Shown here: positions 1 through 64,000 of the stretch, piece after piece | Position numbering within the stretch: position 1 is the first letter of the stretch | How the letters are laid out: every line of letters starts with the position of its first letter | Assembly: GCA_965240325.2 (NCBI GenBank) | Contig: OZ251230.1 | Location: 2,356,001-2,420,000, forward strand | DNA: 64,000 nt | Direction of reading: 5' to 3' | Source of the DNA: Rebecca billardiae RCC1528 | Taxonomy: Eukaryota > Protista > Haptophyta | Notes under the pieces: generated by a model | What the model was told of the DNA's origin: nothing | What the model saw: only the letters and a program-made list of their open reading frames with translations | Database searches by the model: none | Made by a program: the position numbers and the translations under genes

Positions 1-258
1 CGCGCCGCCGGCTCGACCGACGTCAAGAGCCTCGCCGGCGCCCTCGCCAAGAACGCGCGCCAGTCGGCCACTTCGTTTGTGACAGTGGTCGGCGCCAACT
101 CGGTCAATCAGGCAGTGAAGGCGGTCGCGATCGCTCGCGGGTACCTGGAGGAGGAGGGGCTCGACCTGCAGTGCCGCTCGTCCATCGAGGAGATTGACAC
201 GGGCTCGCTCGCGGGCAAGACCGCCCTGTCGATCAGCGTGCACCCCGTCAGCATCTGA
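1..258 (+). CDS. 3' end of a gene encoding a SpoVS-like (stage V sporulation protein S, Alba-fold) domain; 5' part lies outside the window
   Basis: Frame 1 reads RAAGSTDVKSLAGALAKNARQSATSFVTVVGANSVNQAVKAVAIARGYLEEEGLDLQC...TALSISVHPVSI*, TGA at 256-258. The xAGALA...GAxxxNQAVKAVAIARG pattern is the SpoVS signature. Confidence 0.8.
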   Translation, partial: RAAGSTDVKSLAGALAKNARQSATSFVTVVGANSVNQAVKAVAIARGYLEEEGLDLQCRSSIEEIDTGSLAGKTALSISVHPVSI

Positions 259-1177
259 GCAGCGCCCGGACGGCGGGCGCGGTGGCGTGCTCGCCCACGG
301 CGGCCCGCGCCGCGCGCCGCCGCCGCGCCTGAAGACGCGGGTGCTGCTCGTCGGCCTGTCCACGCACGCTGGCTGGTCCCCCCCCCCCCTTCCGAACCTT
401 GGAAACCAACGGACGGACGACCTGACGCCGCCGCGTGGCTGACGGCTCGGCGCAGTCTGTACGTCTACCGCTTGCGGCAATCCGATGTCGGATCGAGTGT
501 CCGCGCGCCGGCCGCGTCGGCCGGGGCCCCGGGTCGGGCCAGCCCGCCGCCGCCGCTGCGGCTGATGAACATTGATAAGCCCTGTCTCAGGGCTGCCTGC
601 TATTTAGATGCTGTCGCCCTCTTCCTTCATGCGCGATGAGTCCAATGCATCGACTTGTCTGAACGACTAGCTTAGAGTCATTCGTCGATTACATCGGTAT
701 GTCAGGTACACCCCCGTGGCCGTGCGACCGCGACGGCCTGACCCACCGCGCGGCCTTCGCCGCTTGCACTCCCGACTGACGAAGCCAGACTGAGAAGATG
801 GTTGTCCGGTGGATGGCTACCACCTCGCCCGGACAAGTCAGTTAAACAAGTTTGGGCTTGGCTCGTCGCGCGGTTGCGCCAGTTCACACTCGCTGCGCCA
901 GCAAAGGTGAGGGCTTGCGCCCCTCGAGCAACGCCTCCGCCCGCGCGCGCGCCGCGGGTGCGTGTGGGGAGGGGCGGGGGGCGCCGCGGCGCGCGCGCAC
1001 GGCGTGCGCGCATTCCTCGTGCGCGTGCGCACCGGCACATCCCCTCCGCTCCGCTCCGCACCTCGCGCCTCTCGCTCACGCGCGTGCCCCGCGCCGCGCG
1101 TCGGTTTCGCGCCGCGCAGAGCATCGCCGCTCTCCAGTCCTCTCTCCCCGACCCTCTCAACCCCCCCGCCTTCAACA

Positions 1178-2533
1178 ATGCGTGAGTGCCTCTGCATCCA
1201 CATGGGCCAGGCCGGCATCCAGTTCGGTAACGCCTGCTGGGAGCTCTTCTGCCTCGAGCACGGCATCCAGCCGGACGGTCAGATGCCTTCGGACAAGACG
1301 ATCGGCGGCGGCGACGACGCGTTCAACACCTTCTTCTCGGAGACGGGCTCGGGCAAGCACGTGCCGCGCACGGTGTTCATCGACCTCGAGCCGACCGTGA
1401 TCGACGAGGTGCGCACGGGCACCTACCGCCAGCTCTACCACCCGGAGCAGCTGATCTCTGGCAAGGAGGACGCGGCCAACAACTACGCGCGCGGCCACTA
1501 CACGGTGGGCAAGGAGATCATCGACCTGGTGCTCGACCGCATCCGCAAGCTCGCGGACAACTGCACCGGCCTGCAGGGCTTCCTCGTCTTCAACGCCGTC
1601 GGCGGCGGCACCGGCTCGGGCCTCTCGTCGCTGCTGCTCGAGCGGCTCTCGGTCGACTATGGCCGCAAGTCGAAGCTCACCTTCACGATCTACCCGTCGC
1701 CGCAGGTGTCGACGGCGGTGGTCGAGCCGTACAACACGGTGCTCTCGACGCACTCGCTCCTCGAGCACTCGGACGTCTCGTTCACCGTCGACAACGAGGC
1801 GCTGTACGACATCTGCCGCCGCAACCTCGACATTGAGCGCCCGACCTACACCAACCTCAACCGGCTGGTCGCGCAGATCATCTCGGGGCTCACGGCGTCG
1901 CTCCGCTTCGACGGCGCGCTCAACGTCGACCTCACCGAGTTCCAGACCAACCTGGTGCCGTACCCGCGCATCCACTTCGTCCTCTCTTCCTTCGCGCCCA
2001 TCATCTCGGCCGAGAAGGCGTACCACGAGCAGCTCTCGGTCGCCGAGATCACCAACGCTGTCTTTGAGCCCGCGTCGCAGCTCGTCAAGGTCGACCCGCG
2101 CCACGGCAAGTACATGGCGTGCTGCATGATGTACCGCGGCGACGTGGTGCCGAAGGACGTGAACGCCGCCGTCGCGACGATCAAGACCAAGCGCACCATC
2201 CAGTTCGTCGACTGGTGCCCGACCGGCTTCAAGTGCGGCATCAACTACCAGCCGCCGACGGTCGTGCCGGGCGGCGACCTCGCCAAGGTGATGCGCGCGG
2301 TCACGATGGAGGCCAACTCGACGGCGTTCGCCGAGCTGTACTCGCGCATCGACCACAAGTTCGATCTGATGTACGCCAAGCGCGCGTTCGTCCACTGGTA
2401 CGTCGGCGAGGGCATGGAGGAGGGCGAGTTCTCGGAGGCGCGCGAGGATCTCGCCGCGCTCGAGAAGGACTACGAGGAGGTCGGCGCCGAGTCGGCCGAG
2501 GGCGAGGGTGAGGAGGAGGGCGAGGAGTACTAA
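1178..2533 (+). CDS. TUA: Alpha-tubulin, intronless, 451 aa
   Basis: Starts [13 protein letters not shown] at ATG 1178. Contains GGGTGSG, K40 loop DKTIGGG and C-terminal EEY. Confidence 0.98.
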
Positions 2534-2868
2534 GCGCCCGAGCCAGTCCTCCTGACGCGATCGACCGTCGGCTAGTCGCGGCTCGCAGGCAGCTGATACG
2601 CACCGACGACGCTCGCACACCCGGAGTCCATTCAAGGCCCCAGTGACAGACAGTCAGACTTGCACTTGCAGTAAGACGAACCATCAAGTGATTCAAGTCT
2701 AGCTGTTAAATCAGTTTAGACTGTATAACTACAGTAAGGTTGTTGTCACAGACTCACAGTGAGAGTGCCGAACGGCGCCTTTTCTTGGCAGGCCGCACGT
2801 AGGCGCAAAATGAGCTCGTACCAAGATTCCGCATTCCGCGCCGCCGCGGTCCAAGTCCGACGCACGCG

Positions 2869-3777
2869 ATGCCGCTCACGCCCGCGAGCAAGAAGCCCGC
2901 GCGCGAAGAGCTGCGCATTGCTGCCGCGCAGATGCCACCCGAGAGCTTCCAGGGGCCGCCGGATGCGCGGCTCGACCCGGCGGAGGCGCTCTACGTCGAG
3001 TGGATGCTCGGGGCGATACGCGACATGGCGCGCGCGCGGTACGTGCGATCAGACGCCAACGCTCGGGAGGGGGACGACCCGACCGCGCAGATACGAGCGC
3101 GCTGGATGGTCAACCAGGCGGCGTACGTGTACTTGGACGGCGTGGTCGATGCCCTGCTTGCCGCCAACCCGCATGTCACTGAGGAGGACGTGTCGGGCGC
3201 GCGCTCGCTGCGATTCAGGCGGCAGGGTGTCTACTGGTGGGTGTGTAAGGAGGGCAAGACGGAGGAGTCGAAGACGGGCGCGCTGCTGTACGACGCTGAG
3301 GCGGACCTGCTCTTCCGCGTGAAGGGCCTCCTCTGCCCGATCGAGCAGGCCCTGCACCGCGCGGGCGTGCGCGCGCCGCTCGACAGGCCAATCTATCTCA
3401 CGCTGATCCCGGCGGGCGGGTTCATTACATTTGATGGGCTCCCGCATCTGCTGCCAAAGTCGGGCCCGCACGCGCGCGCGGAGCGCGATCGGGTGCGCGA
3501 TCGGCTGTCCGAGCTGCTGGACAGCCGCTTCCCGATCGACGCGCTCTCGGTCACGCACGCGCGCACGCACGTGGCTCGGCTGGAGCGCGCGCCTGAGGCG
3601 CTCAGTCGGAACGCTGGCTGGGACGAGCGGCTCGGCGGCCTGCCGACAGAGCCGCTGCAGCTCGTGCCCGTGCGCGCCGACGAGATCGGGCCCGTCAACG
3701 CGGACCCGAAGAGCGTGCCGCGCTGGTGGCTCGAGGGCGGCGGCTCGTCAGCGGCGGCAGGCGCGCCGTCGCGCTGA
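2869..3777 (+). CDS. Hypothetical protein (~300 aa); start uncertain, possible short upstream exon from ATG 2810
   Basis: Open frame with globular-looking composition and G/C-ending codons; no recognised motif. Confidence 0.6.
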   Translation: MPLTPASKKPAREELRIAAAQMPPESFQGPPDARLDPAEALYVEWMLGAIRDMARARYVRSDANAREGDDPTAQIRARWMVNQAAYVYLDGVVDALLAANPHVTEEDVSGARSLRFRRQGVYWWVCKEGKTEESKTGALLYDAEADLLFRVKGLLCPIEQALHRAGVRAPLDRPIYLTLIPAGGFITFDGLPHLLPKSGPHARAERDRVRDRLSELLDSRFPIDALSVTHARTHVARLERAPEALSRNAGWDERLGGLPTEPLQLVPVRADEIGPVNADPKSVPRWWLEGGGSSAAAGAPSR

Positions 3778-5254
3778 TCCGCTGAGGTGGCGGCTGGGTC
3801 CGCACTGGCACGGATGACGGAGGCTGGGCGGAGCGGAGTTTGCCGCGCTTGCGGATGAACTCGGCGCCGTCGGTGCTGACTGCGCGGTCGCGGCATTGGG
3901 CTGAGAGCGTGAGTGCGCAGCCCGGGGGGCATCCAGCTGGCCGCCCCGCGGCGGACGGCGGGGAGGTCTGGCCACTGATGATGGCAGCAGCGGCGCTGAT
4001 GCGGGGACGCGCGGCTCCGGCGGCGGACCAGCTGGGCCTGCGGCCTGTGGCTGTGCGTGGGCTGATCTGGTCTTCTTGACAGATGCATCATCGGCGCGTC
4101 GGCTGCTCGCGTAATCGGCTGACACTGCCAGTGCGCTCCGACGGACATGGGCGCGGTCCGCGTCATCTACAACCGTAGATGACGCCTTCCGAAGACGCCT
4201 TCCGAAGGCGCGCGGGGATTCATCACTCATCACCGATTAGTCATCAGCCGCGATGGCAACGCACAACAATCGTCACGACCGATTCAGCAGCCGCGATAAT
4301 ATCATTGATTCAGCGCGATATATATATATCGATATCGATGATGACGACGATGATGATCCGACGCATCATCATCGTCAGAGTGAGACAGAGTCAGATCCGC
4401 GATGATCAGTCATCAGATCATATATATATATATATCCTGATTCATCCGCTGGGGCTGGCCGGAACCGATGACGATTCATCAGGCGATGTCAGTGACGAAT
4501 CGAATCGTCGCGGCTGCTGATGATCGCGACAAAGCAGCATCAGTGCTGGACCCGTTGCAAGCGTGAGCGCCGAAAAAACGACACTTCGGCGGCCTAGAGT
4601 GACGATACAGTCTTGCAGGCGGCGGCGGCGGCGGCGGGAGCGTGACAGTGCGTCTACCATCACCTTCCGTCTAGCGCGCTACGCCGCGCGTGCCGGGTAG
4701 TGCCCCCGGCCCGCCGCAGCAGCAGCCTCGACAAGTGAAGAGACGATGACCGCGGACGCAGTGCCGCCGAGTACAGCCTGCATCCACTTGCCGCGCGGCG
4801 CGCACTGTAGTTGCACTTGCAGCGCTCGCGCTCGGCGAGCATGGGCGTGCGCTCAGGCGTGTCAAGTGCTGTCTCGTCGGCGCGCTTTCGCCTGCCACCT
4901 CGTGCACCCGTGCACGCAGCTTCATCGTCTTCATGAGGACTGCTGTGCTGCTGTCGCCATCACCCGAGTCCGAGTCGCGCGCGGTCGCGCGCGCGGTGGC
5001 AGCTGTGCACCGCAGAGTGTCACCGCTGCTGCTTCGCAGCAGTCATCAGCAGCTGCGTCGTCATCCTCCTCGTCGTCGGCTTCCACTGCCGCAAGAGGGA
5101 ACGCTGCCAAAGCTGCAGTTGGGAGGCAAGCCCTTCTCTCTTCCCACCGCGGCGCGCGCGCTGCGACAGCCCTCCCCGTTTCCTTCTCTTGACCACCTGC
5201 TGAGGGTTTTGCAGCTCGATCTCGGCAACGGCAGCACCTGGCGACGAACGGATT

Positions 5255-5295
5255 GGATTGGTGCACGGGGAATTGGATTCCCCGTGCACCAATCC
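5255..5295. repeat. Perfect 19-bp inverted repeat with 3-nt loop
   Basis: ggattggtgcacggggaat-tgg-attccccgtgcaccaatcc. Confidence 0.9.
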
Positions 5296-5422
5296 GCTCG
5301 GCTCGTCGCGCCCGGCAGCCATCGCCCAGCGCTAGTTGCAAAACCGTATTTTCACCGGTACGTCGCATTTTCACCGCCCTACGGTCACTCACCCGTGCAA
5401 CGGGTCGCTGATGATCGTCACA

Positions 5423-7375
5423 TATGGTTGTATAACCGCTCGGTTATGCGGGTATAACTCACCGGTAGCCCTCATGAGGGCGGGCTGGCAGCCCGGGTCC
5501 GGCTGCCCGAAGGTTTTCCGGTCGTCAAGCCGAGCCAGGCCCGGACAGGGGGTGGGCGCGGATCCGCGCAGTAGCTTGGCAAGCGATGCGCCTCTCTGCG
5601 CGCGCTCGCTGGCTGCATCCGCGGCTCGGCGGCCGGCGTGGCTGCTGGGTCACCGCGGCGCTGGTGGCTGCCCCTCCTCTGGGAGTTGTTTCTTCCAGGT
5701 GCGTGTGCGTCGGCGGTAGGCCGCCCTCAGCCCTCGCTCTCTCCACTCGTGCACCTGCCCTGCTTGCTGCCAACGCGCGATCGGGCTGTCTGTCGCTTCT
5801 GCTCTCTGCGAGGGCACCTCGGACCCCTCCGGGTGCTCTCTGCTTTCGATGGGGGCGCCTCGGAACCGCTTCGAGGCGTCCCCGTCTGCAATCGTCCCAT
5901 GCTCTGCTTTCGATGGGGGCGCCTCGGAACCGCTTCGGGGCGTCCCCGTCTGCAATCTTCTCATGCTCTGCTTTCGATGGGGGCGCCTCGGAACCGCTTC
6001 GGGGCGTCCCCGTCTGCAATCTTCTCATGCTCTGCTTTCGATGGGGGCGCCTCGGAACCGCTTCGAGGCGTCCCCGTCTGCAATCTCCGCATGCTCTGCT
6101 TTCGATGGGGGCGCCTCGGAACCGCTCCCAGGCGTCCCCGTCTGCAATCTTCTCACGCTTCGCAGTCTCGCTTGCCTTCATCGCCTGGCGGGTGGGTGCT
6201 GCTCTCTCCTTCTCTGCCGCCTCCTCTGCAGTCTGCAGTGCACTGCTGTGTGTGGGGATGCGACCTGCTACCTTATCTGACGCTACGCGTGCGCGTGCGT
6301 GTCTCGCGCCTGCTTCCCGCCTGCGCCGCCGCCGCCGCGCATGTCTTTGTGCCTACTCGTCGCACTTACCGTCGGGTTCGTCCTCACACAATCCTGCGGG
6401 GAGCCCCTCTGGGCCTCGGCCGCCTTCGGTCCTCGCGCTACCCCTTCGGCGGCCTCGGCCTCTTCGGGCCCCCGGCCACCACCCCTACGGGGTGTGGCAT
6501 TCCACACCTCCTTCTGGGTGGAGGCCCTCGAGGCCTCTGCCCCCTGCGGCGCCGCGCTCGGCCCAAACTTGCGTTGGGGGAGGGCGTCGGCTGCCAGCGC
6601 CTGCGGTCTATCTACGTGCTCCATCGAGTACTTCCTCTTCGGCGTCTAGGCGGTCGGCTTCTGTCGGCGTAGTTGCTCGAATGCATCGGCGAGTCCTTTC
6701 TGGTCGGCGTCGCATCCTGGACGGCTTCGGGGGTGTGACCTAGTCACCTCACGCGTTTATCAACGCGGCCCCCACCTCAATCTACTCTCATGTGGGTCTA
6801 CCGAGTGAGTTATGGTTGTATAACCGCTCGGTTATGCGGGTATAACTCACCGGTAGCCCTCATGAGGGCGGGCTGGCAGCCCGGGTCCGGCTGCCCGAAG
6901 GTTTTCCGGTCGTCAAGCCGAGCCAGGCCCGGACAGGGGGTGGGCGCGGATCCGCGCAGTAGCTTGGCAAGCGATGCGCCTCTCTGCGCGCGCTCGCTGG
7001 CTGCATCCGCGGCTCGGCGGCCGGCGTGGCTGCTGGGTCACCGCGGCGCTGGTGGCTGCCCCTCCTCTGGGAGTTGTTTCTCCCTGCCCTCCCACCCGGC
7101 TGGTTGCTGGGTGGGCATGGCCTGGGTGCGCGCGGTGTCGGGGGGGGTGGAGGCCCTCGAGGCCTCTGCCCCCTGCGGCGCCGCGCTCGGCCCAACCTCT
7201 TCGGCGTCTAGGCGGTCGGCTTCTGTCGGCGTAGTTGCTCGAATGCATCGGCGAGTCCTTTCTGGTCGGCGTCGCATCCTGGACGGCTTCGGGGGTGTGA
7301 CCTAGTCACCTCACGCGTTTATCAACGCGGCCCCCACCTCAATCTACTCTCATGTGGGTCTACCGAGTGAGTTAT
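5423..7375. mobile_element. Non-autonomous split-direct-repeat element (A1-internal-B1-A2-B2), PAT/Ngaro/TOC1-like tyrosine-recombinase retroelement architecture
   Basis: A1 5423-5693 matches A2 6811-7081 (271 bp). B1 6634-6813 matches B2 7196-7375 (180 bp), and 6516-6566 matches 7145-7195. TAT occurs at the left end, the B1/A2 junction and the right end. No recognisable RT or YR ORF. Confidence 0.7.
5838..6158. repeat. Minisatellite, 5 x 64 bp, inside the split-repeat element
   Basis: tgctttcgatgggggcgcctcggaaccgc... recurs at 5841, 5905, 5969, 6033 and 6097. Confidence 0.95.
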
Positions 7376-7513
7376 ATCGATGATCGAAGACGATCGATCG
7401 CGATCTGACTGCTATACTTAGTACGTAGGTCGTTACGTAGTACAATCAGACTCATTACCGTTATTATTATTTACCGCGCCGTACAAAATGCGCGCGCGCA
7501 TCGTCATATATGC

Positions 7514-8605
7514 TCAGTGCAGTAGCTGTCGCCCCTCATCGCGCTCCTGTCCGCTTCGTGCTCGGATCTTCGCCCGCCCATCGAGGATGGCACGCTCGAC
7601 CTCGGGATGCATCCAGCCGAAGCGCGCGTCCAGGCGCGTGCGCCCGACCAGCTTCTTGACGGGATGGAGCACCACCGCGGTGTCCCATGGCACGTCAGCC
7701 GCCTTGCGCTCGTCGCGGTTGCAGCAAAAGCGGGTGACGAGGTGCGGCTTCTTCATGTCAAATGCCTGCGCCTGGGGCATCTGCTCCCAGTCGCGGTTGC
7801 GCAGTGCAACGACGAGCGGCGGGAAAGAGCCAAGTGCCCAGAGCGGCTCGTGTGTGTTCTGCTCCAGCCAATACTCGACCTGAGCAGAAAGGTTCGCAGC
7901 CAGCCAGCGCCGCACGTCCACCAGCAGCACGCCTGCGTCGAGGCACGGCTGCTGCGGCGCCTCACGCAGCACGGCCTGCATCTTGGGCGCGCTCATGTTG
8001 ATGACCTTCTCGAGCCAGCAGTGGTCGCCGTGCTGCTGGGCGCTCGCCACTGCGTGGGGCGTGCGGGTGAGCGCGCCGTCGTAGAGCGGTCCTAGATCGT
8101 TGATGACGAGGGTGTCCGAGTCGAGGTAGAGGAAGCGCCGTAGCCCCAGCCGCTCGAAGATGGCCGGCACGTAGAAGCGCATGTAATTGGAGGCATGGCT
8201 GAATGTCGCACGGTTGCTCTGGTCCCGTATCCGCACACGCCGTGCACGCGTGACATCCCCAAGAGAGTCCGCGTGCAGGAGTACACGGCTCGCTCCGAAG
8301 AAGGCGACGAGGCGTTCGAGAGCGCGCTCTGAGACCGACGCGTTGTCTGTGAAGAGGTGGAAGCGCAGCCGTCTCGCGGTGCGGGGCGACGCGAAGCGCA
8401 GCGCCGACGCCATCGAGCGCACGACACGTCGAGTGTGTGTGGCGCCGGCAAATGTGTACACCACATGGATTTCCTCGTCATCGGGACGGCGCGCCATAGC
8501 TGCGGCTGACGGCGGCGACGTAATCGACGGGACCGTAGTCGCGAGCACCACGAGGCACGCCATGGCATCGACCCTCCAGACTGCTGCCGGGAGGCCGCCA
8601 TGCAT
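7514..8605 (-). CDS. Glycosyltransferase family 8 (GATL/LgtC-like) with N-terminal hydrophobic segment; start at 8605 or 8563
   Basis: Motifs RFHLFTD, SNYMRFYVP, RFLYLDSDTLV (DxD), AGVLLVDVRRW and LGSFPP. Confidence 0.85.
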   Translation of the reverse strand: MHGGLPAAVWRVDAMACLVVLATTVPSITSPPSAAAMARRPDDEEIHVVYTFAGATHTRRVVRSMASALRFASPRTARRLRFHLFTDNASVSERALERLVAFFGASRVLLHADSLGDVTRARRVRIRDQSNRATFSHASNYMRFYVPAIFERLGLRRFLYLDSDTLVINDLGPLYDGALTRTPHAVASAQQHGDHCWLEKVINMSAPKMQAVLREAPQQPCLDAGVLLVDVRRWLAANLSAQVEYWLEQNTHEPLWALGSFPPLVVALRNRDWEQMPQAQAFDMKKPHLVTRFCCNRDERKAADVPWDTAVVLHPVKKLVGRTRLDARFGWMHPEVERAILDGRAKIRARSGQERDEGRQLLH

Positions 8606-8997
8606 CGTGGGACGTGACGTGGTTGGGGCGGACGCATCACGCACGGGCAGGTTTAATTTTTCGGCGTTGGCGTTCGGCGTTCTCGTCGTTGTACTACTTG
8701 TACTGTACAGTCGTAAAGTACTGTAGTACAGCAGTACTGTAGAAGTTACTACTACTACTAACTTTACGCTACAGTACTGCTACTACTACAAGCGCTACCG
8801 TACGACAATAGTAGTCGGCAGTACTATTACTAGTAGCTAGAAGTACTACGACTACGGTAGTGAGTAGCTGAGTGCGTGATCCGGGCTGTCGTCGCCGCTG
8901 CCCGGCGACGACATGGCCATGCGCGGCAGCCCCGCTGACGCCAGCGCCGCCCGGCGCCACTGACGCAGTACGCAGAGCACTCGCAGTCGGTCGCACG

Positions 8998-9782
8998 TCA
9001 TTGCTTTGTGGGTGGGTACGGTGGTGGGGCTGCGCCGTCGCCAAGTGGGGTGCCGGCCACGGCCGGCGGCGGCTGAATCTGCTGCTGCTCCTGCTGCTGC
9101 TGCTGCGCGCCGGAGATGGCGCTCGTGAATGCGTTCAGCCCCGCCGTCAGACCGCTCGCCACCTTGTCCGTCACCTTGTGCTGCTCGTCGAATTGCTTGG
9201 CCTTGTGCGCGGCGTCCGTCACGGCCGCTTTTGTTTTGTCCAGGATGTGGTGCTGCTCGTCGAGCTCCTTGGCCTTGGCCAGCGTCTGCTTCGCGGCGTT
9301 CGAGACCTTCTCGCCGACGTGGTGCTCGCGGTCCACCGCCTTTGCCTTCTCGAACGCGGCGATCGCCGCGTCGCCGGTCGCCTTGGCCACATCGCCTACC
9401 TTGTCGGAGCGCGTGGCCGCGTAGGCCGCGCCCCCGGCGGCGACCGCGCCGACGAGCAGGCTGCCCGTGGCGATGGCCGCGACGCCTGCGCCCACGGCCG
9501 CAGCGCCGGCAAGCCGGCCGACGCCACCTGCCGAATCGACTGCATCCGCTGCCTTGCCCGCCACCTCCGCCGCCTTGGCGGCCTCAGCTGGGTTGTTCAT
9601 GGCCCACCTGCGCGCGCGAGCGCGCGCGGGTGCACGGCAGGCGTGAGTGCGCGAGCAGCAAGCGCAAGGGTTGGGCCTACGGCGTAAGCGGCGCGCGGCG
9701 CGCGGCGGGGCGAGCGCGGGGCGATGCGCGCGCACTCGAAGGCCTTGTTTTGGCCACTGCCGCCTGGTGGTGGTGCCGCCAT
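8998..9782 (-). CDS. Hypothetical 2-exon protein (exons 9782-9736 and 9607-8998) with an Ala/Gly hydrophobic segment and ~22-aa helical repeats (AKxxDEQHxxxDK)
   Basis: GT..AG intron 9735-9608 joins MAAPPPGGSGQNKAFE to WAMNNP in frame. Repeats: KAKAVDREHHVGEK, KAKELDEQHHILDK, KAKQFDEQHKVTDK. Confidence 0.75.
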
Positions 9783-9995
9783 GGCGTCCGCCCGCTGCTG
9801 TCGAGTTGGACCGCTACCGCGTTGTTGGGCGGCGGCGCGAGGGCGTTTCCGAGAAAGTGGCCCTTCCGCAGTTCCGCTTGGCGATGGCGGTCCGGCATGG
9901 ATGCACCGACGACGGCGTTCTCTCTTGACTGAGAGCTACTACTGTCTACAGGCTGTACAGGACGCGTCCGGCGAGCGCTACGCGTGGCACGCGCC

Positions 9996-12900
9996 CTACT
10001 TGCCCTTCTTCTTGCTCGCCTTCTTACTTTCGCTCTCCGTCGCCTGCTCCTGCAGCGCGCTGAGCGTGGTCGTCACCTTGTTGACCGCCGACTGCGCAGC
10101 CTCGCGATTCTTCGTGGCCTTGCCCAGCGCGACCGACTTGGCCCGCGACGCGAAGTTGAGCGAGTTGATCGTCTCCTTCACGTTGTACTGCGCCGGGCTC
10201 ACGTTGACGAACCTGCCCGGCACACACGCCAGCGCGCGAGTGCGCACGTGCGTGAGCGCGCATGCGCGCGCGGCCGTGTGGCGGCTGTGCGCCGCGCGCG
10301 CGCGCGCGCGGTGGCGCGCACATGAGCGTCTTCGAGTTGCCGCCCAGGCTGTCCTGCAGGAGGTACGTGAGCTTCGAGTCGCGGTACGGCACGTGCTTCT
10401 CGCCGTTCGCCAGCGCGGCGATCACCGTGCCGAGCGTCGTCAGCGACTTGTTGATCGCCGCGCCCTCCTTGGCCTGCTGGCCCGTCGCGTGCGACTGCGC
10501 GCAGCGCGCAGTCGAGCGGGCCGCGCGCGCATCGGGGCGGGCGGAGGGGGATGAGGCGGCGCGCAGCCGCGCGGGCGGCGCGCGCGCGCGCGCGGCTTCC
10601 CCCGCGCCGCACCTTCGCCAGCCGCTCCGAGCCCGCCAGGTCGACGAGCGACAGCTTGCCGACCCACGTCTCCCCGGCCTCGTTGGTCGTTCGCGCGACG
10701 AGCGTGACCACCATGTGTGAGCGAGACGAGTGCTCGTTCAGGTCGGTGACGGCCTTCTTGCGGTTCTCGTTGCCTGCGCCGCGGCGGGGGGCGCGTTACC
10801 GCGGCACGCGCGCGCGCGCGCACGCACACGCCCTTGTGTGAGTGCCCCGCCCTTGTCCGCGCGACGCGGCGCGCGCGCGCGGCGACCCCGAGGGCGCGGG
10901 CGCGCGCTCGCGGGCGCGCGCTCGCACCGTTGGAGATGAGATTGCGCACGTGCGAGGCGGTGTGGACGTTGATCGACGTGCAGTCCTTGACGTACATGCC
11001 GAGCATCGTGTCCTTGAGGATCTCGTACTTCTTGCCCGAGTGGTCCTGCGCACGGCGCGAGAGATTGCGGGCGCTCACACGGCCGGTCACGCGCGCGCGC
11101 GCGCGCGCGCGGCGCCCACGCCGCGAGCCCGCGCGCGCGCACGGCTGCGCGCGCGTGCGCGCACCTCGCTCGGATCGGCGAGCAGGTCCTTGACCTGCTC
11201 GTTGTAGATCTCGACCATGCCGAGGTACAGCTCGGTCTGCAGCCCCTGCTCCGTCCGCTCCGCCGCCACCTCGAACAGCCGCGAGACCGCACGGTACGTG
11301 AGCCCGGGCTGCTCGCCCTCGCCCTCCATCGTGTACGTCTTGCCCGACCCCGACTGGCCGTATGCGAAGATGCACACGTTGTAACCGTCGAGCACGGAGG
11401 TCATGAGCGGCTCGGTGTCGCGGAAGACGTCCTCCTGCGTCGAGGCCGCGCCGTACACCATGTTGAACTCGAACCGCCGCGTCGGGTTCCGCGTGTCGTC
11501 CTTGTCCGTCACGATCATGTTGGTCTCGTCCGGCGTCGCGACCGCGACGCCGTTCGAGCCGTCAACGGCGAGCTCCTGCTTGTTGGGCGGCCGTACTCGG
11601 CAGTACACGCGCAGGTTGCCGACCATCTCCTGCAGCTGGTTGTGCAGCGCCTTGCGCAGGAAGAACTCGTTCCCGTACTTCCGCGCGAACTCGGTCGCGC
11701 GGTCCTCCGCCGCCGCGAGCTCCTTCTTCGCCTGCTCGAGCTGCGACTGCAGTGTGCCGACCGAGTTAGCCATGCGCTCGTTGGCGTCGTCGAGCGATGC
11801 CTGCAGCCGCTCGCGCTCGGCGCGCAGCTCGGCGACCTCGGCGGAGAGCTTGTCCTCCTGCTCGTGCAGCTCGGTGGCGAGCTTCTCGGCCTCCTCGCGC
11901 GCCTCCTTCATCGCCTCGTCCGCCTGCTCCCGCGCCTTCTGCTCCTTCTTCAGCGCGCCCTTCGCGTCCCGCAGCATGGCCGCCGTCTCGTCCAGCTGAT
12001 ACTGCGCACTCTCCAGCTGCTCCGAGAGCTGTGTCGACCGCTGCTCGGCAGAGGCGGAGGCGTCGGCGAGCGCGCGCTCGGCGGTGCTCGAGCGCTCGTC
12101 GAGCTCGGCGGAGAGCCGGTCGCGCTCGGTCGAGAGCTCCGAGAGCGCCGCCTGCAGCTTCTCCAGCTCGGCGGAGGAGGCGCCCCGGTCGGAGCGAGCG
12201 GCGGCGAGCTCGGCGGCGAGCGCCTCGCGAGCGTCTGTTGCGGCGCGCGCCTCCGCGCTCGCGCGCTCGGCGTCCGAGCGCGCGGTGGCGAGCTGCTGCG
12301 CGAGCTCGAGGCGCTCCTGCTCGGAGACCTTCTGCCCGCCGCGCGCCGACATCTGCAGCTCGAGCTCGTACTTGTTCCGCTCGGACATCGACGCCTCCCA
12401 CTTCGCTCGCAGCTCGTCCGCCGCTCGCTTCTGATTAGCCAGTGCCTCGCGCAGGGCCGCGAGCTCCTGCGACGAGCCGCCGCCGCCGCCGGAGGCGCGC
12501 AGCGTGTCGAGCTCGGCGGCGAGCGCGTTCTTGGAGGAGACGTCGGCCTCCCACTGCGCCTTCCACCGCGCCGCCGCCTGCTGCGCCTCGGCCAGCTCCT
12601 CCGCGCGCGCCTGCAGGTCGAAGGCGAGCTTCTCAGACGCCTTGCGGTGTTCGGAGTGCGCCGCGGTGAGCTGCGCGCTCAGCTCGCGCCGCGTCTTCTC
12701 GGCCTCCTCCGCCTTGAGGTCGGCGGCGGCGAGGGCCTCGGCGAGGCGCTGCTTCATCGACTCCACGTCGCCCGCCTTCGCGTCCAGCCGGCCCTCCACC
12801 TCCGCCCGCTTCGCCGTCGCGCGCGCGTGCTCCGCCTCCATCGCGGCGCGCGCGGCAATCTCCTTCTCCGCCTGCGCCCGCCAGTGCGCCGCCGACGCCT

Positions 12901-14351
12901 TCTCGGAGTTGGCGGTGGTCTCGGCGGCCTCCTTGGCGGAGGAGAGGGTCGTGGCGCGCTCGCGCGCGTCGTCCGCCTCCTGCCGCAGCCGCGAGAGCTC
13001 GTCGAGCAGCGCCGCCTTCTCCTCGTCCGCGCCGGACGCAATCTGCATGCACAGCGCGCGCCACTGCTCGGGCGACTGGTCGGCGGCGGGCGGGAGCGCC
13101 GACGAGAGAGCGCCGCCGCCGCCCGCCGCCTGCAGCGCGAGCTGCGCGGCGGCGGCGGCGGAGCCCATGTCGACGGCGGTGCCGTCGCCCTCGGCGTGCC
13201 CCTGCAGCGCCGCCTGCGCCTCGCCCAGCGCGCCGCGCAGCCGCTCGTTGTCCTGCATCGCAATCGACCATTCGGTCTTCCAGCCCTCCGCCTGCATTTG
13301 CAAAATCGCCACCTCCTGCAAAAATAGCTGCGAGTTCACGTCGAGCTGCGACTCGTCCATCCCGCCGAACGCGCCGTAGTACGAGTTGTCGAACCAGTTG
13401 TCCACGCCGCCGCCGTCCGCGCCGTCACCCTGCGTCGCCAGGTCCGCCGACTTGAGCTCCTGCGCTCGCTCGAGGTTGAGCGCGCCCAAGCCGAGCCCCG
13501 TGCCGGCCGCGCCGGCCGCGCCGCCGTTTGCGCCGCCGCCGAGCGGCGGCAGCGCGAGCGACGGCGTGGGCGCGCCGCTGCCGCCGTCGGCCGCGGCGGG
13601 GTGGAGCGAGGGGAGCGCCCGCGGCGGCAGCGGCCCCACCCCCTCCTCCTCCTCCTCCTCCTCCTCGTCCACGCGCCGCGCGCGCGGGCTCTCCGGAATG
13701 GAAGCCCCAGCGGCGCGCGCGAGCGCGCGCGGCGTGCGCGCCGTCCCGTCGTTCCTCCGCATCGGGCCGCCGCGCGGCGTGAAGCCCGAGGCGAGGCCGG
13801 CGAGCGGGCCGGCGGCGTGCAGCATCTTCGGGTTGTTCATGAACAGCGCGCGCGTGCGCGGCGTCTGCCCGCCGTCGCCGCCGCTCCCCGGCACCACCGA
13901 GCCGCGCGGCGTGAACCCTGGCACAGGCTGACCCTGCCGTAGAGCAATCCTTGTCTTGGATTGCTTCTTCTCGATCGGCGCGATCTCCTCCCAGCGGTCG
14001 ACGAGCGCCTTCATCTCGGCCTGCAGCGCGAGGAGCGGCGGGCGCATCTCGTCCGACACCATCGCCGCCGACGCGCCCGCCGTGCGCGGCGTCGCGCCGC
14101 CCGCGAGCTGCGAGCCGAGAAACACATCGATGCGCTTGAGCCAGCCGCGGCAGTCCTGTGACGCCTGTGTCGCCTCGGCTAGGTCCAGGTTTGCGAGCGC
14201 GCCGTCGTCGGAGGCGGAGAGGGCGTGCTTGAGCCGGTCGACGTCCTCCTGCATCACGTCGATCTCCGCGCGGATCGCCACGTCGTTCGTCCCGCCGCCG
14301 CCCCCGCCGCCCCCGCCGCCGCCGCCGAGCAGCGCGGACGCGCCGCCGCCC

Positions 14352-14385
<34 letters not shown>

Positions 14386-17300
14386 CCGCGCCGCCGCCAG
14401 CGTCCAGTCCAGCGGTGAGCTTGGCGTGCGGCTTGGGCAGGTGGTACCCCTCGCGGTCGAGCATGTCGTACGCCTCGACGAACCCCGCCGTCTGCGCGCC
14501 GTCCCCGTACCAGTCCGCCCAGTTCGAGACGAGCTGCAGGATGGTGGAGCGGACGAGAGCTTTCTCGGAAGCGTCCTTCCGCGCGAGGTCGACCAACCGT
14601 CGGATCCACCGCTCCGAGGCGACCTGCTGACGAAACACGGCGTCGCACGCGGGCACGCACCACTCGAGCAGCATGAGCACCGCGAGCGTCGAGCGCGTGC
14701 GCGACTCCTCCGTCGAGCCCGCGCGCAGCCCGTTCTTGAGCACGCGCAGCGCGGCCGAGGCCGAGTGCACCTTGGAGCGGCCGGGTGCCTGCACGAGCGC
14801 CTCGATTTGCACCGCGCACTCGACCACCTCGGTCCACGCCTCGCGCACCGCGGCCTTCATCGCGGTGCCGAGCACCTCCATCATGCGCGACTCGGCCTCG
14901 ACGAGCTGCTCTTCCTCCTCCCCCGAGTCCAGCGCGCCGCCGCCCTCCTCCTCCTCCTCCTCCTCCTCCTCCTCCAGCTTCGATTTGGACTCCGCCTTCG
15001 CCGCCATCTTTTGTGCAAACATCTGCTGCTTCTGAGCCATCAGCTGCTGCGACTCGGCGGAGATGGCGGAGGCGCCGGCGTACTCGTCGTCGTCGTCGGC
15101 GGAGGCGGAGCGCTGCCGCCCGGTCAGGTACCCGCGCGACGCCGCGATCGTCGCCGCGCGCTGGTTGTGCGACGCCGACTTGCCCTTGCGCGCCGTGAGC
15201 AGCGCCGAGCGATTCGCCTGCGCACGCTCCTCCTTCGCCTCGAGCTGCTCTGCGGTTAGTGCGTCCTTCTTGCGCGTGCGCGCGGCGAGCCTCGCCTCCA
15301 TGCGCGAGACGAAGGCCTTGTCGCGCGGGGTCGCGCCCGAGCCGCCGCCGCCGCCGCCGTCACCGCCGCCGCCCGACTTCATGTCCACCTCGATCACGCC
15401 CAATCTGCGGATCTGCGCGAGCACGTCCGCGACCTCCGGCGAGTCCGCGCCGAGCGCGAACGTGAGAACCGACTTTGCTTCCTCCAGCGTCATCTCGGCG
15501 GCCTCGGCCTTGCCCTGCCGGTGGTACGCGGCGCCGAGCGCGGCGAGGTGCCGCCCGACCCGCGCGTGGTCCGGCCCGAGCGCCGCCTTGTCGATCGCGT
15601 ACGCGCGCTTGTACAGCGCGACCGCGTCGTCCTCGCGCCGCTGCGAGACGTAGAGCTGAGCCAATCGGACGAGCGGGTCGACGACGCGCGCGTCCTCGGC
15701 GCCGCAGACGGACTCAATGATGGTGATGGCGTTCATGTAGAGCAGCAGCGCCTCCTTGACGAGGCCGCGCGCCGCGTACCCCTCGCCCAGCTCGGTGAGC
15801 CGCGCGGCGACGGCGGGCAGCACCGTCGTCATCTGCGCGCCCTGCTGCTGCGCCGCGGCCGCGTCGGCGCGCGCACCCTGGAGCTTGGCTCGCGCCTCCG
15901 CGACCTGCGCGCGCAGCTGGTCCGACTCGGCCTGCGCGGAGGCGCGGAGCGTGGCCATCGCCTGCTCGAGCCCCGCGCCCGACTCCACCCCCTGGATCTG
16001 CGCCGAGAGCTCCGCGATCTGCGCCTCGATCCCCGCCGCCTCCTTGTCCGCCGCCGCGCGCGCCGCGGCCACCTGCGCCTTGGCACCCTCGAGCTCGCGA
16101 GCGCACTCGGCCGCATGCTCCTGCTCCTTGCCCACGTTGGCGCGGAGCTCGGCGACGTGCGCCTCGAGCTTGGCGAGCTGCGACGGCTCCGGCGTCATCT
16201 GCTCGAGCATCTCCGCCTGCGCCTCCGACGTCGGCGCCTCGACCGACGCGAGGTCAGCCTGCAGCCGCGTCGCAAGCGCTTTCGGATCGGCCGCGAGCGC
16301 GGCCTCTGGTCGGATCTTGGCGCGCGCCGCGATGCCGGCGAGCTCGAGCGCGGCGGCGGTCTCGTAGAAGTCGGCGCGGTCGGGCGAGACGCAGAGCACG
16401 AGCGCCGCGCGCCCGCCCTCCAGCCCCAGCGCGCCCGAGAGCAGCCGCGTCAGCTTCGAGTCGCGGAACGGCGGGCGGTCCTTCTTGCGCTTCGCCATGT
16501 GAGCGACGGCGCGCTCGAACGCCTTCAGCGAAGTGTTGAGCGCGCAGAAGTCCTCGACGGTGAGGCCGGAGACGCCGGAGACGCGCAGCGGCGGCGGCGG
16601 GGCGAGGTCGACCACGTACAGCACCGGGTACTCCGCCGACTCCGCCTCGATCCGCACCGACGCGATCAAGTGGGAAAGTTCCGCGAACGGGCGCGCGACG
16701 CCCGCGGTCGCTCGCGAGCGCGCAGCCGCCGCGGTCCGCACGAGCGCGTCGAGCTCGGCGACGGCGCGCACGCGCTGCCAGTGGCAGCCGTCGAGGCGCA
16801 CGGCGCCACGCGCGCTCTCGCCCAGCGCCAGCTCGCCGCCGCCCTTCCCCGCGCCCGCCGCACCCGCCGCCGCGAGCGCGTCCGTGAAGCCCTCCAGATA
16901 GAGAAGAGTGAACGACACCTCAACGCCCGCGTCGGGCGGCGCGAGCTTGAGCGCGCGCTCGACGGCGCGGTGGAGCAGGCCGGGCGCGCCGGGCGCGCCG
17001 AAGGCGGTGCTCGTCGTGCCCGCGCCCGCCTGCCCGTAGCACGCGATGCACCCCGCCGCGCCCTCGGCGCTGCCCGCCGTGCCGGCGAGTGCGGCCACAA
17101 CCATCTCATCAACCGCTTGCGCGCTCAGCTCGGCGAGCGAGCGCGGGCCGCCGCCGGGGGCGAAGACGCCGCTCAGCGCGACGGGGCTGCCCTCGGGCTG
17201 GCCGTTGAAGTCGACCACCCACGCCTCACGCCGCTCGGGCGCGACCTCCACGACGCTGCGCGCGGGCGCGGGCGCGCGAGCGCGGCAGCGCGCGTGGCGT

Positions 17301-17806
17301 GGGCATCACGTGTGAGTGCGCGCGCGCGCGCGCGGGTGAGCCGCCGGGCCGCGCACGCCGCGCGCGCGGCGCGAGGGCGAGGCGTGGCACCCGCGCACGC
17401 GCGTGCGCGCGTACCTCGGCCCGGTCTCCGTCGGCTCTCGCACGCGCAGGAAGACGCGCACAGCCTCGAGCGGCTTGCCCTCGCGATCCTCCTCCTCCAG
17501 ATCCGAGGCGGCGGAGGAGGAGGACTTGTTGATCGGGGGCGCGCGCGGCGGCGCGAGGCCGTGCGGAGACTTGGGCGCGCGGCTGCCCGTCGGCGTGCGC
17601 GGCCGAGGCGGCGCCGAGCGGCCGGCGGACGCCGCGCGCTGCCCAGGCGGCGTTGAGTCGGCGTGCGCGCGCGAAGGCGGCCGCTGCGGGCCGGCCGAGG
17701 TCGTGCCCGGCGGTGTCGTGGGCGGCCGGCTGCCCGGTGGCGTCGGTGGGCGTAATCGCCCCTCGCGCGCCGACTTTGGCGTGCCCGAGCGCTTCTGGCT
17801 CGACAT
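9996..17806 (-). CDS. Very large kinesin-14-type protein with degenerate N-terminal motor domain, coiled coil, TPRs, VHS-like domain, coiled coil and intact C-terminal motor. Exons 17806-17415, 17255-11165, 11045-10928, 10773-10613, 10494-10322, 10212-9996
   Basis: C-terminal motor: [72 protein letters not shown]. All five GT-AG introns keep frame. N-terminal domain: [30 protein letters not shown]. Confidence 0.9.
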
Positions 17807-18024
17807 GGCGCCGAGCGGCTCCACACGCCGGCCGACGGTGCCACTGCCACGCTTGGCACAGTTTCCAAACTCGAGCGAGCAGCTGCCACTGTGCAAATAT
17901 GGGCCGTTTGGGATTTTGGCCTGGTCGTTATTCGATCTCGACATCTCGTCCGATCTGCGAAGCGCGTGCGATGGCAGATGAACTACCCGGGAACCAGGTC
18001 CAGTTGCTTGAACGGGGTACGTGA

Positions 18025-19731
18025 ATGATGGCGGATTCGACGACTAGCCCTGCGGTCAGGCTCCTCTTACGCAAGTCGGCGCGTGGGGACGCGCGTGCGA
18101 CGTTCCTTCTGGCGCGGCGGGCTGAGGATGGCGAGGGCATCGCACAGGACCACCGCGAAGCCTTTCGCCTGTACACCCTCGCCGCTGAGCGCAGCTTTGC
18201 AGATGCGCAGTCGAAGATGGGCCACATCTACGTGAACGGCGCGCTTGGGCAGCCAAAGGACCTCGAGGCAGCAGCGCGCTGGTACCGGCTGGCGGCCGAG
18301 CATGGCTACGCTCCGGCGCAGTGCAATCTGGGCCTGCAGTACGCACAAGGCGAGGGCGTGCCGCAGGACTGGGGCGAGGCGGTGCGCTGGTTCCGGCTGG
18401 CGGCCGAGCAGGGCCACGCACTCGCGCAGTGCAATCTGGGCGTGCGGTACGCACGAGGCGAGGGCGTGCCGCAGGACTGGGGCGAGGCTGTGCGCTGGTA
18501 CCGGCTGGCGGCCGAGCAGGGCGACGCTCAGGCGCAGTGCAATCTGGGCGTGCGGTACGCACGAGGCGAGGGCGTGCCGCAGGACTGGGGCGAGGCTGTG
18601 CGCTGGTTCCGGCTGGCGGCCGAGCAGGGCGACGCTCAGGCGCAGTGCAATCTGGGCGTGCGGTACGCACGAGGTGAGGGCGTGCCGCAGGACTTGGGCG
18701 AGGCTGTGCGCTGGTTCCGGCTGGCGGCCGAGCAGGGCCACGCACTCGCGCAGTGCAATCTGGGCGTGCAGTACGCACAAGGCGAGGGCGTGCCGCAGGA
18801 CTGGGGCGAGGCGGTGCGCTGGTACCGGCTGGCGGCCGAGCAGGGCTACGCACTCGCGCAGTGCAATCTGGGCCTGCAGTACGCACAAGGCGAGGGCGTG
18901 CCGCAGGACTGGGGCGAGGCTGTGCGCTGGTTCCGGCTGGCGGCCGAGCAGGGCGACGCTCAGGCGCAGTGCAATCTGGGCGTGCGGTACGCACGAGGCG
19001 AGGGCGTGCCGCAGGACTGGGGCGAGGCTGTGCGCTGGTACCGGCTGGCGGCCGAGCAGGGCGACGCTCAGGCGCAGTGCAATCTGGGCGTGCGGTACGC
19101 ACGAGGCGAGGGCGTGCCGCATGACTGGGGCGAGGCGGTGCGCTGGTTCCGGCTGGCGGCCGAGCAGGGCTACGCACTCGCGCAGTGCAATCTGGGCGTG
19201 CGGTACGCACGAGGCGAGGGCGTGCCGCAGGACTGGGGCGAGGCTGTGCGCTGGTACCGGCTGGCGGCCGAGCAGGGCGACGCTCAGGCGCAGTGCAATC
19301 TGGGCGTGCGGTACGCACAAGGCGAGGGCGTGCCGCAGGACTTGGGCGAGGCTGTGCGCTGGTACCGGCTGGCTACGCAGGGAGGGAGCGCATATGGGCA
19401 CTTTCGGCTTGGAGAGCTGACGCTGCACGGCACGGTAGTGGAGCGTGACGTGGAGGAGGCAGCTCGGCTGTTGCACCGTGGCCAAGAGCTCGATCCAGCC
19501 CTCGGAGACAGTGTACGCGAGGTCCTGGCCGTGGAGGCTGGGGAGCGTGACGTGGTCTCCACGTGCTGCATCGCCTGCGGACGGACAGGCCGTGGTCTCA
19601 AGAAGTGCGAGCGGTGCCATGTGGCGGTCTTCTGCTCGCGTGAGCACCTGCGCAGCTCGTGGAAGGTGCACAAGCCCCACTGCAACGCGTGGGCTTCGCA
19701 GTGCGATGAGGACTCCGAGGAGGCAAGGTGA
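18025..19731 (+). CDS. Sel1-like repeat protein with C-terminal MYND zinc finger (copy 1; 10 near-identical 36-aa repeats)
   Basis: Repeat unit AQCNLGxxYAxGEGVPQDWGEAVRWxRLAAEQG with 108-bp period. C-terminus CIAC-x9-CERC-x5-CSREH-x4-WKVHKPHC. Confidence 0.92.
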   Translation: MMADSTTSPAVRLLLRKSARGDARATFLLARRAEDGEGIAQDHREAFRLYTLAAERSFADAQSKMGHIYVNGALGQPKDLEAAARWYRLAAEHGYAPAQCNLGLQYAQGEGVPQDWGEAVRWFRLAAEQGHALAQCNLGVRYARGEGVPQDWGEAVRWYRLAAEQGDAQAQCNLGVRYARGEGVPQDWGEAVRWFRLAAEQGDAQAQCNLGVRYARGEGVPQDLGEAVRWFRLAAEQGHALAQCNLGVQYAQGEGVPQDWGEAVRWYRLAAEQGYALAQCNLGLQYAQGEGVPQDWGEAVRWFRLAAEQGDAQAQCNLGVRYARGEGVPQDWGEAVRWYRLAAEQGDAQAQCNLGVRYARGEGVPHDWGEAVRWFRLAAEQGYALAQCNLGVRYARGEGVPQDWGEAVRWYRLAAEQGDAQAQCNLGVRYAQGEGVPQDLGEAVRWYRLATQGGSAYGHFRLGELTLHGTVVERDVEEAARLLHRGQELDPALGDSVREVLAVEAGERDVVSTCCIACGRTGRGLKKCERCHVAVFCSREHLRSSWKVHKPHCNAWASQCDEDSEEAR

Positions 19732-20057
19732 ACTTCGGACACTACAGTTATTTACTAATAAGACGAATATAAGCGAGACGCGGCACACAGCAGCTGTACT
19801 CAGTATTCTCGACGGCGGTACTACTGGTAGTAGCTATAACTATATAGTCCGCTAGACGGTGCCTGCTAACGCCATGTCATGTCTCACTCGGCTGCTCCGG
19901 TCTCGGCTGAGCCATCACTAAGACACTACCAGTCGTCAAATGAGTTACGGTTATTGTATCATTATCAATAATAACGACAATATTATTCATCAGCAATCTG
20001 CTGCTAACTAGTCGTGCTATAGTACAGTTTTACTTATATAGCGCAGTATAGCGCTAT

Positions 20058-20201
<144 letters not shown>

Positions 20202-21919
20202 TGCTTGTATGCTGATGCACATCGGATGGCATCGGCACGACTGATGCAGTAGTCTACTTGCCTGAGTCACTGAGTACTTCATCAGTGGTGTCTGAACTCA
20301 TCGCCATCGCCATCGGCTCATCAGGAGGCTTGTCAAGCATGCGCTCTGCTCGGCTAAACCGGGGGGGGTGCCTCCGGCCAAAGATGGTCCTTTGCTCCGG
20401 CGGCAGTCCGGTGATGACAGATGAACAACGACGCAGCAAGCAGCGTATTTTGCATGCATGCACTAAAGTTTTCTGGTGAACACGGCTTTAAACAATTTTA
20501 ATTCGTGAGAAAGCCCTGGGAGACCCAGCTCCGACCCCCTTTAATTGGTGTGACGTACTGCTGTCCCAAGTAATACCTGAGTAGGAATACGAAGAATGGG
20601 CCCTCAAACGTTTTTTGATTAGGCACGCCTCCGGAATCGAGAACGCACGTCGTTACCTTTTTGAGCGCGCGCCATAGGGATGTCGTTGCGATTCCCACCT
20701 ATTTGTTGACGCTTTTCTACGACCATCCCGGCTCCCCAAGTCGAGGAACCGCGACGCACGTGTGCTTTCGCCGCCGCGCCGCGTGCGCTCGGCACACACG
20801 ATTGAGTATGACGAACGAGCGCGCCGCTGAAGGAGGCGCAGGCCGCGCGCGACACGCAGAATGGCGCTTAGCCGGCGTGGCTCGACGACGCTGCCGGCAC
20901 TCGCGCTCGCACACTGACGTGCGCGACCGAGGAACAGCTCCGCGGGCCTCGGCCGAACCCAGCGCCGGATGCCATCGTCGGCGTCGAGAGGAACTGCGCC
21001 GATCTGGCGGAGATCCAGCGGCACGTGGCGGCGATCAAGCAGCCGCAACCGCATCAGATGACGTGCACGAGCGGCCTCATGGAGAAGCTCGTACCACAAG
21101 CCTACCATAAGCCACCCGCTCGCCGACTTGCCCGACTGACTACTCGCGGAGTTAACTCCGCCCTGGCTCGTCATCAACGGGCGCGGCCTTCGAGCCGACA
21201 CCCGCGCCGCCCGCGGCTCGCGGCGCCATCGCGAAGGTGCGTGCCCGCCGGCGCGAGCTGCACAACACAACATGCACACCGACGTGAGCCGCTCGTACCA
21301 CGTCGTGCCCGACGGGCCGTGCTCAGCGACGGCTGCAGGCCAGTCTACTCGCCGTGCAGTCGGTTGTGCCCTGCCGGCCTGCGCCACTCGCCCCGCGCCT
21401 ACAGCCGGTGGGCCATCCGCGGTGCGTGCCGTTGCCGTGCCGTCGTGCCCGAGCGGCCGTGCGCAGCGACGACCGCATCGACGCGCGCCTCGCCGTGCGC
21501 CTCGGTCGGCCTTGCAGAAGTGCCGCGCTGCCGCGCCTGGCTTAATCGCACGCTCGACTGCGGCGCGCCACCGGATGATACCGTCAGTCAGCGCTGAACG
21601 GCCAACTCGTCCCATCGTCGTCGGGTCTGCCGGCCCTGGGAAGCTTCTCCGTCGCGTCCTAGACGCGCTGTGTTCGACCAGCCCCACCGGGACAAGGCCG
21701 CAAGGCCCCCGCTGTTTATTATGCACTTCGATGCAGTGACGATGGTCGCATGGCGTCGCATCAACGATTCACAGACGACAGCGTCGTGTCGGATGGCCGG
21801 TCGTCCTCCCTGTAGTGCTTTTTCGGACGAGCGAAAATGTATTTCGGCGAACGATGATGGCGGCGGCCATCGGTCGGCCATCACAGCAGTGAGCCTCCAC
21901 GCAAGTGCGCAGCGCGCAC

Positions 21920-22522
21920 ATGGTGGTGCGCGCGCTGGAGCGCGCGCTCTTCGCGCACACGCGCTACGTCGTCAGCTTTGCCGCGTTCGTCGCGCTGCTC
22001 GTGCGCAATGACTCGAGCACGACCATCTGCGTCGGCGGAGCGATCGCCAACGCGCTGTGCAACAAGGCGCTCAAGCACACCATCGCGCAGCGGCGGCCTC
22101 CCGGCTCGCCGCTGCACGACCCAGGCATGCCGTCGAGCCATGCATCCTCGCTCTTCTTCTTCGGCGCCTACCTCACGGCCGCGCTGGTGTACAGCGCCCG
22201 GCCGTACAGACTTGGCGAGGCATGTGCGCTCCTCGCGCTCACGACGGCCGCCGCCGCGTACCGTGTGCGCGCGGGCTACCACACGCTCGCGCAGGTGGTG
22301 GTGGGCGGCCTGATAGGCGGCTCCGCCGGCTTCGCGTGGCACGAGCTCGCGCGCCCGCGGCTCGCCGGCAAGTTCGACGGCCGGCGCACGGCGCTCTTTG
22401 CAGCGGCGGTCGTCGCCGTGGGCTCGGTGTATGTGTCGAAGACCGAGGGGCTCGTCTCTGGCACGCTCTGGCCGTGGACGTCGCCGCGGCCGGCTGCCAA
22501 GCGCCGCCTGAAACGAGGGTGA
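21920..22522 (+). CDS. PAP2-family phosphatase, dolichyl-diphosphatase-like membrane protein
   Basis: C1 KHTIAQRRP, C2 GMPSSHA, C3 RVRAGYHTLAQVVVG; several hydrophobic helices. Confidence 0.88.
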   Translation: MVVRALERALFAHTRYVVSFAAFVALLVRNDSSTTICVGGAIANALCNKALKHTIAQRRPPGSPLHDPGMPSSHASSLFFFGAYLTAALVYSARPYRLGEACALLALTTAAAAYRVRAGYHTLAQVVVGGLIGGSAGFAWHELARPRLAGKFDGRRTALFAAAVVAVGSVYVSKTEGLVSGTLWPWTSPRPAAKRRLKRG

Positions 22523-22982
22523 GGCCTGATGCTTCGACCCACGGCATGGGCGCTCCCAGGGCTGCGTGTGCTGCTGCTGTAAGAGCCCGGCCGGGATCAC
22601 GGACTAGGTACTACTCACGGCGGTCATTGACGATGGCCGGCGCCGCGGCGGCGGGCCGGCTTCGGCCCGCCGCCTGGGCCCAGGACCGGTGCGGCAGCAT
22701 CGGATGCTGACGATGACTATACATATTGCTCTGCTTAACGTACGATCGACTGCTGACGATAACTGACGCCGATGCGAGCAGGCTTATTCGTTCTCATCAT
22801 CAATAATATATATTTCCTCGTCATCAAACTCTCAAAGTGAGTCAAAGCACTCAAGCAGGCCGCTTCGTCGTCACGGCAGCAGCAGCGCATGGTCGCGCCA
22901 TCACGGCAGTTGTGTACGGAGTGGATGCGCGCATATCGCGGCATCGGGGCCTCGGCGGCCGGCGACGATCGGAAGCAGCTCG

Positions 22983-24258
22983 CTAATAATGCGGCTGCTG
23001 CTGCTGCTGCTGCTTGTGCAGGCGTGCCGATCGCCGCAGGGCCACCTGCGTGGCACTGTCGCCGTCGGCCCTGCGACGGCCAGCAGATGCGGCCTGCGGG
23101 GAGCCGACCTCTGCAGCCGGCGCGCCGCCCGCCCGCTCCTCCGCGCCCGCTGGCGCGGCCTCGCGCGAGCGGGCGCGCGCGGCGCCGAGCTCGAGGACGG
23201 GCGGCCCTGCTGGGGGCAGCGAGAGGCACGGGGGGCGGGCGCTCTGGGCGAGCTCCGCCGCGCGGCTCAGCTCGTGCGCGTGCAGCGCGCGCGGCGACTG
23301 CGGGCGCACAGGTGTGATGCTTGCACTGCCCTCCAGGGAGGTCAGTGGGGTCGGCGTGCCGGGCGGCAGGCCCGAGTGCGCCACGGCCGACGGCGGCGAC
23401 AGGTGCTGCTGCGCGCCCGGGCGTGTCGCCGCGCCGTCCTCCTCCTCCGTCCCTGGCGAGGCGGGCGCGAGCCAGCCTGCGTTGATGCGCGCGCGAGGTT
23501 CAGGGGAGCCCTCCGCCTGCGCGAGCGCGCGCGTCGCCGCCACCTCGAGCTGCGCGACGCGCGCCAGCGCGCGGTCGATCTCGAGCAGCGCGCCGTCCGC
23601 CTTGGCCGTGTCGGCGACCGCGTTGGCGCTGAACTCGTTGGCCGCCGCCGTGGCCGCCGCCGTGGACGTGTGCGCGCGGAGGCGCGCGGCCGCCTCCTCG
23701 GCCTGGCGCTCGTCCTCGCTCTGCGCGCCCTCGGGCGTCTCCGCGCACCCGCGCGCGTACGGCGGGCGCGGTGGCGCGACGAGCGGCATGCGGCGCGCGA
23801 GCGCGGCGATCGCGCGCGCGTTGCTCTGCAGGGCGACCACGGCGCAGCCGCTCAGCCGGCGCGCGCGCTCGGGCACGCGCACGCGCACGCTGCCGGCCCA
23901 GCGCTTGGCCACGCGCGACGCCGCGCGGGAGAGAAGAAGCGCGCTGAGCACGGCGAGGAGCATCAGCGCGCGCATGCTCGGCCGCTGCAGCAGCTTGGGG
24001 CGGCCGAGGCGTACGCCGGCCGCGCCATGCGCTTGCTGCGCGGATGCTTGCTGCAGCGCACGCGCCGTGTTCGCCGCATCGGCTGCCGCGCGCGCCGTAC
24101 TTAGTAGCGCGTCCGCCGCGCGCGTGCACGCTGCGCACGCTGTTGCGTGGCCCACCACGCACGCGCGCACGGCCAGCGCCGCAGCCTGCGGGTCCTCGCG
24201 CACGCACGCGGGCGGGCTGTGAGCACCCTCGGGTTGCGGCAGCGGCGGCAGAGGTGAA

Positions 24259-24307
<49 letters not shown>

Positions 24308-24760
24308 GGGGCGTCGACGGTGCTTGCGGCTGCGCTGTGGCGGAGGGCAACGGCCGCGGCTGCGCGGCAGGGGCGGGCGCAGCCTCGGCCGCCGCGTGCC
24401 GGGCTGGAGAGTCATCGCGCGCGCTCGCCGAGGGCACCGCCCCGCCGCCGCTCTCGGCGGCCGTCACTGCCGCCGGCACATGTGCCGGAAGCGCGGTGGC
24501 GACTGAGGGCCCGCGTGGGGTGCGCAAGGCCGCCGCGTCCGGCGGTGGGCGCGCGCCGTCGGCCGAGGAAGGAGCGAGGGCGTGCTCGCGCACTCGGATG
24601 AGCTCGCGCCCACGCCGAGACGCGCGCGAGGCGAAGACAAACGAGCGCTGCGACGACGAGCCAGCGCCGGCTGCGCGCGCGGGCTGTGCAAGGCAACGCT
24701 CGCCGGCGCGGCCAAGACAAATCAGCTCCGCTGGAGGCTCGGCCTGCACGGACGGCGGCG

Positions 24761-24792
<32 letters not shown>

Positions 24793-25214
24793 TGCATGGT
24801 CCACGCGCGAGTCTGCTGCGAGCCACACGCGACGAGCGCGGGCGTGCGATCGCCGCCGGTCCAGCCGCGCGCAATGCCGAGACAGCTCACGCCTTCAGGG
24901 TCGGAGACCACGACGGGCGTGGCGGCTGGCGCGGTCGGGTGGGGACCGCCTCGGGTGGCGACGTAGCGGGTGATGCCAGTGGATAGGCTGCTCGAAGGAG
25001 TGACCGTCATCCCCGGCGATGCCGGCGTCAGCGCCCACACAGCGCCGGTCGCAGCGCAGTCCATGATCGCGAGGCTTGCGTTGTGCTCGTCGCGGCCCGC
25101 GCACAGCCGTGGCGCCGACGGGCTTCCAACGCCGGGACCGAGCTCAAGCACGTAGCGCGAATGGGTCGAGAATGTAGACGCCGAGGCGCACAGCAGCACG
25201 GACACCGACAGCAT
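22983..25214 (-). CDS. Putative type I membrane protein: signal peptide, possible ricin-B-like lectin repeats, Pro-rich stalk, TM helix, cytoplasmic coiled coil
   Basis: N-terminus MLSVSVLLCASAS. Segments LCAG...LAIMDC....VW and SCLGI...LVACGSQQTRAW resemble ricin (QxW) repeats. Poly-Pro tract and TM segment LMLLAVLSALLLS. Confidence 0.6.
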
Positions 25215-25961
25215 CGTACGGCGAGATCGCAGCAGCCCCACCGACGGATGATGTGACGAAGTGATCGGGAGGCCGTCCAAGCTCGGGGCTTGCAGTGCGG
25301 CTCGCGGGCGCGGGAAACGATGACGTCGACCGGTGTCCACGAAAAGGGAGGCAAGGAGCCAAAGGAGGCTCGCGCGAATAAGAAAAGCCGAGAATAGACG
25401 CGCAGCTAAAGCCAAAGTTGAGTACTTGCAGGCCACGCACTTGCGAACTGCTTCGTCAGGTCAAGAGGGAGCGGCCAAATTGCGGGCGGAAATGAGCGCA
25501 AACAGAATGTTCAGGCGGAAGTTCCGGCCTTCCTCCGTGCTGATACCTCTCCAGTGGCCTGCGCCAGGAAAACTGCTCCCAGGGAATCGTGCCGGCGCTC
25601 AGCAGGCGCGGAGCCCGCGGGCCACCTCCGACGGTGGGCCGGTGGCCGTCTCCGGACCGCGTGAGGTCCCGGGTCGGCGACGGTCGGGCGAGGAGTGAAT
25701 CGTCCAGCTCGGCCTCGCGGCCGGCGACGGAGAAAACGATGACGGCGGCATGACAACGACAGTCGACATCACCGTGATGATGGGCGCAAGGCTCCGGCCC
25801 TAAGTCACAGGTCACTGCACGGTGCACCGCGGACGGCCATGTCCGCCACGAGCCGTGCCGTGCCGTTCCCGGCCCGCGCAGTTCCGGGTTCCGCTGTGAG
25901 TCATGCAGTCACCGTCCCCGTGCCAGTATGAGTCAAGCAGTGCAGCAGTGCATCTGAATAA

Positions 25962-27261
25962 TCAGGCTGGCGCGCCCGCCGAGAAGAAGGCGTCCTCCTT
26001 GAACGGCGCATAGAAGCCGTCGTCGAGCGCGCGCCGCGCGCACTCGATGTCGGCCTTGATCGCAGCGATCAGCGCCTCGAGCGACGGGAAGTTGGCCTCT
26101 GGCCGGATGTACCCGACGATGAGCACGCGCATCCGCTCGCCGTAGAAGTCGGCACCAAAGTCGTGCAGCAGGTGCGGCTCCACGGTCTTCTCCGTGTTGC
26201 CGTAGTACGGGTTCCGCCCTGCCGCACCGGAGGCGCGCGCGCGCACGCGTGCCAAGGGCAGTGCGGTGTGACATCGACGGATGGGCGAATGTGCGCGCGC
26301 GCGCCCGCTGTCCCACGCATCACGCGCGCGCACCGACGGAGGCGACCATCTTGTGCACCGGCCCGTCGCCGATCTGCGCCCAGCCGTGGTAGATCCCGCA
26401 CGTCGTTGAGCTCAGCAGCTCCGCGTACGCCGACGCGGGCAGGTTGGCCGTCGGGATACCAAGCTCCTTGGAGCCGCGGCCGTAGCCTCGCACGACCTCG
26501 CCCTGGAGCCTAAGCGGAGGCAGCCGCGGCACGCTGCCGCACACGACGTCGGCGAAGGGCGGGAGGCCCCACAGCGCGGGCTCGAACTCGTAGAGCGACG
26601 CCATCCGCGCCTCGGGCGCCGCGGCGTCGTACTCGGCCTCGGGCACGTGGTCCGACACCAGCGCGACAGCGCGCATGCCGGCGGCGTGCGCCGCGCGCAC
26701 GCCAGCCGGCGCGTCCTCGATGACGAGGCACTCCTCCGGGGGCGGCGCCGCGGGGCCGAGCAGCTCGCGCGCGCGCGAGAAGAGGTCGGGCGCGGGCTTC
26801 CCCTCCTTCACGTCGTCGATCGTCGCGATGCACTCGCCGAAGTGGTCGAAGATCTCCGCGTGCGAGCGCCTCTTGCGCGCGAGCGCGGCGCGATCGCACG
26901 AGGTCGCGACCGCCATGGGCACGCCCGCAGCGCGCAGGTGCGCCACGAGCCTCGCGGCGCCCGGGATCGCCGGGGCGTGCGCCCAAGCTTCCTCCAGCTT
27001 GGGGCGTGACAAGGCGAGGTACTCGTCCACGGTGGTCGGCAGCTCGAGCACGCGGATCAGCTCCTGCACCGCGTCGCGCGGCGCGCGGCCGAGGGCCGAG
27101 ATGACTTGCGTCGGGTCGTACTCTCGGTTTTCGAAGTTTGCGCGCACCACGTCGGCAGTCGCCTCGTGCATCAGCCGCTCTGTGTCGAGCAGCACGCCGT
27201 CCACGTCGAAGATCACCGCGGAGACCTTCCGCGTCGTCTGATCCATCGCCGCCGCCGGCAT
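25962..27261 (-). CDS. FHY/RFK: Bifunctional HAD-family FMN hydrolase / riboflavin kinase (exons 27261-26334 and 26218-25962)
   Basis: HAD motifs FDVDGVLLDTE, GKPAPD, IEDA. RFK motifs GYGRGSKELGIPTAN, SVG|RNPYY, EPHLLHDF, YIRPEANF, IKAD. Intron 26333-26219 restores frame. Confidence 0.93.
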
Positions 27262-27377
27262 GATGGCGGCTCGCCGGCCGATTATTGTGCCGGCCGAAGC
27301 TGCTCGAAGAATTGCGGCCCGCGCGGAAGAATTGCGGCCCGCTGCAGCAAGCCGCACCCGGGTCGAAGGCCGTCAGC

Positions 27378-27816
27378 ATGATGATCTCGCGCACCCTCGT
27401 CCTCCTGGCCGCGCTCGCGGGCGCGTCGGCGCACGTCTGCGTCCGCAGCTCGGCGATGTCGCCATGCGTCGCCGCCCGCGCACGCTCCGCTCGCGCCCCG
27501 GCGACCATGTTCTTCGGCAAGGTGTGTGCACGAGCGCGGTCCACGCGCGCCCGCGGCGGTGCACACTCGCACGCGCTGAGACGCGGGCCCCCGACCTGGC
27601 GCGCAGAACAAGCCTGATTACGATCTGACCGATCTCGGGCCGATGACGAAGGAGAAGCGCGACGTCTACAGGGCGGACCGCACGCCTAAGACCGAGTATC
27701 AGCCGGACGACCTCGCGTGGGATGGGAGCAACTTGTACCTGCTCACGCTGCCCTTCCTCGTCATCGTCTGCCTCTCGCTCTTCGGTGGCGTGAACCTCTT
27801 CGGCTACAGCAACTAG
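27378..27816 (+). CDS. Small plastid-targeted single-TM protein (exons 27378-27521 and 27607-27816; 117 aa)
   Basis: Signal peptide MMISRTLVLLAALAGASA, then Arg/Ser/Ala transit peptide ending ...APATMFFGK. Phase-0 intron. Mature part NKPDYDLTDLG...NLYLLTLPFLVIVCLSLFGGVNLFGYSN*. Not captured as a single ORF in the track. Confidence 0.75.
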
Positions 27817-28177
27817 ACGCGCCCGCCGATGGATGCACGACGCTTGGCCCGGCCTGCCGCCCGGTTTAGCGTGACTGGCGATTCGGCAGGCACTCGCTGC
27901 GGCCTCGGCCGCTGCACCACGGCAGTCGGACGACCAAGACAACTGTGACCGACTTAGTGAGTGAACTGCCGTCATAACTAGTGTGTGCGTTGTCGCGACG
28001 GCTGCTTGCTTGCACGCGCCCGGTTGAAGTCATGGGGATCACCTGCGCCTCGACAGATCATGTACACTACGACAGATGCCCATATTCATCGCTTATGAAT
28101 CTATACCGTCGTACGACAGTGCGACTGACTACTGACTGACAGTCGTCAAATGTCTCACGTAGTCACGTGAACTGACA

Positions 28178-29449
28178 ATGAAGACTGCCGTGCGCGCGGC
28201 CGGCGGAGTCGACGCCGCGCTCGGCGGCATGGGCCGGGCTCGCGCGCCCCTGCTCCTCGCCACCATCCTCGCGTGTGCCCCTCGCGCGGCGGCGGTGGAC
28301 GGCGCCGAGGCCCACGCCCCCACTGACCCCTCCAGCCTCGCCGCAGCCGCGTTCCACAGCTCGGAGGCGCGCGCGGCCGAGATCGCGGCCGCCCGGGAGG
28401 GTGACGTGACGTCCACAGGCAGGGTGCTCACCACCGGCCAGCACCCCACGGCGCGCCTCGCGGACGTGGAGGCCTGGGCCACCGCACCCCTGCCGCGACG
28501 CACGCGCGACTATCACAGCCACCATCACAATTCGGACCGATGGGACCCAGTCACGCCGCGCGCGGGAGACGTGGTCGTGGCGACTGCGTACAAGAGCGGC
28601 ACGACGTGGACGCAGGCCATCCTGTGCGCCGTGCTCCACGCGCCGCGTGGGCGCGAGTGCACGGGGATCCTGGGCACCATGCCCTGGGTGGACATGCGCG
28701 CGCGCCCGTTCGACGAGTCCGCCGCACTCGTGGGCTCGCTCGAGGCGCCGCGCGTTCTCAAGACTCACCTGCCTCTGGACGGCCTGCCCTACTCGCCGGA
28801 GGTGAAGTACATCCACGTGGCGCGCGACCTGCGTGACGTGGCCTGGTCGTGGCACAACCACTGGAGCGCAGCGGGCAACTTCTTCGAGGGCGTGATGAAC
28901 CAGCTCCCCGGCCGGTTTGGCCCGCCCTTGCCCAGGGTGGGCGAGACGACGCCGCGGCAGGCATTTCTTGACATCGTCGCAGAGGAATCGCCTCTCTGGT
29001 CGTACTGGCACGACCTCGCGACGTGGTGGGCGTACCGCGGGCTGCCAAACGTGCTGCACGTGCACTACGCCGACCTCAAGCGCGACCCCCACGGCGAGGT
29101 CGCGCGGCTCGCCGCGTTTCTCGGCGCGGCGCTCACAGGCGCGCAGGTGTCGGAGGTGGTGGCCAACACCACTTTCGACCGGATGAAAAAGGACAGCACG
29201 CAGATGCTGGGCAAGATGGTGGACCAGGTGTTCGACGCGGGCGACGGCGTGCCCGGAGGCCAGAACTTCGTCTTCAAGGGCGTCAACGGGCGCTGGGAGG
29301 GCGCCCTCAGCCCCGAGGACATCGCTGCGTACGAGGCCACGGCGCGCGCGCGGCTCGGTGACGAGTGCGCTCGCTTCCTGATGGGAGGCCGCGGCGGCGC
29401 GGCGGCGGCTGGTGGCAGCGGTGGTGCAGAGCTCAAGTCCGAGCTGTGA
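28178..29449 (+). CDS. Sulfotransferase (Sulfotransfer_1, aryl/SULT-type) with hydrophobic N-terminal leader
   Basis: 5'-PSB motif ATAYKSGTTW, KTHLP, 3'-PB YIHVARDLRDVAWS, LHVHYADLKRD, C-terminal FKGVNGRW. Confidence 0.9.
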   Translation: MKTAVRAAGGVDAALGGMGRARAPLLLATILACAPRAAAVDGAEAHAPTDPSSLAAAAFHSSEARAAEIAAAREGDVTSTGRVLTTGQHPTARLADVEAWATAPLPRRTRDYHSHHHNSDRWDPVTPRAGDVVVATAYKSGTTWTQAILCAVLHAPRGRECTGILGTMPWVDMRARPFDESAALVGSLEAPRVLKTHLPLDGLPYSPEVKYIHVARDLRDVAWSWHNHWSAAGNFFEGVMNQLPGRFGPPLPRVGETTPRQAFLDIVAEESPLWSYWHDLATWWAYRGLPNVLHVHYADLKRDPHGEVARLAAFLGAALTGAQVSEVVANTTFDRMKKDSTQMLGKMVDQVFDAGDGVPGGQNFVFKGVNGRWEGALSPEDIAAYEATARARLGDECARFLMGGRGGAAAAGGSGGAELKSEL

Positions 29450-29753
29450 GTCGGGGCCGGGAGTGACGAGTGCCACGCTTGGTGCGGCGCGCTCGTGCAC
29501 GGTGCGGGCCACACATGTATGTCGTCATTGCACCGGCGTCCGCAGTCTGAGTTGTCTCTGAGATACAGTACATACGTAGTACAATACAGTTTACTATGTT
29601 TTAACGTGCAGTAGGATGCACAGTACAGTCTTGTATCATAGTGAGATTCACGACTCAGATTTGCGCGGTGAGCGAGCGAGCGCCGAGCCGCCGCCGCGCG
29701 CCGGCGAGAGGATTCGCCTCCGTCGGCTCAGCGGCGCAGCGCCTGCGGTCGTC

Positions 29754-30983
29754 ATGCCCTCATGCATCGGCGCGCTCTCCGAGTGGACGCTGACGACGTG
29801 CTGCGAGCCAAGCAGCTCAGCCGCCGCCCGGCGTGCCGCGTTCCCTCCTCAGTCCCACCCGCATCCAACCCCGCCGCTCGAGCGCGTCGGCGAGCCGCCG
29901 AGCGCGCAGCACGCGTACCACACGCTGCCTGACGGGCGCACGCTGTACTGGCAGCAGCTGCTGCCGACGGGCAAGCAGCCTCGCGCGATCGTCGTGCTGT
30001 TCCACGGCTTTGAGGACCACTCGGACTTCTACATGTACAACATCGCGCGCATCTTTGTCGAGTACGCCCACTGCCTCGCCCTCCTCGTCGACTTGCCCGG
30101 CCACGGCCTCTCCGACGGGTTGCATGCGCTGCTGCCGTCGTGGGGCGGGCTGCTCGACGACCTCGAGCACTGGTGCGACACGGTGTGCCGAGGCGCCGCC
30201 GAGACGCACGCGCCGCCCGGCGGGCCGCGCCTGCCCCTCTTCGCCTACGGCGGGAGCCTCGGCGGGGCGGTGGTCACGGGGCTGGCGTCGCGCTCGCCGG
30301 AGCGCTTCGCAGGCGCAATGCTGATCGCCCCGATGGTTCGGATCGGCGCTGGCATGCGCCCCGCGCCGCCGGTGGAGTGGCTGCTGCGCAACGTGATCGC
30401 GCGCGTGCCCGTGCTCAACGACGTGCAGTTCGTCAAGCGCACGCTCGTGCCCAGCGTCGTCTTCTGCTCGACGGAGCAGTGGCGGCAGCATGAGCACGAG
30501 GCTCTGGACAAGCTTGCGTACCAAGGCGACACGCGGCTGAGGACGGGGGCGACGCTGCTCGGCGCGACGGACGAGCTCGCGAAGCGGATGGAGCAGATGC
30601 GCACGCCGTTCCTCGTGATGCACGGCACGGCCGACGTGGTCACCTCCCACGCCACGTCGCAGGAGCTGCACGAGCGCGCGGGCGCGGCGGACAAGAGCAT
30701 CGAGCTGCTGGAGGGCTGCGTGCACATGCTCGATCACGGCGAAGCTCCGGCCGTGCACGAGCGCGTGTTCAGCCGGCTCTTCGGCTGGCTGAATGAGCGC
30801 ATCGGGGACGGGTTCGAGAGCCCGCCGCCAGTCGCTGTGCGCAGCAGGCTCACAGGGTCGGGCGGGCAGACGGGCAGCCCGCAGTTACCACAGGCCGCGG
30901 GCGACGCTGCCGCCGTGCCTGCTGCCGTCCCGGCTGCAGCTGGCGCACCGGCGGCACCGTCCGTGCCCGTGGAATACGTGTGA
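29754..30983 (+). CDS. Alpha/beta hydrolase, monoacylglycerol lipase/lysophospholipase (Hydrolase_4) family
   Basis: FHGF, DLPGHGLSDG, nucleophile GGSLGG, MHGTADVVT, catalytic His in CVHML. Confidence 0.88.
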   Translation: MPSCIGALSEWTLTTCCEPSSSAAARRAAFPPQSHPHPTPPLERVGEPPSAQHAYHTLPDGRTLYWQQLLPTGKQPRAIVVLFHGFEDHSDFYMYNIARIFVEYAHCLALLVDLPGHGLSDGLHALLPSWGGLLDDLEHWCDTVCRGAAETHAPPGGPRLPLFAYGGSLGGAVVTGLASRSPERFAGAMLIAPMVRIGAGMRPAPPVEWLLRNVIARVPVLNDVQFVKRTLVPSVVFCSTEQWRQHEHEALDKLAYQGDTRLRTGATLLGATDELAKRMEQMRTPFLVMHGTADVVTSHATSQELHERAGAADKSIELLEGCVHMLDHGEAPAVHERVFSRLFGWLNERIGDGFESPPPVAVRSRLTGSGGQTGSPQLPQAAGDAAAVPAAVPAAAGAPAAPSVPVEYV

Positions 30984-31607
30984 CTGTGAGCCTGCGGAGG
31001 CCCTGGCACGAGCTGCACCACGGCGGCGCGGGGCCTCGGCGGCCTGCTCGCTGCCGCCGAGTCCGGTGCGTGACTGCCGCAGGCCGGACTCACCGTCCGG
31101 TCCGTCGGTGGCTGGCGGGCTACATCATTGTCAAACTCAAAGGCCTGCCGTTGGCGTTGAAGGGCGACGAGCAGACTGTGTCAGTGATGCAGTGTCACTG
31201 TGACTACTCACTGCGTCTGCGGTGGTCGTCGCCGTCGGCGGAGCCGCGCCGGGCGCCGCGCCCGCTGGCCTGCACGGCACTGCCGCCCCCCGTGCCGCCC
31301 GTGAGTCAGTCGTGAGTGCACTGCTAAGTGCGCACGGTGCGCGCGGCGGCGCGGTCTGCGCGGTGCGCCACGATCAATCGTCGTCATGCCAGTGTCAGTA
31401 GCACTCACCAGCATATCAGAACGTCAGCAGTCTTAATAAGCTACACAGACACCGCTAGTGGCGGCAGCATCGCGCAGGCCGGGTGAGCGGGACAGACAGC
31501 GGGTGAGTGGACCGCGTCCGTGACGACTCGTCGACTGCGGTCGACCGCCACCGCGCCTGACCGACGAGGGGAGATAGGCACGGCGTTGCCATGGCGTACG
31601 CGCAGCG

Positions 31608-32747
31608 CTATGTGCGCGCTGTTATGCTGCCGAGCGCGCTGCAGCTGCCAGCCCTCACGGCCGTGTCCGTGTGCTGCAGCGGCTGCTGCTCCTCGTCGCT
31701 GTCGCCGTTCTCGTTGGGCATCGCGTACGCCTGCCTGTCCTTTCTCGACGAGACGACGGCGATCGGCCCCTGCAGCGAGCGCGCGTACTGGTACGCGCAG
31801 AAGCCGCAGATCGAGAGGGCGTAGCCGACGGCCTGTAGGCTCGTGATCACGTTCCCGAAGAGCGGCACCGAGCCCACCACCACCGCGACGTTCTTCATCA
31901 TCGAGACCACCTTGAAGGTGACCGACGACGTCGTCTTGATGACGAGCAGGATCAACAAGTTGACGACAAACCCCATGCAGCCCTGCAGCAGGAAGAGGAA
32001 GGGGTTGTCGAGCATGCGCTGCACGCCCTCGTTCGCCATCCCCTCGTACTCTATCAGCAGCATCCCCACGAAGAGCGAGAGCGCGCACGGCGGCGCGAAG
32101 CACAGCAGCCCCTCGAGCACGTGCAGCTTGTTGCCCGCCATCAGCTTCTGCATGAGCACGACCTTGCCCGCCTCGGCCGTCTCCGCGGCGAGCATCGCGA
32201 GGAAGCCGGCGAGCACGAACTCGGCCTCCGCGTACGAGGACATGAACACGCCCAGCGCGATCACCAGCAACGAGCCGCACAGCGGGAGCGTCGCCGCGTC
32301 GATGCCGAAGAGGATGCCGACCACGAGCGTGATGATCGGCGTCATCCCCTTGAGCATTTGAATGTACGACACCGAGATGTACAGGTACGCGAGGTTGCCA
32401 AAGTAGAGGGTGAGCGCGCCGCACACGCCGATGGGCAGGGCGCGGCCGAACCAGAAGCGCGGCGTGATCTCGATCGTCTGCGGCACCAGCTTCAGCCGCA
32501 CGACCGCGATGTAACTGCCGATCGACGAGGTGGTCATTCCAATGCACGAGAGCGCCATCGGGAACGGGAAGCCATTGGCGCCATCGGGGCCGGCCATGAT
32601 GTACTTATTCAAGAAGATAATGGACGAGGACACCACCGACCATGTCAGGCATGCCACCACCGCGCGAATCACCGAGAAGTCGGCGCTCATCGCCACGGCG
32701 CCCGACGACCGCCTGGAGCTCGCACCCTGCTGATTCTCCACGCTCAT
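31608..32747 (-). CDS. Triose-phosphate/nucleotide-sugar transporter (TPT family, DMT superfamily)
   Basis: IIFLNKYI, FPFPMAL, GNLAYLYISVSYIQMLK, IKTTSSVTFKV; about 9-10 TM helices. Start may be 32747 or 32690. Confidence 0.9.
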   Translation of the reverse strand: MSVENQQGASSRRSSGAVAMSADFSVIRAVVACLTWSVVSSSIIFLNKYIMAGPDGANGFPFPMALSCIGMTTSSIGSYIAVVRLKLVPQTIEITPRFWFGRALPIGVCGALTLYFGNLAYLYISVSYIQMLKGMTPIITLVVGILFGIDAATLPLCGSLLVIALGVFMSSYAEAEFVLAGFLAMLAAETAEAGKVVLMQKLMAGNKLHVLEGLLCFAPPCALSLFVGMLLIEYEGMANEGVQRMLDNPFLFLLQGCMGFVVNLLILLVIKTTSSVTFKVVSMMKNVAVVVGSVPLFGNVITSLQAVGYALSICGFCAYQYARSLQGPIAVVSSRKDRQAYAMPNENGDSDEEQQPLQHTDTAVRAGSCSALGSITART

Positions 32748-33012
32748 TTGTTGCACAGCGCGCCGGCGCGAGTTCATGCACGACGAGCGTGGCGTTTTTT
32801 TCTTTTTTCTTCCCTCTGGCCTGGTCCGCACACCCTTGCAAAAAAACTGTTCGTCATCACTGCCACTGTTTCCCCAAGCCTTGCCCCAAGCAAAGGACCA
32901 TCAAATAAAGTACCAATAAGGGAAAGGGACCTCCCTTGCAAATACCATGGTCCTTTGCCCCAAGCGGGCTCGCGTCGAGCCCGCTCGGCCTTCCCCGTCC
33001 GGAGGCTGAACA

Positions 33013-34371
33013 ATGCCGGATCAAGAGAGCGGTGCTTCCGGGACCAACCCTTGCTTCCGACCGGCTTGGCTCGGCGACGCACAACGCCAGCCGGTGCGCT
33101 ACGCGCACAAGCTGGCCGGCATGGTCGACGTGAGGAGCCGCAAGTGTGGTCACGCTAGCTGCACCAAGGTGCCTTCGTTCGGCATGCCGGGCGACGCGCG
33201 TGCCAGCCGGTGCGCTACGCACAAGCTGGCCGGCATGGTCGACGTGAGGAGCCGCAAGTGCGGTCACGCCGGCTGCACCACGGGGCCTCACTTCGGCATG
33301 CCGGGCGACGCGCGCGCCAGCCGGTGCGCTACGCACAAGCTGGCCGGCATGGTCGACGTGAGGAGCCCCAAGTGCGGTCACGCCGGCTGCACCACGCGGC
33401 CTCACTTCGGCATGCTGGGTGACGCGCGCGCCAGCCGGTGCGCTACGCACAAGCTGGCCGGCATGGTCGACGTGAAGAGCCCCAAGTGCGGTCACGCTAG
33501 CTGCACCACGTGGCCTAACTTTGGCATGCCGGGCGACGCACGCGCCAGCCGGTGCGCTACGCACAAGCTGGCCGGCATGGTCGACGTGAGGAGCCCCAAG
33601 TGCGGTCACGCCGGCTGCACCACGCGGCCTCACTTCGGCATGCCGGGTGAAGCGCGCGCCAGCCGGTGCGCTACGCACAGGCTGGCCGGCATGGTCGACG
33701 TGATGAGCCCCAAGTGCGGTCACGCCGGCTGCACCACGCAGCCTAACTTCGGCATGCTGGGTGACGCGCGCGCCAGTCGGTGCGCTACGCACAAGCTGGG
33801 CGGCATGGTCAACGTGAAGAGCCCCAAGTGTGGTCACGCGGGCTGCACCAAGCAGCCTTCGTTCGGCATGCCGGGCGACGCGCGCGCCAGCCGGTGCGCT
33901 ACTCACAAGCTGTCTGGCATGGTGTTCAGTCGGCACGCCGTCCCCAAGCGCAGGCTGGATGGCACCGGCGACCAGGGCACGCGCGCAGCGAAGCGACGGC
34001 ACAAACACACCGGCAGCATTGCGGCTGTCTCGGACGCCGCGCCGCAGCTGCCCGCACCGCCGCCGCTCGTCGCAGTCACCGTCGTCCGCTGGCGCTTGCC
34101 AGATGGCACGATCCACTCGGTTGATGACGGGGTGGTCGATGATGGTGCCCTTGCCCTGGACGAGCGGCATCAGCGTGGCAATGCAGGTGATGCCATCCGT
34201 GCTGCCCCTGGCAACTGCGACCAGGGACTACCGGCAAGCATCAACACTACCGCTGCGCCAGGACGACCATCATCATCGATGGCGGCGGGGGCAGCACAAC
34301 GGCGGCAACCACAGGACATACCTGTGGTGATGGCCAGGAGGGTCCCTGCCCGCGACGCTGCGGGCCGATGA
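33013..34371 (+). CDS. EsV-1-7-type cysteine-rich repeat protein (7 full 38-aa repeats) with bipartite NLS-like motif
   Basis: Unit KCGHAGCTxxPxFGMPGDARASRCATHKLAGMVDV, with C-x4-C...C-x2-H; 114-bp period from 33139. Followed by PKRR-x12-KRRHK. Confidence 0.75.
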   Translation: MPDQESGASGTNPCFRPAWLGDAQRQPVRYAHKLAGMVDVRSRKCGHASCTKVPSFGMPGDARASRCATHKLAGMVDVRSRKCGHAGCTTGPHFGMPGDARASRCATHKLAGMVDVRSPKCGHAGCTTRPHFGMLGDARASRCATHKLAGMVDVKSPKCGHASCTTWPNFGMPGDARASRCATHKLAGMVDVRSPKCGHAGCTTRPHFGMPGEARASRCATHRLAGMVDVMSPKCGHAGCTTQPNFGMLGDARASRCATHKLGGMVNVKSPKCGHAGCTKQPSFGMPGDARASRCATHKLSGMVFSRHAVPKRRLDGTGDQGTRAAKRRHKHTGSIAAVSDAAPQLPAPPPLVAVTVVRWRLPDGTIHSVDDGVVDDGALALDERHQRGNAGDAIRAAPGNCDQGLPASINTTAAPGRPSSSMAAGAAQRRQPQDIPVVMARRVPARDAAGR

Positions 34372-34943
34372 AGCCGTGAAGCGTGGCCCATGGTGATGAT
34401 CTCCCGGCGGCCATCACGACCAGCTCTCGTTTGAGCGAGCGCCGGCATCGGGCCGCCGATTCCGAGACGGCACCGGCCACGGCCGACGCCACCGGCCGTG
34501 GTTCTTCAGCGCGCTCGACTTCACGCCCCTGTTCCGCTCATGTCGACCGGCGCCCCTCCACTCACGGCCGGCAAGGGCTCGCCCGGCTCGCCCACCTCGC
34601 TGCTGAAGACATTCACCGTGGCACCGACTCTGACTGGGACCTGCTGCCAGCACGTCGGCACGCTCGGCAAGCAGCTGCCCTTCAGAGTTCAGGGAGGTGT
34701 GCGCGACGGTACGTAGGGGGCAGGCGCACGGGTACGACGTGGTGCATCTTGACGTGGACTTCCTGCTCGAGCCCTGCCCCTGGCCAGACGCGGGTATTAC
34801 TGTCATCAAAAAACTCAAAAAGCCCGCCTGCTTGGAGCCGGACCCCCCCGGCCCGGACTGGCTTGACCACTGCTCGGCGAGCGGGCGGCCAGCCCGAGCG
34901 GCCAACGACCTGCGGCTGCGACACGCACGCGAGCACGGCGCAC

Positions 34944-36795
34944 ATGGACGAGGAAGGGCTCGGCGCCTTCGAGGGCGGCCCCGACGGGCGGGCCAGCGCG
35001 TCGTACGTGCGGCAGGACGGGCCGTTCGTCATCACCGACCGGAGCCGCTCGGCGAACGGCCAGTACGCGAACATGTACTTCACCCGGCTCGCCAAGCTGC
35101 GCCAGCAGGTGCTCGAGCAGATGCGCGAGCGCTGGGGCGCGCTGCCGCAGAGCAAGACGCTCGACGTGGCGGAGGGCGCAGAGTGCGTGGTCCTCGGCAC
35201 GATCTACATGGACCTCAAGGCGAAGCCGAGCGCGCTCGAGGAGTACACCCGAGACCCCCTCGCCCCGCCCGTGCCGCCGCCCGCGCGGTACCGCGGCGCC
35301 GACACCGATCGCGTCTTTCTGGAGGACGAGGCGGGGCGGCTCGGGCTGGCGGGGGAGGCGCTGGCGTCCGTGCGCCTCGTGACGGGCGTCGTCTGCGCGG
35401 TGCGCGGCAAGATGAGCGACGCGGGCGACGTCTTCGAGGTGCGTGACGTCTGCTTCCCGGGAATCGCGCCGCAGCCGCCGCTGCCGCCGAGCGTCTCGCT
35501 CGAGCCGGCAGACGCCGAGCCGCGCGCGGACGACACGTACGTGGCGCTGGTCTCGGGGATCGTCGTCGGTGGTGACAGCGACGGCGGCCACGTCCTCGCC
35601 CTCCAGCTGCTCCTCGACTACGTCGCCGGCCACATCGGCGGCGGCGCCGACCTCTCGCTGCAGAAGCGCACGGTGCGTGTCGTCGTCGCCGGCGGGCTGG
35701 TCGGCCTCGCCGAGGGCGCGAAGGCCGGGCTGACGGAGCCGAGCAAGCCGATGCGGGTGCGTGCGCAGAAGACGCTGGCCAACTCGTTGCAGCAGCTCGA
35801 GGCGATGCTCACCCCCGTGGCCGCGACGACGCCTGTCGATCTGATGTCCGCGCTGGCGCGCTCGCGCCGCCGTGCATGCCAGCCCCGCCCCGCGCCGCGC
35901 CCTCGCGCGCGCCCACGGCCCGCCGCGCCACGGCGCCCTCGCCCTCGCCGCTGACCCTCGCACGCGCCTCTGCCGCCGCGCGACGCCCCGCCCCGCGCCA
36001 TGCGCCCGCTGGCACCCCGCCGCGCGCAGGCCGGGCGCCGGCGACCCGTGCAACATCACTATGCCTCAGCAGCCGCTGCACCCGTGCCTGCTACCCGTGT
36101 GCCACCGCTACCCGGCGTTCGCGTCGGTGACGAACCCGCACGCGTTCGAGCTCGCGGGCGTGCGCATGCTCGGCACCTCCGGCCAGCCCGTCGCCGACGC
36201 GCTCAAGTACGCCCAGGCGGAGGGCGGCGAGGCGGATTCCATCGGCGTGCTGGAAGACATGCTGAACTGGTGGGCGCAGCACGCGCCCCCGCGTGGCCCC
36301 CGCGCACGCGGCCCGCTCCGCTGCCCGCGCGCGCTGGCGCTCCGCTCTCCGCGCGCGGCGGCGGCGGCTGGTGGCGGCCGCGGCGGCGCGCTGTGCGCCC
36401 GCGCGGGCGCAGGCGGCGGCCGAGCGCGCCGCACCGCGCGCCGCACCGCGCGCAGCGCTTCCCGAATCACGACTGACGCGCCGGGCCGCGCCCCATCTCA
36501 CTGGCTGGGCGCTGCGCCGCGCAGGCGCCACATTGCGCCGAGCGCGCCCGACACGCTCCCGTGCTTCCCGTTTGCAACCACCGACCCGTTCATCACCGTC
36601 GAGTCGCCGCACGTCTTCTTCGCGGGGAACCAGCCCAAGTACGGCACGAAGCTGGTGCGCGGGCCGGCGGGGCAGGTGTGCAGGCTGGTCGCCGTGCCAG
36701 CCTTCTCCTCCACGCAGACCGCCGTGCTGCTGAATCTGCGCACGCTCCGCTGCCACCCGATCACGTTCGACGGGCTGTCGCACTTGCCGCCGTGA
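34944..36795 (+). CDS. POLD2: DNA polymerase delta subunit 2 (exons 34944-35845, 36030-36269, 36525-36795)
   Basis: QYANMYFTRL, LEDEAGR, LVTGVV, DLM|PGAGDP..MPQQPLH, VTNPH, LGTSGQ, W|RHIAPSAPDTL, PHVFFAGNQ, VPAF. Two GT-AG introns keep frame. Confidence 0.95.
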
Positions 36796-37060
36796 GGCCG
36801 GATCGGGGCTGTGCACTTGCCGCCGTGAGGCCGGATCGGCACCCCGACGCCGGGCGGCGGCGATCTGGTGCCGAGCGCGCGCCCTGGCCCGGGCTGGCCC
36901 TGGGGCGTTATCGGCGTCACTAGCAGCCCCGCCTGGCAGTGCGTGACGCGCACGAGCACGAGTCACCAGACGACGCGTCTGGGCACCGGGCGCCCCCGTG
37001 GCGCATGTGCGCGGTGTGCTCAGCATCATGCTGACTGACGATTGATCAACTTTTTTTTTT

Positions 37061-37730
37061 GGGAAAAGTTCAGAACCCCGCCGATTCGCGGCGGCTTGTG
37101 CAGAATCCCGCCAAATCGGCCAGAACCTCGCGAGGGGCTTTTCCGGACGCGATGTCCCCCAGAAGTCCGATTGTCGAACATTCGGGCAAGCCACGCGCAC
37201 GAAGATACCGAACCCCGCGATTGCGCCGAAACGGCGCAATCGCGTCTTTTGACGTCGCCGATTACGCGCAGTACCCGCGAAATGAACCCCGACGGCGAAA
37301 CACTTAATCAAACACGGGGTTCGCGTCGTTTCGACGCCCTCGCGTGCTGTTTCGGCCGCGGGGCCCCTCGCGGCTCTTCGGAGCCCGCAAAAAAGCCCCG
37401 AAGAGCCCCCATCGCCCCCACGCGCGCACCTCGCGCGAACGAGGTGCGCGCGCGCGCCCGACGCGCGCGCGCGCGCGCGCGTCGGGCTGCGGGCGGGGGG
37501 AGCGGGGGAGGCGCGCGATGCCGCCGCCTGCGCGCGCGCCGCCTCACGCGCGCGTGGCCTCCCGGCGCGCGCGCACGCGCTCTGTCCGCGTGCGCCTCCG
37601 TTGGTTTGCATAATGTGCACGCCCGCCTCCTGGCGAACTCGCGCGCGACGGCCGTGTGGCGCGCGCGCGCGCAGGCGGAGCTGGTTCGTGCGGCGTTACG
37701 CGCAAGCTACGTGCACAACATGCCGCCGCC
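37061..37730 (+). repeat. Left TIR of the MULE (670 bp)
   Basis: Reverse complement of 52234-52903. ORF-track translations across the two TIRs are identical. Confidence 0.95.
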
Positions 37731-40700
37731 TGCGCGCGCGCCGCCTCACGCGCGCGTGGCCTCCGGACGCGCGCGCAGGTGTCGCCCTTTGCCCGCTTTG
37801 GTGGTTGTACGACGGAACTGCTGCGCACGCAAGGACGATGGTGCGCGCGGCTGGGTGGCGGTGCTGCGCGCGGGCGGCTGGCAGAGGGTACTGCCTGCAC
37901 CGACGTGCGTGCCGGTGCCTCCAACGTCGCACCCCGCGCCCCCCACCCCCACCCCCCCCCCGCCCCTTTTGCCCGCCATCGTGCATCTGTTGCGCACCGT
38001 GCATCTGTCGCGCGCAGGCGGAGGCGTCATCTGACGTGGTGCAGCCCAGGCGCGTCGACGGCACCACTGTGCGCGCGTTGCGGATTGACGAGTTCGTCAG
38101 CGGAGCGGAGAGCGCGCTGAATGCTCTGCGGATGACTCCACAGAACACCCCGTGGGAGTTCAGCTTGGTCCTCGTGCTGTGCGTGCTGGGCTCGGTGAGC
38201 GCCGCCCAGGCTGGTGGTCGTGTTGGTGGCACCGGCTGCGTGCCGCCGGTGGTGTCGGATCTGGCGAGTGCGGAGGCGCTTCTCTGCTTCACCGAGTGCG
38301 TCGGTGTGCTGGCCTCAGCCGAGGCTGTACTGGACCTGGGCGGCGACATGGGCGGCTCTTGCGACAGGCTGTCTAGGCTGTCGTCTGCTGCCCTGTGGTT
38401 CCGCGCCCTGGCGTTTGCGGCGATGCATGGCGCCGGCTGCGCCGGCGCTCCCGGCGCCGAGCACTTGCCGGTGCCCACCTCGCTGTGCCCAGCTGGGTGT
38501 GACCCGGTGTCGTCGCCCCCGCCTGGCGATGCGCACGGCGCCGCTGCCGGAGGCGCTGCCGGCGGTGGGTTGCTAGGTCACGACCCGACCTCGGACTCGG
38601 GGGGGGGCTCTGTGGGCGGGGGTGCGCCGGCGCAACGGCGGCGGCAGGGGTCGCCGCCGCCGTTGCCTCGCGCCCCTGCTGCCATCGCGGTGCGTGCGGC
38701 ATGGGCGAGCTCGCCTCTGCAGGTGAAGGTGGCGCTCGCTGCGCTGTGCGCGCCCCGCCCGGACGCGGGGGACATACACGGCGTGTTCTCGACTGTGGAT
38801 GCGCGAGCGGGTGGCACAGGGGCTAAGCCGGCGCCGGCCGTGGAATACTACGCGCGCGCGGTGTTCGGCGCCGACGCCGGATGCCGCGAAGACCTCTTCG
38901 CCGCCTTTGTGCGCGTGGCGTCGGCGTCAGCCCCCGGCGTGTCCGACGCGCACGCGGCAGACCACCTGCGTACCCGTGCGTACACGAGCTTACGTGGGGC
39001 GCTGGCCCCCGCGCCGCCGCTTGCGGACCACGCGCTCTACATGGAGACGTCTTCGTCTGTGCAGGCGGGCCAACGGGCGGATCTGCTCTGGCGGGAACTG
39101 CTGCGCGCGCGCGCCACGTGGTTGCGCGCTGTGGACCAAGCGCTGCGCGCTGACGCCGAGTGCCGCCGTGCGGCCGGCCACGCAGTCCACGACGATGCAG
39201 ACGGTGCAGACTGCGACCGGCGGGTCGCTGCCGCGCGGGCGCTGCGCGCGTCCGTGTCTGACGTCGGCGACGACGGCCGCGCTGGGCTGACGGCCTTTCT
39301 CGACGCGTGCGAAGGGCGTGCGCTGTGCGAGGGCTGGCTGGCGCGGCCGTTGCTGCACGCGATCTCCGTCCTCGAGCGTCGCACTGTGTGGGCTGTCGTC
39401 ATCCCGCTCACGCCCGCACTGGTGCACGTCGGCGTGGGCGCACGTCTGCACCCGTTCCTCGACGCGACGTTCGCCGAAGCCTTGGTGGCCGATGCAGCGG
39501 TGGCGATGCCGCCGGTGACGCTGGTGGTGACTCTGGTCGGCGCGCACGCCGTCGCCGGCGCCGCCGCGCGCGTGTCCGGAGAAGCCGTGAGCGCGGTGTC
39601 AGGCGCTCTTTCGGCGGGGTGCCCTCGCCCGCCGGGGGTGCCGCAGGACCCCTCACCGGCCCTGCGCGCACCGCCACCGCGCCAAGCCCCGCCGAACACC
39701 CCCGCGTCGTCCCTGAGCCTGTGCGACATGCTCGTGCACAACTTGGCGGTCCAGCACGCGCTTCGCCGAGCCTTCGGCGACGCTGCGGCCACTGCCCACA
39801 GCGTTCGCATACCACCACACGCTGTGCAGGCGTTGCGCGACTACGTCTTTGTCCACGCCAGGTTAGGCGGGTCGGGCGACGCCTCCATGCCCCTCCACGC
39901 TGCGGACCATGCCCTCATCCGCACTGCACTCGCCTATCACTCCGCCGATGCCGCCGGCGTCGCCGCCGAGCAGCGCCGCTGGGGGGTGGGCGACCACGGC
40001 GCCGAGGCGGGCACGCCGACAGCGGTGCTGGACTGCCCACCATTCGCGGACGTGGTGACTACACTGCAGGCCTTCATGGAGGCGGTGTTCGACGTGGAGC
40101 ACTCCAGCCCCGTTCTCACTGCGTGGCACGTCTTCGCGCGCCCGTCGCCTGCGGACGCGCACGCGGGCGCAACCAGCGATGGCCAGACCGCAGCGGGCGA
40201 GGCCACCACATACGGCTGGCACGTGGACAGCGACATGGTGCACGACCCCCACGTCTGGACGGCCGTGCTCGTCGTGCACGTGCCGTCGCACCCCACGGGG
40301 GGGAACCCCTACCCGCTCGAGCTCCTGGACGCGGGCCCGGACGGACACCCCGTCGCCGCTCCGCTGCATGGCGGCGACGTGGAGGGCGGCGACGTGGCAG
40401 GCACCGTGCACATCTTCCCGTCCATGCTGTACCACCGCTCGGCGCAGGCGCCGCGGGGCGGGACCGCCCCTGCGCACAGCGACATGTCGGGGAAAAAGCC
40501 GCGGCGCGCGCACACTCTCGACGGCGATGTCATCAAGGCTGTGTTCTTGTTCGGGTCGCCCGAACTCGCCGCCGCGCTGCGCGCGGCGGGCCGCCACCGC
40601 AGCCCGATGGTGCTGGCCGCGCCGGCAGCCTCGCCTGCAGCTCTCGTCTCTGCGCCTGCGCCGCTCACGCCCCATCGCTTCGTCCTCACGCTCGAATCGG

Positions 40701-43700
40701 GCTTGCGGCACCTGTACAGCCGGAAGCTGCGCGCTGGCGCGCCTGGCGACGCGCAGGGCGCATTCCCCGCATTCAACATGGGCTCGCCCCAGCACCAGCA
40801 GTACGTGGCCGACTGCGTCGAACACGCGCTGGGCGACGCGCCGACGGCCGATCCCGAGGAGCTCTTGCGCGGCGTGACGCAGTGCGTGCATGTGCCGCCA
40901 GAACGCGCGCAGCGCCAATGGGCGCACTCGGCGCTTCTGCTCGCGCTCCCCGGTGCTGACAACGGCGACGCGTCGCTGACAGCTGCAGCCCGCTCGCCAC
41001 CTGCGGGCCCGCACGGGCAGCGCGACACGTCGCACGGCACGGGCCCTGTCCGTGCAGGGCCGGGGACACCGACGCCGCGCGGCGTGGACGGCCGCGCGCC
41101 AGGCGCCGACGCCGGCCCACGTCCTCCGGGGGCCATCAGCAGCTCGCCACCCGTCTGCCCCTGGCCTGCCCCCCCTCCCGCTGCGCGGGCGCCGCTGTTG
41201 TGCACGCAGGCGGACGCCTCCGCCGCCTGCACGAGCCCGTGTGTCGTCGTGGCGGTGCATGGCGCGCCGGCGTCCACGGGCTGTGACGGCGGCGGCGGCG
41301 GCGGAGGTGGTCCGCACGCCAATGCGCGCGTGCTGCGCGAAGGGTCCCCCGGCAGCGCCGATGTGCCAGACGGCGGCGAGGCGACTGGCGCGCATGGCGC
41401 CGGTGGCACTGCCGCCGCGGTTGCGCATTGCACGGCCGCGCCGACGCAGAGCGTGCTCGGCAACGCCGTGCGCCTGGGCGAGGAGCGCGTCGACGGCGCC
41501 GGACCGAGCGCGCTCGCGGGCGTTTTGGCCTCGAACGTCCAGGCTCGCGCCGTCGGTGGGCCTGGCACGGACAACGCGGACATGCCGCTGCCGCGGCCAC
41601 CACATGGTACCCTGCACTTGGCGCCACACGAGCTCAGGCTGGCATTCCGACCCGGCCAGGCCGCTCATGTCGGAGGCCACTTTCACGCGGCGACGGCGAC
41701 CGACGAACAACGGCAGGCTGCGAAGGCAGTGGGCACTGTTGTGCAGGACCTCGGCCGCAGTCGCTCGGCGCACACGCGTGCAGCTGCGAGCGGCAACGCA
41801 CCCCTTTTCGTCCTGAGCGCGGACTGGCAGACGCTCCTCCTCAGCGAGGATGGCGCGGGGGCCGTGAGTGGTGTCATCTCGCAGCCGGACGCCGGCAGTG
41901 CCGCGCTCGCGCGGATCGACGAGTGGGAGGCCACCGACCCACTCATGCTCTGTGAGGACGAGAGCGCGCGCTTCTGTCCCAGCGGCGACCGCGACGATGT
42001 GTCCGACGACGCTCGGGAGGGCTCCGCCCACGCTGGCGCAGCCGGTGCGTCAACTGCGCACGACCCGCTCGCGGCGCTTGTGACGTGCCCCCCGTCCGGC
42101 GCGTGCGCGCAGCCTACGCCCGCCACGCGCACGGCCGTCCCAGGCGCAAGCGCCGCGGCAGGCGCGCAGGGCCAGCCCTTGCCACAGCACCACGGCGGAG
42201 ATGCCGAGTACCACCCACTGCCCAAGCAGTCCAGAGCGGGGCAGCACCATGCGCTCGCGCCCGTGGAAGGCTGGAAGGTGTTGGGCTCGAGGCCGCCACG
42301 CCCGCACACGGAGGTGGTCCGTGACTCCTCGTTGGCGAGCGACACACTCGTGCGACCCGGCACGCGCTTCGAGCGCCTCGCGGACGCCATCACCCTCGCA
42401 GCGGAGTGCGCCGTGCACCGGCGGATCATGCCGCCGTCCGCCCAACTGGACCATTCCAAGCTGAGGGTGACGTGCACCACGCCGAACTGCGCGTTCCGTG
42501 TGCTGGTGGGCCCCGCGCCGGATCACGCCGTGTGGGGCCGACCGGCGTGGTACGTGGAGGCATCCTCCTCACACAGCCCGGACTGTTACAACAACGCCGG
42601 CGGCGCCGGCTCGCGCGCGAACCCAGTCACCTCGCCGAGTCGGTCGCGGACCAAGGCGCGAGTGCGCGTGTGGCCCTACTCCGCCAAGCAGTTGGGCAAG
42701 GCCGTCGAGCACGACTGGCGGGCGCGCTTGCGCGAGCGCGGCGCCACGCACGCGCAGTTGGCGTACGGCGTCACGGAGAGCAAGGCCGTCGCGCGCGCGC
42801 TCGTCCCGGAGAAGGTGGGTGAGAGCCTCGTGCGCAGGGCGCTCGCCGTCGCGCGCGAGCAGATTTACGGCGACGACAGCGCCATGTCGCGCGACCTGGT
42901 GGCAGTGACCGCCGGGCTCTCGGCGGAGGGCAACGCGGTCGCGCCGATCGTCTTCGCCGCGGACACAGTGCACAGCGACGTGCTCGCGATGTTCCGCCGT
43001 GTGCACGACAGCGCCCAGCGCTCGGTGCCGCTCGGCGCCAGGCGGCCCTTCGACCCGGAGGAGCCCTCGGTGAAGCGCGCCATTGACGAGGTGCGCGGGA
43101 AGAAGGCCGTCGGTGGCTTCCACTACGTGCCCAAGCAGGCCAAGCAGCTCTACCGTGAGCACTTCCTGGCCAAGGGCAACCGCGCCGTGTTCAGCGACGC
43201 GTGCCACCTGCACAGGCCGGCGAGCGGCGGTGGCAAGCGTGCCGGTGTGCGCCCCCCACCCCACCCCCCCCCCCCACCCCTTCCCCCCTTCCCCCCTTCC
43301 GTGTCCTGCAGGCCGCACACCCACGCACACACACACATGCACACCCGCCCTGGCACGCACATTCACCCGCACCCCGGCCTTCTCCGCCGGTGCCACCTGC
43401 GCGCGTCACAGGCATGCTCTTTGTGACGCTCGCAGTGAACGCCAACGGGCAGCTGTTCGTGCTCTGTGTGTCGTACATCGTCGACGTCGAGTGCCTAGAC
43501 TCGTGGTGCGCGCACGTGCGCTACTTGAAGCAGGAGCTGGGCGGTGACGACGTGTGGAACGTCGACGACTCCGTCACCATCTCCGACGGGCAGAAGGGCC
43601 TGCGCGGCGCGTGGAAGCTCCTCTGCCCCCGCAGGCACCTGTTCCTGTGCACCTTCCACAAGCGGGACAACTTCATCACGGGGTACGCGCACACGGCGAA

Positions 43701-46700
43701 CGACGTCAACAAGATCCTGGAGGTCTTCGACCGGTGCGTCCAGGCGTTGTACGTCGAGGACTTCGACCGGGCCTGGGCGGAGATGCCCGAGTCGGGCAAG
43801 CGCATCATCGATCTCATCCCGCGCGCCGAGCTCTTCCCTGTCTTCGCGCCGGTGTGGATGCGCGGCTACGTCACGGGCGCGCCCGCGGAGTCGTTCATGA
43901 AGTGGCTGCTCCCTGTGCGCAAGTCGCAGGGCCCGGTGTGGATGCTGCTCGACCTGCACGACAACCTCTACCGCCTCTTCGCCACGCACCGCGCCGTGGC
44001 CGTGCGCCACGCCCTCAACCCCGACCCCGATCGCGACCTGCACGGGCTGCCACCGCGGCACGTGCCGTACGTGCGCGGCGCAGTGCAGGACGCGCGCGCC
44101 ATGGGCGGCGCCGAGTGCAACCTCGTCGCCGACGGCGAGCACGCCGGTTGCTACCGCGTGCTGAGCACCACGGACCAGTCCAAAGAGCGCTTTGTGCACC
44201 TCGACAACTTCCTGTGCTGCGGGCTGCTTCGCCGCAAGCGCCTGCCGTGCTTGCACTTCTGCCTCGTGTGCAACCGCGTGAACGAGCCGGTGTGCTCGCT
44301 CCTCCCCGAGGACATGCGCAGCGCCACTTGGTACGCGCAGGTCGGGCTCGGCGTCACGCAAGCCCCGACGGGCGCAGTGCTGTCCATCACGAAGCTGGAC
44401 GTCATCACGCCGCCGCGGCGCCTCGAGGACGCTGTGCAGCCCCTTCTGCTACCGTCACAGCAGTTGCAATCGCTCTTGGCGGAGTACGTCGCCGTGCCGG
44501 CGATGCCCGCGCGCGCGGGCAGGCCGGCGAACGCGGACCGCGCGCCCAGCTTCTGGGAGCGAGGGCCGCGCGGAGGCCGCGCCCGCCGCGCGCCGCACTC
44601 GCGCTCCGAGTACGACTCAGTGCCCATCGGGCGCTCGACGCAAACGTACGTGCGGCCCTTGACCGCCGACGGCGGCTTCGCCGCGCGCGTGCGCGAAGCG
44701 GCGAACTCGACGCTCGAGCAGGTGCTCAGTGAACTCCCGTCGCACCTGTACGGCATCGCGCTCCAGGACGTGCTCTGCACGCGCAACGTCAACGTGCGCG
44801 TGGGCGGGACCGTGGCCGCGCCTCAGACGTTCAACCAGCGGCTGCGCGCCTGGTCCACGTTCGACGCGAGGACGGCGGCCCTGCTGCGCTGCTGCGCGTG
44901 CTACGACCCGCAAGCCGACGACCTCGGCGCTGCGTGGCCGGCCAGCGCGCCCCCGGTGGACCCCAGGCTAACGTGCCAGGGGTGCGCGTGCTTCATCCAC
45001 GCACCCGCGCAATGCGAGTACGTGTGGCATCTGGGTCCGATGGACAGTGGGCTGTACATGTGCACGTGCTGCTACTTCCTCCTTGTCGCCGGCGCGTGGA
45101 AGAAGCTGCGCGCGTGGCGTGCCGAGGAGGAAGGCGCGCCGGCTGCGGCGCCGCCTACGGGTGCCAGGCCGCAGGAGGCGGCGTACGCGCGCGGGCCCGG
45201 CGCGCCCCGTGCGCGCGCTGGCGGCGGCGACGGTGCGTGCGGCGGCGGGGGCGCGCGCGCCTCTGGCGCGCCAGGTGGCTCGCGCACACCTGACGCCTCC
45301 GCCGGCGCGGGTGATGCGCCCGCGAAGCCCGCCCGCCAGCCGCGCAAACCGCGCAAGAAGCCACACAGCGCGCGGGCGTACGCGGCCCAGGCTCCACCGG
45401 GCCCGTCAGTGCGCTTCGGCGCAGCGCCGCCGGCGTCGCGTGGCGCGCCGCCACGCACCTCGACGGGGGCGGGCGCGGGCACCGACGCAGCTCACGCGCG
45501 CGGCGGTGCAGTGCCACCGCCGGGTGCCGTGCCAACGGCGCCCGCGGATGACGGCGACGGTGCAGGCCCTCCTCCCTGCGCGGGCACGCCAGGGGTGGCC
45601 CCGCCAGCGCCCGGCGCGGCGAACGTCATGGCGGAGGCTGAGGCGGCATACGCCGCTCTCGGCGACCGCCACGTCGCGGTCAGGAGGGTGGTCACGAGCG
45701 CCGCCGGCGTGGGCGAGGCGTCGGCCAACCGTTTCATGCGTGCGCGCGAGCGGGCGCCCGCGCACACGTCGTTGGACAACACACTGCGCACCGCCTGGAA
45801 GACCGCCAGAAGCATTCCCGACAAGATCATCGCCCAGTTCGCAGCGCGCGCGCGGCCGGGGCGCTCGGAGGCGGGTCCGGCCGGGGCGGACGAAGGCTCT
45901 GGGTTGCCTGGCACCGCCGCGCACGAGCCGCCGTCGGCCGCAGCCCAGCTCATGCCCGAGCTCGGCCTCCCACTCGCGCGGTGGGACGCGAGCCGCGCGC
46001 GCGCGCGTGAGGCGCCATTGCTGGCGACGTCTGCCACCGGCTTGCCATTGTGGTCGCTCGCCGGGGACGGTCGGGGTGGGTCCAGGGCCCCGACCGTGGC
46101 CTACGTGCTGAAGACGTTGTTCGGCCCGACGGTGCGCGAGGTGGACGTGCCCGGCGACGGGGACTGCTTCTTCCACGCTATCCTTGCGCACGATTCGGCC
46201 GCCCTCGCGGCGGCCCCCACGCGCGCGGCGCGCAACGCGCTTATGCAGCGCATGAACGTGCGCGCCAAGCGCGCGCGCTCCGCGACGGTGTCCTACATGG
46301 CGTCGTTCTTCCACCCGACCGGCCCCAACGAGTGCGGGCCGACGATGTGGGATGGGCAGCCCATGGACGGCGAGCTTGCGGAGCGTGAGCTCGCCGGCGT
46401 CCTGGCCGTGCGCGCCGACGAGCTGCGCAAGCGCGGCACGGGCCAGGACATGGAGCTCGAGGGCCGATGGGCGGGCACGAACCGGACCAGCCTGCGGTAC
46501 GCCGCGCGTTTGTACCGTGGCGGCGCGGACTACGACTCGGCCTGGGAGGAATTCCGCCGCGGTGGCGAGTGGACGCCAGGCTCGCAGACGCAGGGCAGCG
46601 CGTCGCGTGCGCTGGGTGTGCACGTCCTGGCGTTCACCGCGCGCGGCGATCGTATGGACGCAGACAAGGTGAACCTGTTCCCGCGGGTGTCGTTGTGGCG

Positions 46701-47385
46701 GGCGCCCAAGCGAGCGCGCGATGCGGCGGCGGACAGCACCACACGCCGGAGGTGCTTCTCCGAGGGGAGCTTCGACCTGACGAAGAAGGAGGACGTGCAC
46801 GCGTTGCGCAGGCTCGACCTCGGCACCATGGGCACTGACTGGGTGGCCGTCGTGTACCACCCAGGGCACTTCCACGCGGTGGTGGATACCGGCGCGGACG
46901 CCGCGCCGGCCGCGCGCGCGCTCTCCGCGGGCGGCGAAGGGCGCTGGCCGTACGTGGCGGCGTGCGCGGAGCGTCACTGCGCGAAGGCGCGTGCACGCTG
47001 GCGTGCGCTCGTGGAGGACGACGAGACCCACAACGGGGCGTCGGAGTATCAGCCCACGCTGGCGCCACACATGGCCGACCGCATGCTGCTCTCGCGCGTG
47101 GACGAGGTCGGGCTCACTCGCTACCGTGGCGCCACGCGGCGCTTCAACACGCGGGTGTTCTCATTGCACGCGCCCGCCGGCCCCGAGGACCCCGCGGAAG
47201 GCGAGCCCATGGACTACGACAGCGCGGACGACGACCGTGTCCTCGCGCAGCCGGCACTGGACTCCCGCCTTGACGGGTACGAGGAGCACTCAGCCACTCG
47301 TTTGCTCGCGCGCTTGTCGCGGGAGCGCGCCCGGCGCGCGTCTGCGCACGCGCCCGCGGGCGCCGACGGCGGCAGTGGCGAGTAG
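37720..47385 (+). CDS. MULE transposase polyprotein (~3,120 aa; predicted exons 37720-37887, 38018-43244, 43412-47385): 2OG-Fe(II) oxygenase-like domain, MuDR-type Zn DNA-binding domain, DDE core, SWIM, PHD-like finger, OTU-like protease
   Basis: Oxygenase-like YGWHVD...HIFPSMLYH...IKAVF. DBD VTCTTPNCAFRV...HSPDC. DDE core FSDACHL, ISDGQKGL, CTFH, PAES. SWIM CCG...LPCLH. PHD-like CCAC...CQGC...H...C...CTCC. OTU VPGDGDCFFHA...YHPGHF. Exon 1 and the second donor site are inferred. Confidence 0.8.
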
Positions 47386-48179
47386 ATTGGCGGATGAAGT
47401 GGCGTCCGTGCCCCGCAGTGGGAGACGGGCACGTTACGGGGAGTTGGGCACGTGCGGGGGAAGAGATGTGGGATGTGCGTGACTGGGACTGCATGTCGAT
47501 GGGTGCATAGATGGGGGCTCGGTGAATTCGTGCCGCTTCAGATGGTCGGGGGCTGAGTCGCCCGCGGACAAGTGCAGGGCTGCCTCAGGCTCAGACGGCA
47601 CGGGGAGCTGTGTGATAAGGGTGCTCCGCATCGGCGGCACCAGCGGCTGTGTACTCCTACTGAGGCAGGTGACACTGAAGGTGACACGCCAACTCGCGGC
47701 GGGAAGCACTGTCTGTGCGGACGACGCGCACTCGGACGAAGCCGGCCGATAGAGCACCGTCGGCCAAGGACTGCGGGTGCAACTGCATGGCGGAATACGG
47801 CAAGGGCAAGGTCACTGCGCATGCGCATGCGCGCGCAGTCAGACGGTGCACCGGGTCGGCGCGCAGGCACCGGTGAGCAACGGGGGGTCAGGCGGTGTGC
47901 ACGGGCGTGGTGCCGCGCGCACCGGAGACGCGCAAGCCCGTCGCGCGGCGCGCACCAGTATGGATGGGCACGGGTAAGTGCGACACGGTGTCGCGCACTG
48001 GCCGGGCGCGCGGTGCGCGCGCACGCCGCCGCCGCGCCGCCCCACCGGCCCGGGCGCGTGCGCCCAGCGCGTGAGCAGCGACGGCGGCGGCGCACTGCTG
48101 GCGGCGGTGTGCGCCCTCGGCAGCACCGCAGCCGACGTGCGTTCGGCGCACCGCCTCCGCCCAGCGGTCGCTCGCACGG

Positions 48180-51100
48180 TCAGCGCCGGCTCGCGCCCTC
48201 GCGCGGCTCGGTCCTTGCCACCAAGCGCTCAAGGACAGTGCCGGTCTGTGCCAGCATGCGTGTGAGATCGTCTTGCTGCGCGCGCATGACGGCCAATTCG
48301 CGCTGGCCCGCTGCGGTGCGCTCTTCGATGCCGGCGGTGCGCGCTTCGATGCCGGCGGTGCGCTCGTCGAGGCCGTCGAGGCGCGTCGCGACGGGTTCGA
48401 TCATCCGCGACAGGCGCGCCGCGACAGCCTCGACGACCTCGTCGTCGCCGCGCCCGTGCTCGTCGAGGTTGATGGTGGGCACGTCGGCTTGCGAGGCGCG
48501 CGGCTGGGCAGCGCCACGTCTGGCGACTTTCCCCCCGGCCGGCGCGGCGCCCCGGGCGGGCGCGCGCGTGGTGGGCGGGCGGGTGGTCGCGGCATCCGGG
48601 GGCGCGGCAGCCCGTTGCGTGGAAGCGCGCCGCTTGCGCGCTCCGGTGGCGGCGGCAGCCGCGGGCGCGTCCGCGGGCGCGGGGGGGTGCCACGGCACGT
48701 CCAGGCGCCCCGCGTACATCTTGGGCGCGTCGGCGCCGTTCGGCGCCTCGGCGCCGCCCGCAGCGCGGGACGGCACGGGGGCAGCCGGGTGCGTCCACAG
48801 CACGTCATTGCCCCTCGGCTTCTCGTCCTGCATGATGGTGAAGCACAGCCCGCGGAAGTCGGTGATGGGGGCAGTCTCGTCCCTCAGGCCACGCTCCGTG
48901 GGGGGCGGCGCGCCAGCTCCCTGCATGGGCGGGTACGTGCACACTGTGAAGAAGAGCGTGCAGAAGTTGCCCGCGGGCTTCGGCACGCCGCGCGTGCGCT
49001 TCTGTGACTTGCGGTTTCTCATCTCCTCATACCTCCACGAGTGCGTGTTTCCGGGCACGAACATGAAGGAGAGCAAGTCCGCCGGGTTGGGCGCCCACTG
49101 CGACCCCGCATCAGCCCCCTCCACCTGGTTGTACAGGGCGATGCAGTCCTCGGACACTGCCTGGATCTCGAAGTACGGGATGCGCGCGTCGGCTGACGGC
49201 GCAGCGGACTGCTTCTGCTGCTGCTTGGCGGTGCCCCCCGACGTCGCGTCGGCGCGCGCGCCGTCGGCGCCGTCGGGGGGCGGGAGCACGAAGCGCGCGC
49301 GCGCGACGCGGACCTTGGTGAGGAACGAGTACTCGTCCGCGCGCAAGGTTTGGTAGACGTCTGCCAGCGCGTCGTAGCGCAAGTGAGGGAGGGAGACGCG
49401 CTGCGTCAGCACCGTGGCGCACGCGATCGCCGCTGCCAGGCACGTCGCCCCGGCCCCACGGCGTTTCAGAGCCTCCGCGTGGCACGCGAGTGCCGCGAGG
49501 GTGTCGCCTGAGTCGCTTCCGGCGAAGCGCGAGAAGTCGAAGGACGTGCCCATGCGCTCAGCGAGATCGAGCCAGGGTTCGATCGGCGTGCCCTCGAGCG
49601 CGCACTCGGTCGGCCTCCCGGCGAGACACACCACACGCAGCACATCCAGCAGGTCGCCAGAGGCGGGCGTGCGGTACAGCTGCGGCAGCGCATCGGGCGC
49701 GTGCGCGCGGAGACTCCCCAGGAACGCGAGCACGCCCTCTGCGATGTACGCAGCGTGCTGCAGGTGCGACTTGGGTGCGCCCGCGTCCGTCCACGTAGTG
49801 GGAGCGGCGACGCCGGTGAGGGCCGTCCAGCCCTGCGCCGTGAGCAGAATGTCGGGCGCCGCGAGCATCCCCGACGGGATTTTGGCCACCTCGTCCTCAG
49901 CGTCGAGCACCGGCGCGCCGCTAGTGCGGCTGGCTGGGCCGCCGCCGGCGCCGCCCGCAGCCGCGCGTGCGCACGCGGGCTCATCCGGCGGTGGCGGCGC
50001 CATGGACGCCAGCTGCACGGCGACGATGTCGCCTCTGCTCACGGCAGTGCCGAAGTCGGCGTCCGCGTAGTGCGTCACCTCGGCCGTCAAGGAGGTGACG
50101 AGTTCGGCTTGCTGCAGCACGCGCCACCCGTCCGTGTCCCGGACGGCGTACGCCATCTGCAGCGTCGCCTCCGCGGACGGGCGCGCCGCTGCGCCATCGC
50201 TGGCGTCGGCGCCATCGCCGCCGGCATGCGGCGCCGGGCGAGCGCGCGGGCGAGCGCGCACTGCCACCACGGCGTGCAGCAGCAGCGGAGGCGACGCCGC
50301 GGCGGGTTCCGACGAGGGCGTCGGCGCCGCGCCGCACGCCGCCGGTTTGGGCACCAGCGCGGGCCACACACGCGGGACGTTGGCGAGGTCGGCGGGGATG
50401 CCCAGCGCCGCGTGCTCAGCTGCGGTCCACAAGAGCGCCAGCGGCTGGCCCCAAGCCGATGTGCGCTGCGCGCGCGGCACGACCGACGGGCGCTCTGCGC
50501 CGGGCAGGGGCGCAGTGACGGCCAGGTGCGGGCCGGGGGCGTACGGCAAGGGCAACAGCTGGCGCCCCTCAGCCTCCTCAGCGCACTCCACGAAGTGAGC
50601 GCGCGCAGCGCGCAGGGCAGCGGCCGCGTCCGCGGCACCTGCGCCTCCCGGCGCCGGTGGTGTCGGCGGGGAGCAGGCGCTGAAAGATGCGCGCACCGCA
50701 GCCGCGACGGCGGCGGCCGGCAGGAGGGCGCCGGCTTCGGTGAGTTCGCGCACGCTCTCCACCGACGTGAGCACGGCGTGGTAACGGCGGACCACCGCCG
50801 TGCGTGAAGTCAGGCCGACCGCGTTTTGGGACGTTATTGTCCGCGCCCCGTCGCCCAGCTGCGCGCTGTGCTTGTCCATGAAGATCATGAACGACGGCTT
50901 CAGACGCGCGACAGGAGGGTGCTGCGTGAACGCCGAGGATCCGCGCGTGTCGAACGCGTGCAAAGCGGTCGGAGTGACGAAGACGGCGAGTGGCGACGGG
51001 AGTGGCGACGGCGCCGGCACCGACTGCCGCTTCGCGGCACCGCGCAAGACAGAGGTAGAACCGGCGGCGGCGCGCGGCGGCGTGAGGTGCTGGCTCACGC

Positions 51101-52244
51101 GCGCCATCATCTCCTCCGTAGTGACGCCGCCGGCATCGCCGGCGGCGTCAGCGGCGGCGGCGGCGGCAGCGGCGCTGCTGCCGCCGCCGCCGCCGCCAGG
51201 AACACCGCCGCTGCCGCCGCCGCCGCTGCCGCCGCCGCCGCCGCCGATCCCACCGCCGCTGCCGCCGCCGCCGCCTGCCCCATCGCTGGCGGCGGGGGGG
51301 ACTGCGGGGACGGTGGCGCCACCGCTCGCGGCGGCGCCGGCGCCGGCGCCGGCGCCGGTGGCGGCGGCGGCGGCGGCGGCAGCAGCGGTGTCGGCCGCGG
51401 TGGCCGCCCCGCCGGCACCGCTGCTGCAGGCGGGGCGGCCACCGGTGCCGGCAGGGCGGCCACCGCCGCCGACACCGCTGCTGCCGGCGCCGCCACCGTC
51501 ACCGCCGCTGCCGCCAGCGGCAGCGGCGGTGGCGGCAGCGGCGGTGACGGTGGCGGCGCCGGCAGCAGCGGTGCCGGGTCGGCGGCCACCGCCGCCGACA
51601 CGACGGTTCCCCCCCTTGGATGTAGTGGTGGCAGGGTCGCAGCGGCCGGTGTCGCCACCGCCGCAGCCGGCGGTGGCGACACCGGCGGCACCACCGGTGC
51701 CGCGACCGGTGGTGGCGGCGGCGGCGTCGCAGCACGTCTCCGTTGCGCGCAGGCCGCTGCGCACGCCTGCGCCGCCACCCTGGGCTGCACCACTGCCAGC
51801 ACCGCCGCCAGCGGCGACGCCGCCACCTGCATTAGCAAGTCGTGCGCTCGTGCGTGACGGCGCCTGCGAACCGGGCTGCGGCGCCGCCGCCCGCTGCGGC
51901 GACGCGCCGGGCGTGGCCACAGATGCGCCAACGCCCGTCGCGAGCGGCAGCTTCGTGAGCTGCTCTGGCGTCACCCGCCTTGGACTCGCTGCCATCTGGG
52001 GGTATAGAATCGTACCAGCTGCGAGCGCCCACTGTTCCGCGTCAACGTCGGGTAGCGGCCCGACGATGTACGTGTAAGAAGCGCGAGGCTTGCCGTCGCG
52101 CGTGGGGACTGCTTTGATCTCGCACGACAAGACAGTGGCTGGAATGCCCTCACCATCAGCAGACGCACGCTGCACGAGCACGTTCGACTTGACTTGGAAG
52201 TAGTCCTCTTTGGACTGCGGCCGCATCGACTGCGGCGGCGGCAT
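48180..52244 (-). CDS. Second MULE gene (1,354 aa, unknown function; positional analogue of mudrB), with Gly/Ala-rich linker and C-terminal coiled coil
   Basis: Uninterrupted ORF from the ATG inside the right TIR (MPPPQSMRPQSKEDYF...). Several globular-looking blocks and terminal heptads LDERTAGIEARTAGIEERT. Confidence 0.75.
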   Translation of the reverse strand: MPPPQSMRPQSKEDYFQVKSNVLVQRASADGEGIPATVLSCEIKAVPTRDGKPRASYTYIVGPLPDVDAEQWALAAGTILYPQMAASPRRVTPEQLTKLPLATGVGASVATPGASPQRAAAPQPGSQAPSRTSARLANAGGGVAAGGGAGSGAAQGGGAGVRSGLRATETCCDAAAATTGRGTGGAAGVATAGCGGGDTGRCDPATTTSKGGNRRVGGGGRRPGTAAAGAATVTAAAATAAAAGGSGGDGGGAGSSGVGGGGRPAGTGGRPACSSGAGGAATAADTAAAAAAAAATGAGAGAGAAASGGATVPAVPPAASDGAGGGGGSGGGIGGGGGGSGGGGSGGVPGGGGGGSSAAAAAAAADAAGDAGGVTTEEMMARVSQHLTPPRAAAGSTSVLRGAAKRQSVPAPSPLPSPLAVFVTPTALHAFDTRGSSAFTQHPPVARLKPSFMIFMDKHSAQLGDGARTITSQNAVGLTSRTAVVRRYHAVLTSVESVRELTEAGALLPAAAVAAAVRASFSACSPPTPPAPGGAGAADAAAALRAARAHFVECAEEAEGRQLLPLPYAPGPHLAVTAPLPGAERPSVVPRAQRTSAWGQPLALLWTAAEHAALGIPADLANVPRVWPALVPKPAACGAAPTPSSEPAAASPPLLLHAVVAVRARPRARPAPHAGGDGADASDGAAARPSAEATLQMAYAVRDTDGWRVLQQAELVTSLTAEVTHYADADFGTAVSRGDIVAVQLASMAPPPPDEPACARAAAGGAGGGPASRTSGAPVLDAEDEVAKIPSGMLAAPDILLTAQGWTALTGVAAPTTWTDAGAPKSHLQHAAYIAEGVLAFLGSLRAHAPDALPQLYRTPASGDLLDVLRVVCLAGRPTECALEGTPIEPWLDLAERMGTSFDFSRFAGSDSGDTLAALACHAEALKRRGAGATCLAAAIACATVLTQRVSLPHLRYDALADVYQTLRADEYSFLTKVRVARARFVLPPPDGADGARADATSGGTAKQQQKQSAAPSADARIPYFEIQAVSEDCIALYNQVEGADAGSQWAPNPADLLSFMFVPGNTHSWRYEEMRNRKSQKRTRGVPKPAGNFCTLFFTVCTYPPMQGAGAPPPTERGLRDETAPITDFRGLCFTIMQDEKPRGNDVLWTHPAAPVPSRAAGGAEAPNGADAPKMYAGRLDVPWHPPAPADAPAAAAATGARKRRASTQRAAAPPDAATTRPPTTRAPARGAAPAGGKVARRGAAQPRASQADVPTINLDEHGRGDDEVVEAVAARLSRMIEPVATRLDGLDERTAGIEARTAGIEERTAAGQRELAVMRAQQDDLTRMLAQTGTVLERLVARTEPREGASRR

Positions 52245-52903
52245 GTTGTGCACGTAGCTTGCGCGTAACGCCGCACGAACCAGCTCCGCCTGCGCGCGCG
52301 CGCGCCACACGGCCGTCGCGCGCGAGTTCGCCAGGAGGCGGGCGTGCACATTATGCAAACCAACGGAGGCGCACGCGGACAGAGCGCGTGCGCGCGCGCC
52401 GGGAGGCCACGCGCGCGTGAGGCGGCGCGCGCGCAGGCGGCGGCATCGCGCGCCTCCCCCGCTCCCCCCGCCCGCAGCCCGACGCGCGCGCGCGCGCGCG
52501 CGTCGGGCGCGCGCGCGCACCTCGTTCGCGCGAGGTGCGCGCGTGGGGGCGATGGGGGCTCTTCGGGGCTTTTTTGCGGGCTCCGAAGAGCCGCGAGGGG
52601 CCCCGCGGCCGAAACAGCACGCGAGGGCGTCGAAACGACGCGAACCCCGTGTTTGATTAAGTGTTTCGCCGTCGGGGTTCATTTCGCGGGTACTGCGCGT
52701 AATCGGCGACGTCAAAAGACGCGATTGCGCCGTTTCGGCGCAATCGCGGGGTTCGGTATCTTCGTGCGCGTGGCTTGCCCGAATGTTCGACAATCGGACT
52801 TCTGGGGGACATCGCGTCCGGAAAAGCCCCTCGCGAGGTTCTGGCCGATTTGGCGGGATTCTGCACAAGCCGCCGCGAATCGGCGGGGTTCTGAACTTTT
52901 CCC
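52234..52903 (-). repeat. Right TIR of the MULE (670 bp)
   Basis: Reverse complement of 37061-37730. Confidence 0.95.
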
Positions 52904-52978
52904 TTTTTTTTTTCATCATCGATCCATATCATACGGTACTTGTATATCATCTTCTCACTCTGCAGCAACCCGTGAACG

Positions 52979-54889
52979 ATGGCGGATTCGACGACTAGCC
53001 CTGCGGTCAGGCTCCTCTTACGCAAGTCGGCGCGTGGGGACGCGCGTGCGACGTTCCTTCTGGCGCGGCGGGCTGAGGATGGCGAGGGCATCGCACAGGA
53101 CCACCGCGAAGCCTTTCGCCTGTACACCCTCGCCGCTGAGCGCAGCTTTGCAGATGCGCAGACGAAGATGGGCCACATCTACGTGAACGGCGCGCTTGGG
53201 CAGCCAAAGGACCTCGAGGCAGCAGCGCGCTGGTACCGGCTGGCGGCCGAGCAGGGCTACGCTCCGGCGCAGTGCAATCTGGGCCTGCAGTACGCACACG
53301 GCAAGGGCGTGCCGCAGGACTGGGGCGAGGCTGTGCGCTGGTTCCGGCTGGCGGCCGAGCAGGGTTACGCTCAGGCGCAGTGCAATCTGGGCGTGCGGTA
53401 CGCACAAGGCGAGGGCGTGCCGCAGGACTGGGGCGAGGCGGTGCGCTGGTTCCGGCTGGCGGCCGAGCAGGGCCACGCACTCGCGCAGTGCAATCTGGGC
53501 CTGCAGTACGCACAAGGCGAGGGCGTGCCGCAGGACTGGGGCGAGGCGGTGCGCTGGTTCCGGCTGGCGGCCGAGCAGGGCGACGCGCAGGCGCAGTGCA
53601 ATCTGGGCGTGCAGTACGCACACGGCAAGGGCGTGCCGCAGGACTGGGGCGAGGCGGTGCGCTGGTTCCGGCTGGCGGCCGAGCAGGGTTACGCTCAGGC
53701 GCAGTGCAATCTGGGCGTGCGGTACGCACGAGGCGAGGGCGTGCCGCAGGACTGGGGCGAGGCGGTGCGCTGGTTCCGGCTGGCAGCCGAGCAGGGCTAC
53801 GCTCAGGCGCAGTGCAATCTGGGCGTGCGGTACGCACGAGGCGAGGGCGTGCCGCAGGACTGGGGCGAGGCTGTGCGCTGGTTCCGGCTGGCAGCCGAGC
53901 AGGGCGACGCTCAGGCGCAGTGCCATCTGGGCGTGCGGTACGCACTAGGCGAGGGCGTGCCGCAGGACTGGGGCGAGGCTGTGCGCTGGTACCGGCTGGC
54001 GGCCGAGCAGGGCCACGCACTCGCGCAGTGCAATCTGGGCGTGCAGTACGCACGAGGCGAGAGCGTTCCGCAGGACTGGGGCGAGGCTGTGCGCTGGTAC
54101 CGGCTGGCGGCCGAGCAGGGCGACGCGCAGGCGCAGTGCAATCTGGGCGTGCGGTACGCACAAGGCGAGGGCGTGCCGCAGGACTGGGGCGAGGCGGTGC
54201 GCTGGTTCCGGCTGGCAGCCGAGCAGGGCTACGCTCAGGCGCAGTGCAATCTGGGCCTGCAGTACGCACAAGGCGAGGGCGTGCCGCAGGACTGGGGCGA
54301 GGCGGTGCGCTGGTACCGGCTGGCGGCCGAGCAGGGCCACGCACTCGCGCAGTGCAATCTGGGCGTGCAGTACGCACAAGGCGAGGGCGTGCCGCAGGAC
54401 TGGGGCGAGGCGGTGCGCTGGTTCCGGCTGGCGGCCGAGCAGGGCCACGCACTCGCGCAGTGCAATCTGGGCCTGCAGTACGCACAAGGCGAGGGCGTGC
54501 CGCAGGACTGGGGCGAGGCGGTGCGCTGGTTCCGGCTGGCTACTCAGGGAGGGAGCGCACATGGGCACATTCGGCTTGGAGCGCTGACGCTGCACGGCAC
54601 TGGAGTGGAGCGTGATGTGGAGGAGGCAGCTCGGCTGTTGCACCGTGGCCAAGAGCTCGATCCAGCCCTCGGAGACCGTGTACGCGAGGTCCTGGCCGTG
54701 GAGGCTGGAGAGCGTGACGTGGTCTCCACGTGCTGCATCGCCTGCGGACGGACAGGCCGTGGGCTCAAGAAGTGCGAGCGGTGCCATGTGGCGGTCTTCT
54801 GCTCGCGTGAGCACCTGCGCAGCTCGTGGAAGGTGCACAAGCCCCACTGCAACGCGTGGGCTTCGCAGTGCGATGAGGAGGCAAGGTGA
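52979..54889 (+). CDS. Sel1-like repeat protein with C-terminal MYND finger (copy 2; 12 near-identical repeats)
   Basis: N- and C-terminal caps nearly identical to 18025-19731, but repeat number and order differ. Confidence 0.92.
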   Translation: MADSTTSPAVRLLLRKSARGDARATFLLARRAEDGEGIAQDHREAFRLYTLAAERSFADAQTKMGHIYVNGALGQPKDLEAAARWYRLAAEQGYAPAQCNLGLQYAHGKGVPQDWGEAVRWFRLAAEQGYAQAQCNLGVRYAQGEGVPQDWGEAVRWFRLAAEQGHALAQCNLGLQYAQGEGVPQDWGEAVRWFRLAAEQGDAQAQCNLGVQYAHGKGVPQDWGEAVRWFRLAAEQGYAQAQCNLGVRYARGEGVPQDWGEAVRWFRLAAEQGYAQAQCNLGVRYARGEGVPQDWGEAVRWFRLAAEQGDAQAQCHLGVRYALGEGVPQDWGEAVRWYRLAAEQGHALAQCNLGVQYARGESVPQDWGEAVRWYRLAAEQGDAQAQCNLGVRYAQGEGVPQDWGEAVRWFRLAAEQGYAQAQCNLGLQYAQGEGVPQDWGEAVRWYRLAAEQGHALAQCNLGVQYAQGEGVPQDWGEAVRWFRLAAEQGHALAQCNLGLQYAQGEGVPQDWGEAVRWFRLATQGGSAHGHIRLGALTLHGTGVERDVEEAARLLHRGQELDPALGDRVREVLAVEAGERDVVSTCCIACGRTGRGLKKCERCHVAVFCSREHLRSSWKVHKPHCNAWASQCDEEAR

Positions 54890-55019
54890 ACTTCGGACAC
54901 TACAGTTTACTAAGAATAAGAGACGCACACAGCTCAGTATTCTCGGTTCTGGTAGTAGTGCCTAATCTCGCCTGCCTGAGCTGTGCATGCGTCTCTTATT
55001 CTTCGAGTAAACTGTAGTT

Positions 55020-55644
55020 AGAGTGGAGCGCTCGTTGGACGGGCTTGACGCCGGTTTGGCGCCCGCGCGGCGAGGGCGACGACGGGCGCACACGGGGCAC
55101 GCGGCGGCGGGAAGCGCGCGATCTCGGCCGAGAACGGCACGGTCCGGACGCCTCTCGCCAGCCCGCGGACGCGCACCACGCCTCCTCCTCGCACGCTGCT
55201 AACTTGATCCGGGTAGTAAACGGTGGTTTTGCTGCCGACCAGCTCAAGTTCCACGGCTGGTCAAGGTTCGGCTTGCGACCTCGCCGCTGGTGCTTGCAAG
55301 AAGGTACACGAGTTGGTCGAACTCCCGCGCACCCGCTCTGCGCTCGTCGACGCCTTCTGAAGGTGACTCGGGGTGCATGCGGGGCAGTGGAATGCAGTGG
55401 TTCGGCGTTGCCTCTCAGTCGTCCAGCGCGCAGGCCATGTAGCGCGGGTGTGGTGCGCGCATGGCCCGGTCATTCGGTCGCGGCATGTCTGTCTGGGCTG
55501 CCCAAGGCCTGCCGCACCGCGAAGCGAGCGCTCAGGAGCGTGTGCCGAGCGTGCCAGCCCCGCCGAGATGGGGCACTTCGCTGGAAATGCGGGGTCAAGT
55601 TTGAAGTTCCACCCCCGCTCAAGTTCCAACGAGCGCTCCACACT
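55020..55644. mobile_element. Putative MITE / non-autonomous TIR element (~625 bp)
   Basis: gtggagcgctcgttgga (55023-55039) is the exact reverse complement of 55625-55641, extending to 19/20. Internal tcaagtt/aacttga motifs recur. No credible ORF and no convincing TSD. Confidence 0.5.
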
Positions 55645-55686
55645 TTCGATGGTGCCGATGGTCATTAGCTGACACCGTCGTGTCGG

Positions 55687-57030
55687 ATGGCCGGGCGCGC
55701 CGTCCTGTCGCCGTCAAGGGCTCGCACGCACCGCACGCGGTGCGGGCTGCTGCTATGGGCGTCAGCGCTGCTGAGCACGGTGGACTCGCGCTCGCCCACG
55801 CTCGCGCACGCGAGAGAGACGAGCGCGCTCTGCGCCGATCAGCCCGCGGTCGAGCCGCTCGTGTGCGGCGCGATCGCCTTCCGGCACATCCCGAAGACGG
55901 GCGGCACGACGATGCGCGAGGGCTTCCTGGGGATGAGTGCGTGCGGTGCGGCGTCGTGGACGTACGTCGAGGGGTACAGGGGCGCCGCCATGACCACAGC
56001 GATCATGAAGGGCCGACTCAACCGCCGCTTCCAGAACAAGAGCACGGGGCGGTCCATTGAGCGCGCCGTGCGGCTCAGCGCGCGGCTCAGGGAGCTGCGC
56101 CTCACTCGCATCGCGCCGGCCGACTGCGCGGCGGCGGACGGTGGCCTAGGGCTGATCCCACGCATGATCATCGAGAGCCACGCCGAGCAACCCAGCTGGA
56201 CTCACTACCGGCGCACGCTGCCCGCCGCGCGCGCCGCGTGGCCTCGCTGCCGCTTCGTGACTGTCGCGATTGTTCGTGAGCCGCTTGCGCACGTGGTCTC
56301 AGAGTGGGCGTACTTCCAAAACGTCCAGCGCAAGTACCCGCGGTTTGCGGACTACCTGGCCGGGGGCGAGCTCACGCAGGCTGGGTACCTGCGCCCCGAC
56401 CTGCATGCCGACCCGCGCGCCCTCCGAGCCGAGATTGAATCTGAGCTGTCTGCGGGCACGCTGCTGCTCGGTGTGTTCGAGGAGTTTGCGTCGTCGGTGC
56501 TCGCGCTCGCGCACGAGCTCGGCGTGCCGTGGGCGTGGCACGTGCTCTCGGCGAGGCCGAAGCTGAGCGACACGCCCGACGCGCTGCGCAGGCAGGCGCA
56601 CGCAGAGCTAAACGACTCGTCCGTGCGCGCGCGCGCGGAGGCGCGGCTCGGGGTGGATCGCTGGCTGTATGCGAGAGCGCGCGCCGCGCTCGAGCCGCTG
56701 TTGCGGCGGCACGTGCGCGTGGGCGTGCGAGGCGCGCGCAGCCCGCCCAAGGCACGGTGTCGGCGGGAGTGGGTGGGGCGCACGTATCGCCAGATCGCGG
56801 CCGACCTGCGCGGCCAGCTCGCGGGCGTACGCGGACACGGCAGCCCACAGCCCGGCGGTCCCATGGCGGGCATGGGGCGGCGCGCATGGCTGCACCACAA
56901 GCTTCGGCCGGCTGCTGTGGAGTACGTGATCGCGCACCAGCTGGACATGTGCGAGCGGCAGCCCTCGCCCGCGTGCGCGGCGGTCGCGCCCAGCCTCGAG
57001 CAGCTCGGCCCGGGCGTGCGCTGGCCATAG
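55687..57030 (+). CDS. Golgi-type (carbohydrate) sulfotransferase-like protein
   Basis: N-terminal hydrophobic segment, 5'-PSB FRHIPKTGGTT, 3'-PB VAIVREPLAHVVSEWAY, and late D..LY motif. Confidence 0.78.
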   Translation: MAGRAVLSPSRARTHRTRCGLLLWASALLSTVDSRSPTLAHARETSALCADQPAVEPLVCGAIAFRHIPKTGGTTMREGFLGMSACGAASWTYVEGYRGAAMTTAIMKGRLNRRFQNKSTGRSIERAVRLSARLRELRLTRIAPADCAAADGGLGLIPRMIIESHAEQPSWTHYRRTLPAARAAWPRCRFVTVAIVREPLAHVVSEWAYFQNVQRKYPRFADYLAGGELTQAGYLRPDLHADPRALRAEIESELSAGTLLLGVFEEFASSVLALAHELGVPWAWHVLSARPKLSDTPDALRRQAHAELNDSSVRARAEARLGVDRWLYARARAALEPLLRRHVRVGVRGARSPPKARCRREWVGRTYRQIAADLRGQLAGVRGHGSPQPGGPMAGMGRRAWLHHKLRPAAVEYVIAHQLDMCERQPSPACAAVAPSLEQLGPGVRWP

Positions 57031-57555
57031 CTGAGTACTCGCCGTCGTAGCATCAGTGCCATCAGTCAGCAGCGCAGGCGCAGCAGCGTAGTCGGTAGTG
57101 TCAGTCATCGTCCCGTCACTACTCACTCGGTCTCCGACGGTCTCGCCTCGATCTCGCGGTCAATAACTCATTGACCGAACGGAGCAGTAGTGATGTATAG
57201 TCATCATCACCGCGATGTGCTGCGCGGATATATATTTATTAATATATGTCGGACCCGTGTCCCGTCACCGTGCGGAGTCCGCCGAACGCGACGACGACCT
57301 ACCTGCGCGCTGCTGCTCATAATTGAGGCTGCGAGCTTCCGATATAGCGCAGGCGATAGTTCAACTTCATATCATGCGTGCTCGATCGCAGGCGGTGCAG
57401 CGGTGCTGGCCGGCGCGGCCCGAGGCCCGCATCAGCTCGGCCCGCGTGACTCACGGTGTCTGTCTCACGTCTCACCGGGCGCGGGAGGCGAGTGCCGGAG
57501 CCCGGATGGCGGAGTGAGCCCACTGAGCCGGCGCAATTCATGCTGAGCTCGTCAG

Positions 57556-57586
<31 letters not shown>

Positions 57587-57756
57587 CATGTGTCGATGGG
57601 ACTCGCGCATGAGCCGGCGCAGCCCGCGGCGCTCGGTCCTCGGAGACGAGTAGGCGGCGGCGGCGGCGACTCGACTTGACTGAATCACTCCGACGCGGCG
57701 GTTGGCGGTGGCCCCGCGGCCCGCTGAGGCGACGCGTCGATGATCCGTCTGCGCAT

Positions 57757-60524
57757 TCAGGCCTGAGCCGGCGGCGCGAGGCGGTGGACCGTGTGCCGAG
57801 CGACTGAGCCGTCGGCGCGCATCGTCTGCAGCATGCCTGGCTCGCACCCTTCGAGCCCGACGCACACGCAGCCGCTCGCGCTCGAGCTCGCGAGGCCGAG
57901 CACCTCGGTCCACGCGAGGTCGATGGCATCGATGAGCTTGGTGATGAGCGGCAGCGAGCTGCGCGGCGGCGCGAGCGGGCGGCGGCGCGGCGCGTCGCGG
58001 GGCCGAGCGGGCGCACGACGCGTGAGCTGGGAGTGCGAGCGCGCGCACGCAGCTGCGCGCGCGCGGCGCGCGCACCGCGAGCCCACGCGGCGGATGAGCA
58101 CGAGAAGTGCGCGCTGGCAGAAGGGCATCATCGTCACTCGCAGGTTGCCCAGTAGCTCGGTGAGCGACTGCGACTTGACGTTGACGGGGTCGCGCGCCTG
58201 GATGGCCTTCAGCTTCGTCACCTGCGCCTCGGTGAGCTGCACGCCGAAGGCGCGGGCGAGCTCGTCGGCGAACGGGGTGTAGTCCTCGTCGGTCCACGCC
58301 GAGGCGTTCAGCTCGACGATGTCGGCCGAGCTGAAGCCTAGCGTGCCTAGCACGCGCGACGTCGGCGTGTTGGTGGGGACAGACCACACCCAGCCCTCCT
58401 CGACGCCGGCGCCGGCGCCGCCGGCGTCGGCGGCTGCGCCGCCGGCCGCGCTGCCGGCGAGCGCCATGCCGCCGGCGCCGCCGCCGTCCGCGGCGGCGAA
58501 CGTGGGGCCCTTGCGGGCGGCTGGCTGCGGCATCCCGCTCGTCGCGGGGCCGCCCTGAGCCTGCAGGGCGTGCAGGGCGGCGGAGCGCGGCGAGGGCAGG
58601 CGGGAGGCGTGAGAGGGTGTGGGCGCGCGGCCGGCAAGCGCGCGCGCGCGCGGCGGTGGCGCAGCGCCAGATGCGCGCGGCGTGCGCGTACCGAGTGCAT
58701 GCCGCCCGACTGGGCATGCTCGCCGAAGCCCGCGGCCGAGCACGCCGGCTCGGCACGCCCCAGGGCGGCCATGCTGGCGGGTGGGGCTCCGGAGAAGTCG
58801 GTTCGCGCGCCAAGCGCTCCTGGCTGCTGCCCCGGCTGCAGGCCGCCCGCCCTGCCGGCTGCGCCCGCCATGGGCGCCGAGGTGGGCACGCCCTGCTGCC
58901 GCGCGGGGCGGCGCTCCTCCGCCATGCTTGCCGTCGGCCTCAGCCCCTCTGCGCCGATCATCCTTACCATGTCCCAGCTGCCTGCGTTCGGGGCCGAGAC
59001 GACAGTCGATGTCGTCCAGCCGTCACTCGCGCCGCGCGCGAGCTGCGGCGCGGTGGCGTGCGCCGAGGGGCGCGCGCAGGAGGTGGCGTAGTGCGGCGAG
59101 AACTCGGCCGTGAGCGGGCCGCCCATCGCCGAGCCCGAAGCAGTGCCGCCGCCGGCGCGGGCAGCCATGGGCTCCGAGCTGGCGCCGCGGCCGCCGCCGA
59201 ACCCGCCGGCCATCGCGGCGGCGGCTGCTGAGCTCGTGCAGAGGCCGCCGCGCCCACGGCCGTCCGCGGGGCCCGCGCTCACGCCCGCGCCGCGGCCACG
59301 CCCGCGCCCACGCCCGGCGCCGTCGGCGCCGCCGTCCAGCTGCCTCTGCTGCTGCTGCTGTGCAGCCCAGCTCGCCTCGGCTGAGCCTGCCATCTGCTGC
59401 TGCATGTTGTGCTGCATCCCCGCAGCGGCATAGTCGGCCGCAGCCCACTTGCCCCCAGGGTCCGTCGGCCAGTGGGTGCTGAGCCGGGCGCCGGCGAGGG
59501 GCGGCTGCTGCGCGCCCGGCTGCACCGTCACCTCGCGGAAGAGCGCCTGCTGCTGCGGCGGCGGCGGCGGCGGCGGCTGCTGGCTCAGAGGTACGAACGC
59601 CTTGGCGTGCGCGGCGAGCCCGCGGCCGCCGCCGCCGCCGCCGCCGCCGAAGCCGAGGGCGCCTCCCCGCCCACGGCCGCCGGCAGGGTAGGCCGGGCGC
59701 TGCATCGCCTCGGGCGGCACCATCCCGCCCGCCGCCGGCCCCGCGTGCAGCCCCGCGCCCGCCGCGTACGGCGGGATGGCGTAGGGCATGCCAGGTGTGA
59801 AGCCCGCCGCGGCCGACGCGCCCAGCGGGTTGTGCAGGAAGTGGCCCGGCGGGAACGCACCCTGCGGCACGGCTGTGCGGCCGCCCGGGACGAGCGGGCC
59901 GCCGCGGCCCATCCCGTCGCGCCCGCGCCCGCGGCCCCGACCCCGCCCGCGGCCGCGACCGTCATCGTCGCCCATCATGCCAAAGCCGCCTCCGCCTGGC
60001 ATGAACGGTCGCGCGCCTCGCGGCGCGGGCGCCATGGACGGCGTGGCCTCGGCGAAGAGGACGGAGTCGAGGTCGTCGGCGGCGAAGCGGCGCGACATCG
60101 GCCCCTGGTTCCCCGCCTTGCGCACGTCGACGCCGCCCCCGCGCCCGCCGCCGCGGCCGGCGCGCGAGGATGTCGACTGGCGCGTGCCGGCCATGTCCAG
60201 CGCGTCCAAGTGGCTGTGCCGGCCGCCGCGGCCACCCCCTCGGCCCTGCACCGGGAGCATGGGGGGCGCCATCATCTGCCGCGGGTCCGGGCGCACGATG
60301 GCCGGCTGCTGCTGTGCCTGCTGCTGCTGCTGCTGCTGCCGCAGCCGTTCCTCGAGCACGTTGAGCGTCTGCCGCAGGGAGGCCACCTCCTGGTTCTTCC
60401 GCTGCTGCAGCTTGGACTCGAGGTTCTGCAGCGTGCGCTTGAGCTCGTCGACCTGGTCGTGCGGCTTCTCCGGGCGCTTGCTGCCCCCGGCGCCACCGCG
60501 GCCACCGCCGCGGCCAGATGGCAT
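57757..60524 (-). CDS. RGG/Gln-rich low-complexity protein with N-terminal coiled coil and small C-terminal globular domain (exons 60524-58692, 58560-58076, 57958-57757)
   Basis: MPSGRGGG..., (GR)n tracts and poly-Q. Two GT-AG (CG)n introns join the 776-aa and 328-aa ORFs in frame. Confidence 0.7.
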
Positions 60525-60778
60525 GGCAGAGTGGTCGCGCTTTTGCGAGCGAGCGAACGCGTCCGAGGTGGCCCGGCTGCGGCGGTGCTCCCGTGTCCGG
60601 TGCGCACACCGCGCTAAACACCGGACAGGTCGCAGATTGTTTTCGTTTTCCGATGATCCGATTTTACCGTCACACACAAGAGCACCGAGCAGGAATATGG
60701 CGAGTCAGAGCTTGGCGACCGACGCAGACCACATTGACAACGGTGACAGTCGACTGACCGACGCCGGGCTTGCGTCGT

Positions 60779-62037
60779 TCACATACTGTGCACGTGGAAG
60801 TTCTCCAGCCGGACGAGCAGGCGCTCGTCCGACACGCCAGACCGCGCTCCGCGCGTCGTAGCGGAGGTGAAGGTCGCGGCCGAGCCATGCGTGCCAGGCT
60901 GACTCCCAGGCTGAGCCGTCGCCGGGGCCGGAGGTGTCTCATCACGGACCACGTGCACGCCGAGCCGGTCGCCAGAGTACAACACGACGCGTGCGCGCCG
61001 CCCGTTCCACTGCGTGGCGCTTCTCAGCCCGACCAGCGTGCCCTCAGTCCCCGGGGTCGCCCAGTCCGCCGCGACGCACCGCGGGATGACGTTGTCGCGC
61101 CACGCGTCCACGAGCGCGCTGAACGCATCTCCCGCGTACGCGCGCGCCACGAGCACGCCGGCGAGGAGCAGCGCGGCCGCTCGCATCCGCGCGAAGCGCG
61201 GGAAGCCCGCGTGCGCGGCGACCGACCACGCCGCCGAGCCGTCGAGCGTGCCCGCGTGCCGCAGGAAGCGCACGGCCAGCTCGGGCACGGGGTTGGACGG
61301 ATTGACGAAATTGGCGTAGCAGAGGTGCCCCGCGCCGAACGCCCTGAAGGCGACGCCCACGGCGGGGTCGGCGCCGCCGGCCGGGTCCTGCACGCACCGC
61401 TCCTCGGGCGGCACGCCTCCGAGGAAGGTCTGCTTCGTGTAGTAGCCAAGCGCGGACAGCGGCTCGTGCGGGGGCAGCGGGCTCGCTCCGCCAAAGCAGC
61501 GCGCGATCCGCTGCGCGTTGCCCGCGGGCGGGCGCTGATCGCACCGTGTGTACGACTTGAAGTGCCACGCGCTTCCGAACAGGCGCGCGAGCACGCGGAT
61601 GCCGCCCGTCTCGCCGCCCTCGGCGAAGGAGGCGTTGCTCGAGAGCACGCACAGGGCCCCGCCCTTGCGCACAAAGTTGACCAGGGCCTCGCCCACCTCC
61701 TTCTCCACCGCCAACTCCGCGCCGCTCAGGTCGGAGAGCAGGACCGCTCCAAACGCGCCGCTCAGGATGTGTCGCGCACGGCGGCCGCCGCGGAGGGCGA
61801 GGCGCCCTCCCGAAAGTCGATGACGGTCGGGCGCAGGCGGTACGCACTCCACAGCGCTCGCTGCCGCTGCACGGCATCGAGCTCCTCCGTGGGCTCCGGG
61901 CCGAGCCATGACGTCACCCACTCCGTCCGCTCGTTTTCCATCCGCCGGTCCTGGTCGCCCATGACGGCGCGCGTGAGCCAGCTCTCGTCCAGGAGATCCT
62001 GTAGGCCGTCGACAACGAGCACATGGCGCGTGTGCAT
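60779..62037 (-). pseudogene. Gene with one apparent frameshift near 61775 (pseudogene or assembly error); class-I GATase/ThuA-like domain plus C-terminal SH3-like module
   Basis: MHTRHVLVVDG...AAAAVR continues in another frame as HILSGAFGAVLLSD...ALVNFVRKGGALCV...FGAGHLCY. C-terminus LVGLRSATQWNGRRARV...LLVRLENF. Confidence 0.55.
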
Positions 62038-62158
62038 CGCGCTTGTGCGGCCGCGGCCGGCCGCCGCGGGGCTCGGGAGCTGTGGACGCGACGACGGGCG
62101 GCCGAAGGCCGACGCCCACCGCCAAGGACGCCGCTGTCGCGAATCGTCCACGACGCCG

Positions 62159-63313
62159 ATGCGGCAGCAGCCCGAGAGTGCGATGGACGTGGAGGGGGAT
62201 GAAGAGCACGGGCTCCTCGCCGGGCGTCGGATCACGCTGGCGCCGAGCAACGGCCGCGGCAAGGCAGGCGTGGTCGTCGCCGGCATCGCAGTGCTCACAC
62301 TCGTGAGCTATCTCGCCCTGGGGACAGACACGCTGGCGACAGACGGCGTGGACGATGTAGCGGACGCACCGGAGCTCCCGACCGTCCTCGGCCCTCATGA
62401 GCGCGTGGACGGCTTCGTGCTGGGCTGCATGATGCAAGAGCCCACCAACACACGCGCCGCCAGTCTCTGCATGACGTCCGTGTGCACGCTGCTGGCAACC
62501 ACCAACCCGGACCACGTCGTCGTGATGCTCGACGAGCTGATGGAGGCGGCCATCGGCGAGACGCTCAGACTCAACGGCATCCACCTCTTCCGCACCCCGG
62601 ACGTGAACACCAGCACCATCGTGCGCGAGGGCTCCCAATGGCCGGATTTCTCCAAAATGCCAAAGCGCAAGATTCCCATCGAGGTCTACTCGGCGAAGAA
62701 GTACTACGCGTGGACGTTGCTGCAGTTCAACAGGCTGGTCTACGTCGACGGCACGGACACCCGCTTCCAGCGGAACGCCTCGGGCATGCTCTACCTGGCC
62801 GAGCCGTTCGCCGCCGTGACCAGCGCGGCGCCACAGCCGCGCTGCCCGGGGTACTTCAACAACGGCGCGCTGCTCCTCAGGCCGGGCCTGGCGGGGTTCC
62901 ACGCGCTCATGTCGACGTACTTCCAGGGCAACTTCACGTACTGCGGCGGCAGCGGGGGTCACCTCGACGACCAGGACCCAATGATCAGCGTCGCGCTCAC
63001 GGGCGTGCTCGGCCCCGTCCACGAGTGGCCGTGTGGTTTCAACTACCGCTCATGGAAGTCGCAGGTGCACTGCCCGCGGCGCGTGGTCGAGCATCACAGC
63101 TACTCGGACGACGCGATGGGCGACTGGCCCGATCGCGCGCGGGACGGCCGGTGTCGCCCTTCGCCGCCTCGCACGCGCCTGCCCGTGCTCTGCCCCGCCC
63201 AGGTCGCACCGCACGCGCTCGCGAAGAAGTGGACTCGGGATGGCTATGACGCGTCCACGGAACATCGGCAACGACGCGCGTGCGCTGACTACTATGGCTA
63301 CTCGCTCAGCTGA
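62159..63313 (+). CDS. Type II membrane glycosyltransferase, GT8/glycogenin-like (start 62159 or 62183)
   Basis: TM segment VVVAGIAVLTLVSYLAL, then KYYAWTLLQFNRLVYVDGTD, YFNNGALLLRP, DDQD, CGFNY. Confidence 0.8.
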   Translation: MRQQPESAMDVEGDEEHGLLAGRRITLAPSNGRGKAGVVVAGIAVLTLVSYLALGTDTLATDGVDDVADAPELPTVLGPHERVDGFVLGCMMQEPTNTRAASLCMTSVCTLLATTNPDHVVVMLDELMEAAIGETLRLNGIHLFRTPDVNTSTIVREGSQWPDFSKMPKRKIPIEVYSAKKYYAWTLLQFNRLVYVDGTDTRFQRNASGMLYLAEPFAAVTSAAPQPRCPGYFNNGALLLRPGLAGFHALMSTYFQGNFTYCGGSGGHLDDQDPMISVALTGVLGPVHEWPCGFNYRSWKSQVHCPRRVVEHHSYSDDAMGDWPDRARDGRCRPSPPRTRLPVLCPAQVAPHALAKKWTRDGYDASTEHRQRRACADYYGYSLS

Positions 63314-63532
63314 TGCTGCTGAGGACGAGCGTAGTCGTCGAGCAGCGTCACCGGGCGGCTGATGACGACGACTACGTTAGATAGATATAATAGTACGCGT
63401 GCTTCACAGGCCGCGCGCCCCATATACTACTGATAACCGTCGGATGTGATCAGAATGACGATTAACGCGCAGCAGTATAGGGCAGCGGGCTCCGAGCGGC
63501 GCCGTCCCGCCTCCCGGGCGTCCGCTGTACAG

Positions 63533-63533
<1 letters not shown>

Positions 63534-63594
<61 letters not shown>

Positions 63595-63598
63595 TATA

Positions 63599-63682
<84 letters not shown>

Positions 63683-63780
63683 ATACGTACGCGCGTATAG
63701 ACGAGAGAGCGCCAGAGAGAGAGAGAGAGAGAGCTGAGAGACGAGCAGAGATCGAGAGCGAGAGACGAGACGGAGAGAGT
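63534..63780. repeat. Interrupted (TA)n microsatellite followed by a (GA)n-rich tract
   Basis: TA run 63534-63679 with a few interruptions; GA-rich 63700-63780. Confidence 0.95.
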
Positions 63781-64000
63781 CATCATCAGAGAGTCAGCAG
63801 TATTAGTAGTATATATAGACGCGACTATAGGCTACTGCTGCGCTGCTGCTATTGCTCGGGCTAAGGCGGGCTTGTATATAGCACTGCTCACCGTCGACCG
63901 TAGGCGTATGGCAGCATCGTCATTAACTAATAATGGACGACTACGAGGCAGCCCGGAGCCCCGACGCGCCGCGCGACCGTCGGCAATAATAAACCTAGCC

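Follow-up and report, generated by a model that had tools for sequence, protein, structure and literature searches.

The haptophyte Rebecca billardiae RCC1528 carries a gene whose predicted product combines two kinesin domains in one chain: an apparently intact motor of the kinesin-14 type at the C-terminus and, at the opposite end, a domain that is predicted to keep the kinesin fold and has lost its catalytic motifs (the pseudo-motor). The gene lies on the minus strand of the 64,000-nucleotide stretch of contig OZ251230.1 analyzed here (the window; Table 1). In the interpretation that we favor, with a probability of about 0.58, the dead N-terminal domain would anchor the tail of a dimeric minus-end kinesin-14 to microtubules independently of ATP; this motor would crosslink or slide microtubules, with recruitment by the TPR and VHS domains in between.

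Table 1. Features of the two-kinesin gene; positions are those of the window.
Feature	Position	Strand	Content or basis
Whole predicted coding region	9996..17806	minus	6 exons, CDS 7,152 nt, 2,383 aa
Exon 1	17415..17806	minus	start codon, N-terminal extension, pseudo-motor strand beta-1 (17415-17470)
Exon 2	11165..17255	minus	6,091 nt; one open frame
N-terminal pseudo-motor, exon-2 part	16318..17255	minus	kinesin fold predicted, catalytic motifs lost
P-loop remnant GQAGAGTT	17012..17035	minus	Walker-A Lys replaced by Thr; no match to GxxxxGK[ST]
Switch I position, AELSH for SSRSH	16670..16684	minus	alignment; no match to the motif
Switch II position, DLAPPP for DLAGSE	16592..16609	minus	Gly and Glu replaced by Pro; no match to DxxGxE
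L11, helix alpha-4, L12 (basic KRKK cluster), alpha-5	16421..16591	minus	predicted microtubule-binding face
Helix after the pseudo-motor, then probable coiled coil 1 (aa ~323-500)	15752..16285	minus	AlphaFold helices 323-349; coiled coil suggested by composition
KLC/NPHP3-like TPR repeats	15467..15673	minus	TPR_10 27.9 bits (cut-off 27.5, marginal); TPR_NPHP3 E 4.6e-14
VHS domain, eight-helix superhelix	14447..14926	minus	Pfam PF00790 36.7 bits, cut-off 29.8
Three-helix bundle (predicted) after Gly-rich linker	13937..14290	minus	AlphaFold helices 229-256, 262-286, 311-346 of the model
Conserved block, aa 1294-1420	12992..13372	minus	collinear tblastn matches in L008, L010, L011
Long probable coiled-coil stalk ahead of the kinesin-14 neck	11672..12991	minus	suggested by composition; kept in L001, L010, L011
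Kinesin-14 neck and first half of motor	11165..11668	minus	Pfam Kinesin and Microtub_bd; neck 11588-11620; P-loop GQSGSGKT 11336-11359
Exon 3 of kinesin-14 motor	10928..11045	minus	mapping to intron-free relatives
Exon 4	10613..10773	minus	switch I SSRSH 10715-10729; switch II DLAGSE 10625-10642
Exon 5	10322..10494	minus	alpha-4 and L12/alpha-5 motif (10357-10389)
Exon 6	9996..10212	minus	motor end, short Lys-rich tail, TAG stop

The N-terminal domain matches the Pfam Kinesin profile (PF00225; cut-off 29.3 bits) over positions 71-324 of 327, with E 4e-28 and a score of 98.8 bits, and its best sequence match in the PDB (phmmer) is KIF22 (E 6e-22). An AlphaFold model of the domain has a pLDDT of 86.3 and a pTM of 0.87, and Foldseek aligns it with many kinesin motor structures at E of about 1e-17 and TM-scores of 0.6-0.74. 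As modeled, the domain has the kinesin motor fold. Three catalytic elements are gone, namely the lysine of Walker A, switch I, and the glycine and glutamate of switch II, and by its sequence the domain is catalytically dead. The decay extends across the orthologous group. Among the 10 orthologues that cover the Walker-A Lys/Thr position, most are degenerate there in various ways, the P0180 lineage retaining GxxxxGKS; no orthologue keeps switch I or switch II, and a [DEQ]L[AS]xP signature, usually with a second proline, is conserved at the switch II position across the pseudo-motor clade.

At the other end of the protein, Pfam Microtub_bd and Kinesin match residues 1862-2031 of the exon-2 open reading frame (ORF), and the motor continues through exons 3-6. 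A kinesin-14 neck immediately precedes it, with a coiled coil upstream, and the neck, P-loop, switch I, switch II, and L12/alpha-5 are all intact across exons 2-5. The top PDB matches, with E 7e-32 to 5e-26, are Ncd, KCBP, Kar3, KIFC3, and KIFC1; every N-kinesin ranks below them. This part of the protein is predicted to be an intact kinesin-14-type motor, presumably minus-end-directed, as members of its family are. A preliminary description of the locus, made from its letters, had already assigned it all the motifs of an active-type kinesin-14. It had also placed a kinesin fold lacking catalytic motifs at 16320-17470, a span that brackets the pseudo-motor correctly, and the profile, model, and motif results agree with it on both domains.

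Kinesin-14s organize spindles and other microtubule arrays: a passive tail grips one microtubule and the motor pulls another. From the architecture of the present protein we infer a ~2,383-residue kinesin-14 whose tail would contain a whole former N-type kinesin, complete with motor, stalk, and KLC-like TPR repeats. The former N motor would have given up ATP binding and hydrolysis and retained its microtubule-holding surface. The long coiled coils would probably form a parallel homodimer, so that two dead heads and a basic, proline-rich extension would lie opposite a pair of live kinesin-14 heads at the other end. The dead heads may then act as a nucleotide-independent, rigor-like anchor on one microtubule, the live heads may slide or focus a second microtubule toward the minus ends, and the central TPR and VHS domains may recruit cargo or regulators.

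The modules between the two motors bear on how much of this is crosslinking. A neck-like segment after the pseudo-motor is common, by alignment, to the active TPR-kinesin family. The TPR repeats that follow are recognized as TPR_12 in orthologues (51.5 bits in P0010 and 45.8 in P0179, cut-off 30.1), and repeats of this type bind cargo in kinesin light chains. The model of the VHS domain, with a pLDDT mostly above 90 and two blocks at 75-83, is matched by Foldseek to the VHS domains of GGA3, GGA1, TOM1, and STAM/STAM2 (TM 0.65-0.75 by target). No other block is as well conserved as VHS, which is up to 72% identical to distant orthologues, and the modeled block that contains it has 40 invariant columns across 10 orthologues, all but three of them inside the VHS stretch. 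Pfam matches neither the three-helix bundle, which is GAT-like by position only, nor the conserved block at residues 1294-1420. The strongly conserved TPR and VHS domains, which the preliminary description had missed, indicate that cargo or regulators are bound in addition, and the very strong conservation suggests that the main role may be cargo binding rather than crosslinking. In that case the protein would be a tethered cargo transporter: VHS, maybe with a GAT-like bundle, and TPR would bind membrane or ubiquitinated cargo, and the dead head would grip the track used by the live heads, lending processivity to a kinesin-14 that otherwise lacks it, much as Cik1 and Vik1 do with Kar3; two microtubules would then not be crosslinked. 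The conservation and the GGA/TOM1/STAM-type fold of VHS speak for this, as does the light-chain role of the repeats. Kar3, moreover, is processive with non-catalytic heads (PMC4338441). Since the bundle has no Pfam GAT match and ~1,500 residues between the heads is long for a same-track tether, we consider the transporter somewhat unlikely.

The anchor reading depends more directly on the surface that faces the microtubule. The L12/alpha-5 motif of the N-terminal domain is retained (16439-16471), and the PxRDSKLT motif and the basic L12 cluster are present in all orthologues. Over the 11 orthologues compared, the mean pairwise identity of L11, alpha-4, L12, and alpha-5 is 0.58-0.63 (0.58-0.70 with the switch II remnant included), compared with 0.38 over the full domain and 0.23 in switch I by the same measure within the pseudo-motor clade. 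This region also holds 13 of the 18 invariant columns, or 15 of the 18 together with the neighboring switch II remnant (residues 216-276). The preliminary description had held that a microtubule-binding motif was kept; the microtubule-binding elements are in fact the best-conserved part of the pseudo-motor and appear to be under selection, a pattern that is no proof of binding, as L11, alpha-4, and alpha-5 are conserved for structural reasons in active kinesins too.

Rigor mutants of kinesin, altered in the P-loop or switch II, hold microtubules tightly, and degenerate kinesin domains can also lose microtubule binding, as in plant KAC. Proline in place of the Gly-Ser-Glu of switch II could fix alpha-4 in a non-binding geometry, and the elements through which nucleotide sensing is coupled to this helix are all lost. 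The [DEQ]L[AS]xP signature, together with Cys236 and Met252, which are invariant in the pseudo-motor clade, could form a new binding site. The domain might then be a protein-interaction or autoinhibitory module without microtubule binding, engaged, e.g., in fold-back onto the live motor or in contacts with free tubulin or another partner; autoinhibition of motors by kinesin tails is common (PMC12905500). The PxRDSKLT motif and the basic L12, preserved in every orthologue, are nevertheless hard to explain without tubulin contact, which makes such a module distinctly unlikely.

The host genome is GC-rich, and the gene has five introns of 109-159 nt each, bounded by GT..AG and ~85% GC. Exon lengths and phases were verified by computation, with boundaries read from the sequence; searches were run per exon or on the 6.1-kb exon, and the exon joins come from phase arithmetic and collinearity with intron-free relatives. 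Exon 1 encodes a basic extension of 96 residues, rich in Pro, Ser, and Thr (17 K+R, 2 D+E, 24 P), and continues in frame into exon 2 across a GT..AG intron; its sequence and the intron position are kept in the orthologous locus L001. Exon 2 carries the pseudo-motor and the initial half of the kinesin-14 motor, with TPR, VHS, and both coiled coils between them. The ORF at 11087-17251 on the minus strand runs for 2,054 codons with no stops, where 32.7 would be expected (2,000 shuffles, minimum 15), and its GC3 is 0.91-0.98 in each 200-codon block. Exons 3-6 align without gaps to the intron-free motor of relatives.

Comparison with relatives leads to the same gene structure. L001 matches residues 1-2030 in a single tblastn alignment at 54% identity; L001, L010, and L011 are collinear with the gene from the pseudo-motor through the kinesin-14 motor, and the domain order is kept in at least five contigs. 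Two orthologues (P0181, 7,518 nt; P0182, 7,227 nt) are uninterrupted ORFs, each with both kinesin domains. Because of these two ORFs and three collinear contigs, we conclude from the genomic sequences that both kinesin domains belong to one polypeptide. The earlier proposal of one spliced frame, with both motors sharing a 6.1-kb exon, is thus upheld, and the check on orthologues that accompanied it gave 11 aligned orthologues and both domains on one chain in relatives. That neighboring degenerate-kinesin and kinesin-14 genes were merged artificially into one is highly improbable: the public annotation of the Pavlovales relative, a 372-aa partial protein only, would fit, but that locus is rich in N gaps, and against a merger stand the stop-free frame, whose uniform coding periodicity links both domains, the long ORFs of relatives, and the conserved order. 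An internal promoter may give a separate kinesin-14 isoform.

The gene is conserved in several relatives, the named ones being haptophytes only (Pavlovales sp. and Chrysochromulina), and an assignment to a green alga is rejected on this ground. Public annotation misses it, the sole named relative being the 372-aa protein, labeled 'P-loop NTPase, partial', and the N gaps at the Pavlovales sp. locus (L009) are too many to display the full gene. The nearest relatives of the pseudo-motor are haptophyte TPR-tailed N-kinesins, including its paralogues L003 and L004 in the same genome (34% identity, E 2e-34), whose motors have active motifs. The architecture of these active relatives is an N-kinesin with TPR_12, and one of them, P0016 from Chrysochromulina parva, which is labeled 'kinesin family protein 5', is a haptophyte N-kinesin with a KLC-like TPR tail. 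They share with the pseudo-motor half the post-motor neck segment and the order motor-stalk-TPR; in contrast to the present gene, they preserve GQTGAGKT, SSRSH, and DLAGSE and lack both VHS and a kinesin-14 half.

In the phylogenetic tree, all pseudo-motors fall into a single clade (SH-aLRT 100), and this clade and the active TPR-tailed kinesins are together set apart from every other kinesin with a support of 96. Because this clade adjoins the active TPR-tailed haptophyte kinesins, far from the kinesin-14 motors, the sequences identify the gene as an old fusion of an N-type TPR-tailed kinesin with a kinesin-14. That the N-terminal domain arose by duplication of the kinesin-14 motor within the same gene is ruled out by its grouping with the TPR-tailed N-kinesins.

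A second two-motor kinesin was found in the same genome on contig C17 (G000:C17, locus L013). Like the present gene, it has an N-terminal kinesin and a C-terminal kinesin-14-like domain on the same strand in one apparent gene; unlike it, both motors keep their catalytic motifs. The C17 gene still resembles the ancestral state, with two live opposed motors, that is proposed below. In the tree, both of its motors group apart from their counterparts in the present gene family. A broader reading, which we regard as unlikely, is that haptophytes hold an unrecognized class of kinesin-kinesin chimeras, in which a plus-end-type kinesin and a kinesin-14 were first joined as two live opposed motors and the plus-end motor was then silenced to a rigor-type anchor. 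If true, the class would be a natural record of how, within a motor that still works, another motor became a microtubule-associated protein, and would perhaps serve haptophyte-specific arrays such as the flagellar roots or the haptonema.

Haptophytes are a major group of marine phytoplankton whose cytoskeletal motors are almost unstudied. Our literature search, incomplete in its coverage and including large kinesin surveys, yielded no description of a natural chain with two kinesin domains. The present gene offers a natural, clonable test case for what a nucleotide-free kinesin head can do as an anchor, and also for the decay of motors into microtubule-binding proteins and for the way haptophytes build their microtubule systems. 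One conserved chain would here unite the passive tail site with the dead head known from yeast: the site would itself be an entire kinesin head lacking a nucleotide site, derived from another kinesin family and accompanied by cargo-adaptor domains.

Several stand-alone degenerate kinesins act as static binders or scaffolds, e.g., the kinesin-11 proteins KIF26/VAB-8, Smy1, Costal2/KIF7, plant KAC, and trypanosome KIN-B. To our knowledge, none of them has a second, live kinesin motor in its chain. The precedent for a non-catalytic kinesin-like head that assists a kinesin-14 is yeast Kar3-Vik1/Cik1, where a kinesin-14 head is likewise combined with a kinesin-fold domain unable to use ATP, whose microtubule binding is known (PMC4338441, PMC3384419). 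The preliminary description had drawn this analogy, which holds as far as the association of a dead kinesin fold with a kinesin-14 goes and fails on arrangement and ancestry. Vik1 and Cik1 are separate polypeptides that form a heterodimeric coiled coil with the heads side by side, whereas here the heads are at opposite ends of the same chain, ~1,500 residues apart. Likewise, Vik1 and Cik1 have no recognizable kinesin sequence motifs, whereas the pseudo-motor has clear Pfam homology and, unlike them, comes from the N-type TPR-tailed family.

A nearer analogy, in our comparison, would be the ATP-independent microtubule-binding tail of the Ncd/HSET-type kinesin-14s. Like the present protein, Ncd, HSET (KIFC1), KlpA, and ATK5 have a C-terminal minus-end-type motor and a long coiled coil, and their tails are resembled by its basic, proline-rich N-terminal extension. 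Kinesin-14s of this type carry a second, nucleotide-independent microtubule site at the N-terminus and work by a crosslink-and-slide logic (PMC11297315, PMC2867311). In them the tail site is short, basic, and unstructured, whereas here its place would be taken by a folded pseudo-kinesin with TPR and VHS domains.

The minus-strand gene was predicted to combine a catalytically degenerate N-terminal kinesin domain (hereafter the dead head) with a C-terminal kinesin-14 motor. From 17251 to 11087 it stays open for 2,054 codons, and its six exons, whose phases agree, give a predicted coding sequence of 7,152 nt and a product of 2,383 aa. Phase arithmetic and a comparison with intron-free relatives are the basis for the exon joins, and searches were run exon by exon or by reference. 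Exon 2 contains no stops, compared with a mean of 32.7 in same-letter shuffles (minimum 15 of 2,000). Since its codon periodicity is uniform in every 200-codon block (GC3 0.91–0.98, GC2 about 0.5), the entire span, including the Gly-rich linkers, is coding. The five introns have a GC content of about 85% (range 0.83–0.87), above that of the exons. Their donors start with a near-identical GTGCG in four of five cases and with GTACG in intron 1, and alternating GC runs are abundant in all of them.

Features of the two-kinesin-domain gene and of the middle of its product
Feature	Position	Strand	Remark
Exon 1	17806-17415	-	read from sequence
Exon 2	17255-11165	-	6,091 nt; read from sequence
Exon 3	11045-10928	-	read from sequence
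Exon 4	10773-10613	-	read from sequence
Exon 5	10494-10322	-	read from sequence
Exon 6	10212-9996	-	read from sequence
Introns 1-5	17256-17414, 11046-11164, 10774-10927, 10495-10612, 10213-10321	-	109-159 nt, GT..AG
Helical neck-like segment and probable coiled coil	after dead head
KLC/NPHP3-like TPR repeats	after first coiled coil
Conserved block	between three-helix bundle and stalk		no Pfam match
Probable coiled coil	after conserved block		~440 residues

The kinesin start (17806, -) lies head to head with the start of a Sel1-repeat/MYND-finger gene (18025, +; 12 Sel1 repeats, Pfam E = 4e-112), and the intervening ~220 bp (17807-18024) are likely a bidirectional promoter. In two relatives, the place of the Sel1-MYND gene is occupied by a PAP2 phosphatase gene, immediately upstream of the orthologous kinesin on the opposite strand (L001 473-1084; L009, from Pavlovales sp., 8990-9667). 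Downstream of the kinesin gene, the product of a 376-aa ORF (7514-8644, -) matches the domain of glycosyltransferase family 8 in Pfam (E = 6e-16). Between this ORF and the kinesin stop lies an Ala/Lys-rich 245-aa ORF (8998-9735, -) in which the motif "DEQH" recurs and for which Pfam gave no match. At 20017-20282, a long microsatellite of the (TA)n type, which appears as Ile-Tyr runs in ORF listings, is situated within an AT-richer island (GC 0.59, vs. 70% for the window otherwise).

The preliminary description had placed both kinesin domains in one chain, and the comparison with relatives bears this out at the sequence level. A search with the middle region recovered P0178-P0182, of which P0181 and P0182 are uninterrupted ORFs (7,518 and 7,227 nt); each product contains both kinesin domains and TPR repeats, and VHS was also detected in that of P0182. 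All blocks are collinear on one strand in contigs L010 and L011, and likewise in L008 as far as the contig end. P0001 (Logan, locus L001), found by an N-domain word search, aligns at 54% identity over residues 1-2030 in one tblastn alignment, and L001 matches the gene in exon 1 and intron position. An HMM search of 1.84 billion representatives yielded 26 proteins below 1e-30; degeneracy like that of the window dead head is seen in the top group. The sole named family member is KAJ1633903.1 from Pavlovales sp., a 372-aa "P-loop NTPase, partial" from an N-gapped locus. A 105-aa fragment of the "merc" catalogue (ERR1719181) is 91% identical to the P0181 dead head; we take this catalogue to hold marine metatranscriptomes, in which case a relative's dead head would be transcribed. 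A gene-model artefact is very unlikely.

The N domain (first 350 residues of exon 2) matches Pfam Kinesin with E = 4e-28 (98.8 bits, cut-off 29.3) over profile positions 71–324 of 327; strand beta-1 is encoded outside exon 2, in exon 1. By sequence, the closest solved structure is KIF22 (E = 6e-22), with kinesin-1, KCBP, kinesin-2, and KIF7 ranking next. The AlphaFold model, based on a 44-sequence alignment, has a pLDDT of 86.3 and a pTM of 0.87, and its Foldseek matches are kinesin motor domains only (E ~1e-17, TM 0.6–0.74). The objection that this region might not adopt a kinesin fold thus fails in silico. The catalytic motifs are lost as claimed: the P-loop reads GQAGAGTT, AELSH stands in place of SSRSH, and switch II reads DLAPPP (replaced letters, and then the retained microtubule-binding motif: [17 protein letters not shown]). 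The alignment indicates, with moderate confidence, that the neck-linker latch asparagine of active relatives is also replaced. The exon 1 extension (96 residues; 17 Lys+Arg, 2 Asp+Glu, 24 Pro) matches in composition the tails of classical kinesin-14s, which are basic and bind microtubules.

Downstream of the TPR repeats, a VHS domain was identified (Pfam 36.7 bits vs. cut-off 29.8). Its AlphaFold model is an eight-helix superhelix (pLDDT mostly >90) that matches the VHS domains of GGA3, GGA1, TOM1, STAM, and Hrs in Foldseek (TM 0.70–0.75). After a Gly-rich linker, a three-helix bundle is predicted with confidence; it is GAT-like by position and gave no match in the Pfam search. A kinesin-14 neck ([11 protein letters not shown]) connects the long stalk to the C-terminal motor, in which all motifs are present: GQSGSGKT (exon 2), SSRSH and DLAGSE (exon 4), and [11 protein letters not shown] (exon 5). 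The exon-2 part of this motor ranks kinesin-14s above every N-kinesin in PDB, with Ncd, KCBP, Kar3, KIFC3, and KIFC1 on top (E 7e-32 to 5e-26), and exons 3–6 align gap-free, end to end, with the uninterrupted motor of relatives.

Within the window organism's genome, the dead head is most closely related to L003 and L004 (34% identity, E ~2e-34; next kinesin, 2e-14), two active N-kinesins with the full set of catalytic motifs. A Chrysochromulina protein that carries the label kinesin family protein 5 belongs to their family, in which several members have KLC-like TPR_12 tails. A tree of 41 sequences places the dead heads in a single clade on a long stem (SH-aLRT 100), grouped with these TPR-kinesins against all other kinesins (support 96); the C-terminal motors fall into a clade of their own (support 100). 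The tree comes from a quick search and has long branches, which makes the grouping indicative. The N-terminal half (head, stalk, TPR) therefore represents a complete former kinesin joined to a VHS-stalk-kinesin-14 half. Both fusion and inactivation are older than the three deep subclades.

Conservation was compared across 11 dead heads. The P-loop varies in almost every lineage, with Thr, Ala, or Arg in place of its Lys; Lys is kept in one lineage, where Glu follows it, and the P-loop of the P0180 lineage still matches GxxxxGKS. Switch I has a mean pairwise identity of 0.23, and the switch II position is a clade-specific [DEQ]L[AS]xP, mostly with a second proline. In contrast, identity reaches 0.56–0.63 in L11, alpha-4, and L12-alpha-5, vs. 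0.38 for the whole domain, and residues 216-276 hold 15 of the 18 invariant columns. In active kinesins, the nucleotide motifs are the most conserved, i.e., the pattern is opposite. Such a pattern would be expected of an ATP-independent microtubule binder, but it falls short of proof, since the fold, too, depends on alpha-4 and alpha-5.

The reading with the best support is a homodimeric kinesin-14 that would have two nucleotide-free, rigor-like heads at its tail end. Together with the basic extension, these heads would anchor the protein statically to one microtubule, and the live heads could then act on a second one by sliding or focusing it. TPR and VHS would serve as binding sites for cargo or regulators. 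As the main rival, the dead head would bind the same track as the motor and act as a processivity tether for VHS/TPR-bound cargo. In the second rival, it would be a regulatory module with no microtubule role.

A second apparent two-motor kinesin gene was found at G000:C17:860500-870499 (L013, -, about 2262-7429). Its N-terminal motor is kinesin-1-like (GQTGSGKT, SSRSH, DLAGCE), its C-terminal neck and motor are kinesin-14-like (GQTGAGKT, SSRSH, DLAGAE), catalytic motifs are intact in both, and a long Ala-rich stalk separates them. Neither clusters with the corresponding motor of the dead-head family in the 41-sequence tree. Double-kinesin chains therefore seem recurrent in this lineage. At least two kinesin P-loops per predicted chain were observed in the database proteins P0015, P0028, P0034, and P0011 (the last with seven partial repeats); gene callers may have joined tandem genes here, or these may be more multi-motor kinesins. 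Two matches to kinesin-14-like motors with equal scores (E 1.6e-34), 4.3 kb apart at G000:C5:3199901-3200416 and G000:C5:3204210-3204725 (+), reflect either a tandem duplication of very recent date or a duplication in the assembly.

Within an incomplete coverage of the literature, we found no published description of the dead-head/kinesin-14 or the L013 layout. Kinesin-14s that have a second, passive microtubule site are already known; the new element, as far as the sequence tells, would be the nature of this site, a dead kinesin head in cis.

Follow-up and report, generated by a model that had tools for sequence, protein, structure and literature searches.

How did the DNA behind one gene copy come to hold a series of short insertions that are missing behind its paralog? 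The question is raised by two copies of a Sel1-repeat and MYND-finger gene on the forward strand of the window, that is, the whole 64,000-nt stretch of Rebecca billardiae RCC1528 DNA that was analyzed. Copy 1 lies at 18025–19731 and copy 2 at 52979–54889. The 3' flank of copy 2 (54903–54958, forward strand, 56 nt) fits inside that of copy 1 (19745–19833, forward strand, 89 nt) with no mismatches, an embedding that was possible in none of 2000 shuffles. A previous sequence-only reading of the window had located both flanks correctly. The eleven indels that it counted are a valid finer split, the minimum being nine insertion blocks. Its claim that substitutions are absent is parse-dependent, because the block at 19820–19825 can equally be read as a 3-nt insertion plus one T/A substitution. 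The 33 nt of micro-insertions in copy 1 include TT-A-TT (19748–19752), AA-T-AA (19757–19761), GA-C-GA (19762–19766), a TA duplication (near 19768), G-C-G (19773–19775), GC-G-GC (19780–19784), and a stretch of stacked events (19788–19827).

Between the two copies, the 3' coding caps show 10 substitutions and a single 9-bp indel, and the 5' caps show one substitution and no indels. The previous reading had named only the in-frame 9-bp indel for the caps; substitutions are present as well. Judged by these differences between flank and cap, the flank evolved by insertion and the adjacent coding DNA by substitution. In copy 1, the in-frame 9-bp insertion (19713–19721, forward strand) yields GAGGA-CTCC-GAGGA, a direct repeat with an inverted middle that resembles a hAT-type (Ac/Ds) footprint. 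Neither copy 2 nor a related contig in run X1 has it, so it is derived in copy 1. A relative of the cap in that run (record 4) has its own stop-codon insertion behind window position 19712, and the GT-A-GT with which this insertion starts fits the complement rule given below. Homology between the paralogs begins about 8 bp upstream of the start codon (18020 and 52971), and their promoters are unrelated. No close third paralog was returned by exact look-ups, two homolog searches, and a representative search (best identity 55%).

The direction of change was read from copy 2, whose flank is part of a 120-bp inverted-repeat, MITE-like element located 3' of the stop codon (54899–55018, fold z = −7.9), namely its left arm and its loop; the copy-1 flank is the swollen form of these same parts. 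Within 54903–54937, the right arm of this element has the short state wherever copy 1 is longer. As the right arm carries the short state independently, the short form is ancestral and copy 1 gained bases, so that the differences are micro-insertions, as previously named, rather than deletions. In the simplest reading, the element runs from CAGTTTACT to AGTAAACTG between two TA dinucleotides, and TACAGTT ends are found at six intergenic sites of the window. CACTA ends were also considered for this repeat, which starts CACTAC at 54898, and were rejected because a closing TAGTG is missing on the right; ends of the TA-CAG type suit it better. Metagenome contigs contained no matches to the MITE arm. 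Directly after the inverted repeat lies a 625-bp element (55020–55644) with 20-bp terminal inverted repeats (95%) and TT on each side, possibly a 2-bp target duplication. Its ends are AG...CT, unlike the CA...TG of elements of the CACTA-Mirage-Chapaev-Transib (CMCT) clade.

Each elementary event duplicates 2 bp (yz) and adds one base n that is the complement of either y or z (+3 nt). Less often, the outcome is yzyz (+2, mainly TA, AT, and CG) or y-y*-y-z, in which one end is trimmed, or two complementary bases are added. Six of the nine flank segments are accounted for by this complement rule, and two of nine by pure duplication; three require additional steps under the rule. CG-A-CG violates its simple form, and segment nine, parsed by hand, requires a two-base addition. 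The remainder of the copy-1 scar field extends over 19834–20059 (forward strand), and an (AT)70 tract at 20060–20200 occupies the center of the field. Across 19745–20059, there are 21 motifs of the complementary type and none of the other type. The insertion of GCT between GTGCCT and AA that had been claimed beyond the flank is present, as CT-G-CT at 19863–19867. The claimed intensification of the pattern toward the TA tract is a matter of motif density (7, 4, and 10 per 100 nt), because homology past 54958 is barely distinguishable from chance (17 of 300 shuffles reach its score).

The previous reading had raised the possibility of a targeted system; one aimed at this locus is not supported, as nearly all intergenic fields of the window bear the signature. 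At non-palindromic mixed dinucleotides, n was complementary in 286 of 313 yz-n-yz motifs from 20 intergenic fields (4.07 kb), the fields and several single-event parses having been picked by hand. An objective, GC-based field definition gave 119 complementary and 27 other motifs. Among the homo-dinucleotides, complementary bases outnumbered others for AA-T-AA (10:1), TT-A-TT (9:3), and GG-C-GG (9:1), and CC had no complementary lead (3:5). Motifs other than perfect triplet copies, which are beyond the reach of a single slippage step, numbered 98 complementary and 12 other, against 55 and 15 under a null that preserves trinucleotides. Enrichment singles out a repeat length of 2, in agreement with the proposed 2-nt duplication (enrichment 0.69x at k = 1, 1.77x at k = 2, and 1.15x at k = 3). 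The proposal that the added base is non-templated failed: a random-base model enriches both classes of middle base equally, and the observed values were 2.05x for complementary and 0.41x for other bases.

The bias is confined to intergenic DNA, as had been suggested, with 62 complementary and 72 other motifs in coding DNA, that is, no bias. Young transposon DNA likewise has none (20 versus 19). The events stack in intergenic DNA, chiefly 3' of stop codons, and differ between alleles; 194 motifs lie behind stop codons versus 129 before start codons (p = 0.0004). In non-coding DNA, substitutions usually predominate; short indels are several-fold less frequent and tend to be deletions. In these intergenic fields, stereotyped insertions exceed substitutions many-fold, both among paralogs and among alleles.

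Other alleles of the organism were represented by contigs of runs ERR14847148 and ERR14847151. One of them (L008) is identical to the window over 1990 bp before and 680 bp after an independent scar field at 4490–7510. In about 210 bp inside this field, 13 or more small indel blocks but no more than one substitution separate the two, and L008 has AA-T-AA, T-A-TG, GT-A-GT, and AT-A-AT forms that are absent from the window. It also lacks two mobile elements, one at 4549–5406 with a GCTG duplication and one at 5423–7375. Reading its junction as a deletion of 2.8 kb with a hairpin scar of 7 bp was rejected, since it is the empty site of these two separate elements. In a second allele (L001), a segregating ACT insertion at 31402–31403 is the sole intergenic indel in 3.3 kb apart from a poly-T slip. 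At a third field, which adjoins a second (TA)n tract (63396–63450), alleles L015 and L016 differ by CG, CA, and other short indels; L016 matches the window over 2349 bp and then diverges by short indels. Indel-to-substitution ratios are given rather than an absolute rate, because identical flanks may reflect homogenization. Among single events between paralogs or alleles that brought in a new base, the base was complementary in eight of nine (4.3 expected, p = 0.013). Since alleles carry such scars and single events follow the rule, the process is real, recent, and not peculiar to the Sel1 gene.

The first 500 bases of L015 (window 60713–61200) belong to yet another haplotype, which carries about 2% substitutions and one indel of 3 bp; divergence between haplotypes is therefore patchy. 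The last 40 bases of L015 and L016, beyond window position 63450, diverge completely into GC-rich sequence, which is probably another inserted element where the window continues to a (TA)71 tract.

Could the insertions be artifacts or the outcome of ordinary slippage? An assembly or consensus error in the copy-1 flank is highly improbable. It is true that 19719–19948 is known from the assembly sequence alone, reads having matched just low-depth relatives of the coding cap. However, the insertions are not of the homopolymer type, and contigs of the two independent runs bear similar insertions, missing from the window, at three other window fields. The kilobases beside these scars are identical to the window, which argues for a recent process and against assembly error. 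Replication slippage in spacer DNA that is simple and richer in AT, followed by substitutions that blur the copies, has more in its favor, as perfect triplet copies make up about half of the allele differences and perfect motifs are enriched more strongly than imperfect ones (3.7x versus 2.0x). We nonetheless hold it to be very unlikely. Slippage cannot make the new bases in TT-A-TT, GA-C-GA, G-C-G, CT-G-CT, and AA-T-AA, and it would favor 2-nt copies, which are depleted. Tandem triplets are enriched in the six families that hold a complementary pair, and repeats of AAC, AAG, ACC, and AGG are not (12 versus 13). The set of features sought for slippage (perfect copies only, 1–2-nt units commonest, no triplet-family bias) was therefore not what the fields displayed. 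In forward simulations, four slippage models failed on the spectrum, with imperfect complementary motifs at 0.3–1.2x against the 2.05x observed, and duplication plus a random base failed as well. Duplication of 2 nt plus a complementary base matched the direction of the spectrum, a qualitative fit. Observed perfect motifs exceed this pure model and imperfect ones fall below it, so secondary slippage probably contributes.

The best reading of the insertions is that they are scars from the repair of cuts staggered by 2 nt, the stagger being copied to a 2-bp duplication and the ends rejoined with bases of the fold-back (P) type. We give about an even chance to the cutter being a hairpin-forming transposon with 2-bp target duplications from the CMCT (RAG1-fold) clade. 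A cut-and-paste transposon of this kind would insert in open intergenic DNA and then excise, leaving the flanks sealed as hairpins. RAG, Transib, hAT, and MULE enzymes seal flanks in this manner (PMC5499845), and CMCT lineages produce target duplications of 2–5 bp (PMC12730594). A host nuclease would open each hairpin one base off the tip to give overhangs z z* and y* y; hairpin opening yields one to three P nucleotides (PMC10367010; PMC5873905). End joining with a one-base overlap, a step that we infer and take from no paper, would then produce yz-z*-yz or yz-y*-yz. For self-complementary yz, the overhangs would anneal fully into yzyz, lengthening (TA)n tracts. Recurrent cycles at shared landing sites would build spacer DNA of stacked scars, and the copy-1 flank would be an old MITE lying by chance in one such site.

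Two predictions follow from the hairpin model. The +2 events should fall at TA, AT, and CG, and four of five were seen at such self-complementary dinucleotides (Fisher p = 0.011 from a hand-made table); AA-T-AA and TT-A-TT should be strong, and AAT repeats are in 7-fold excess. The (AT)70 tract of the copy-1 field was possibly fed by such +2 events. A symmetric joint that keeps both P bases, yz-rc(yz)-yz, is unenriched (15 versus 20). Membership of the scars among CMCT excision footprints is unproven: two features expected in sequence are present, namely a short duplication kept on both sides of the joint (k = 2, in paralog and allele events) and an added base complementary to the neighboring flank base, and the element itself is a candidate. 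As circumstantial support, mobile elements do land in the fields: one holds two polymorphic insertions, and Tc1/mariner-type scars are enriched. A weak point of the transposon model is the very high insertion-excision flux that it demands (at least nine events per 56 bp, and at least 13 per 210 bp between alleles). A search of the window for a CA...TG-ended element with a 2-bp duplication gave just chance pairs, and no filled and empty site pair at one locus was seen in the window and the contigs compared.

A sequence-independent cutter, either a domesticated or free-running RAG1-fold transposase or Spo11/Topo VI, could make the same scars by a 2-nt stagger and fold-back resealing with no transposon inserted. 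We consider this possible but doubtful; if true, the alga would have a standing "write" process as the main driver of its non-coding evolution and as a source of (TA)n growth. More narrowly, a Spo11/Topo VI-like host enzyme might cut nucleosome-poor or supercoiled spacer with a 2-nt 5' stagger, whereupon one end would be filled and the polymerase would turn onto the other 2-nt overhang, or a hairpin would be resealed, giving yz-n-yz. This unlikely account explains both the length of 2, in line with the k = 2 enrichment, and the high flux, and the greater density of motifs behind stop codons than before starts speaks for it. The accessible parts of the hotspot studies report that SPO11 leaves 2-nt 5' overhangs and that its breaks can be end-joined (PMC13532658), and that human hotspots have a local bias to insertion (PMC7615360); haptophytes retain a SPO11 (PMC9665070). 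Yet those same parts describe deletions, longer duplications, and ectopic fragments as the products, much more sparsely distributed and with no 2+1+2 scars among them. The simplest product, a plain 2-bp duplication at a non-palindromic dinucleotide, is depleted (0.5–0.7x), and the random or A-biased extra base expected from fill-in with N addition was not observed. Such enzymes would also be expected in the two related genomes without asymmetry described below. The previous reading had offered transposon footprints or Spo11/topoisomerase breaks; footprints fit better, although both enzymes are candidates as far as the letters alone can tell.

The other source of the same letters would be nick repair or Okazaki processing, in which a 2-nt flap displaced by a polymerase serves it as template for one or two bases and is then ligated instead of being removed. 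By its geometry, this would give exactly yz-z*-yz, and it requires no transposon. Ligation of an unpaired 3-nt loop is unusual. Flap switching by itself also leaves the specificity for length 2, the tight clustering in fields, and the differences between species unexplained, and we regard it as quite unlikely, even though PMC7615360 calls on template switching to explain imperfect insertions at human hotspots. As both yield the same letters, the host-enzyme cutter and the flap switch stay rivals of the hairpin-forming transposon.

Compared with known systems, the scars would work like RAG/Transib-type hairpin repair carried out at a 2-bp duplication. In V(D)J coding joints and Transib excision, the added bases likewise complement the adjacent base without offset, are one or sometimes two in number, and show occasional trimming. 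Here, in contrast, the added base sits between the two copies of a 2-bp duplication, nearly all products are +3, and the scars are stacked throughout spacer DNA rather than placed at programmed sites. CMCT transposons (Mirage, ESTA, Plavaka; PMC12730594) share the 2-bp duplication and have a RAG1-related fold expected to hairpin the flanks, but a published footprint spectrum was not found and the window is without such an element. The hAT elements (Ac/Ds; PMC5873905) leave hairpin-derived palindromic insertions that are end-joined, often via microhomology; they differ in their 8-bp duplication and in palindromes whose center is complementary to the base next to the element. The hAT offset rule was rejected for our scars, as the offset-only class was below expectation (21 versus 33, 0.63x) and the duplication length is 2. 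Net deletions are common in hAT and RAG joints, whereas none were seen in copy 1.

Tc1/mariner elements have TA-CAG-TA and TA-CTG-TA scars, which are enriched in the same fields, and the swollen element has TA-CAG ends. The window holds six such heptamers (0.7–1.3 expected), at 2730, 8701, 8719, 8735, 8770, and 29564, four of them grouped in a single field; they are of the typical Tc1/mariner excision type. These elements are limited to TA, however, and cannot yield scars at TT, AA, GA, GC, or CT. None of the flank insertions has the form of the Tc1/mariner footprint (TA, two to three terminal bases, TA), the six examples being elsewhere in the window.

The occurrence of the signature in relatives was assessed by the same counts. 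The window is GC-rich and of Pavlovales type among haptophytes, its alpha-tubulin falling in a 90% cluster with those of Diacronema lutheri and Pavlovales CCMP2436. Neither of these had an asymmetry, with 41 complementary and 44 other motifs in the D. lutheri sample (2.1 kb) and 405 and 407 in the CCMP2436 sample (36.7 kb). Single 3' flanks of relatives L003 and L006 had 18 versus 1 and 16 versus 1, respectively, and relative L007 had no complementary asymmetry. The signature is thus patchy within the group.

If the scars are transposon footprints, they would illustrate, in an extreme form found in nature, the long-standing idea that sequence diversity arises from excision footprints, and would provide a route to (TA)n growth without slippage. 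The rule itself, a 2-bp duplication plus one P base, was not found in the literature searched, nor were CACTA/Spm footprint tables, most older papers lying outside that literature. If a host enzyme is responsible, the mutational process would be an undescribed one. Whichever the cause, so sharp a signature lends itself to scoring in other genomes of any kind.

Several mobile elements and repeats were recorded in the window. The 858-bp non-autonomous element at 4549–5406 has GACCCGTTGCA ends and a 4-bp GCTG duplication, and contains a 141-bp palindrome (5205–5345). The element at 5423–7375 is of the split-direct-repeat type at a TAT site and, being missing from L008, is a recent polymorphic insertion. 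A 15.8-kb Mutator-like element (37061–52903) has identical 670-bp inverted repeats and a poly-T target, and one of its ends lies 75 bp upstream of the copy-2 start codon. At 4180–4545, a short unit is present in three decayed copies, two of them direct and one inverted, which surround (AT)n runs and differ from one another by small insertions of the scar kind. In a (GA)n tract at 63703–63779, nearly all pyrimidine interruptions (C, CT, TC) complement the neighboring purine.

Follow-up and report, generated by a model that had tools for sequence, protein, structure and literature searches.

Maize MuDR (mudrA/mudrB) combines long terminal inverted repeats (TIRs), a 9-bp target-site duplication (TSD) and a DDE transposase with a convergent second gene that is read from the opposite TIR. 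The element analyzed here, from a 64,000-nt stretch of DNA of the haptophyte Rebecca billardiae (hereafter the window), shares this organization, but is approximately three times larger and has 670-bp TIRs; its ~3,100-aa transposase adds oxygenase-like, PHD-like and OTU-like domains, and its partner gene encodes 1,354 aa without a detectable family. Grapevine MULEs resemble it in size range, long TIRs (710 bp in Mutavine-7) and 9-bp TSDs (PMC2528002). A sequence-only reading of the locus had put the size at about three times that of MuDR, which is not unprecedented, as Mutavine-1 and Mutavine-18 measure 17.7 and 16.2 kb, respectively (PMC2528002). However, the grapevine elements are mostly old and include many deleted copies (PMC2528002), whereas the family described here comprises three intact copies that are 84% coding.

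As in our element, the DDE-SWIM core is followed toward the C-terminus by a papain-like ubiquitin/SUMO-type protease in Medicago MULE-OTU, Hydra MuDR-6_HM and Ulp1-bearing plant MULEs (PMC1702500, PMC6446971, PMC2836005). The portions of these reports available to us describe neither a 2OG-Fe(II) oxygenase nor a 1,500-aa N-terminal extension, and the OTU domain of our element is very divergent. Fusions of OTU and PHD domains to MULE transposases are already known, and element size alone is also not new.

VANDAL elements are not known to have long TIRs. In Arabidopsis, they carry an extra MULE gene, VANC, with conserved and highly variable regions (PMC5735166), which offers a functional analogy for our partner gene. 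The anti-silencing activity of VANC has been demonstrated, whereas the partner gene is linked to it by analogy only and not by a demonstrated sequence similarity. A 2OG-Fe(II) dioxygenase, the AlkB m6A demethylase, is carried by an orchid Gypsy element and was proposed to act against host surveillance (PMC9289625). That element belongs to another class and encodes the enzyme in a separate ORF, whereas the oxygenase-like domain here is fused in frame and resembles viral PKHD/prolyl-hydroxylase-type oxygenases, not AlkB. TET/JBP with KDZ transposons are further 2OG-oxygenase-bearing mobile elements.

Structure of the element and its target site

Alignment of the left (37061-37730, + strand) and right (52234-52903, – strand) TIRs showed that the two arms are 100% complementary over 670 nt, with 14,503 nt between them. 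Long TIRs are typical of the Mutator/MULE superfamily, and those of this family are perfect in 3/3 copies. The left TIR begins with GGGAAAAG, an ATG at 37720 opens its last 11 nt, and a 58-nt direct repeat on the + strand (37518-37777; units at 37518-37575 and 37720-37777, 97%) crosses its inner boundary. The transposase gene lies on the + strand, and a convergent second gene (52244-48180), whose ATG lies within the right TIR, gives a MuDR-type layout in which the 3΄ ends of both genes converge on a spacer at 47386-48179. The proposal of two giant convergent genes enclosed by perfect 670-bp TIRs was thus confirmed. Approximately 13.3 kb (84%) of the 15.8-kb element is coding, close to the ~13.4 kb of open coding sequence claimed previously, although the + strand gene is spliced and not a single ORF.

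Ten T's flank each end of the element, as stated in the sequence-only reading, but T10 was dropped as the TSD because two siblings of the element (contigs C24 and C27) carry exact 9-bp duplications (TTAAAACAT and TATATAATA, respectively). The TSD here is therefore most likely T9 inside the T10 runs (37052-37060 on the left and 52904-52912 on the right), and the empty site should hold T11. The length of 9 bp at C24 and C27, with which the T run is compatible, falls within the range of 8-11 bp for MULEs (PMC6446971). Among the TSD bases of the three copies, 26/27 are A or T, while the window is ~70% GC. A Sel1 paralog in the window was rejected as an empty site, as its homology ends at 52971, before reaching the insertion point. 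The right TSD itself lies 75 nt upstream of a Sel1-repeat/MYND gene.

Copies, recent mobility and a sister family

BLAST searches for other copies, as the sequence-only reading had proposed, identified two further full-length copies, giving three on three contigs, each with its own flanks and TSD. The siblings are 99.7-99.8% identical to the element at aligned bases, and the copies are 0.16-0.30% apart; no deletion derivatives of the family were found beside the three intact copies. Moreover, short public contigs (trace DNA contigs from one sample) match interior pieces exactly. Judged from its sequence, this 15.8-kb Mutator-type transposon of a very GC-rich eukaryote is genuine, intact and recently mobile. 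Its reading as an autonomous-type MULE and its MuDR-like convergent two-gene layout are likewise supported.

Each of the three copy-specific TIR sequence variants occurs in the left as well as the right arm of its copy. Identical TIRs therefore give no date for the insertion, and the argument that they mark a very recent event was ruled out, although the small divergence among the three copies does uphold recent mobility. Periodic re-symmetrisation of TIRs was described for Mu (PMC10401008), and here the two TIRs of each copy are probably homogenised by inter-arm conversion around transposition or repair.

The same genome contains a sister MULE family of 10 copies, compared with three for the element, that shares its domain order, intron position and a homologous partner gene. 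Amino acid identity between the families is 33-68% overall (core, 68%; extra domains, 33-50%), and BLAST detected no similarity between their TIRs. Across the 10 copies, the partner gene and every extra domain are retained in open frames and in the same order, and searches of this genome detected no host sequence from which the extra domains could have been captured.

Transposase gene

The transposase is encoded by one spliced gene of ~3,100 aa, in which two long + strand frames (37286-43426 and 43159-47385) are joined by a GT-AG intron; spliced gene models were searched exon by exon. A short exon 1 and intron 1 probably occupy 37731-38017, with a poly-C tract that differs by 1 and 4 nt among copies and an acceptor AG ending at 38017. 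Exon 2 (38018-43244, ~1,740 codons) holds the N-terminal domain, the oxygenase-like domain, a linker, a zinc finger and the first catalytic Asp, and exon 3 (43412-47385, ~1,324 codons) runs to the stop codon. Intron 2 (43245-43411, 167 nt; GT...AG, phase 1, poly-C/CA-rich) has counterparts of 161 and 159 nt in the two siblings, and its position is common to the sister family and three metagenomic relatives, while its interior is not conserved. We rejected the 3,254-codon frame of C27 as an intronless gene, as its 159-nt intron is simply a multiple of three.

The MULE catalytic core (43190-43896) is split by intron 2 and comprises D (43196), D (43585), CxxH (43648-43659) and E (43888). No variation was seen at the second D, CxxH or E in 13/13 sequences, and the first D was seen in relatives. 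Upstream lies a putative zinc finger of the WRKY-GCM1/MuDR type (42473-42586, C-x4-C...H-x3-C), with a comparable motif upstream of the DDE domain in metagenomic locus L048, and downstream a SWIM-like zinc finger (44215-44256) with conserved cysteines; both were read by eye and had no Pfam match on the transposase. Long disordered linkers separate the transposase domains. The best Pfam match of the transposase was MULE, under the cut-off (E 0.006-0.008); a weaker relative, P0015, scores above the cut-offs for MULE and SWIM, and matches to MULE, Transposase_mut and SWIM were obtained among the relatives. The nearest database proteins are 24-33% identical and the lineage appears to be uncatalogued, in agreement with the earlier suggestion of an undescribed lineage. 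Word-index protein searches with core and oxygenase queries found nothing useful, and scans of viral and metagenome loci gave no informative result.

Domains fused to the transposase

The N-terminal domain (38078-39613, + strand, ~510 aa) had no match in Pfam, PHROG or NCBIfam, and is 50% identical in 10/10 sister-family copies. It is followed, upstream of the DDE core, by a probable 2OG-Fe(II) dioxygenase domain (39758-40570, + strand), which would adopt a double-stranded beta-helix fold. Its H-x-D motif spans 40220-40228 and its distal His 40433-40435, and the last strand lies at ~40529-40552. Using an independent profile of 24 phage oxygenases, we found this segment to be the only notable match among 215 window ORFs (E 0.019), with a score of 13.1 bits against ≤4.9 in 2,000 shuffles and both motifs of the iron triad H-x-D...H in register. 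The Atlas comparison also gave 0.94 to viral 2OG clusters. Pfam, PHROG, NCBIfam and PDB returned no match for the domain, its single-sequence structure model reached a pLDDT of 34, and its last strand, after a 30-aa insert, carries Lys, the usual 2OG-binding Arg not being evident. In phages, tblastn yielded chance matches only, and the blank result of a narrower oxygenase profile is uninformative because known oxygenases were missed too. A literature search found no report of an oxygenase-MULE transposase fusion. In the C24 copy, H-x-D is lost via a compensated frameshift, and the downstream transposase frame and the TSDs are intact; the oxygenase may thus be dispensable in cis or may have been lost after insertion.

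Downstream of the core, a PHD-like C4-H-C3 finger (44890-45075, + strand) has 8/8 ligands invariant in six sequences. These align to BRD1 PHD1 in a weak match (E 0.22), and the model (pLDDT 68) retrieved mixed generic treble-clef fingers, none significant, in a fold search. The last domain is an OTU-like cysteine protease (46090-46920, + strand) with a Cys box (46153-46173, Cys 46165) and a His-loop motif read by eye (46861-46881). Structures of bacterial and viral OTUs were retrieved through its D-G-x-C box, the best at E 0.003 for a viral OTU, and the domain has no Pfam match and is retained in the sister family. The protease domain is OTU-like and deubiquitinase-like, with a predicted activity. 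The enzymatic cargo previously proposed is therefore present as enzyme-like domains, which are fused in frame inside the transposase and are not separate captured genes.

Partner gene

The partner gene (48180-52244, – strand) encodes a conserved 490-aa domain (48705-50177), a low-complexity Gly/Ala middle and a C-terminal coiled coil, and is an orphan with no match in Pfam, PHROGs, NCBIfam, Atlas or PDB. Comparison of the three copies revealed 24 amino-acid-changing and 2 silent codon differences (pN/pS ~4.6, versus 0.6 for the transposase), a signal based on these 26 codons. The non-synonymous density of 0.0082 is three times the pooled non-coding and synonymous rate of 0.0027 (p ~0.001). Another reading frame does not explain these sites, as all alternatives contain stops. 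This result suggests that the partner gene changes unusually fast, as might be expected for a tool against host silencing.

Discussion

The element is likely to be an autonomous-type DNA transposon of the Mutator-like kind that is young and structurally complete. By analogy with the family, the transposase zinc finger would bind the TIRs, the element would be cut out and inserted with a stagger of 9 bp, and the TIRs would drive transcription of both genes, as they do in maize MuDR. We consider it somewhat more probable than not that the fused domains have been selected for accessory functions that sustain mobility in the face of chromatin- and ubiquitin-based host control. The oxygenase may hydroxylate or demethylate some substrate, and the PHD-like finger may provide an anchor on chromatin or on a partner. 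The OTU domain may either trim a polyprotein or strip ubiquitin where transposition or repair takes place, and the partner gene may supply a MURB/VANC-like helper function in an evolutionary arms race between element and host.

The extra sequence could instead be passively captured host DNA with no role in transposition, as in Pack-MULE-like transduplication. MULEs often pick up host fragments (PMC6446971), one copy tolerates the loss of H-x-D and both proteins are largely low-complexity; however, the reading frame of the transposase runs through the extras, whose order is kept in a sister family of only 33-68% identity, and in C24 compensation of the frameshift saves the transposase frame downstream. 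Pack-MULEs are non-autonomous and carry host gene fragments, whereas the transposase here is intact and no host donor was found, and we regard passive capture as improbable. A polyprotein, in which the OTU-like protease mainly frees a transposase of normal size and has no anti-ubiquitin role, is somewhat less improbable. The disordered linkers would suit this arrangement, and cleavage was proposed for the Medicago MULE-OTU fusions (PMC1702500), but the closest structures are viral OTUs, and a ubiquitin/SUMO role has been suggested for the OTU and Ulp1 domains that are found repeatedly in Ginger, Helitron and Mutator elements (PMC2836005). An assembly artefact could account for perfectly identical TIRs, but three copies on three contigs with distinct flanks, exact 9-bp TSDs at the siblings and copy-specific TIR variants make it very unlikely, as do the public contigs that match the interior.

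For the partner gene, relaxed constraint, synonymous GC3 selection or assembly errors in place of diversifying selection form a less favored but appreciable alternative. Only three copies were sampled, a GC3 of 0.84-0.89 could hold down synonymous change, and some changes are clustered multi-nucleotide events. Nevertheless, relaxed constraint cannot outrun the neutral rate, which the non-synonymous density exceeds threefold, and random assembly errors would not spare third positions. Under the favored reading of selected accessory activities, it is conceivable, if speculative, that in an algal lineage of Mutator elements one polypeptide with a catalytically active 2OG-Fe(II) oxygenase, a chromatin-binding finger and a deubiquitinase would form, together with a diversifying partner gene, a self-contained anti-silencing system, unlike VANC or TET/AlkB capture.

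Viral OTUs are a class known as deubiquitinases. To our knowledge, the mechanism by which DNA transposons evade silencing is known in few cases, such as VANC. The element offers separable and testable parts, namely the oxygenase-like domain, the OTU-like protease and the fast-changing partner protein. A single genome holds two young families with these parts, and a natural copy without the oxygenase motif already exists (C24). As a recent plant-wide TIR screen used a 12-kb length limit (PMC12973397) and the transposase scores below the Pfam cut-off, standard pipelines would miss this element. The family also provides a clean case of within-element TIR homogenisation, and warns against the use of TIR identity to estimate the age of DNA transposons.

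Copies, target sites and terminal inverted repeats

We aligned the two TIRs of the element (37061–37730 and 52234–52903) and found 670-nt arms with 100% complementarity, in agreement with the sequence-only reading. Searching the 72-Mb, 41-contig assembly with the TIR and comparing TSDs, as that reading had proposed, gave exactly six full TIR matches, which pair as three elements: the window copy (37061–52903; 15,843 bp) and siblings at C24:1204488–1220361 (15,874 bp) and C27:988667–1004512 (15,846 bp). No deletion derivatives of the element were found in searches of the assembly. In searches of public reads, the element appeared in no RNA run and no second strain, and a single sample yielded trace contigs of uncertain origin. 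Both siblings are flanked by exact 9-bp TSDs (TTAAAACAT and TATATAATA). The ten T's reported at both ends of the window copy are present, but the siblings indicate a duplication of 9 bp, not 10; the TSD of the window copy is therefore most simply read as T9, with a T11 empty site. Across the three copies, 26 of 27 target bases are A or T, and all three targets are AT-rich islands; the GC content of the window is ~70%.

The window copy lies 75 nt upstream of a Sel1-repeat/MYND gene (52979–54889), whose paralog occupies 18025–19731; the two are 97% identical at the 5΄ end, differ in the length of their 108-nt repeat arrays and become homologous a few bases before the ATG. The window also contains an EsV-1-7 cysteine-rich repeat protein whose units are 114 nt long (33013–34371), a 2,053-aa ORF on the minus strand (11087–17251) that joins VHS and TPR to a kinesin motor domain at the C terminus, and long TA microsatellites and a 64-nt tandem array (20055–20200, 63530–63655 and 5774–6223).

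An assembly artefact could in principle create an inverted repeat; this is very unlikely, because the three copies have independent flanks, each with its own TSD. The arms are identical within every copy (670, 670 and 669 nt), and TIRs differ between copies: a substitution private to the window copy (offset 232) is present in both arms, and the C27 copy likewise has a substitution and a deletion of its own, each in both arms. Independent mutations would not mirror in this way, and polishing with short reads would tend to erase between-copy differences; the two arms of each copy have probably been homogenised. In maize Mu, TIR re-symmetrisation has been described, and its proposed cause is conversion, either in the course of transposition or following a break (PMC10401008). 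Since variants are mirrored, TIR identity is no clock for the window insertion and loses the meaning of recency that it had been given. The youth of the element nevertheless holds, and the evidence for it is the low divergence among copies (0.16–0.30% of aligned bases) and the intact TSDs.

Transposase gene and its domains

The window copy contains two long frames on the plus strand, separated by a C- and CA-rich GT...AG segment (43245–43411) that measures 167 nt here, 161 nt in the C24 copy and 159 nt in the C27 copy. The sister family (10 copies; core 68% identical to the element, read as sequence in 4.3 kb around the core and elsewhere compared by coordinates and identities) carries, at the identical phase-1 position, a GT...AG segment that is 110 nt long and differs in sequence, and a phase-1 segment occupies the same site in three of the five metagenomic relatives covering it (L048, L050 and L052; 24–32% identity). 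Because the position is shared and the sequence is not, we read 43245–43411 as an intron. A 3,254-codon read-through in the C27 copy was rejected as accidental, its 159-nt segment being divisible by three. Exons 2 and 3 together comprise ~3,066 codons, and a poly-C tract near 37940, varying in length by 1 and 4 nt among copies, suggests that a first intron ends at 38017.

Searched exon by exon, the transposase had MULE as its top Pfam match, below the cut-off. An exhaustive search yielded 24 relatives at 24–33% identity; of the ten that were scanned, the majority hit MULE or Transposase_mut and two hit SWIM. All 13 sequences compared keep the second Asp, CxxH and Glu, and the core appears to be flanked by a WRKY-GCM1-like finger before it and a SWIM-like finger after it. 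Two unrelated conventional MULE domains exceed the Pfam cut-off elsewhere in the assembly (C23:328244–328534 and C10:1918801–1919085).

A C4-H-C3 finger retains all eight of its ligands unchanged across six sequences, of which four are metagenomic. The best PDB match of its profile was the BRD1 PHD, with ligands in register (E 0.22), and fold searches returned mixed treble-clef fingers; the finger is thus PHD-like, a candidate PHD. The metagenomic entries L048–L050 and P0012 carry the same finger. The C-terminal domain is OTU-like: its structural matches are viral OTUs (E 0.003), and it is kept at 33% identity in the sister family. Exon 2 starts with a ~510-aa domain that matches nothing in Pfam, PHROG or NCBIfam and is 50% conserved in the sister family. 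In L049, a different frame contains an OTU-like Cys-box motif (150–350) immediately before the first Asp of the transposase, possibly inside an intron or in an overlapping exon. The shared phase-1 intron and PHD-like finger in metagenomic relatives point to a wider uncatalogued clade.

An oxygenase-like segment

The oxygenase segment had no match in the protein-family libraries searched (Pfam, PHROG, NCBIfam and PDB), and a single-sequence structure model gave no usable fold. In Atlas, the segment falls among viral 2OG-Fe(II) oxygenase clusters, at 0.94. We then compared a profile of 24 phage proteins (annotated oxygenases together with neighbours that bear the motif), picked without reference to the element sequence, with the 215 six-frame ORFs of the window, and the segment was the only notable match (E 0.019); the choice of profile family was prompted by Atlas, so that the two lines are not fully independent. 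The H-x-D and distal His of the segment fall on the ligands of the profile, and the score was 13.1 bits, compared with at most 4.9 in 2,000 shuffles and 7–150 for left-out profile members. The region is 49% conserved in all 10 sister-family copies. Identity as a 2OG-Fe(II) oxygenase is accordingly quite likely from these comparisons; catalytic activity is less so, because no 2OG-binding Arg stands out. The C24 copy has deletions of 5 nt and 1 nt (equivalent to 39868–40297) that replace ~143 residues, including the H-x-D, before the frame is restored; it is a naturally oxygenase-minus copy whose transposase frame stays open. The 1-nt deletion falls within a run of G's and may be an error. If real, the deletions suggest joint translation of the front half and the transposase, and an oxygenase that is dispensable in cis.

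Partner gene

The partner gene (52244–48180, minus strand; 1,354 aa) has its ATG within the right TIR. It matched no named family in Pfam, PHROGs, NCBIfam or Atlas. Its frame is the only stop-free one there, codon-position GC in the conserved part (0.69/0.56/0.89) matches the transposase, and sister-family homologues (38–41% identity) occupy the same convergent position. Codon differences among the three copies comprise 24 non-synonymous and 2 synonymous in the partner gene (pN/pS 4.6), and 12 non-synonymous and 7 synonymous in the transposase (pN/pS 0.62; Fisher P = 0.024 for the contrast). The density of non-synonymous differences in the partner gene is threefold the pooled non-coding and synonymous rate (P ~ 0.001). 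These small numbers are suggestive of diversifying selection.

C22:460718–494022 contains two sister-family copies, ~19.8 kb apart and oriented alike, the first with a shorter partner-gene frame (1,107 codons versus about 2,013). Another homologue (C7:3187426–3188691), on a contig with no transposase match, is a truncated or non-autonomous sister copy.

Proposed mechanism and comparison with known systems

From its anatomy and family knowledge, the DDE core would perform cut-and-paste transposition with a 9-bp stagger at AT-rich targets, and both genes may be driven by promoters within the TIRs, as in MuDR. The accessory domains are probably under selection, because their order is kept in two families whose TIRs no longer align. 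Most likely they would shield the element against control by host chromatin and ubiquitin; as a live alternative, the OTU domain may cleave its own polyprotein (PMC1702500). The partner gene could be a MURB/VANC-like helper: MURB binds the MURA N-terminus (PMC12973397), a possible parallel for the long N-terminal extension of this transposase.

TIRs, TSD and catalytic motifs all place the element in the MULE superfamily. Grapevine MULEs are precedents for large size and long TIRs (PMC2528002); MULEs of Medicago and Hydra are known to carry OTU fusions, and related elements PHD fusions (PMC1702500, PMC6446971 and PMC2836005); and the 2OG oxygenase of orchid Gypsy elements is a separate AlkB ORF (PMC9289625). 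No Mutator transposase with a fused oxygenase was found in the literature searched, which was without Repbase and most subscription journals, and the metagenomic contigs L048, L050 and L052 are too short to show an oxygenase. Size, long TIRs, OTU/PHD fusions and a transposon-borne 2OG oxygenase as a separate ORF are thus known beforehand; added here are the 9-bp TSD, the conserved intron, independent-profile support for the oxygenase, mirrored TIR variants and a selection signal in the partner gene.

Follow-up and report, generated by a model that had tools for sequence, protein, structure and literature searches.

We describe here an intact Mutator-like element (MULE) of 15,843 bp, very recently inserted in the DNA of Rebecca billardiae RCC1528, in which the reading frame of a giant transposase of about 3,000 residues also encodes a stretch that may plausibly be a very diverged 2OG-Fe(II) oxygenase. 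If the oxygenase is real, it would belong on the branch of the prolyl/PKHD protein hydroxylases and not with TET/JBP or AlkB. The element lies in a window of 64,000 nt, the whole stretch of DNA that was analysed (OZ251230.1:2,356,001-2,420,000, forward strand; G+C ~72%), and all coordinates below are positions in this window.

Boundaries and transposase gene of the element

The element spans 37061-52903 and its termini read GGGAAAAG...CTTTTCCC. These are the outer ends of two terminal inverted repeats (TIRs) of 670 nt, the left at 37061-37730 (+) and the right at 52234-52903 (-), which are 100% complementary to one another, and an identical run of T10 adjoins both element ends as a 10-bp target-site duplication (TSD), with its left copy at 37051-37060 and its right copy at 52904-52913. 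The MULE hallmark of long TIRs with an 8-11-bp TSD is thus present, and the perfection of the 670-nt repeats together with the 10-bp duplication therefore gives the pattern of a Mutator-like element that inserted very recently. Large convergent ORFs fill the interior, two on the forward strand (37601-43426 and 43201-47385) and one on the reverse strand (48180-52919), the latter being the second large ORF, or partner gene, which begins in or near the right TIR. When the proteins of the 15.8-kb element were compared by tblastn with the same 64-kb window, only self matches were returned.

The two forward ORFs appear to be parts of one gene. Its first exon is placed at 38132-43244 (+), with the in-frame ATG at 38132 as a provisional start, inside the open frame 37601-43426. 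This frame is 1,941 codons long and holds the oxygenase-like stretch, together with a likely zinc finger and the Asp that comes first in the catalytic site of the MULE transposase. A codon-position GC signature marks ~38800-43250; in the frame of ORF 37601-43426, G+C between ~39100 and 43300 is 0.83-0.95 at third positions and 0.50-0.62 at second positions, and beyond ~43300 the coding signature switches to the frame of ORF 43201-47385. Where the signature changes frame we predict a C/CA-rich, phase 1 GT-AG intron at 43245-43411 (+; 167 nt, GT at 43245 and AG at 43410-43411), removal of which brings the two ORF frames into register. This intron would connect exon 1 to the remainder of the transposase, exon 2, which runs through the stop (43412-47385, +). 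The exon junction falls within the MULE catalytic domain, such that VFSDACHLHR, with the first Asp, closes exon 1 (domain start at 43187-43244, +) and GMLFVTLAVNANGQ opens exon 2, beyond which the domain continues into a Pfam match to PF10551 (43417-43659, +).

This match to PF10551 in exon 2 is the sole Pfam match of the whole gene in searches that took exon 1 and exon 2 separately, and at E=0.007 and 17 bits it lies under the 27.6 cut-off. The TIRs and the TSD nevertheless speak strongly for the identity of the transposase core, and D...D...CxxH motifs and a SWIM-like finger can be recognised by eye. The remaining features of the gene, all on the forward strand, were likewise read by eye. 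A Cys/His-rich stretch, CTTPNC...HSPDC (42461-42595), has no Pfam match and is likely a WRKY/FAR1-type zinc-finger DNA-binding domain, of the kind usual at the N-termini of MULE transposases (PMC1702500). Downstream of it follow the CxxH motif (43648-43671), a SWIM-like CxC...CxH (44215-44262), a PHD-like Cys/His cluster (44974-45021), an OTU-like Cys box, GDGDCFFHAI (46153-46182), and a His box (46867-46884). The CxxH, SWIM-like, PHD-like and OTU-like motifs have no Pfam match, and the C-terminal 827 aa gave none either. Relatives of the transposase core were found neither by a word-indexed search among long proteins nor in a contig scan.

In its general plan the element resembles MuDR and other MULE transposons with accessory domains, with which it has in common its long TIRs, its 10-bp TSD and its pair of convergent genes, as well as a putative DDE core with CxxH and a SWIM-like finger. 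It departs from the usual MULEs in its size, 15.8 kb being about three times that of the usual element, and in the ~3,000 residues of its transposase. MULE transposases with C-terminal OTU and PHD fusions have already been described (PMC1702500), whereas here there is, in addition, an oxygenase-like stretch at the N-terminal side.

The oxygenase-like stretch in the transposase frame

The stretch comprises 187 aa (40034-40594, +); its motifs lie in the exon 1 frame, and it has no HMM match. The sequence-only reading had named four motif peptides in the transposase frame, and all four are present, within 0-3 nt of where it placed them: YGWHVDSD (40211-40234), WTAVLVV (40256-40276), GTVHIFPSMLYHRS (40400-40441) and VIKAVFLF (40529-40552), each on the forward strand in the frame of ORF 37601-43426. 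The HxD motif of the first would supply two putative iron ligands, a His (H63, 40220-40222, +) and an Asp (D65, 40226-40228, +), and the third holds a putative distal ligand His (H134, 40433-40435, +), which matches the YbiX ligand in a comparison of blocks by eye. From H63-V-D65 to H134 the spacing is 71 residues, inside the 50-80 expected for the iron triad of the PF13640 branch. In 2OG oxygenases, the C5 carboxylate of 2-oxoglutarate is bound by a basic residue, Arg or Lys, which sits on the last strand ~10 residues past the distal His. The stretch has a Thr at +10 from the distal His, and the candidate basic residues are an Arg at +7 (40454-40456, +), which has its counterpart in the RG of YbiX, and Lys168 (40535-40537, +), the latter in V-I-K-A-V-F-L-F after a 24-residue insertion.

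That this stretch is coding sequence of the transposase gene is suggested by its codon usage and by the openness of the frame. G+C at codon positions 1, 2 and 3 in 40001-40600 is 0.72-0.78, 0.53-0.54 and 0.88-0.90, respectively, a strong coding signature in the frame of the motifs. The zinc-finger-like stretch sits 1.9 kb downstream with zero stops between, and for 40600-42270 base composition predicts 8.4 stops where 0 are observed (P = 2e-4). The earlier proposal of a fusion upstream of a MULE transposase is thus borne out as an uninterrupted reading frame, and we infer that the oxygenase-like stretch is present in the mature transposase mRNA.

The motifs stand out from chance only in part. 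His and Asp each make up 7.5% of the 187 aa, so that HxD by itself means little; at this composition ~1 HxD would arise by chance, and the stretch does contain another, HSD. Across all six frames, the 64-kb window has 36 instances of a loose HxD...H...[RK] pattern. A composite pattern (aromatic-HxD, hydrophobic strand, G-x-h-h-h-F-x-S-x(2-5)-H, basic residue) has a single occurrence in the window, this pattern having been written post hoc.

Comparison with PF13640 proteins

Searches of databases with the stretch were negative or not significant throughout. Cuts of 130, 178, 207 and 340 residues had no match in Pfam at E <= 1 or E <= 10, nor in PHROGs or NCBIfam (E <= 10); the Pfam result covers the 2OG-FeII_Oxy, AlkB and TET/JBP families, with which the sequence-only reading had proposed to compare the segment. 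When phmmer was run with the 340-residue cut on a set of 1.84 billion protein representatives, nothing came back at E <= 0.001, and a word-indexed protein search with the oxygenase-like domain gave zero matches at E <= 10. Against the PDB sequences the 187-residue cut found no chain at E <= 10, and the long cut had a single match, a dUTPase, at E = 0.26. No related loci were found in metagenome and viral contigs, and tblastn against phages gave only chance matches in GC-rich mycobacteriophages. The lack of an HMM match weighs less here than it otherwise might, because the transposase core itself reaches only 17 bits with PF10551 and the OTU-like motif has no Pfam match. A recently captured host prolyl-hydroxylase gene was also considered as the source of the stretch and is rejected, since recent capture would leave detectable relatives and phmmer found none at E <= 0.001 among the 1.84 billion representatives.

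Language-model neighbours in the ESM Atlas point to one family. For the 187-aa cut, PF13640 accounted for 25 of the 30 best clusters, with a top score of 0.93, a recognition value of 2624 and 154/256 shared features, values which by the Atlas calibration fall in the zone of a distant relative or chance. For the 340-aa cut, the best 30 clusters included 9 of PF13640, which were all of the named ones, the other 21 being without a common Pfam family; across both cuts the named neighbours were PF13640 or PF13661 only. In the same calibration a third of shuffled proteins get ten same-family matches and 4-10% get a first match >= 0.9. Composition is not the cause of this neighbourhood, because the neighbours are AT-rich phage proteins, very unlike the stretch. 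The 2OG-Fe(II) oxygenase family had been named from the motifs before the Atlas neighbours were computed.

For direct comparison we used two sets of proteins, a phage set, with P-SSM2 as the seed, of 120 PiuC-like proteins from cyanophages (the profile of which matches solved prolyl 4-hydroxylases at 5e-13) and a PKHD set consisting of E. coli YbiX and 13 plasmid-borne PKHD homologues with 37-73% identity. Two blocks match YbiX, and both of them carry iron ligands. In the first, TYGWHVD stands against TYGFHVD (6/7 identical), and in the second, AG-x4-[FY]-P-S-x3-H-x6-R-G, the stretch reads AGTVHIFPSMLYH-RSAQAP-RG, with spacing identical to that in YbiX. The Smith-Waterman score against YbiX was 47, compared with 29.7 +/- 4.8 for shuffles. 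At standard gap penalties, between 3 and 8 shuffles in 1000 matched it, and at the loosest setting 24 in 1000 did. The stretch also came first among 844 natural 187-aa six-frame windows, and 0 of 833 decoy windows reached its score. Across the 14 PKHD homologues z was always above 0, with a mean of 1.3, YbiX being the best of the 14 and the other 13 giving z = 0.02-2.8. We count the YbiX result as weak because the effect shrank across these 13 further homologues.

Alignments at the level of the family gave mixed results. When MAFFT aligned the stretch, unguided, to 34 PF13640 proteins of phages, Y-x-x-H-x-D, GG and G-x4-F-P-S came into register, H63 and D65 being in register with the family ligands; the distal His was out of register and matches YbiX only by eye. 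Functional-motif columns were matched at 9/11 positions versus <= 7 in 300 shuffles, these columns having been picked post hoc. Matches to all conserved columns of the phage family, at 20 versus 18 +/- 3 in shuffles, were not above chance. Similarly, hhalign against the phage PF13640 profile scored 15.7, a value reached by 51 of 300 shuffles, and the phage-set HMM found nothing among six-frame pieces of the window. The PKHD HMM gave the stretch 2.4 bits, and four other decoy regions scored higher in ~420 independent natural windows. With the PKHD profile, hhalign recovered HxD and FPS...H as separate blocks, each at P ~0.02 and in the correct order; with relaxed gap penalties, decoys outscored the stretch. 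The count over all columns and the relaxed-gap hhalign comparison cannot discriminate, because shuffles or decoys score equally well or better.

Structure prediction was carried out with AlphaFold2 from the single sequence, with a mean pLDDT of 35.1, and with an alignment to the 34 phage PF13640 proteins, with a mean pLDDT of 36.7 and still no confident fold. Both runs placed strands where a double-stranded beta-helix (DSBH) requires them, at low confidence. Both models fall far short of a confidence at which they could be used. The run on the borrowed PF13640 alignment might have been expected to reproduce the family fold, which it did not do, and it counts neither for nor against a DSBH fold.

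Taken feature by feature, the stretch has the same order of blocks as the YbiX/PiuC PKHD proteins and prolyl 4-hydroxylases of PF13640: a strand, T-Y-G-aromatic-H-x-D, a hydrophobic strand and GG, then A-G-x4-[FY]-P-S-x3-H-x6-R-G, and lastly a hydrophobic strand with a candidate basic residue. It differs from them in having insertions of about 18, 15 and 24 residues and in being embedded in a ~3,000-residue protein, whereas they are stand-alone enzymes of ~200 residues; it has a Thr where YbiX has the 2-oxoglutarate-binding Arg, 10 past the distal His; and, unlike members of the family, it has no significant profile score. Of the original 2OG-Fe(II) oxygenase reading, what stands is that the stretch resembles that superfamily more than any other known family, by its PF13640 neighbours in the Atlas and its YbiX blocks; what did not follow was a predicted DSBH fold (pLDDT 35-37) or a significant profile or sequence match.

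Competing readings and possible function

We tentatively favour, at a little below an even chance, the reading that 40034-40594 encodes a true but highly diverged DSBH domain of the PF13640 branch, of the prolyl-4-hydroxylase or PKHD-YbiX type. Somewhat less probable, and still to be taken seriously, is that it is no oxygenase at all. The transposase would then have a beta-rich or partly disordered N-terminal extension of unfamiliar fold, its motifs would resemble those of an oxygenase by chance, in a sequence rich in His, Asp, Gly and Pro, and the motif reading and the language model would both have caught identical local patterns. The profile, sequence and structure tests, all negative or not significant, are in keeping with this, as are the abundance of His and Asp (7.5% each) and the 36 occurrences of the loose pattern in the window; YbiX is, moreover, the best of 14 PKHD members at a mean z of only 1.3, and the Atlas readily gives shuffled proteins ten matches of the same family (one third of them). 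However, such an account requires that a chance neighbour should coincide with the family already predicted from the motifs, and it leaves aside that the two ligand-bearing blocks are spaced as in YbiX and that the stretch ranks first of 844 natural windows.

Another way to view the divergence of the stretch is as decay. The element may have acquired a DSBH domain in the distant past, from a host or a virus, that has become catalytically dead and now serves only as a structural spacer. This would be in line with the extreme divergence of the stretch, its three large insertions and the Thr at the canonical 2OG-binding position, and MULEs do take up fragments of host genes (PMC6431247). All three metal ligands are kept, however, and the codon signature in the stretch equals that of the transposase core in strength, and we consider a relic of this kind improbable. 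Least weight of all is given to an enzyme of TET/JBP, AlkB or JmjC-like type that would demethylate nucleic acid or chromatin and so strip silencing marks off the element, because nothing points to TET/JBP, AlkB or JmjC. This idea draws on an analogy with the TET/JBP genes of Kyakuja-Dileera-Zisupton transposons, and the PHD-like and OTU-like motifs in the same polypeptide would suit it; but models PF12851, PF13532 and JmjC give no match, the named Atlas neighbours are PF13640 or PF13661, and the blocks that match belong to YbiX and the prolyl hydroxylases, leaving it very improbable. The suggestion in the sequence-only reading that the element demethylates DNA or RNA to escape silencing accordingly finds no support, the only kin indicated being protein hydroxylases of the PF13640 type.

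Returning to the diverged PF13640-type domain, we infer its fold, activity and substrate as follows. The giant MULE transposase has a long N-terminal extension, and the stretch would be translated within it as a domain in which the His-x-Asp...His iron triad (H63, D65 and H134 of the 187-aa stretch) has been kept and three lineage-specific insertions, each some 15-25 residues long, have been taken up. An active domain would draw on Fe(II), 2-oxoglutarate and O2 for hydroxylating a protein side chain, and would not oxidise methylated bases. Its target might be a host protein or the very transposase polyprotein in which it lies.

Dioxygenase genes of the TET/JBP type travel with Kyakuja-Dileera-Zisupton transposons, where the dioxygenase is a separate gene. 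Our element is like these as a general idea, in that a 2OG-Fe(II) dioxygenase would be carried on a DNA transposon, but the superfamily branch and the transposon superfamily are both different and the oxygenase-like stretch lies in the transposase frame; neither Pfam nor the Atlas neighbours give a sequence link of the stretch to TET/JBP. If the domain works as a hydroxylase, ours would be the first cut-and-paste transposase known to us with an oxygen- and 2-oxoglutarate-dependent protein-modifying enzyme. In the literature, of which our search covered a part, we found no description of a MULE transposase that contains a 2OG oxygenase domain, and a eukaryote-wide survey of MULEs mentions neither oxygenase, OTU nor haptophytes (PMC6446971).

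The element is thus at most a MULE with an extra accessory domain, and if that domain is not real, the remaining finding is an unusually large, otherwise ordinary Mutator-like element. A more ambitious reading, which we think unlikely, is of a giant MULE transposase polyprotein that unites three parts: an active oxygenase of the prolyl-hydroxylase type, an OTU-like protease and a PHD-like finger. The element would then hydroxylate and deubiquitinate host proteins or its own, controlling stability or chromatin access; if true, this would be a kind of protein-modifying cargo that no cut-and-paste transposon has been described to carry. A working hydroxylase would tie transposition or the stability of the transposase to the oxygen or metabolic state of the cell, or to the modification of host proteins, and would show how far transposases can grow by acquiring enzymes.

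Coding sequence of the element

Within the long open frame that carries exon 1 of the transposase gene, the codon signature flattens at positions 40900-41800, where codon-position G+C is 0.82/0.76/0.78 and the translation is rich in Gly, Pro and Ala, with a run of eight Gly. This segment is probably a disordered linker, although it could possibly be an in-frame intron instead. Towards its C-terminal end, the transposase ORF (+ strand) encodes an OTU-like Cys box, GDGDCFFHAI, at 46153-46182 and a His box, HFHAVV, at 46867-46884. The C-terminal 827 residues of this ORF gave no match in Pfam at E <= 10.

The Mutator-like element also holds a second large ORF of 1,579 codons (48180-52919, - strand), which starts in or near the right TIR and converges on the transposase gene. 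Viewed together, the transposase gene and this convergent ORF recall the mudrA/mudrB arrangement of MuDR.

The left flank

Directly to the left of the element is an ORF at 35872-36795 (+), a stretch of which we take to resemble the small (B) subunit of a DNA polymerase. This ORF may be a host gene adjoining the insertion site.

Tandem repeats and microsatellites

One 108-bp tandem repeat forms two arrays in the window, with 11 copies at 18144-19523 and 13 copies at 53095-54690, and the units of both arrays are 83-98% alike, degenerate end units excepted. The two arrays are separated by 33.9 kb, and the second begins only ~190 bp past the right end of the element. Further tandem arrays have a 114-bp unit in 7 copies (32990-33973) and a 64-bp unit in 6 copies (5774-6223). 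Long (TA)n microsatellites, at 20015-20230 and 63504-63660, are conspicuous against the surrounding DNA of 70% G+C.
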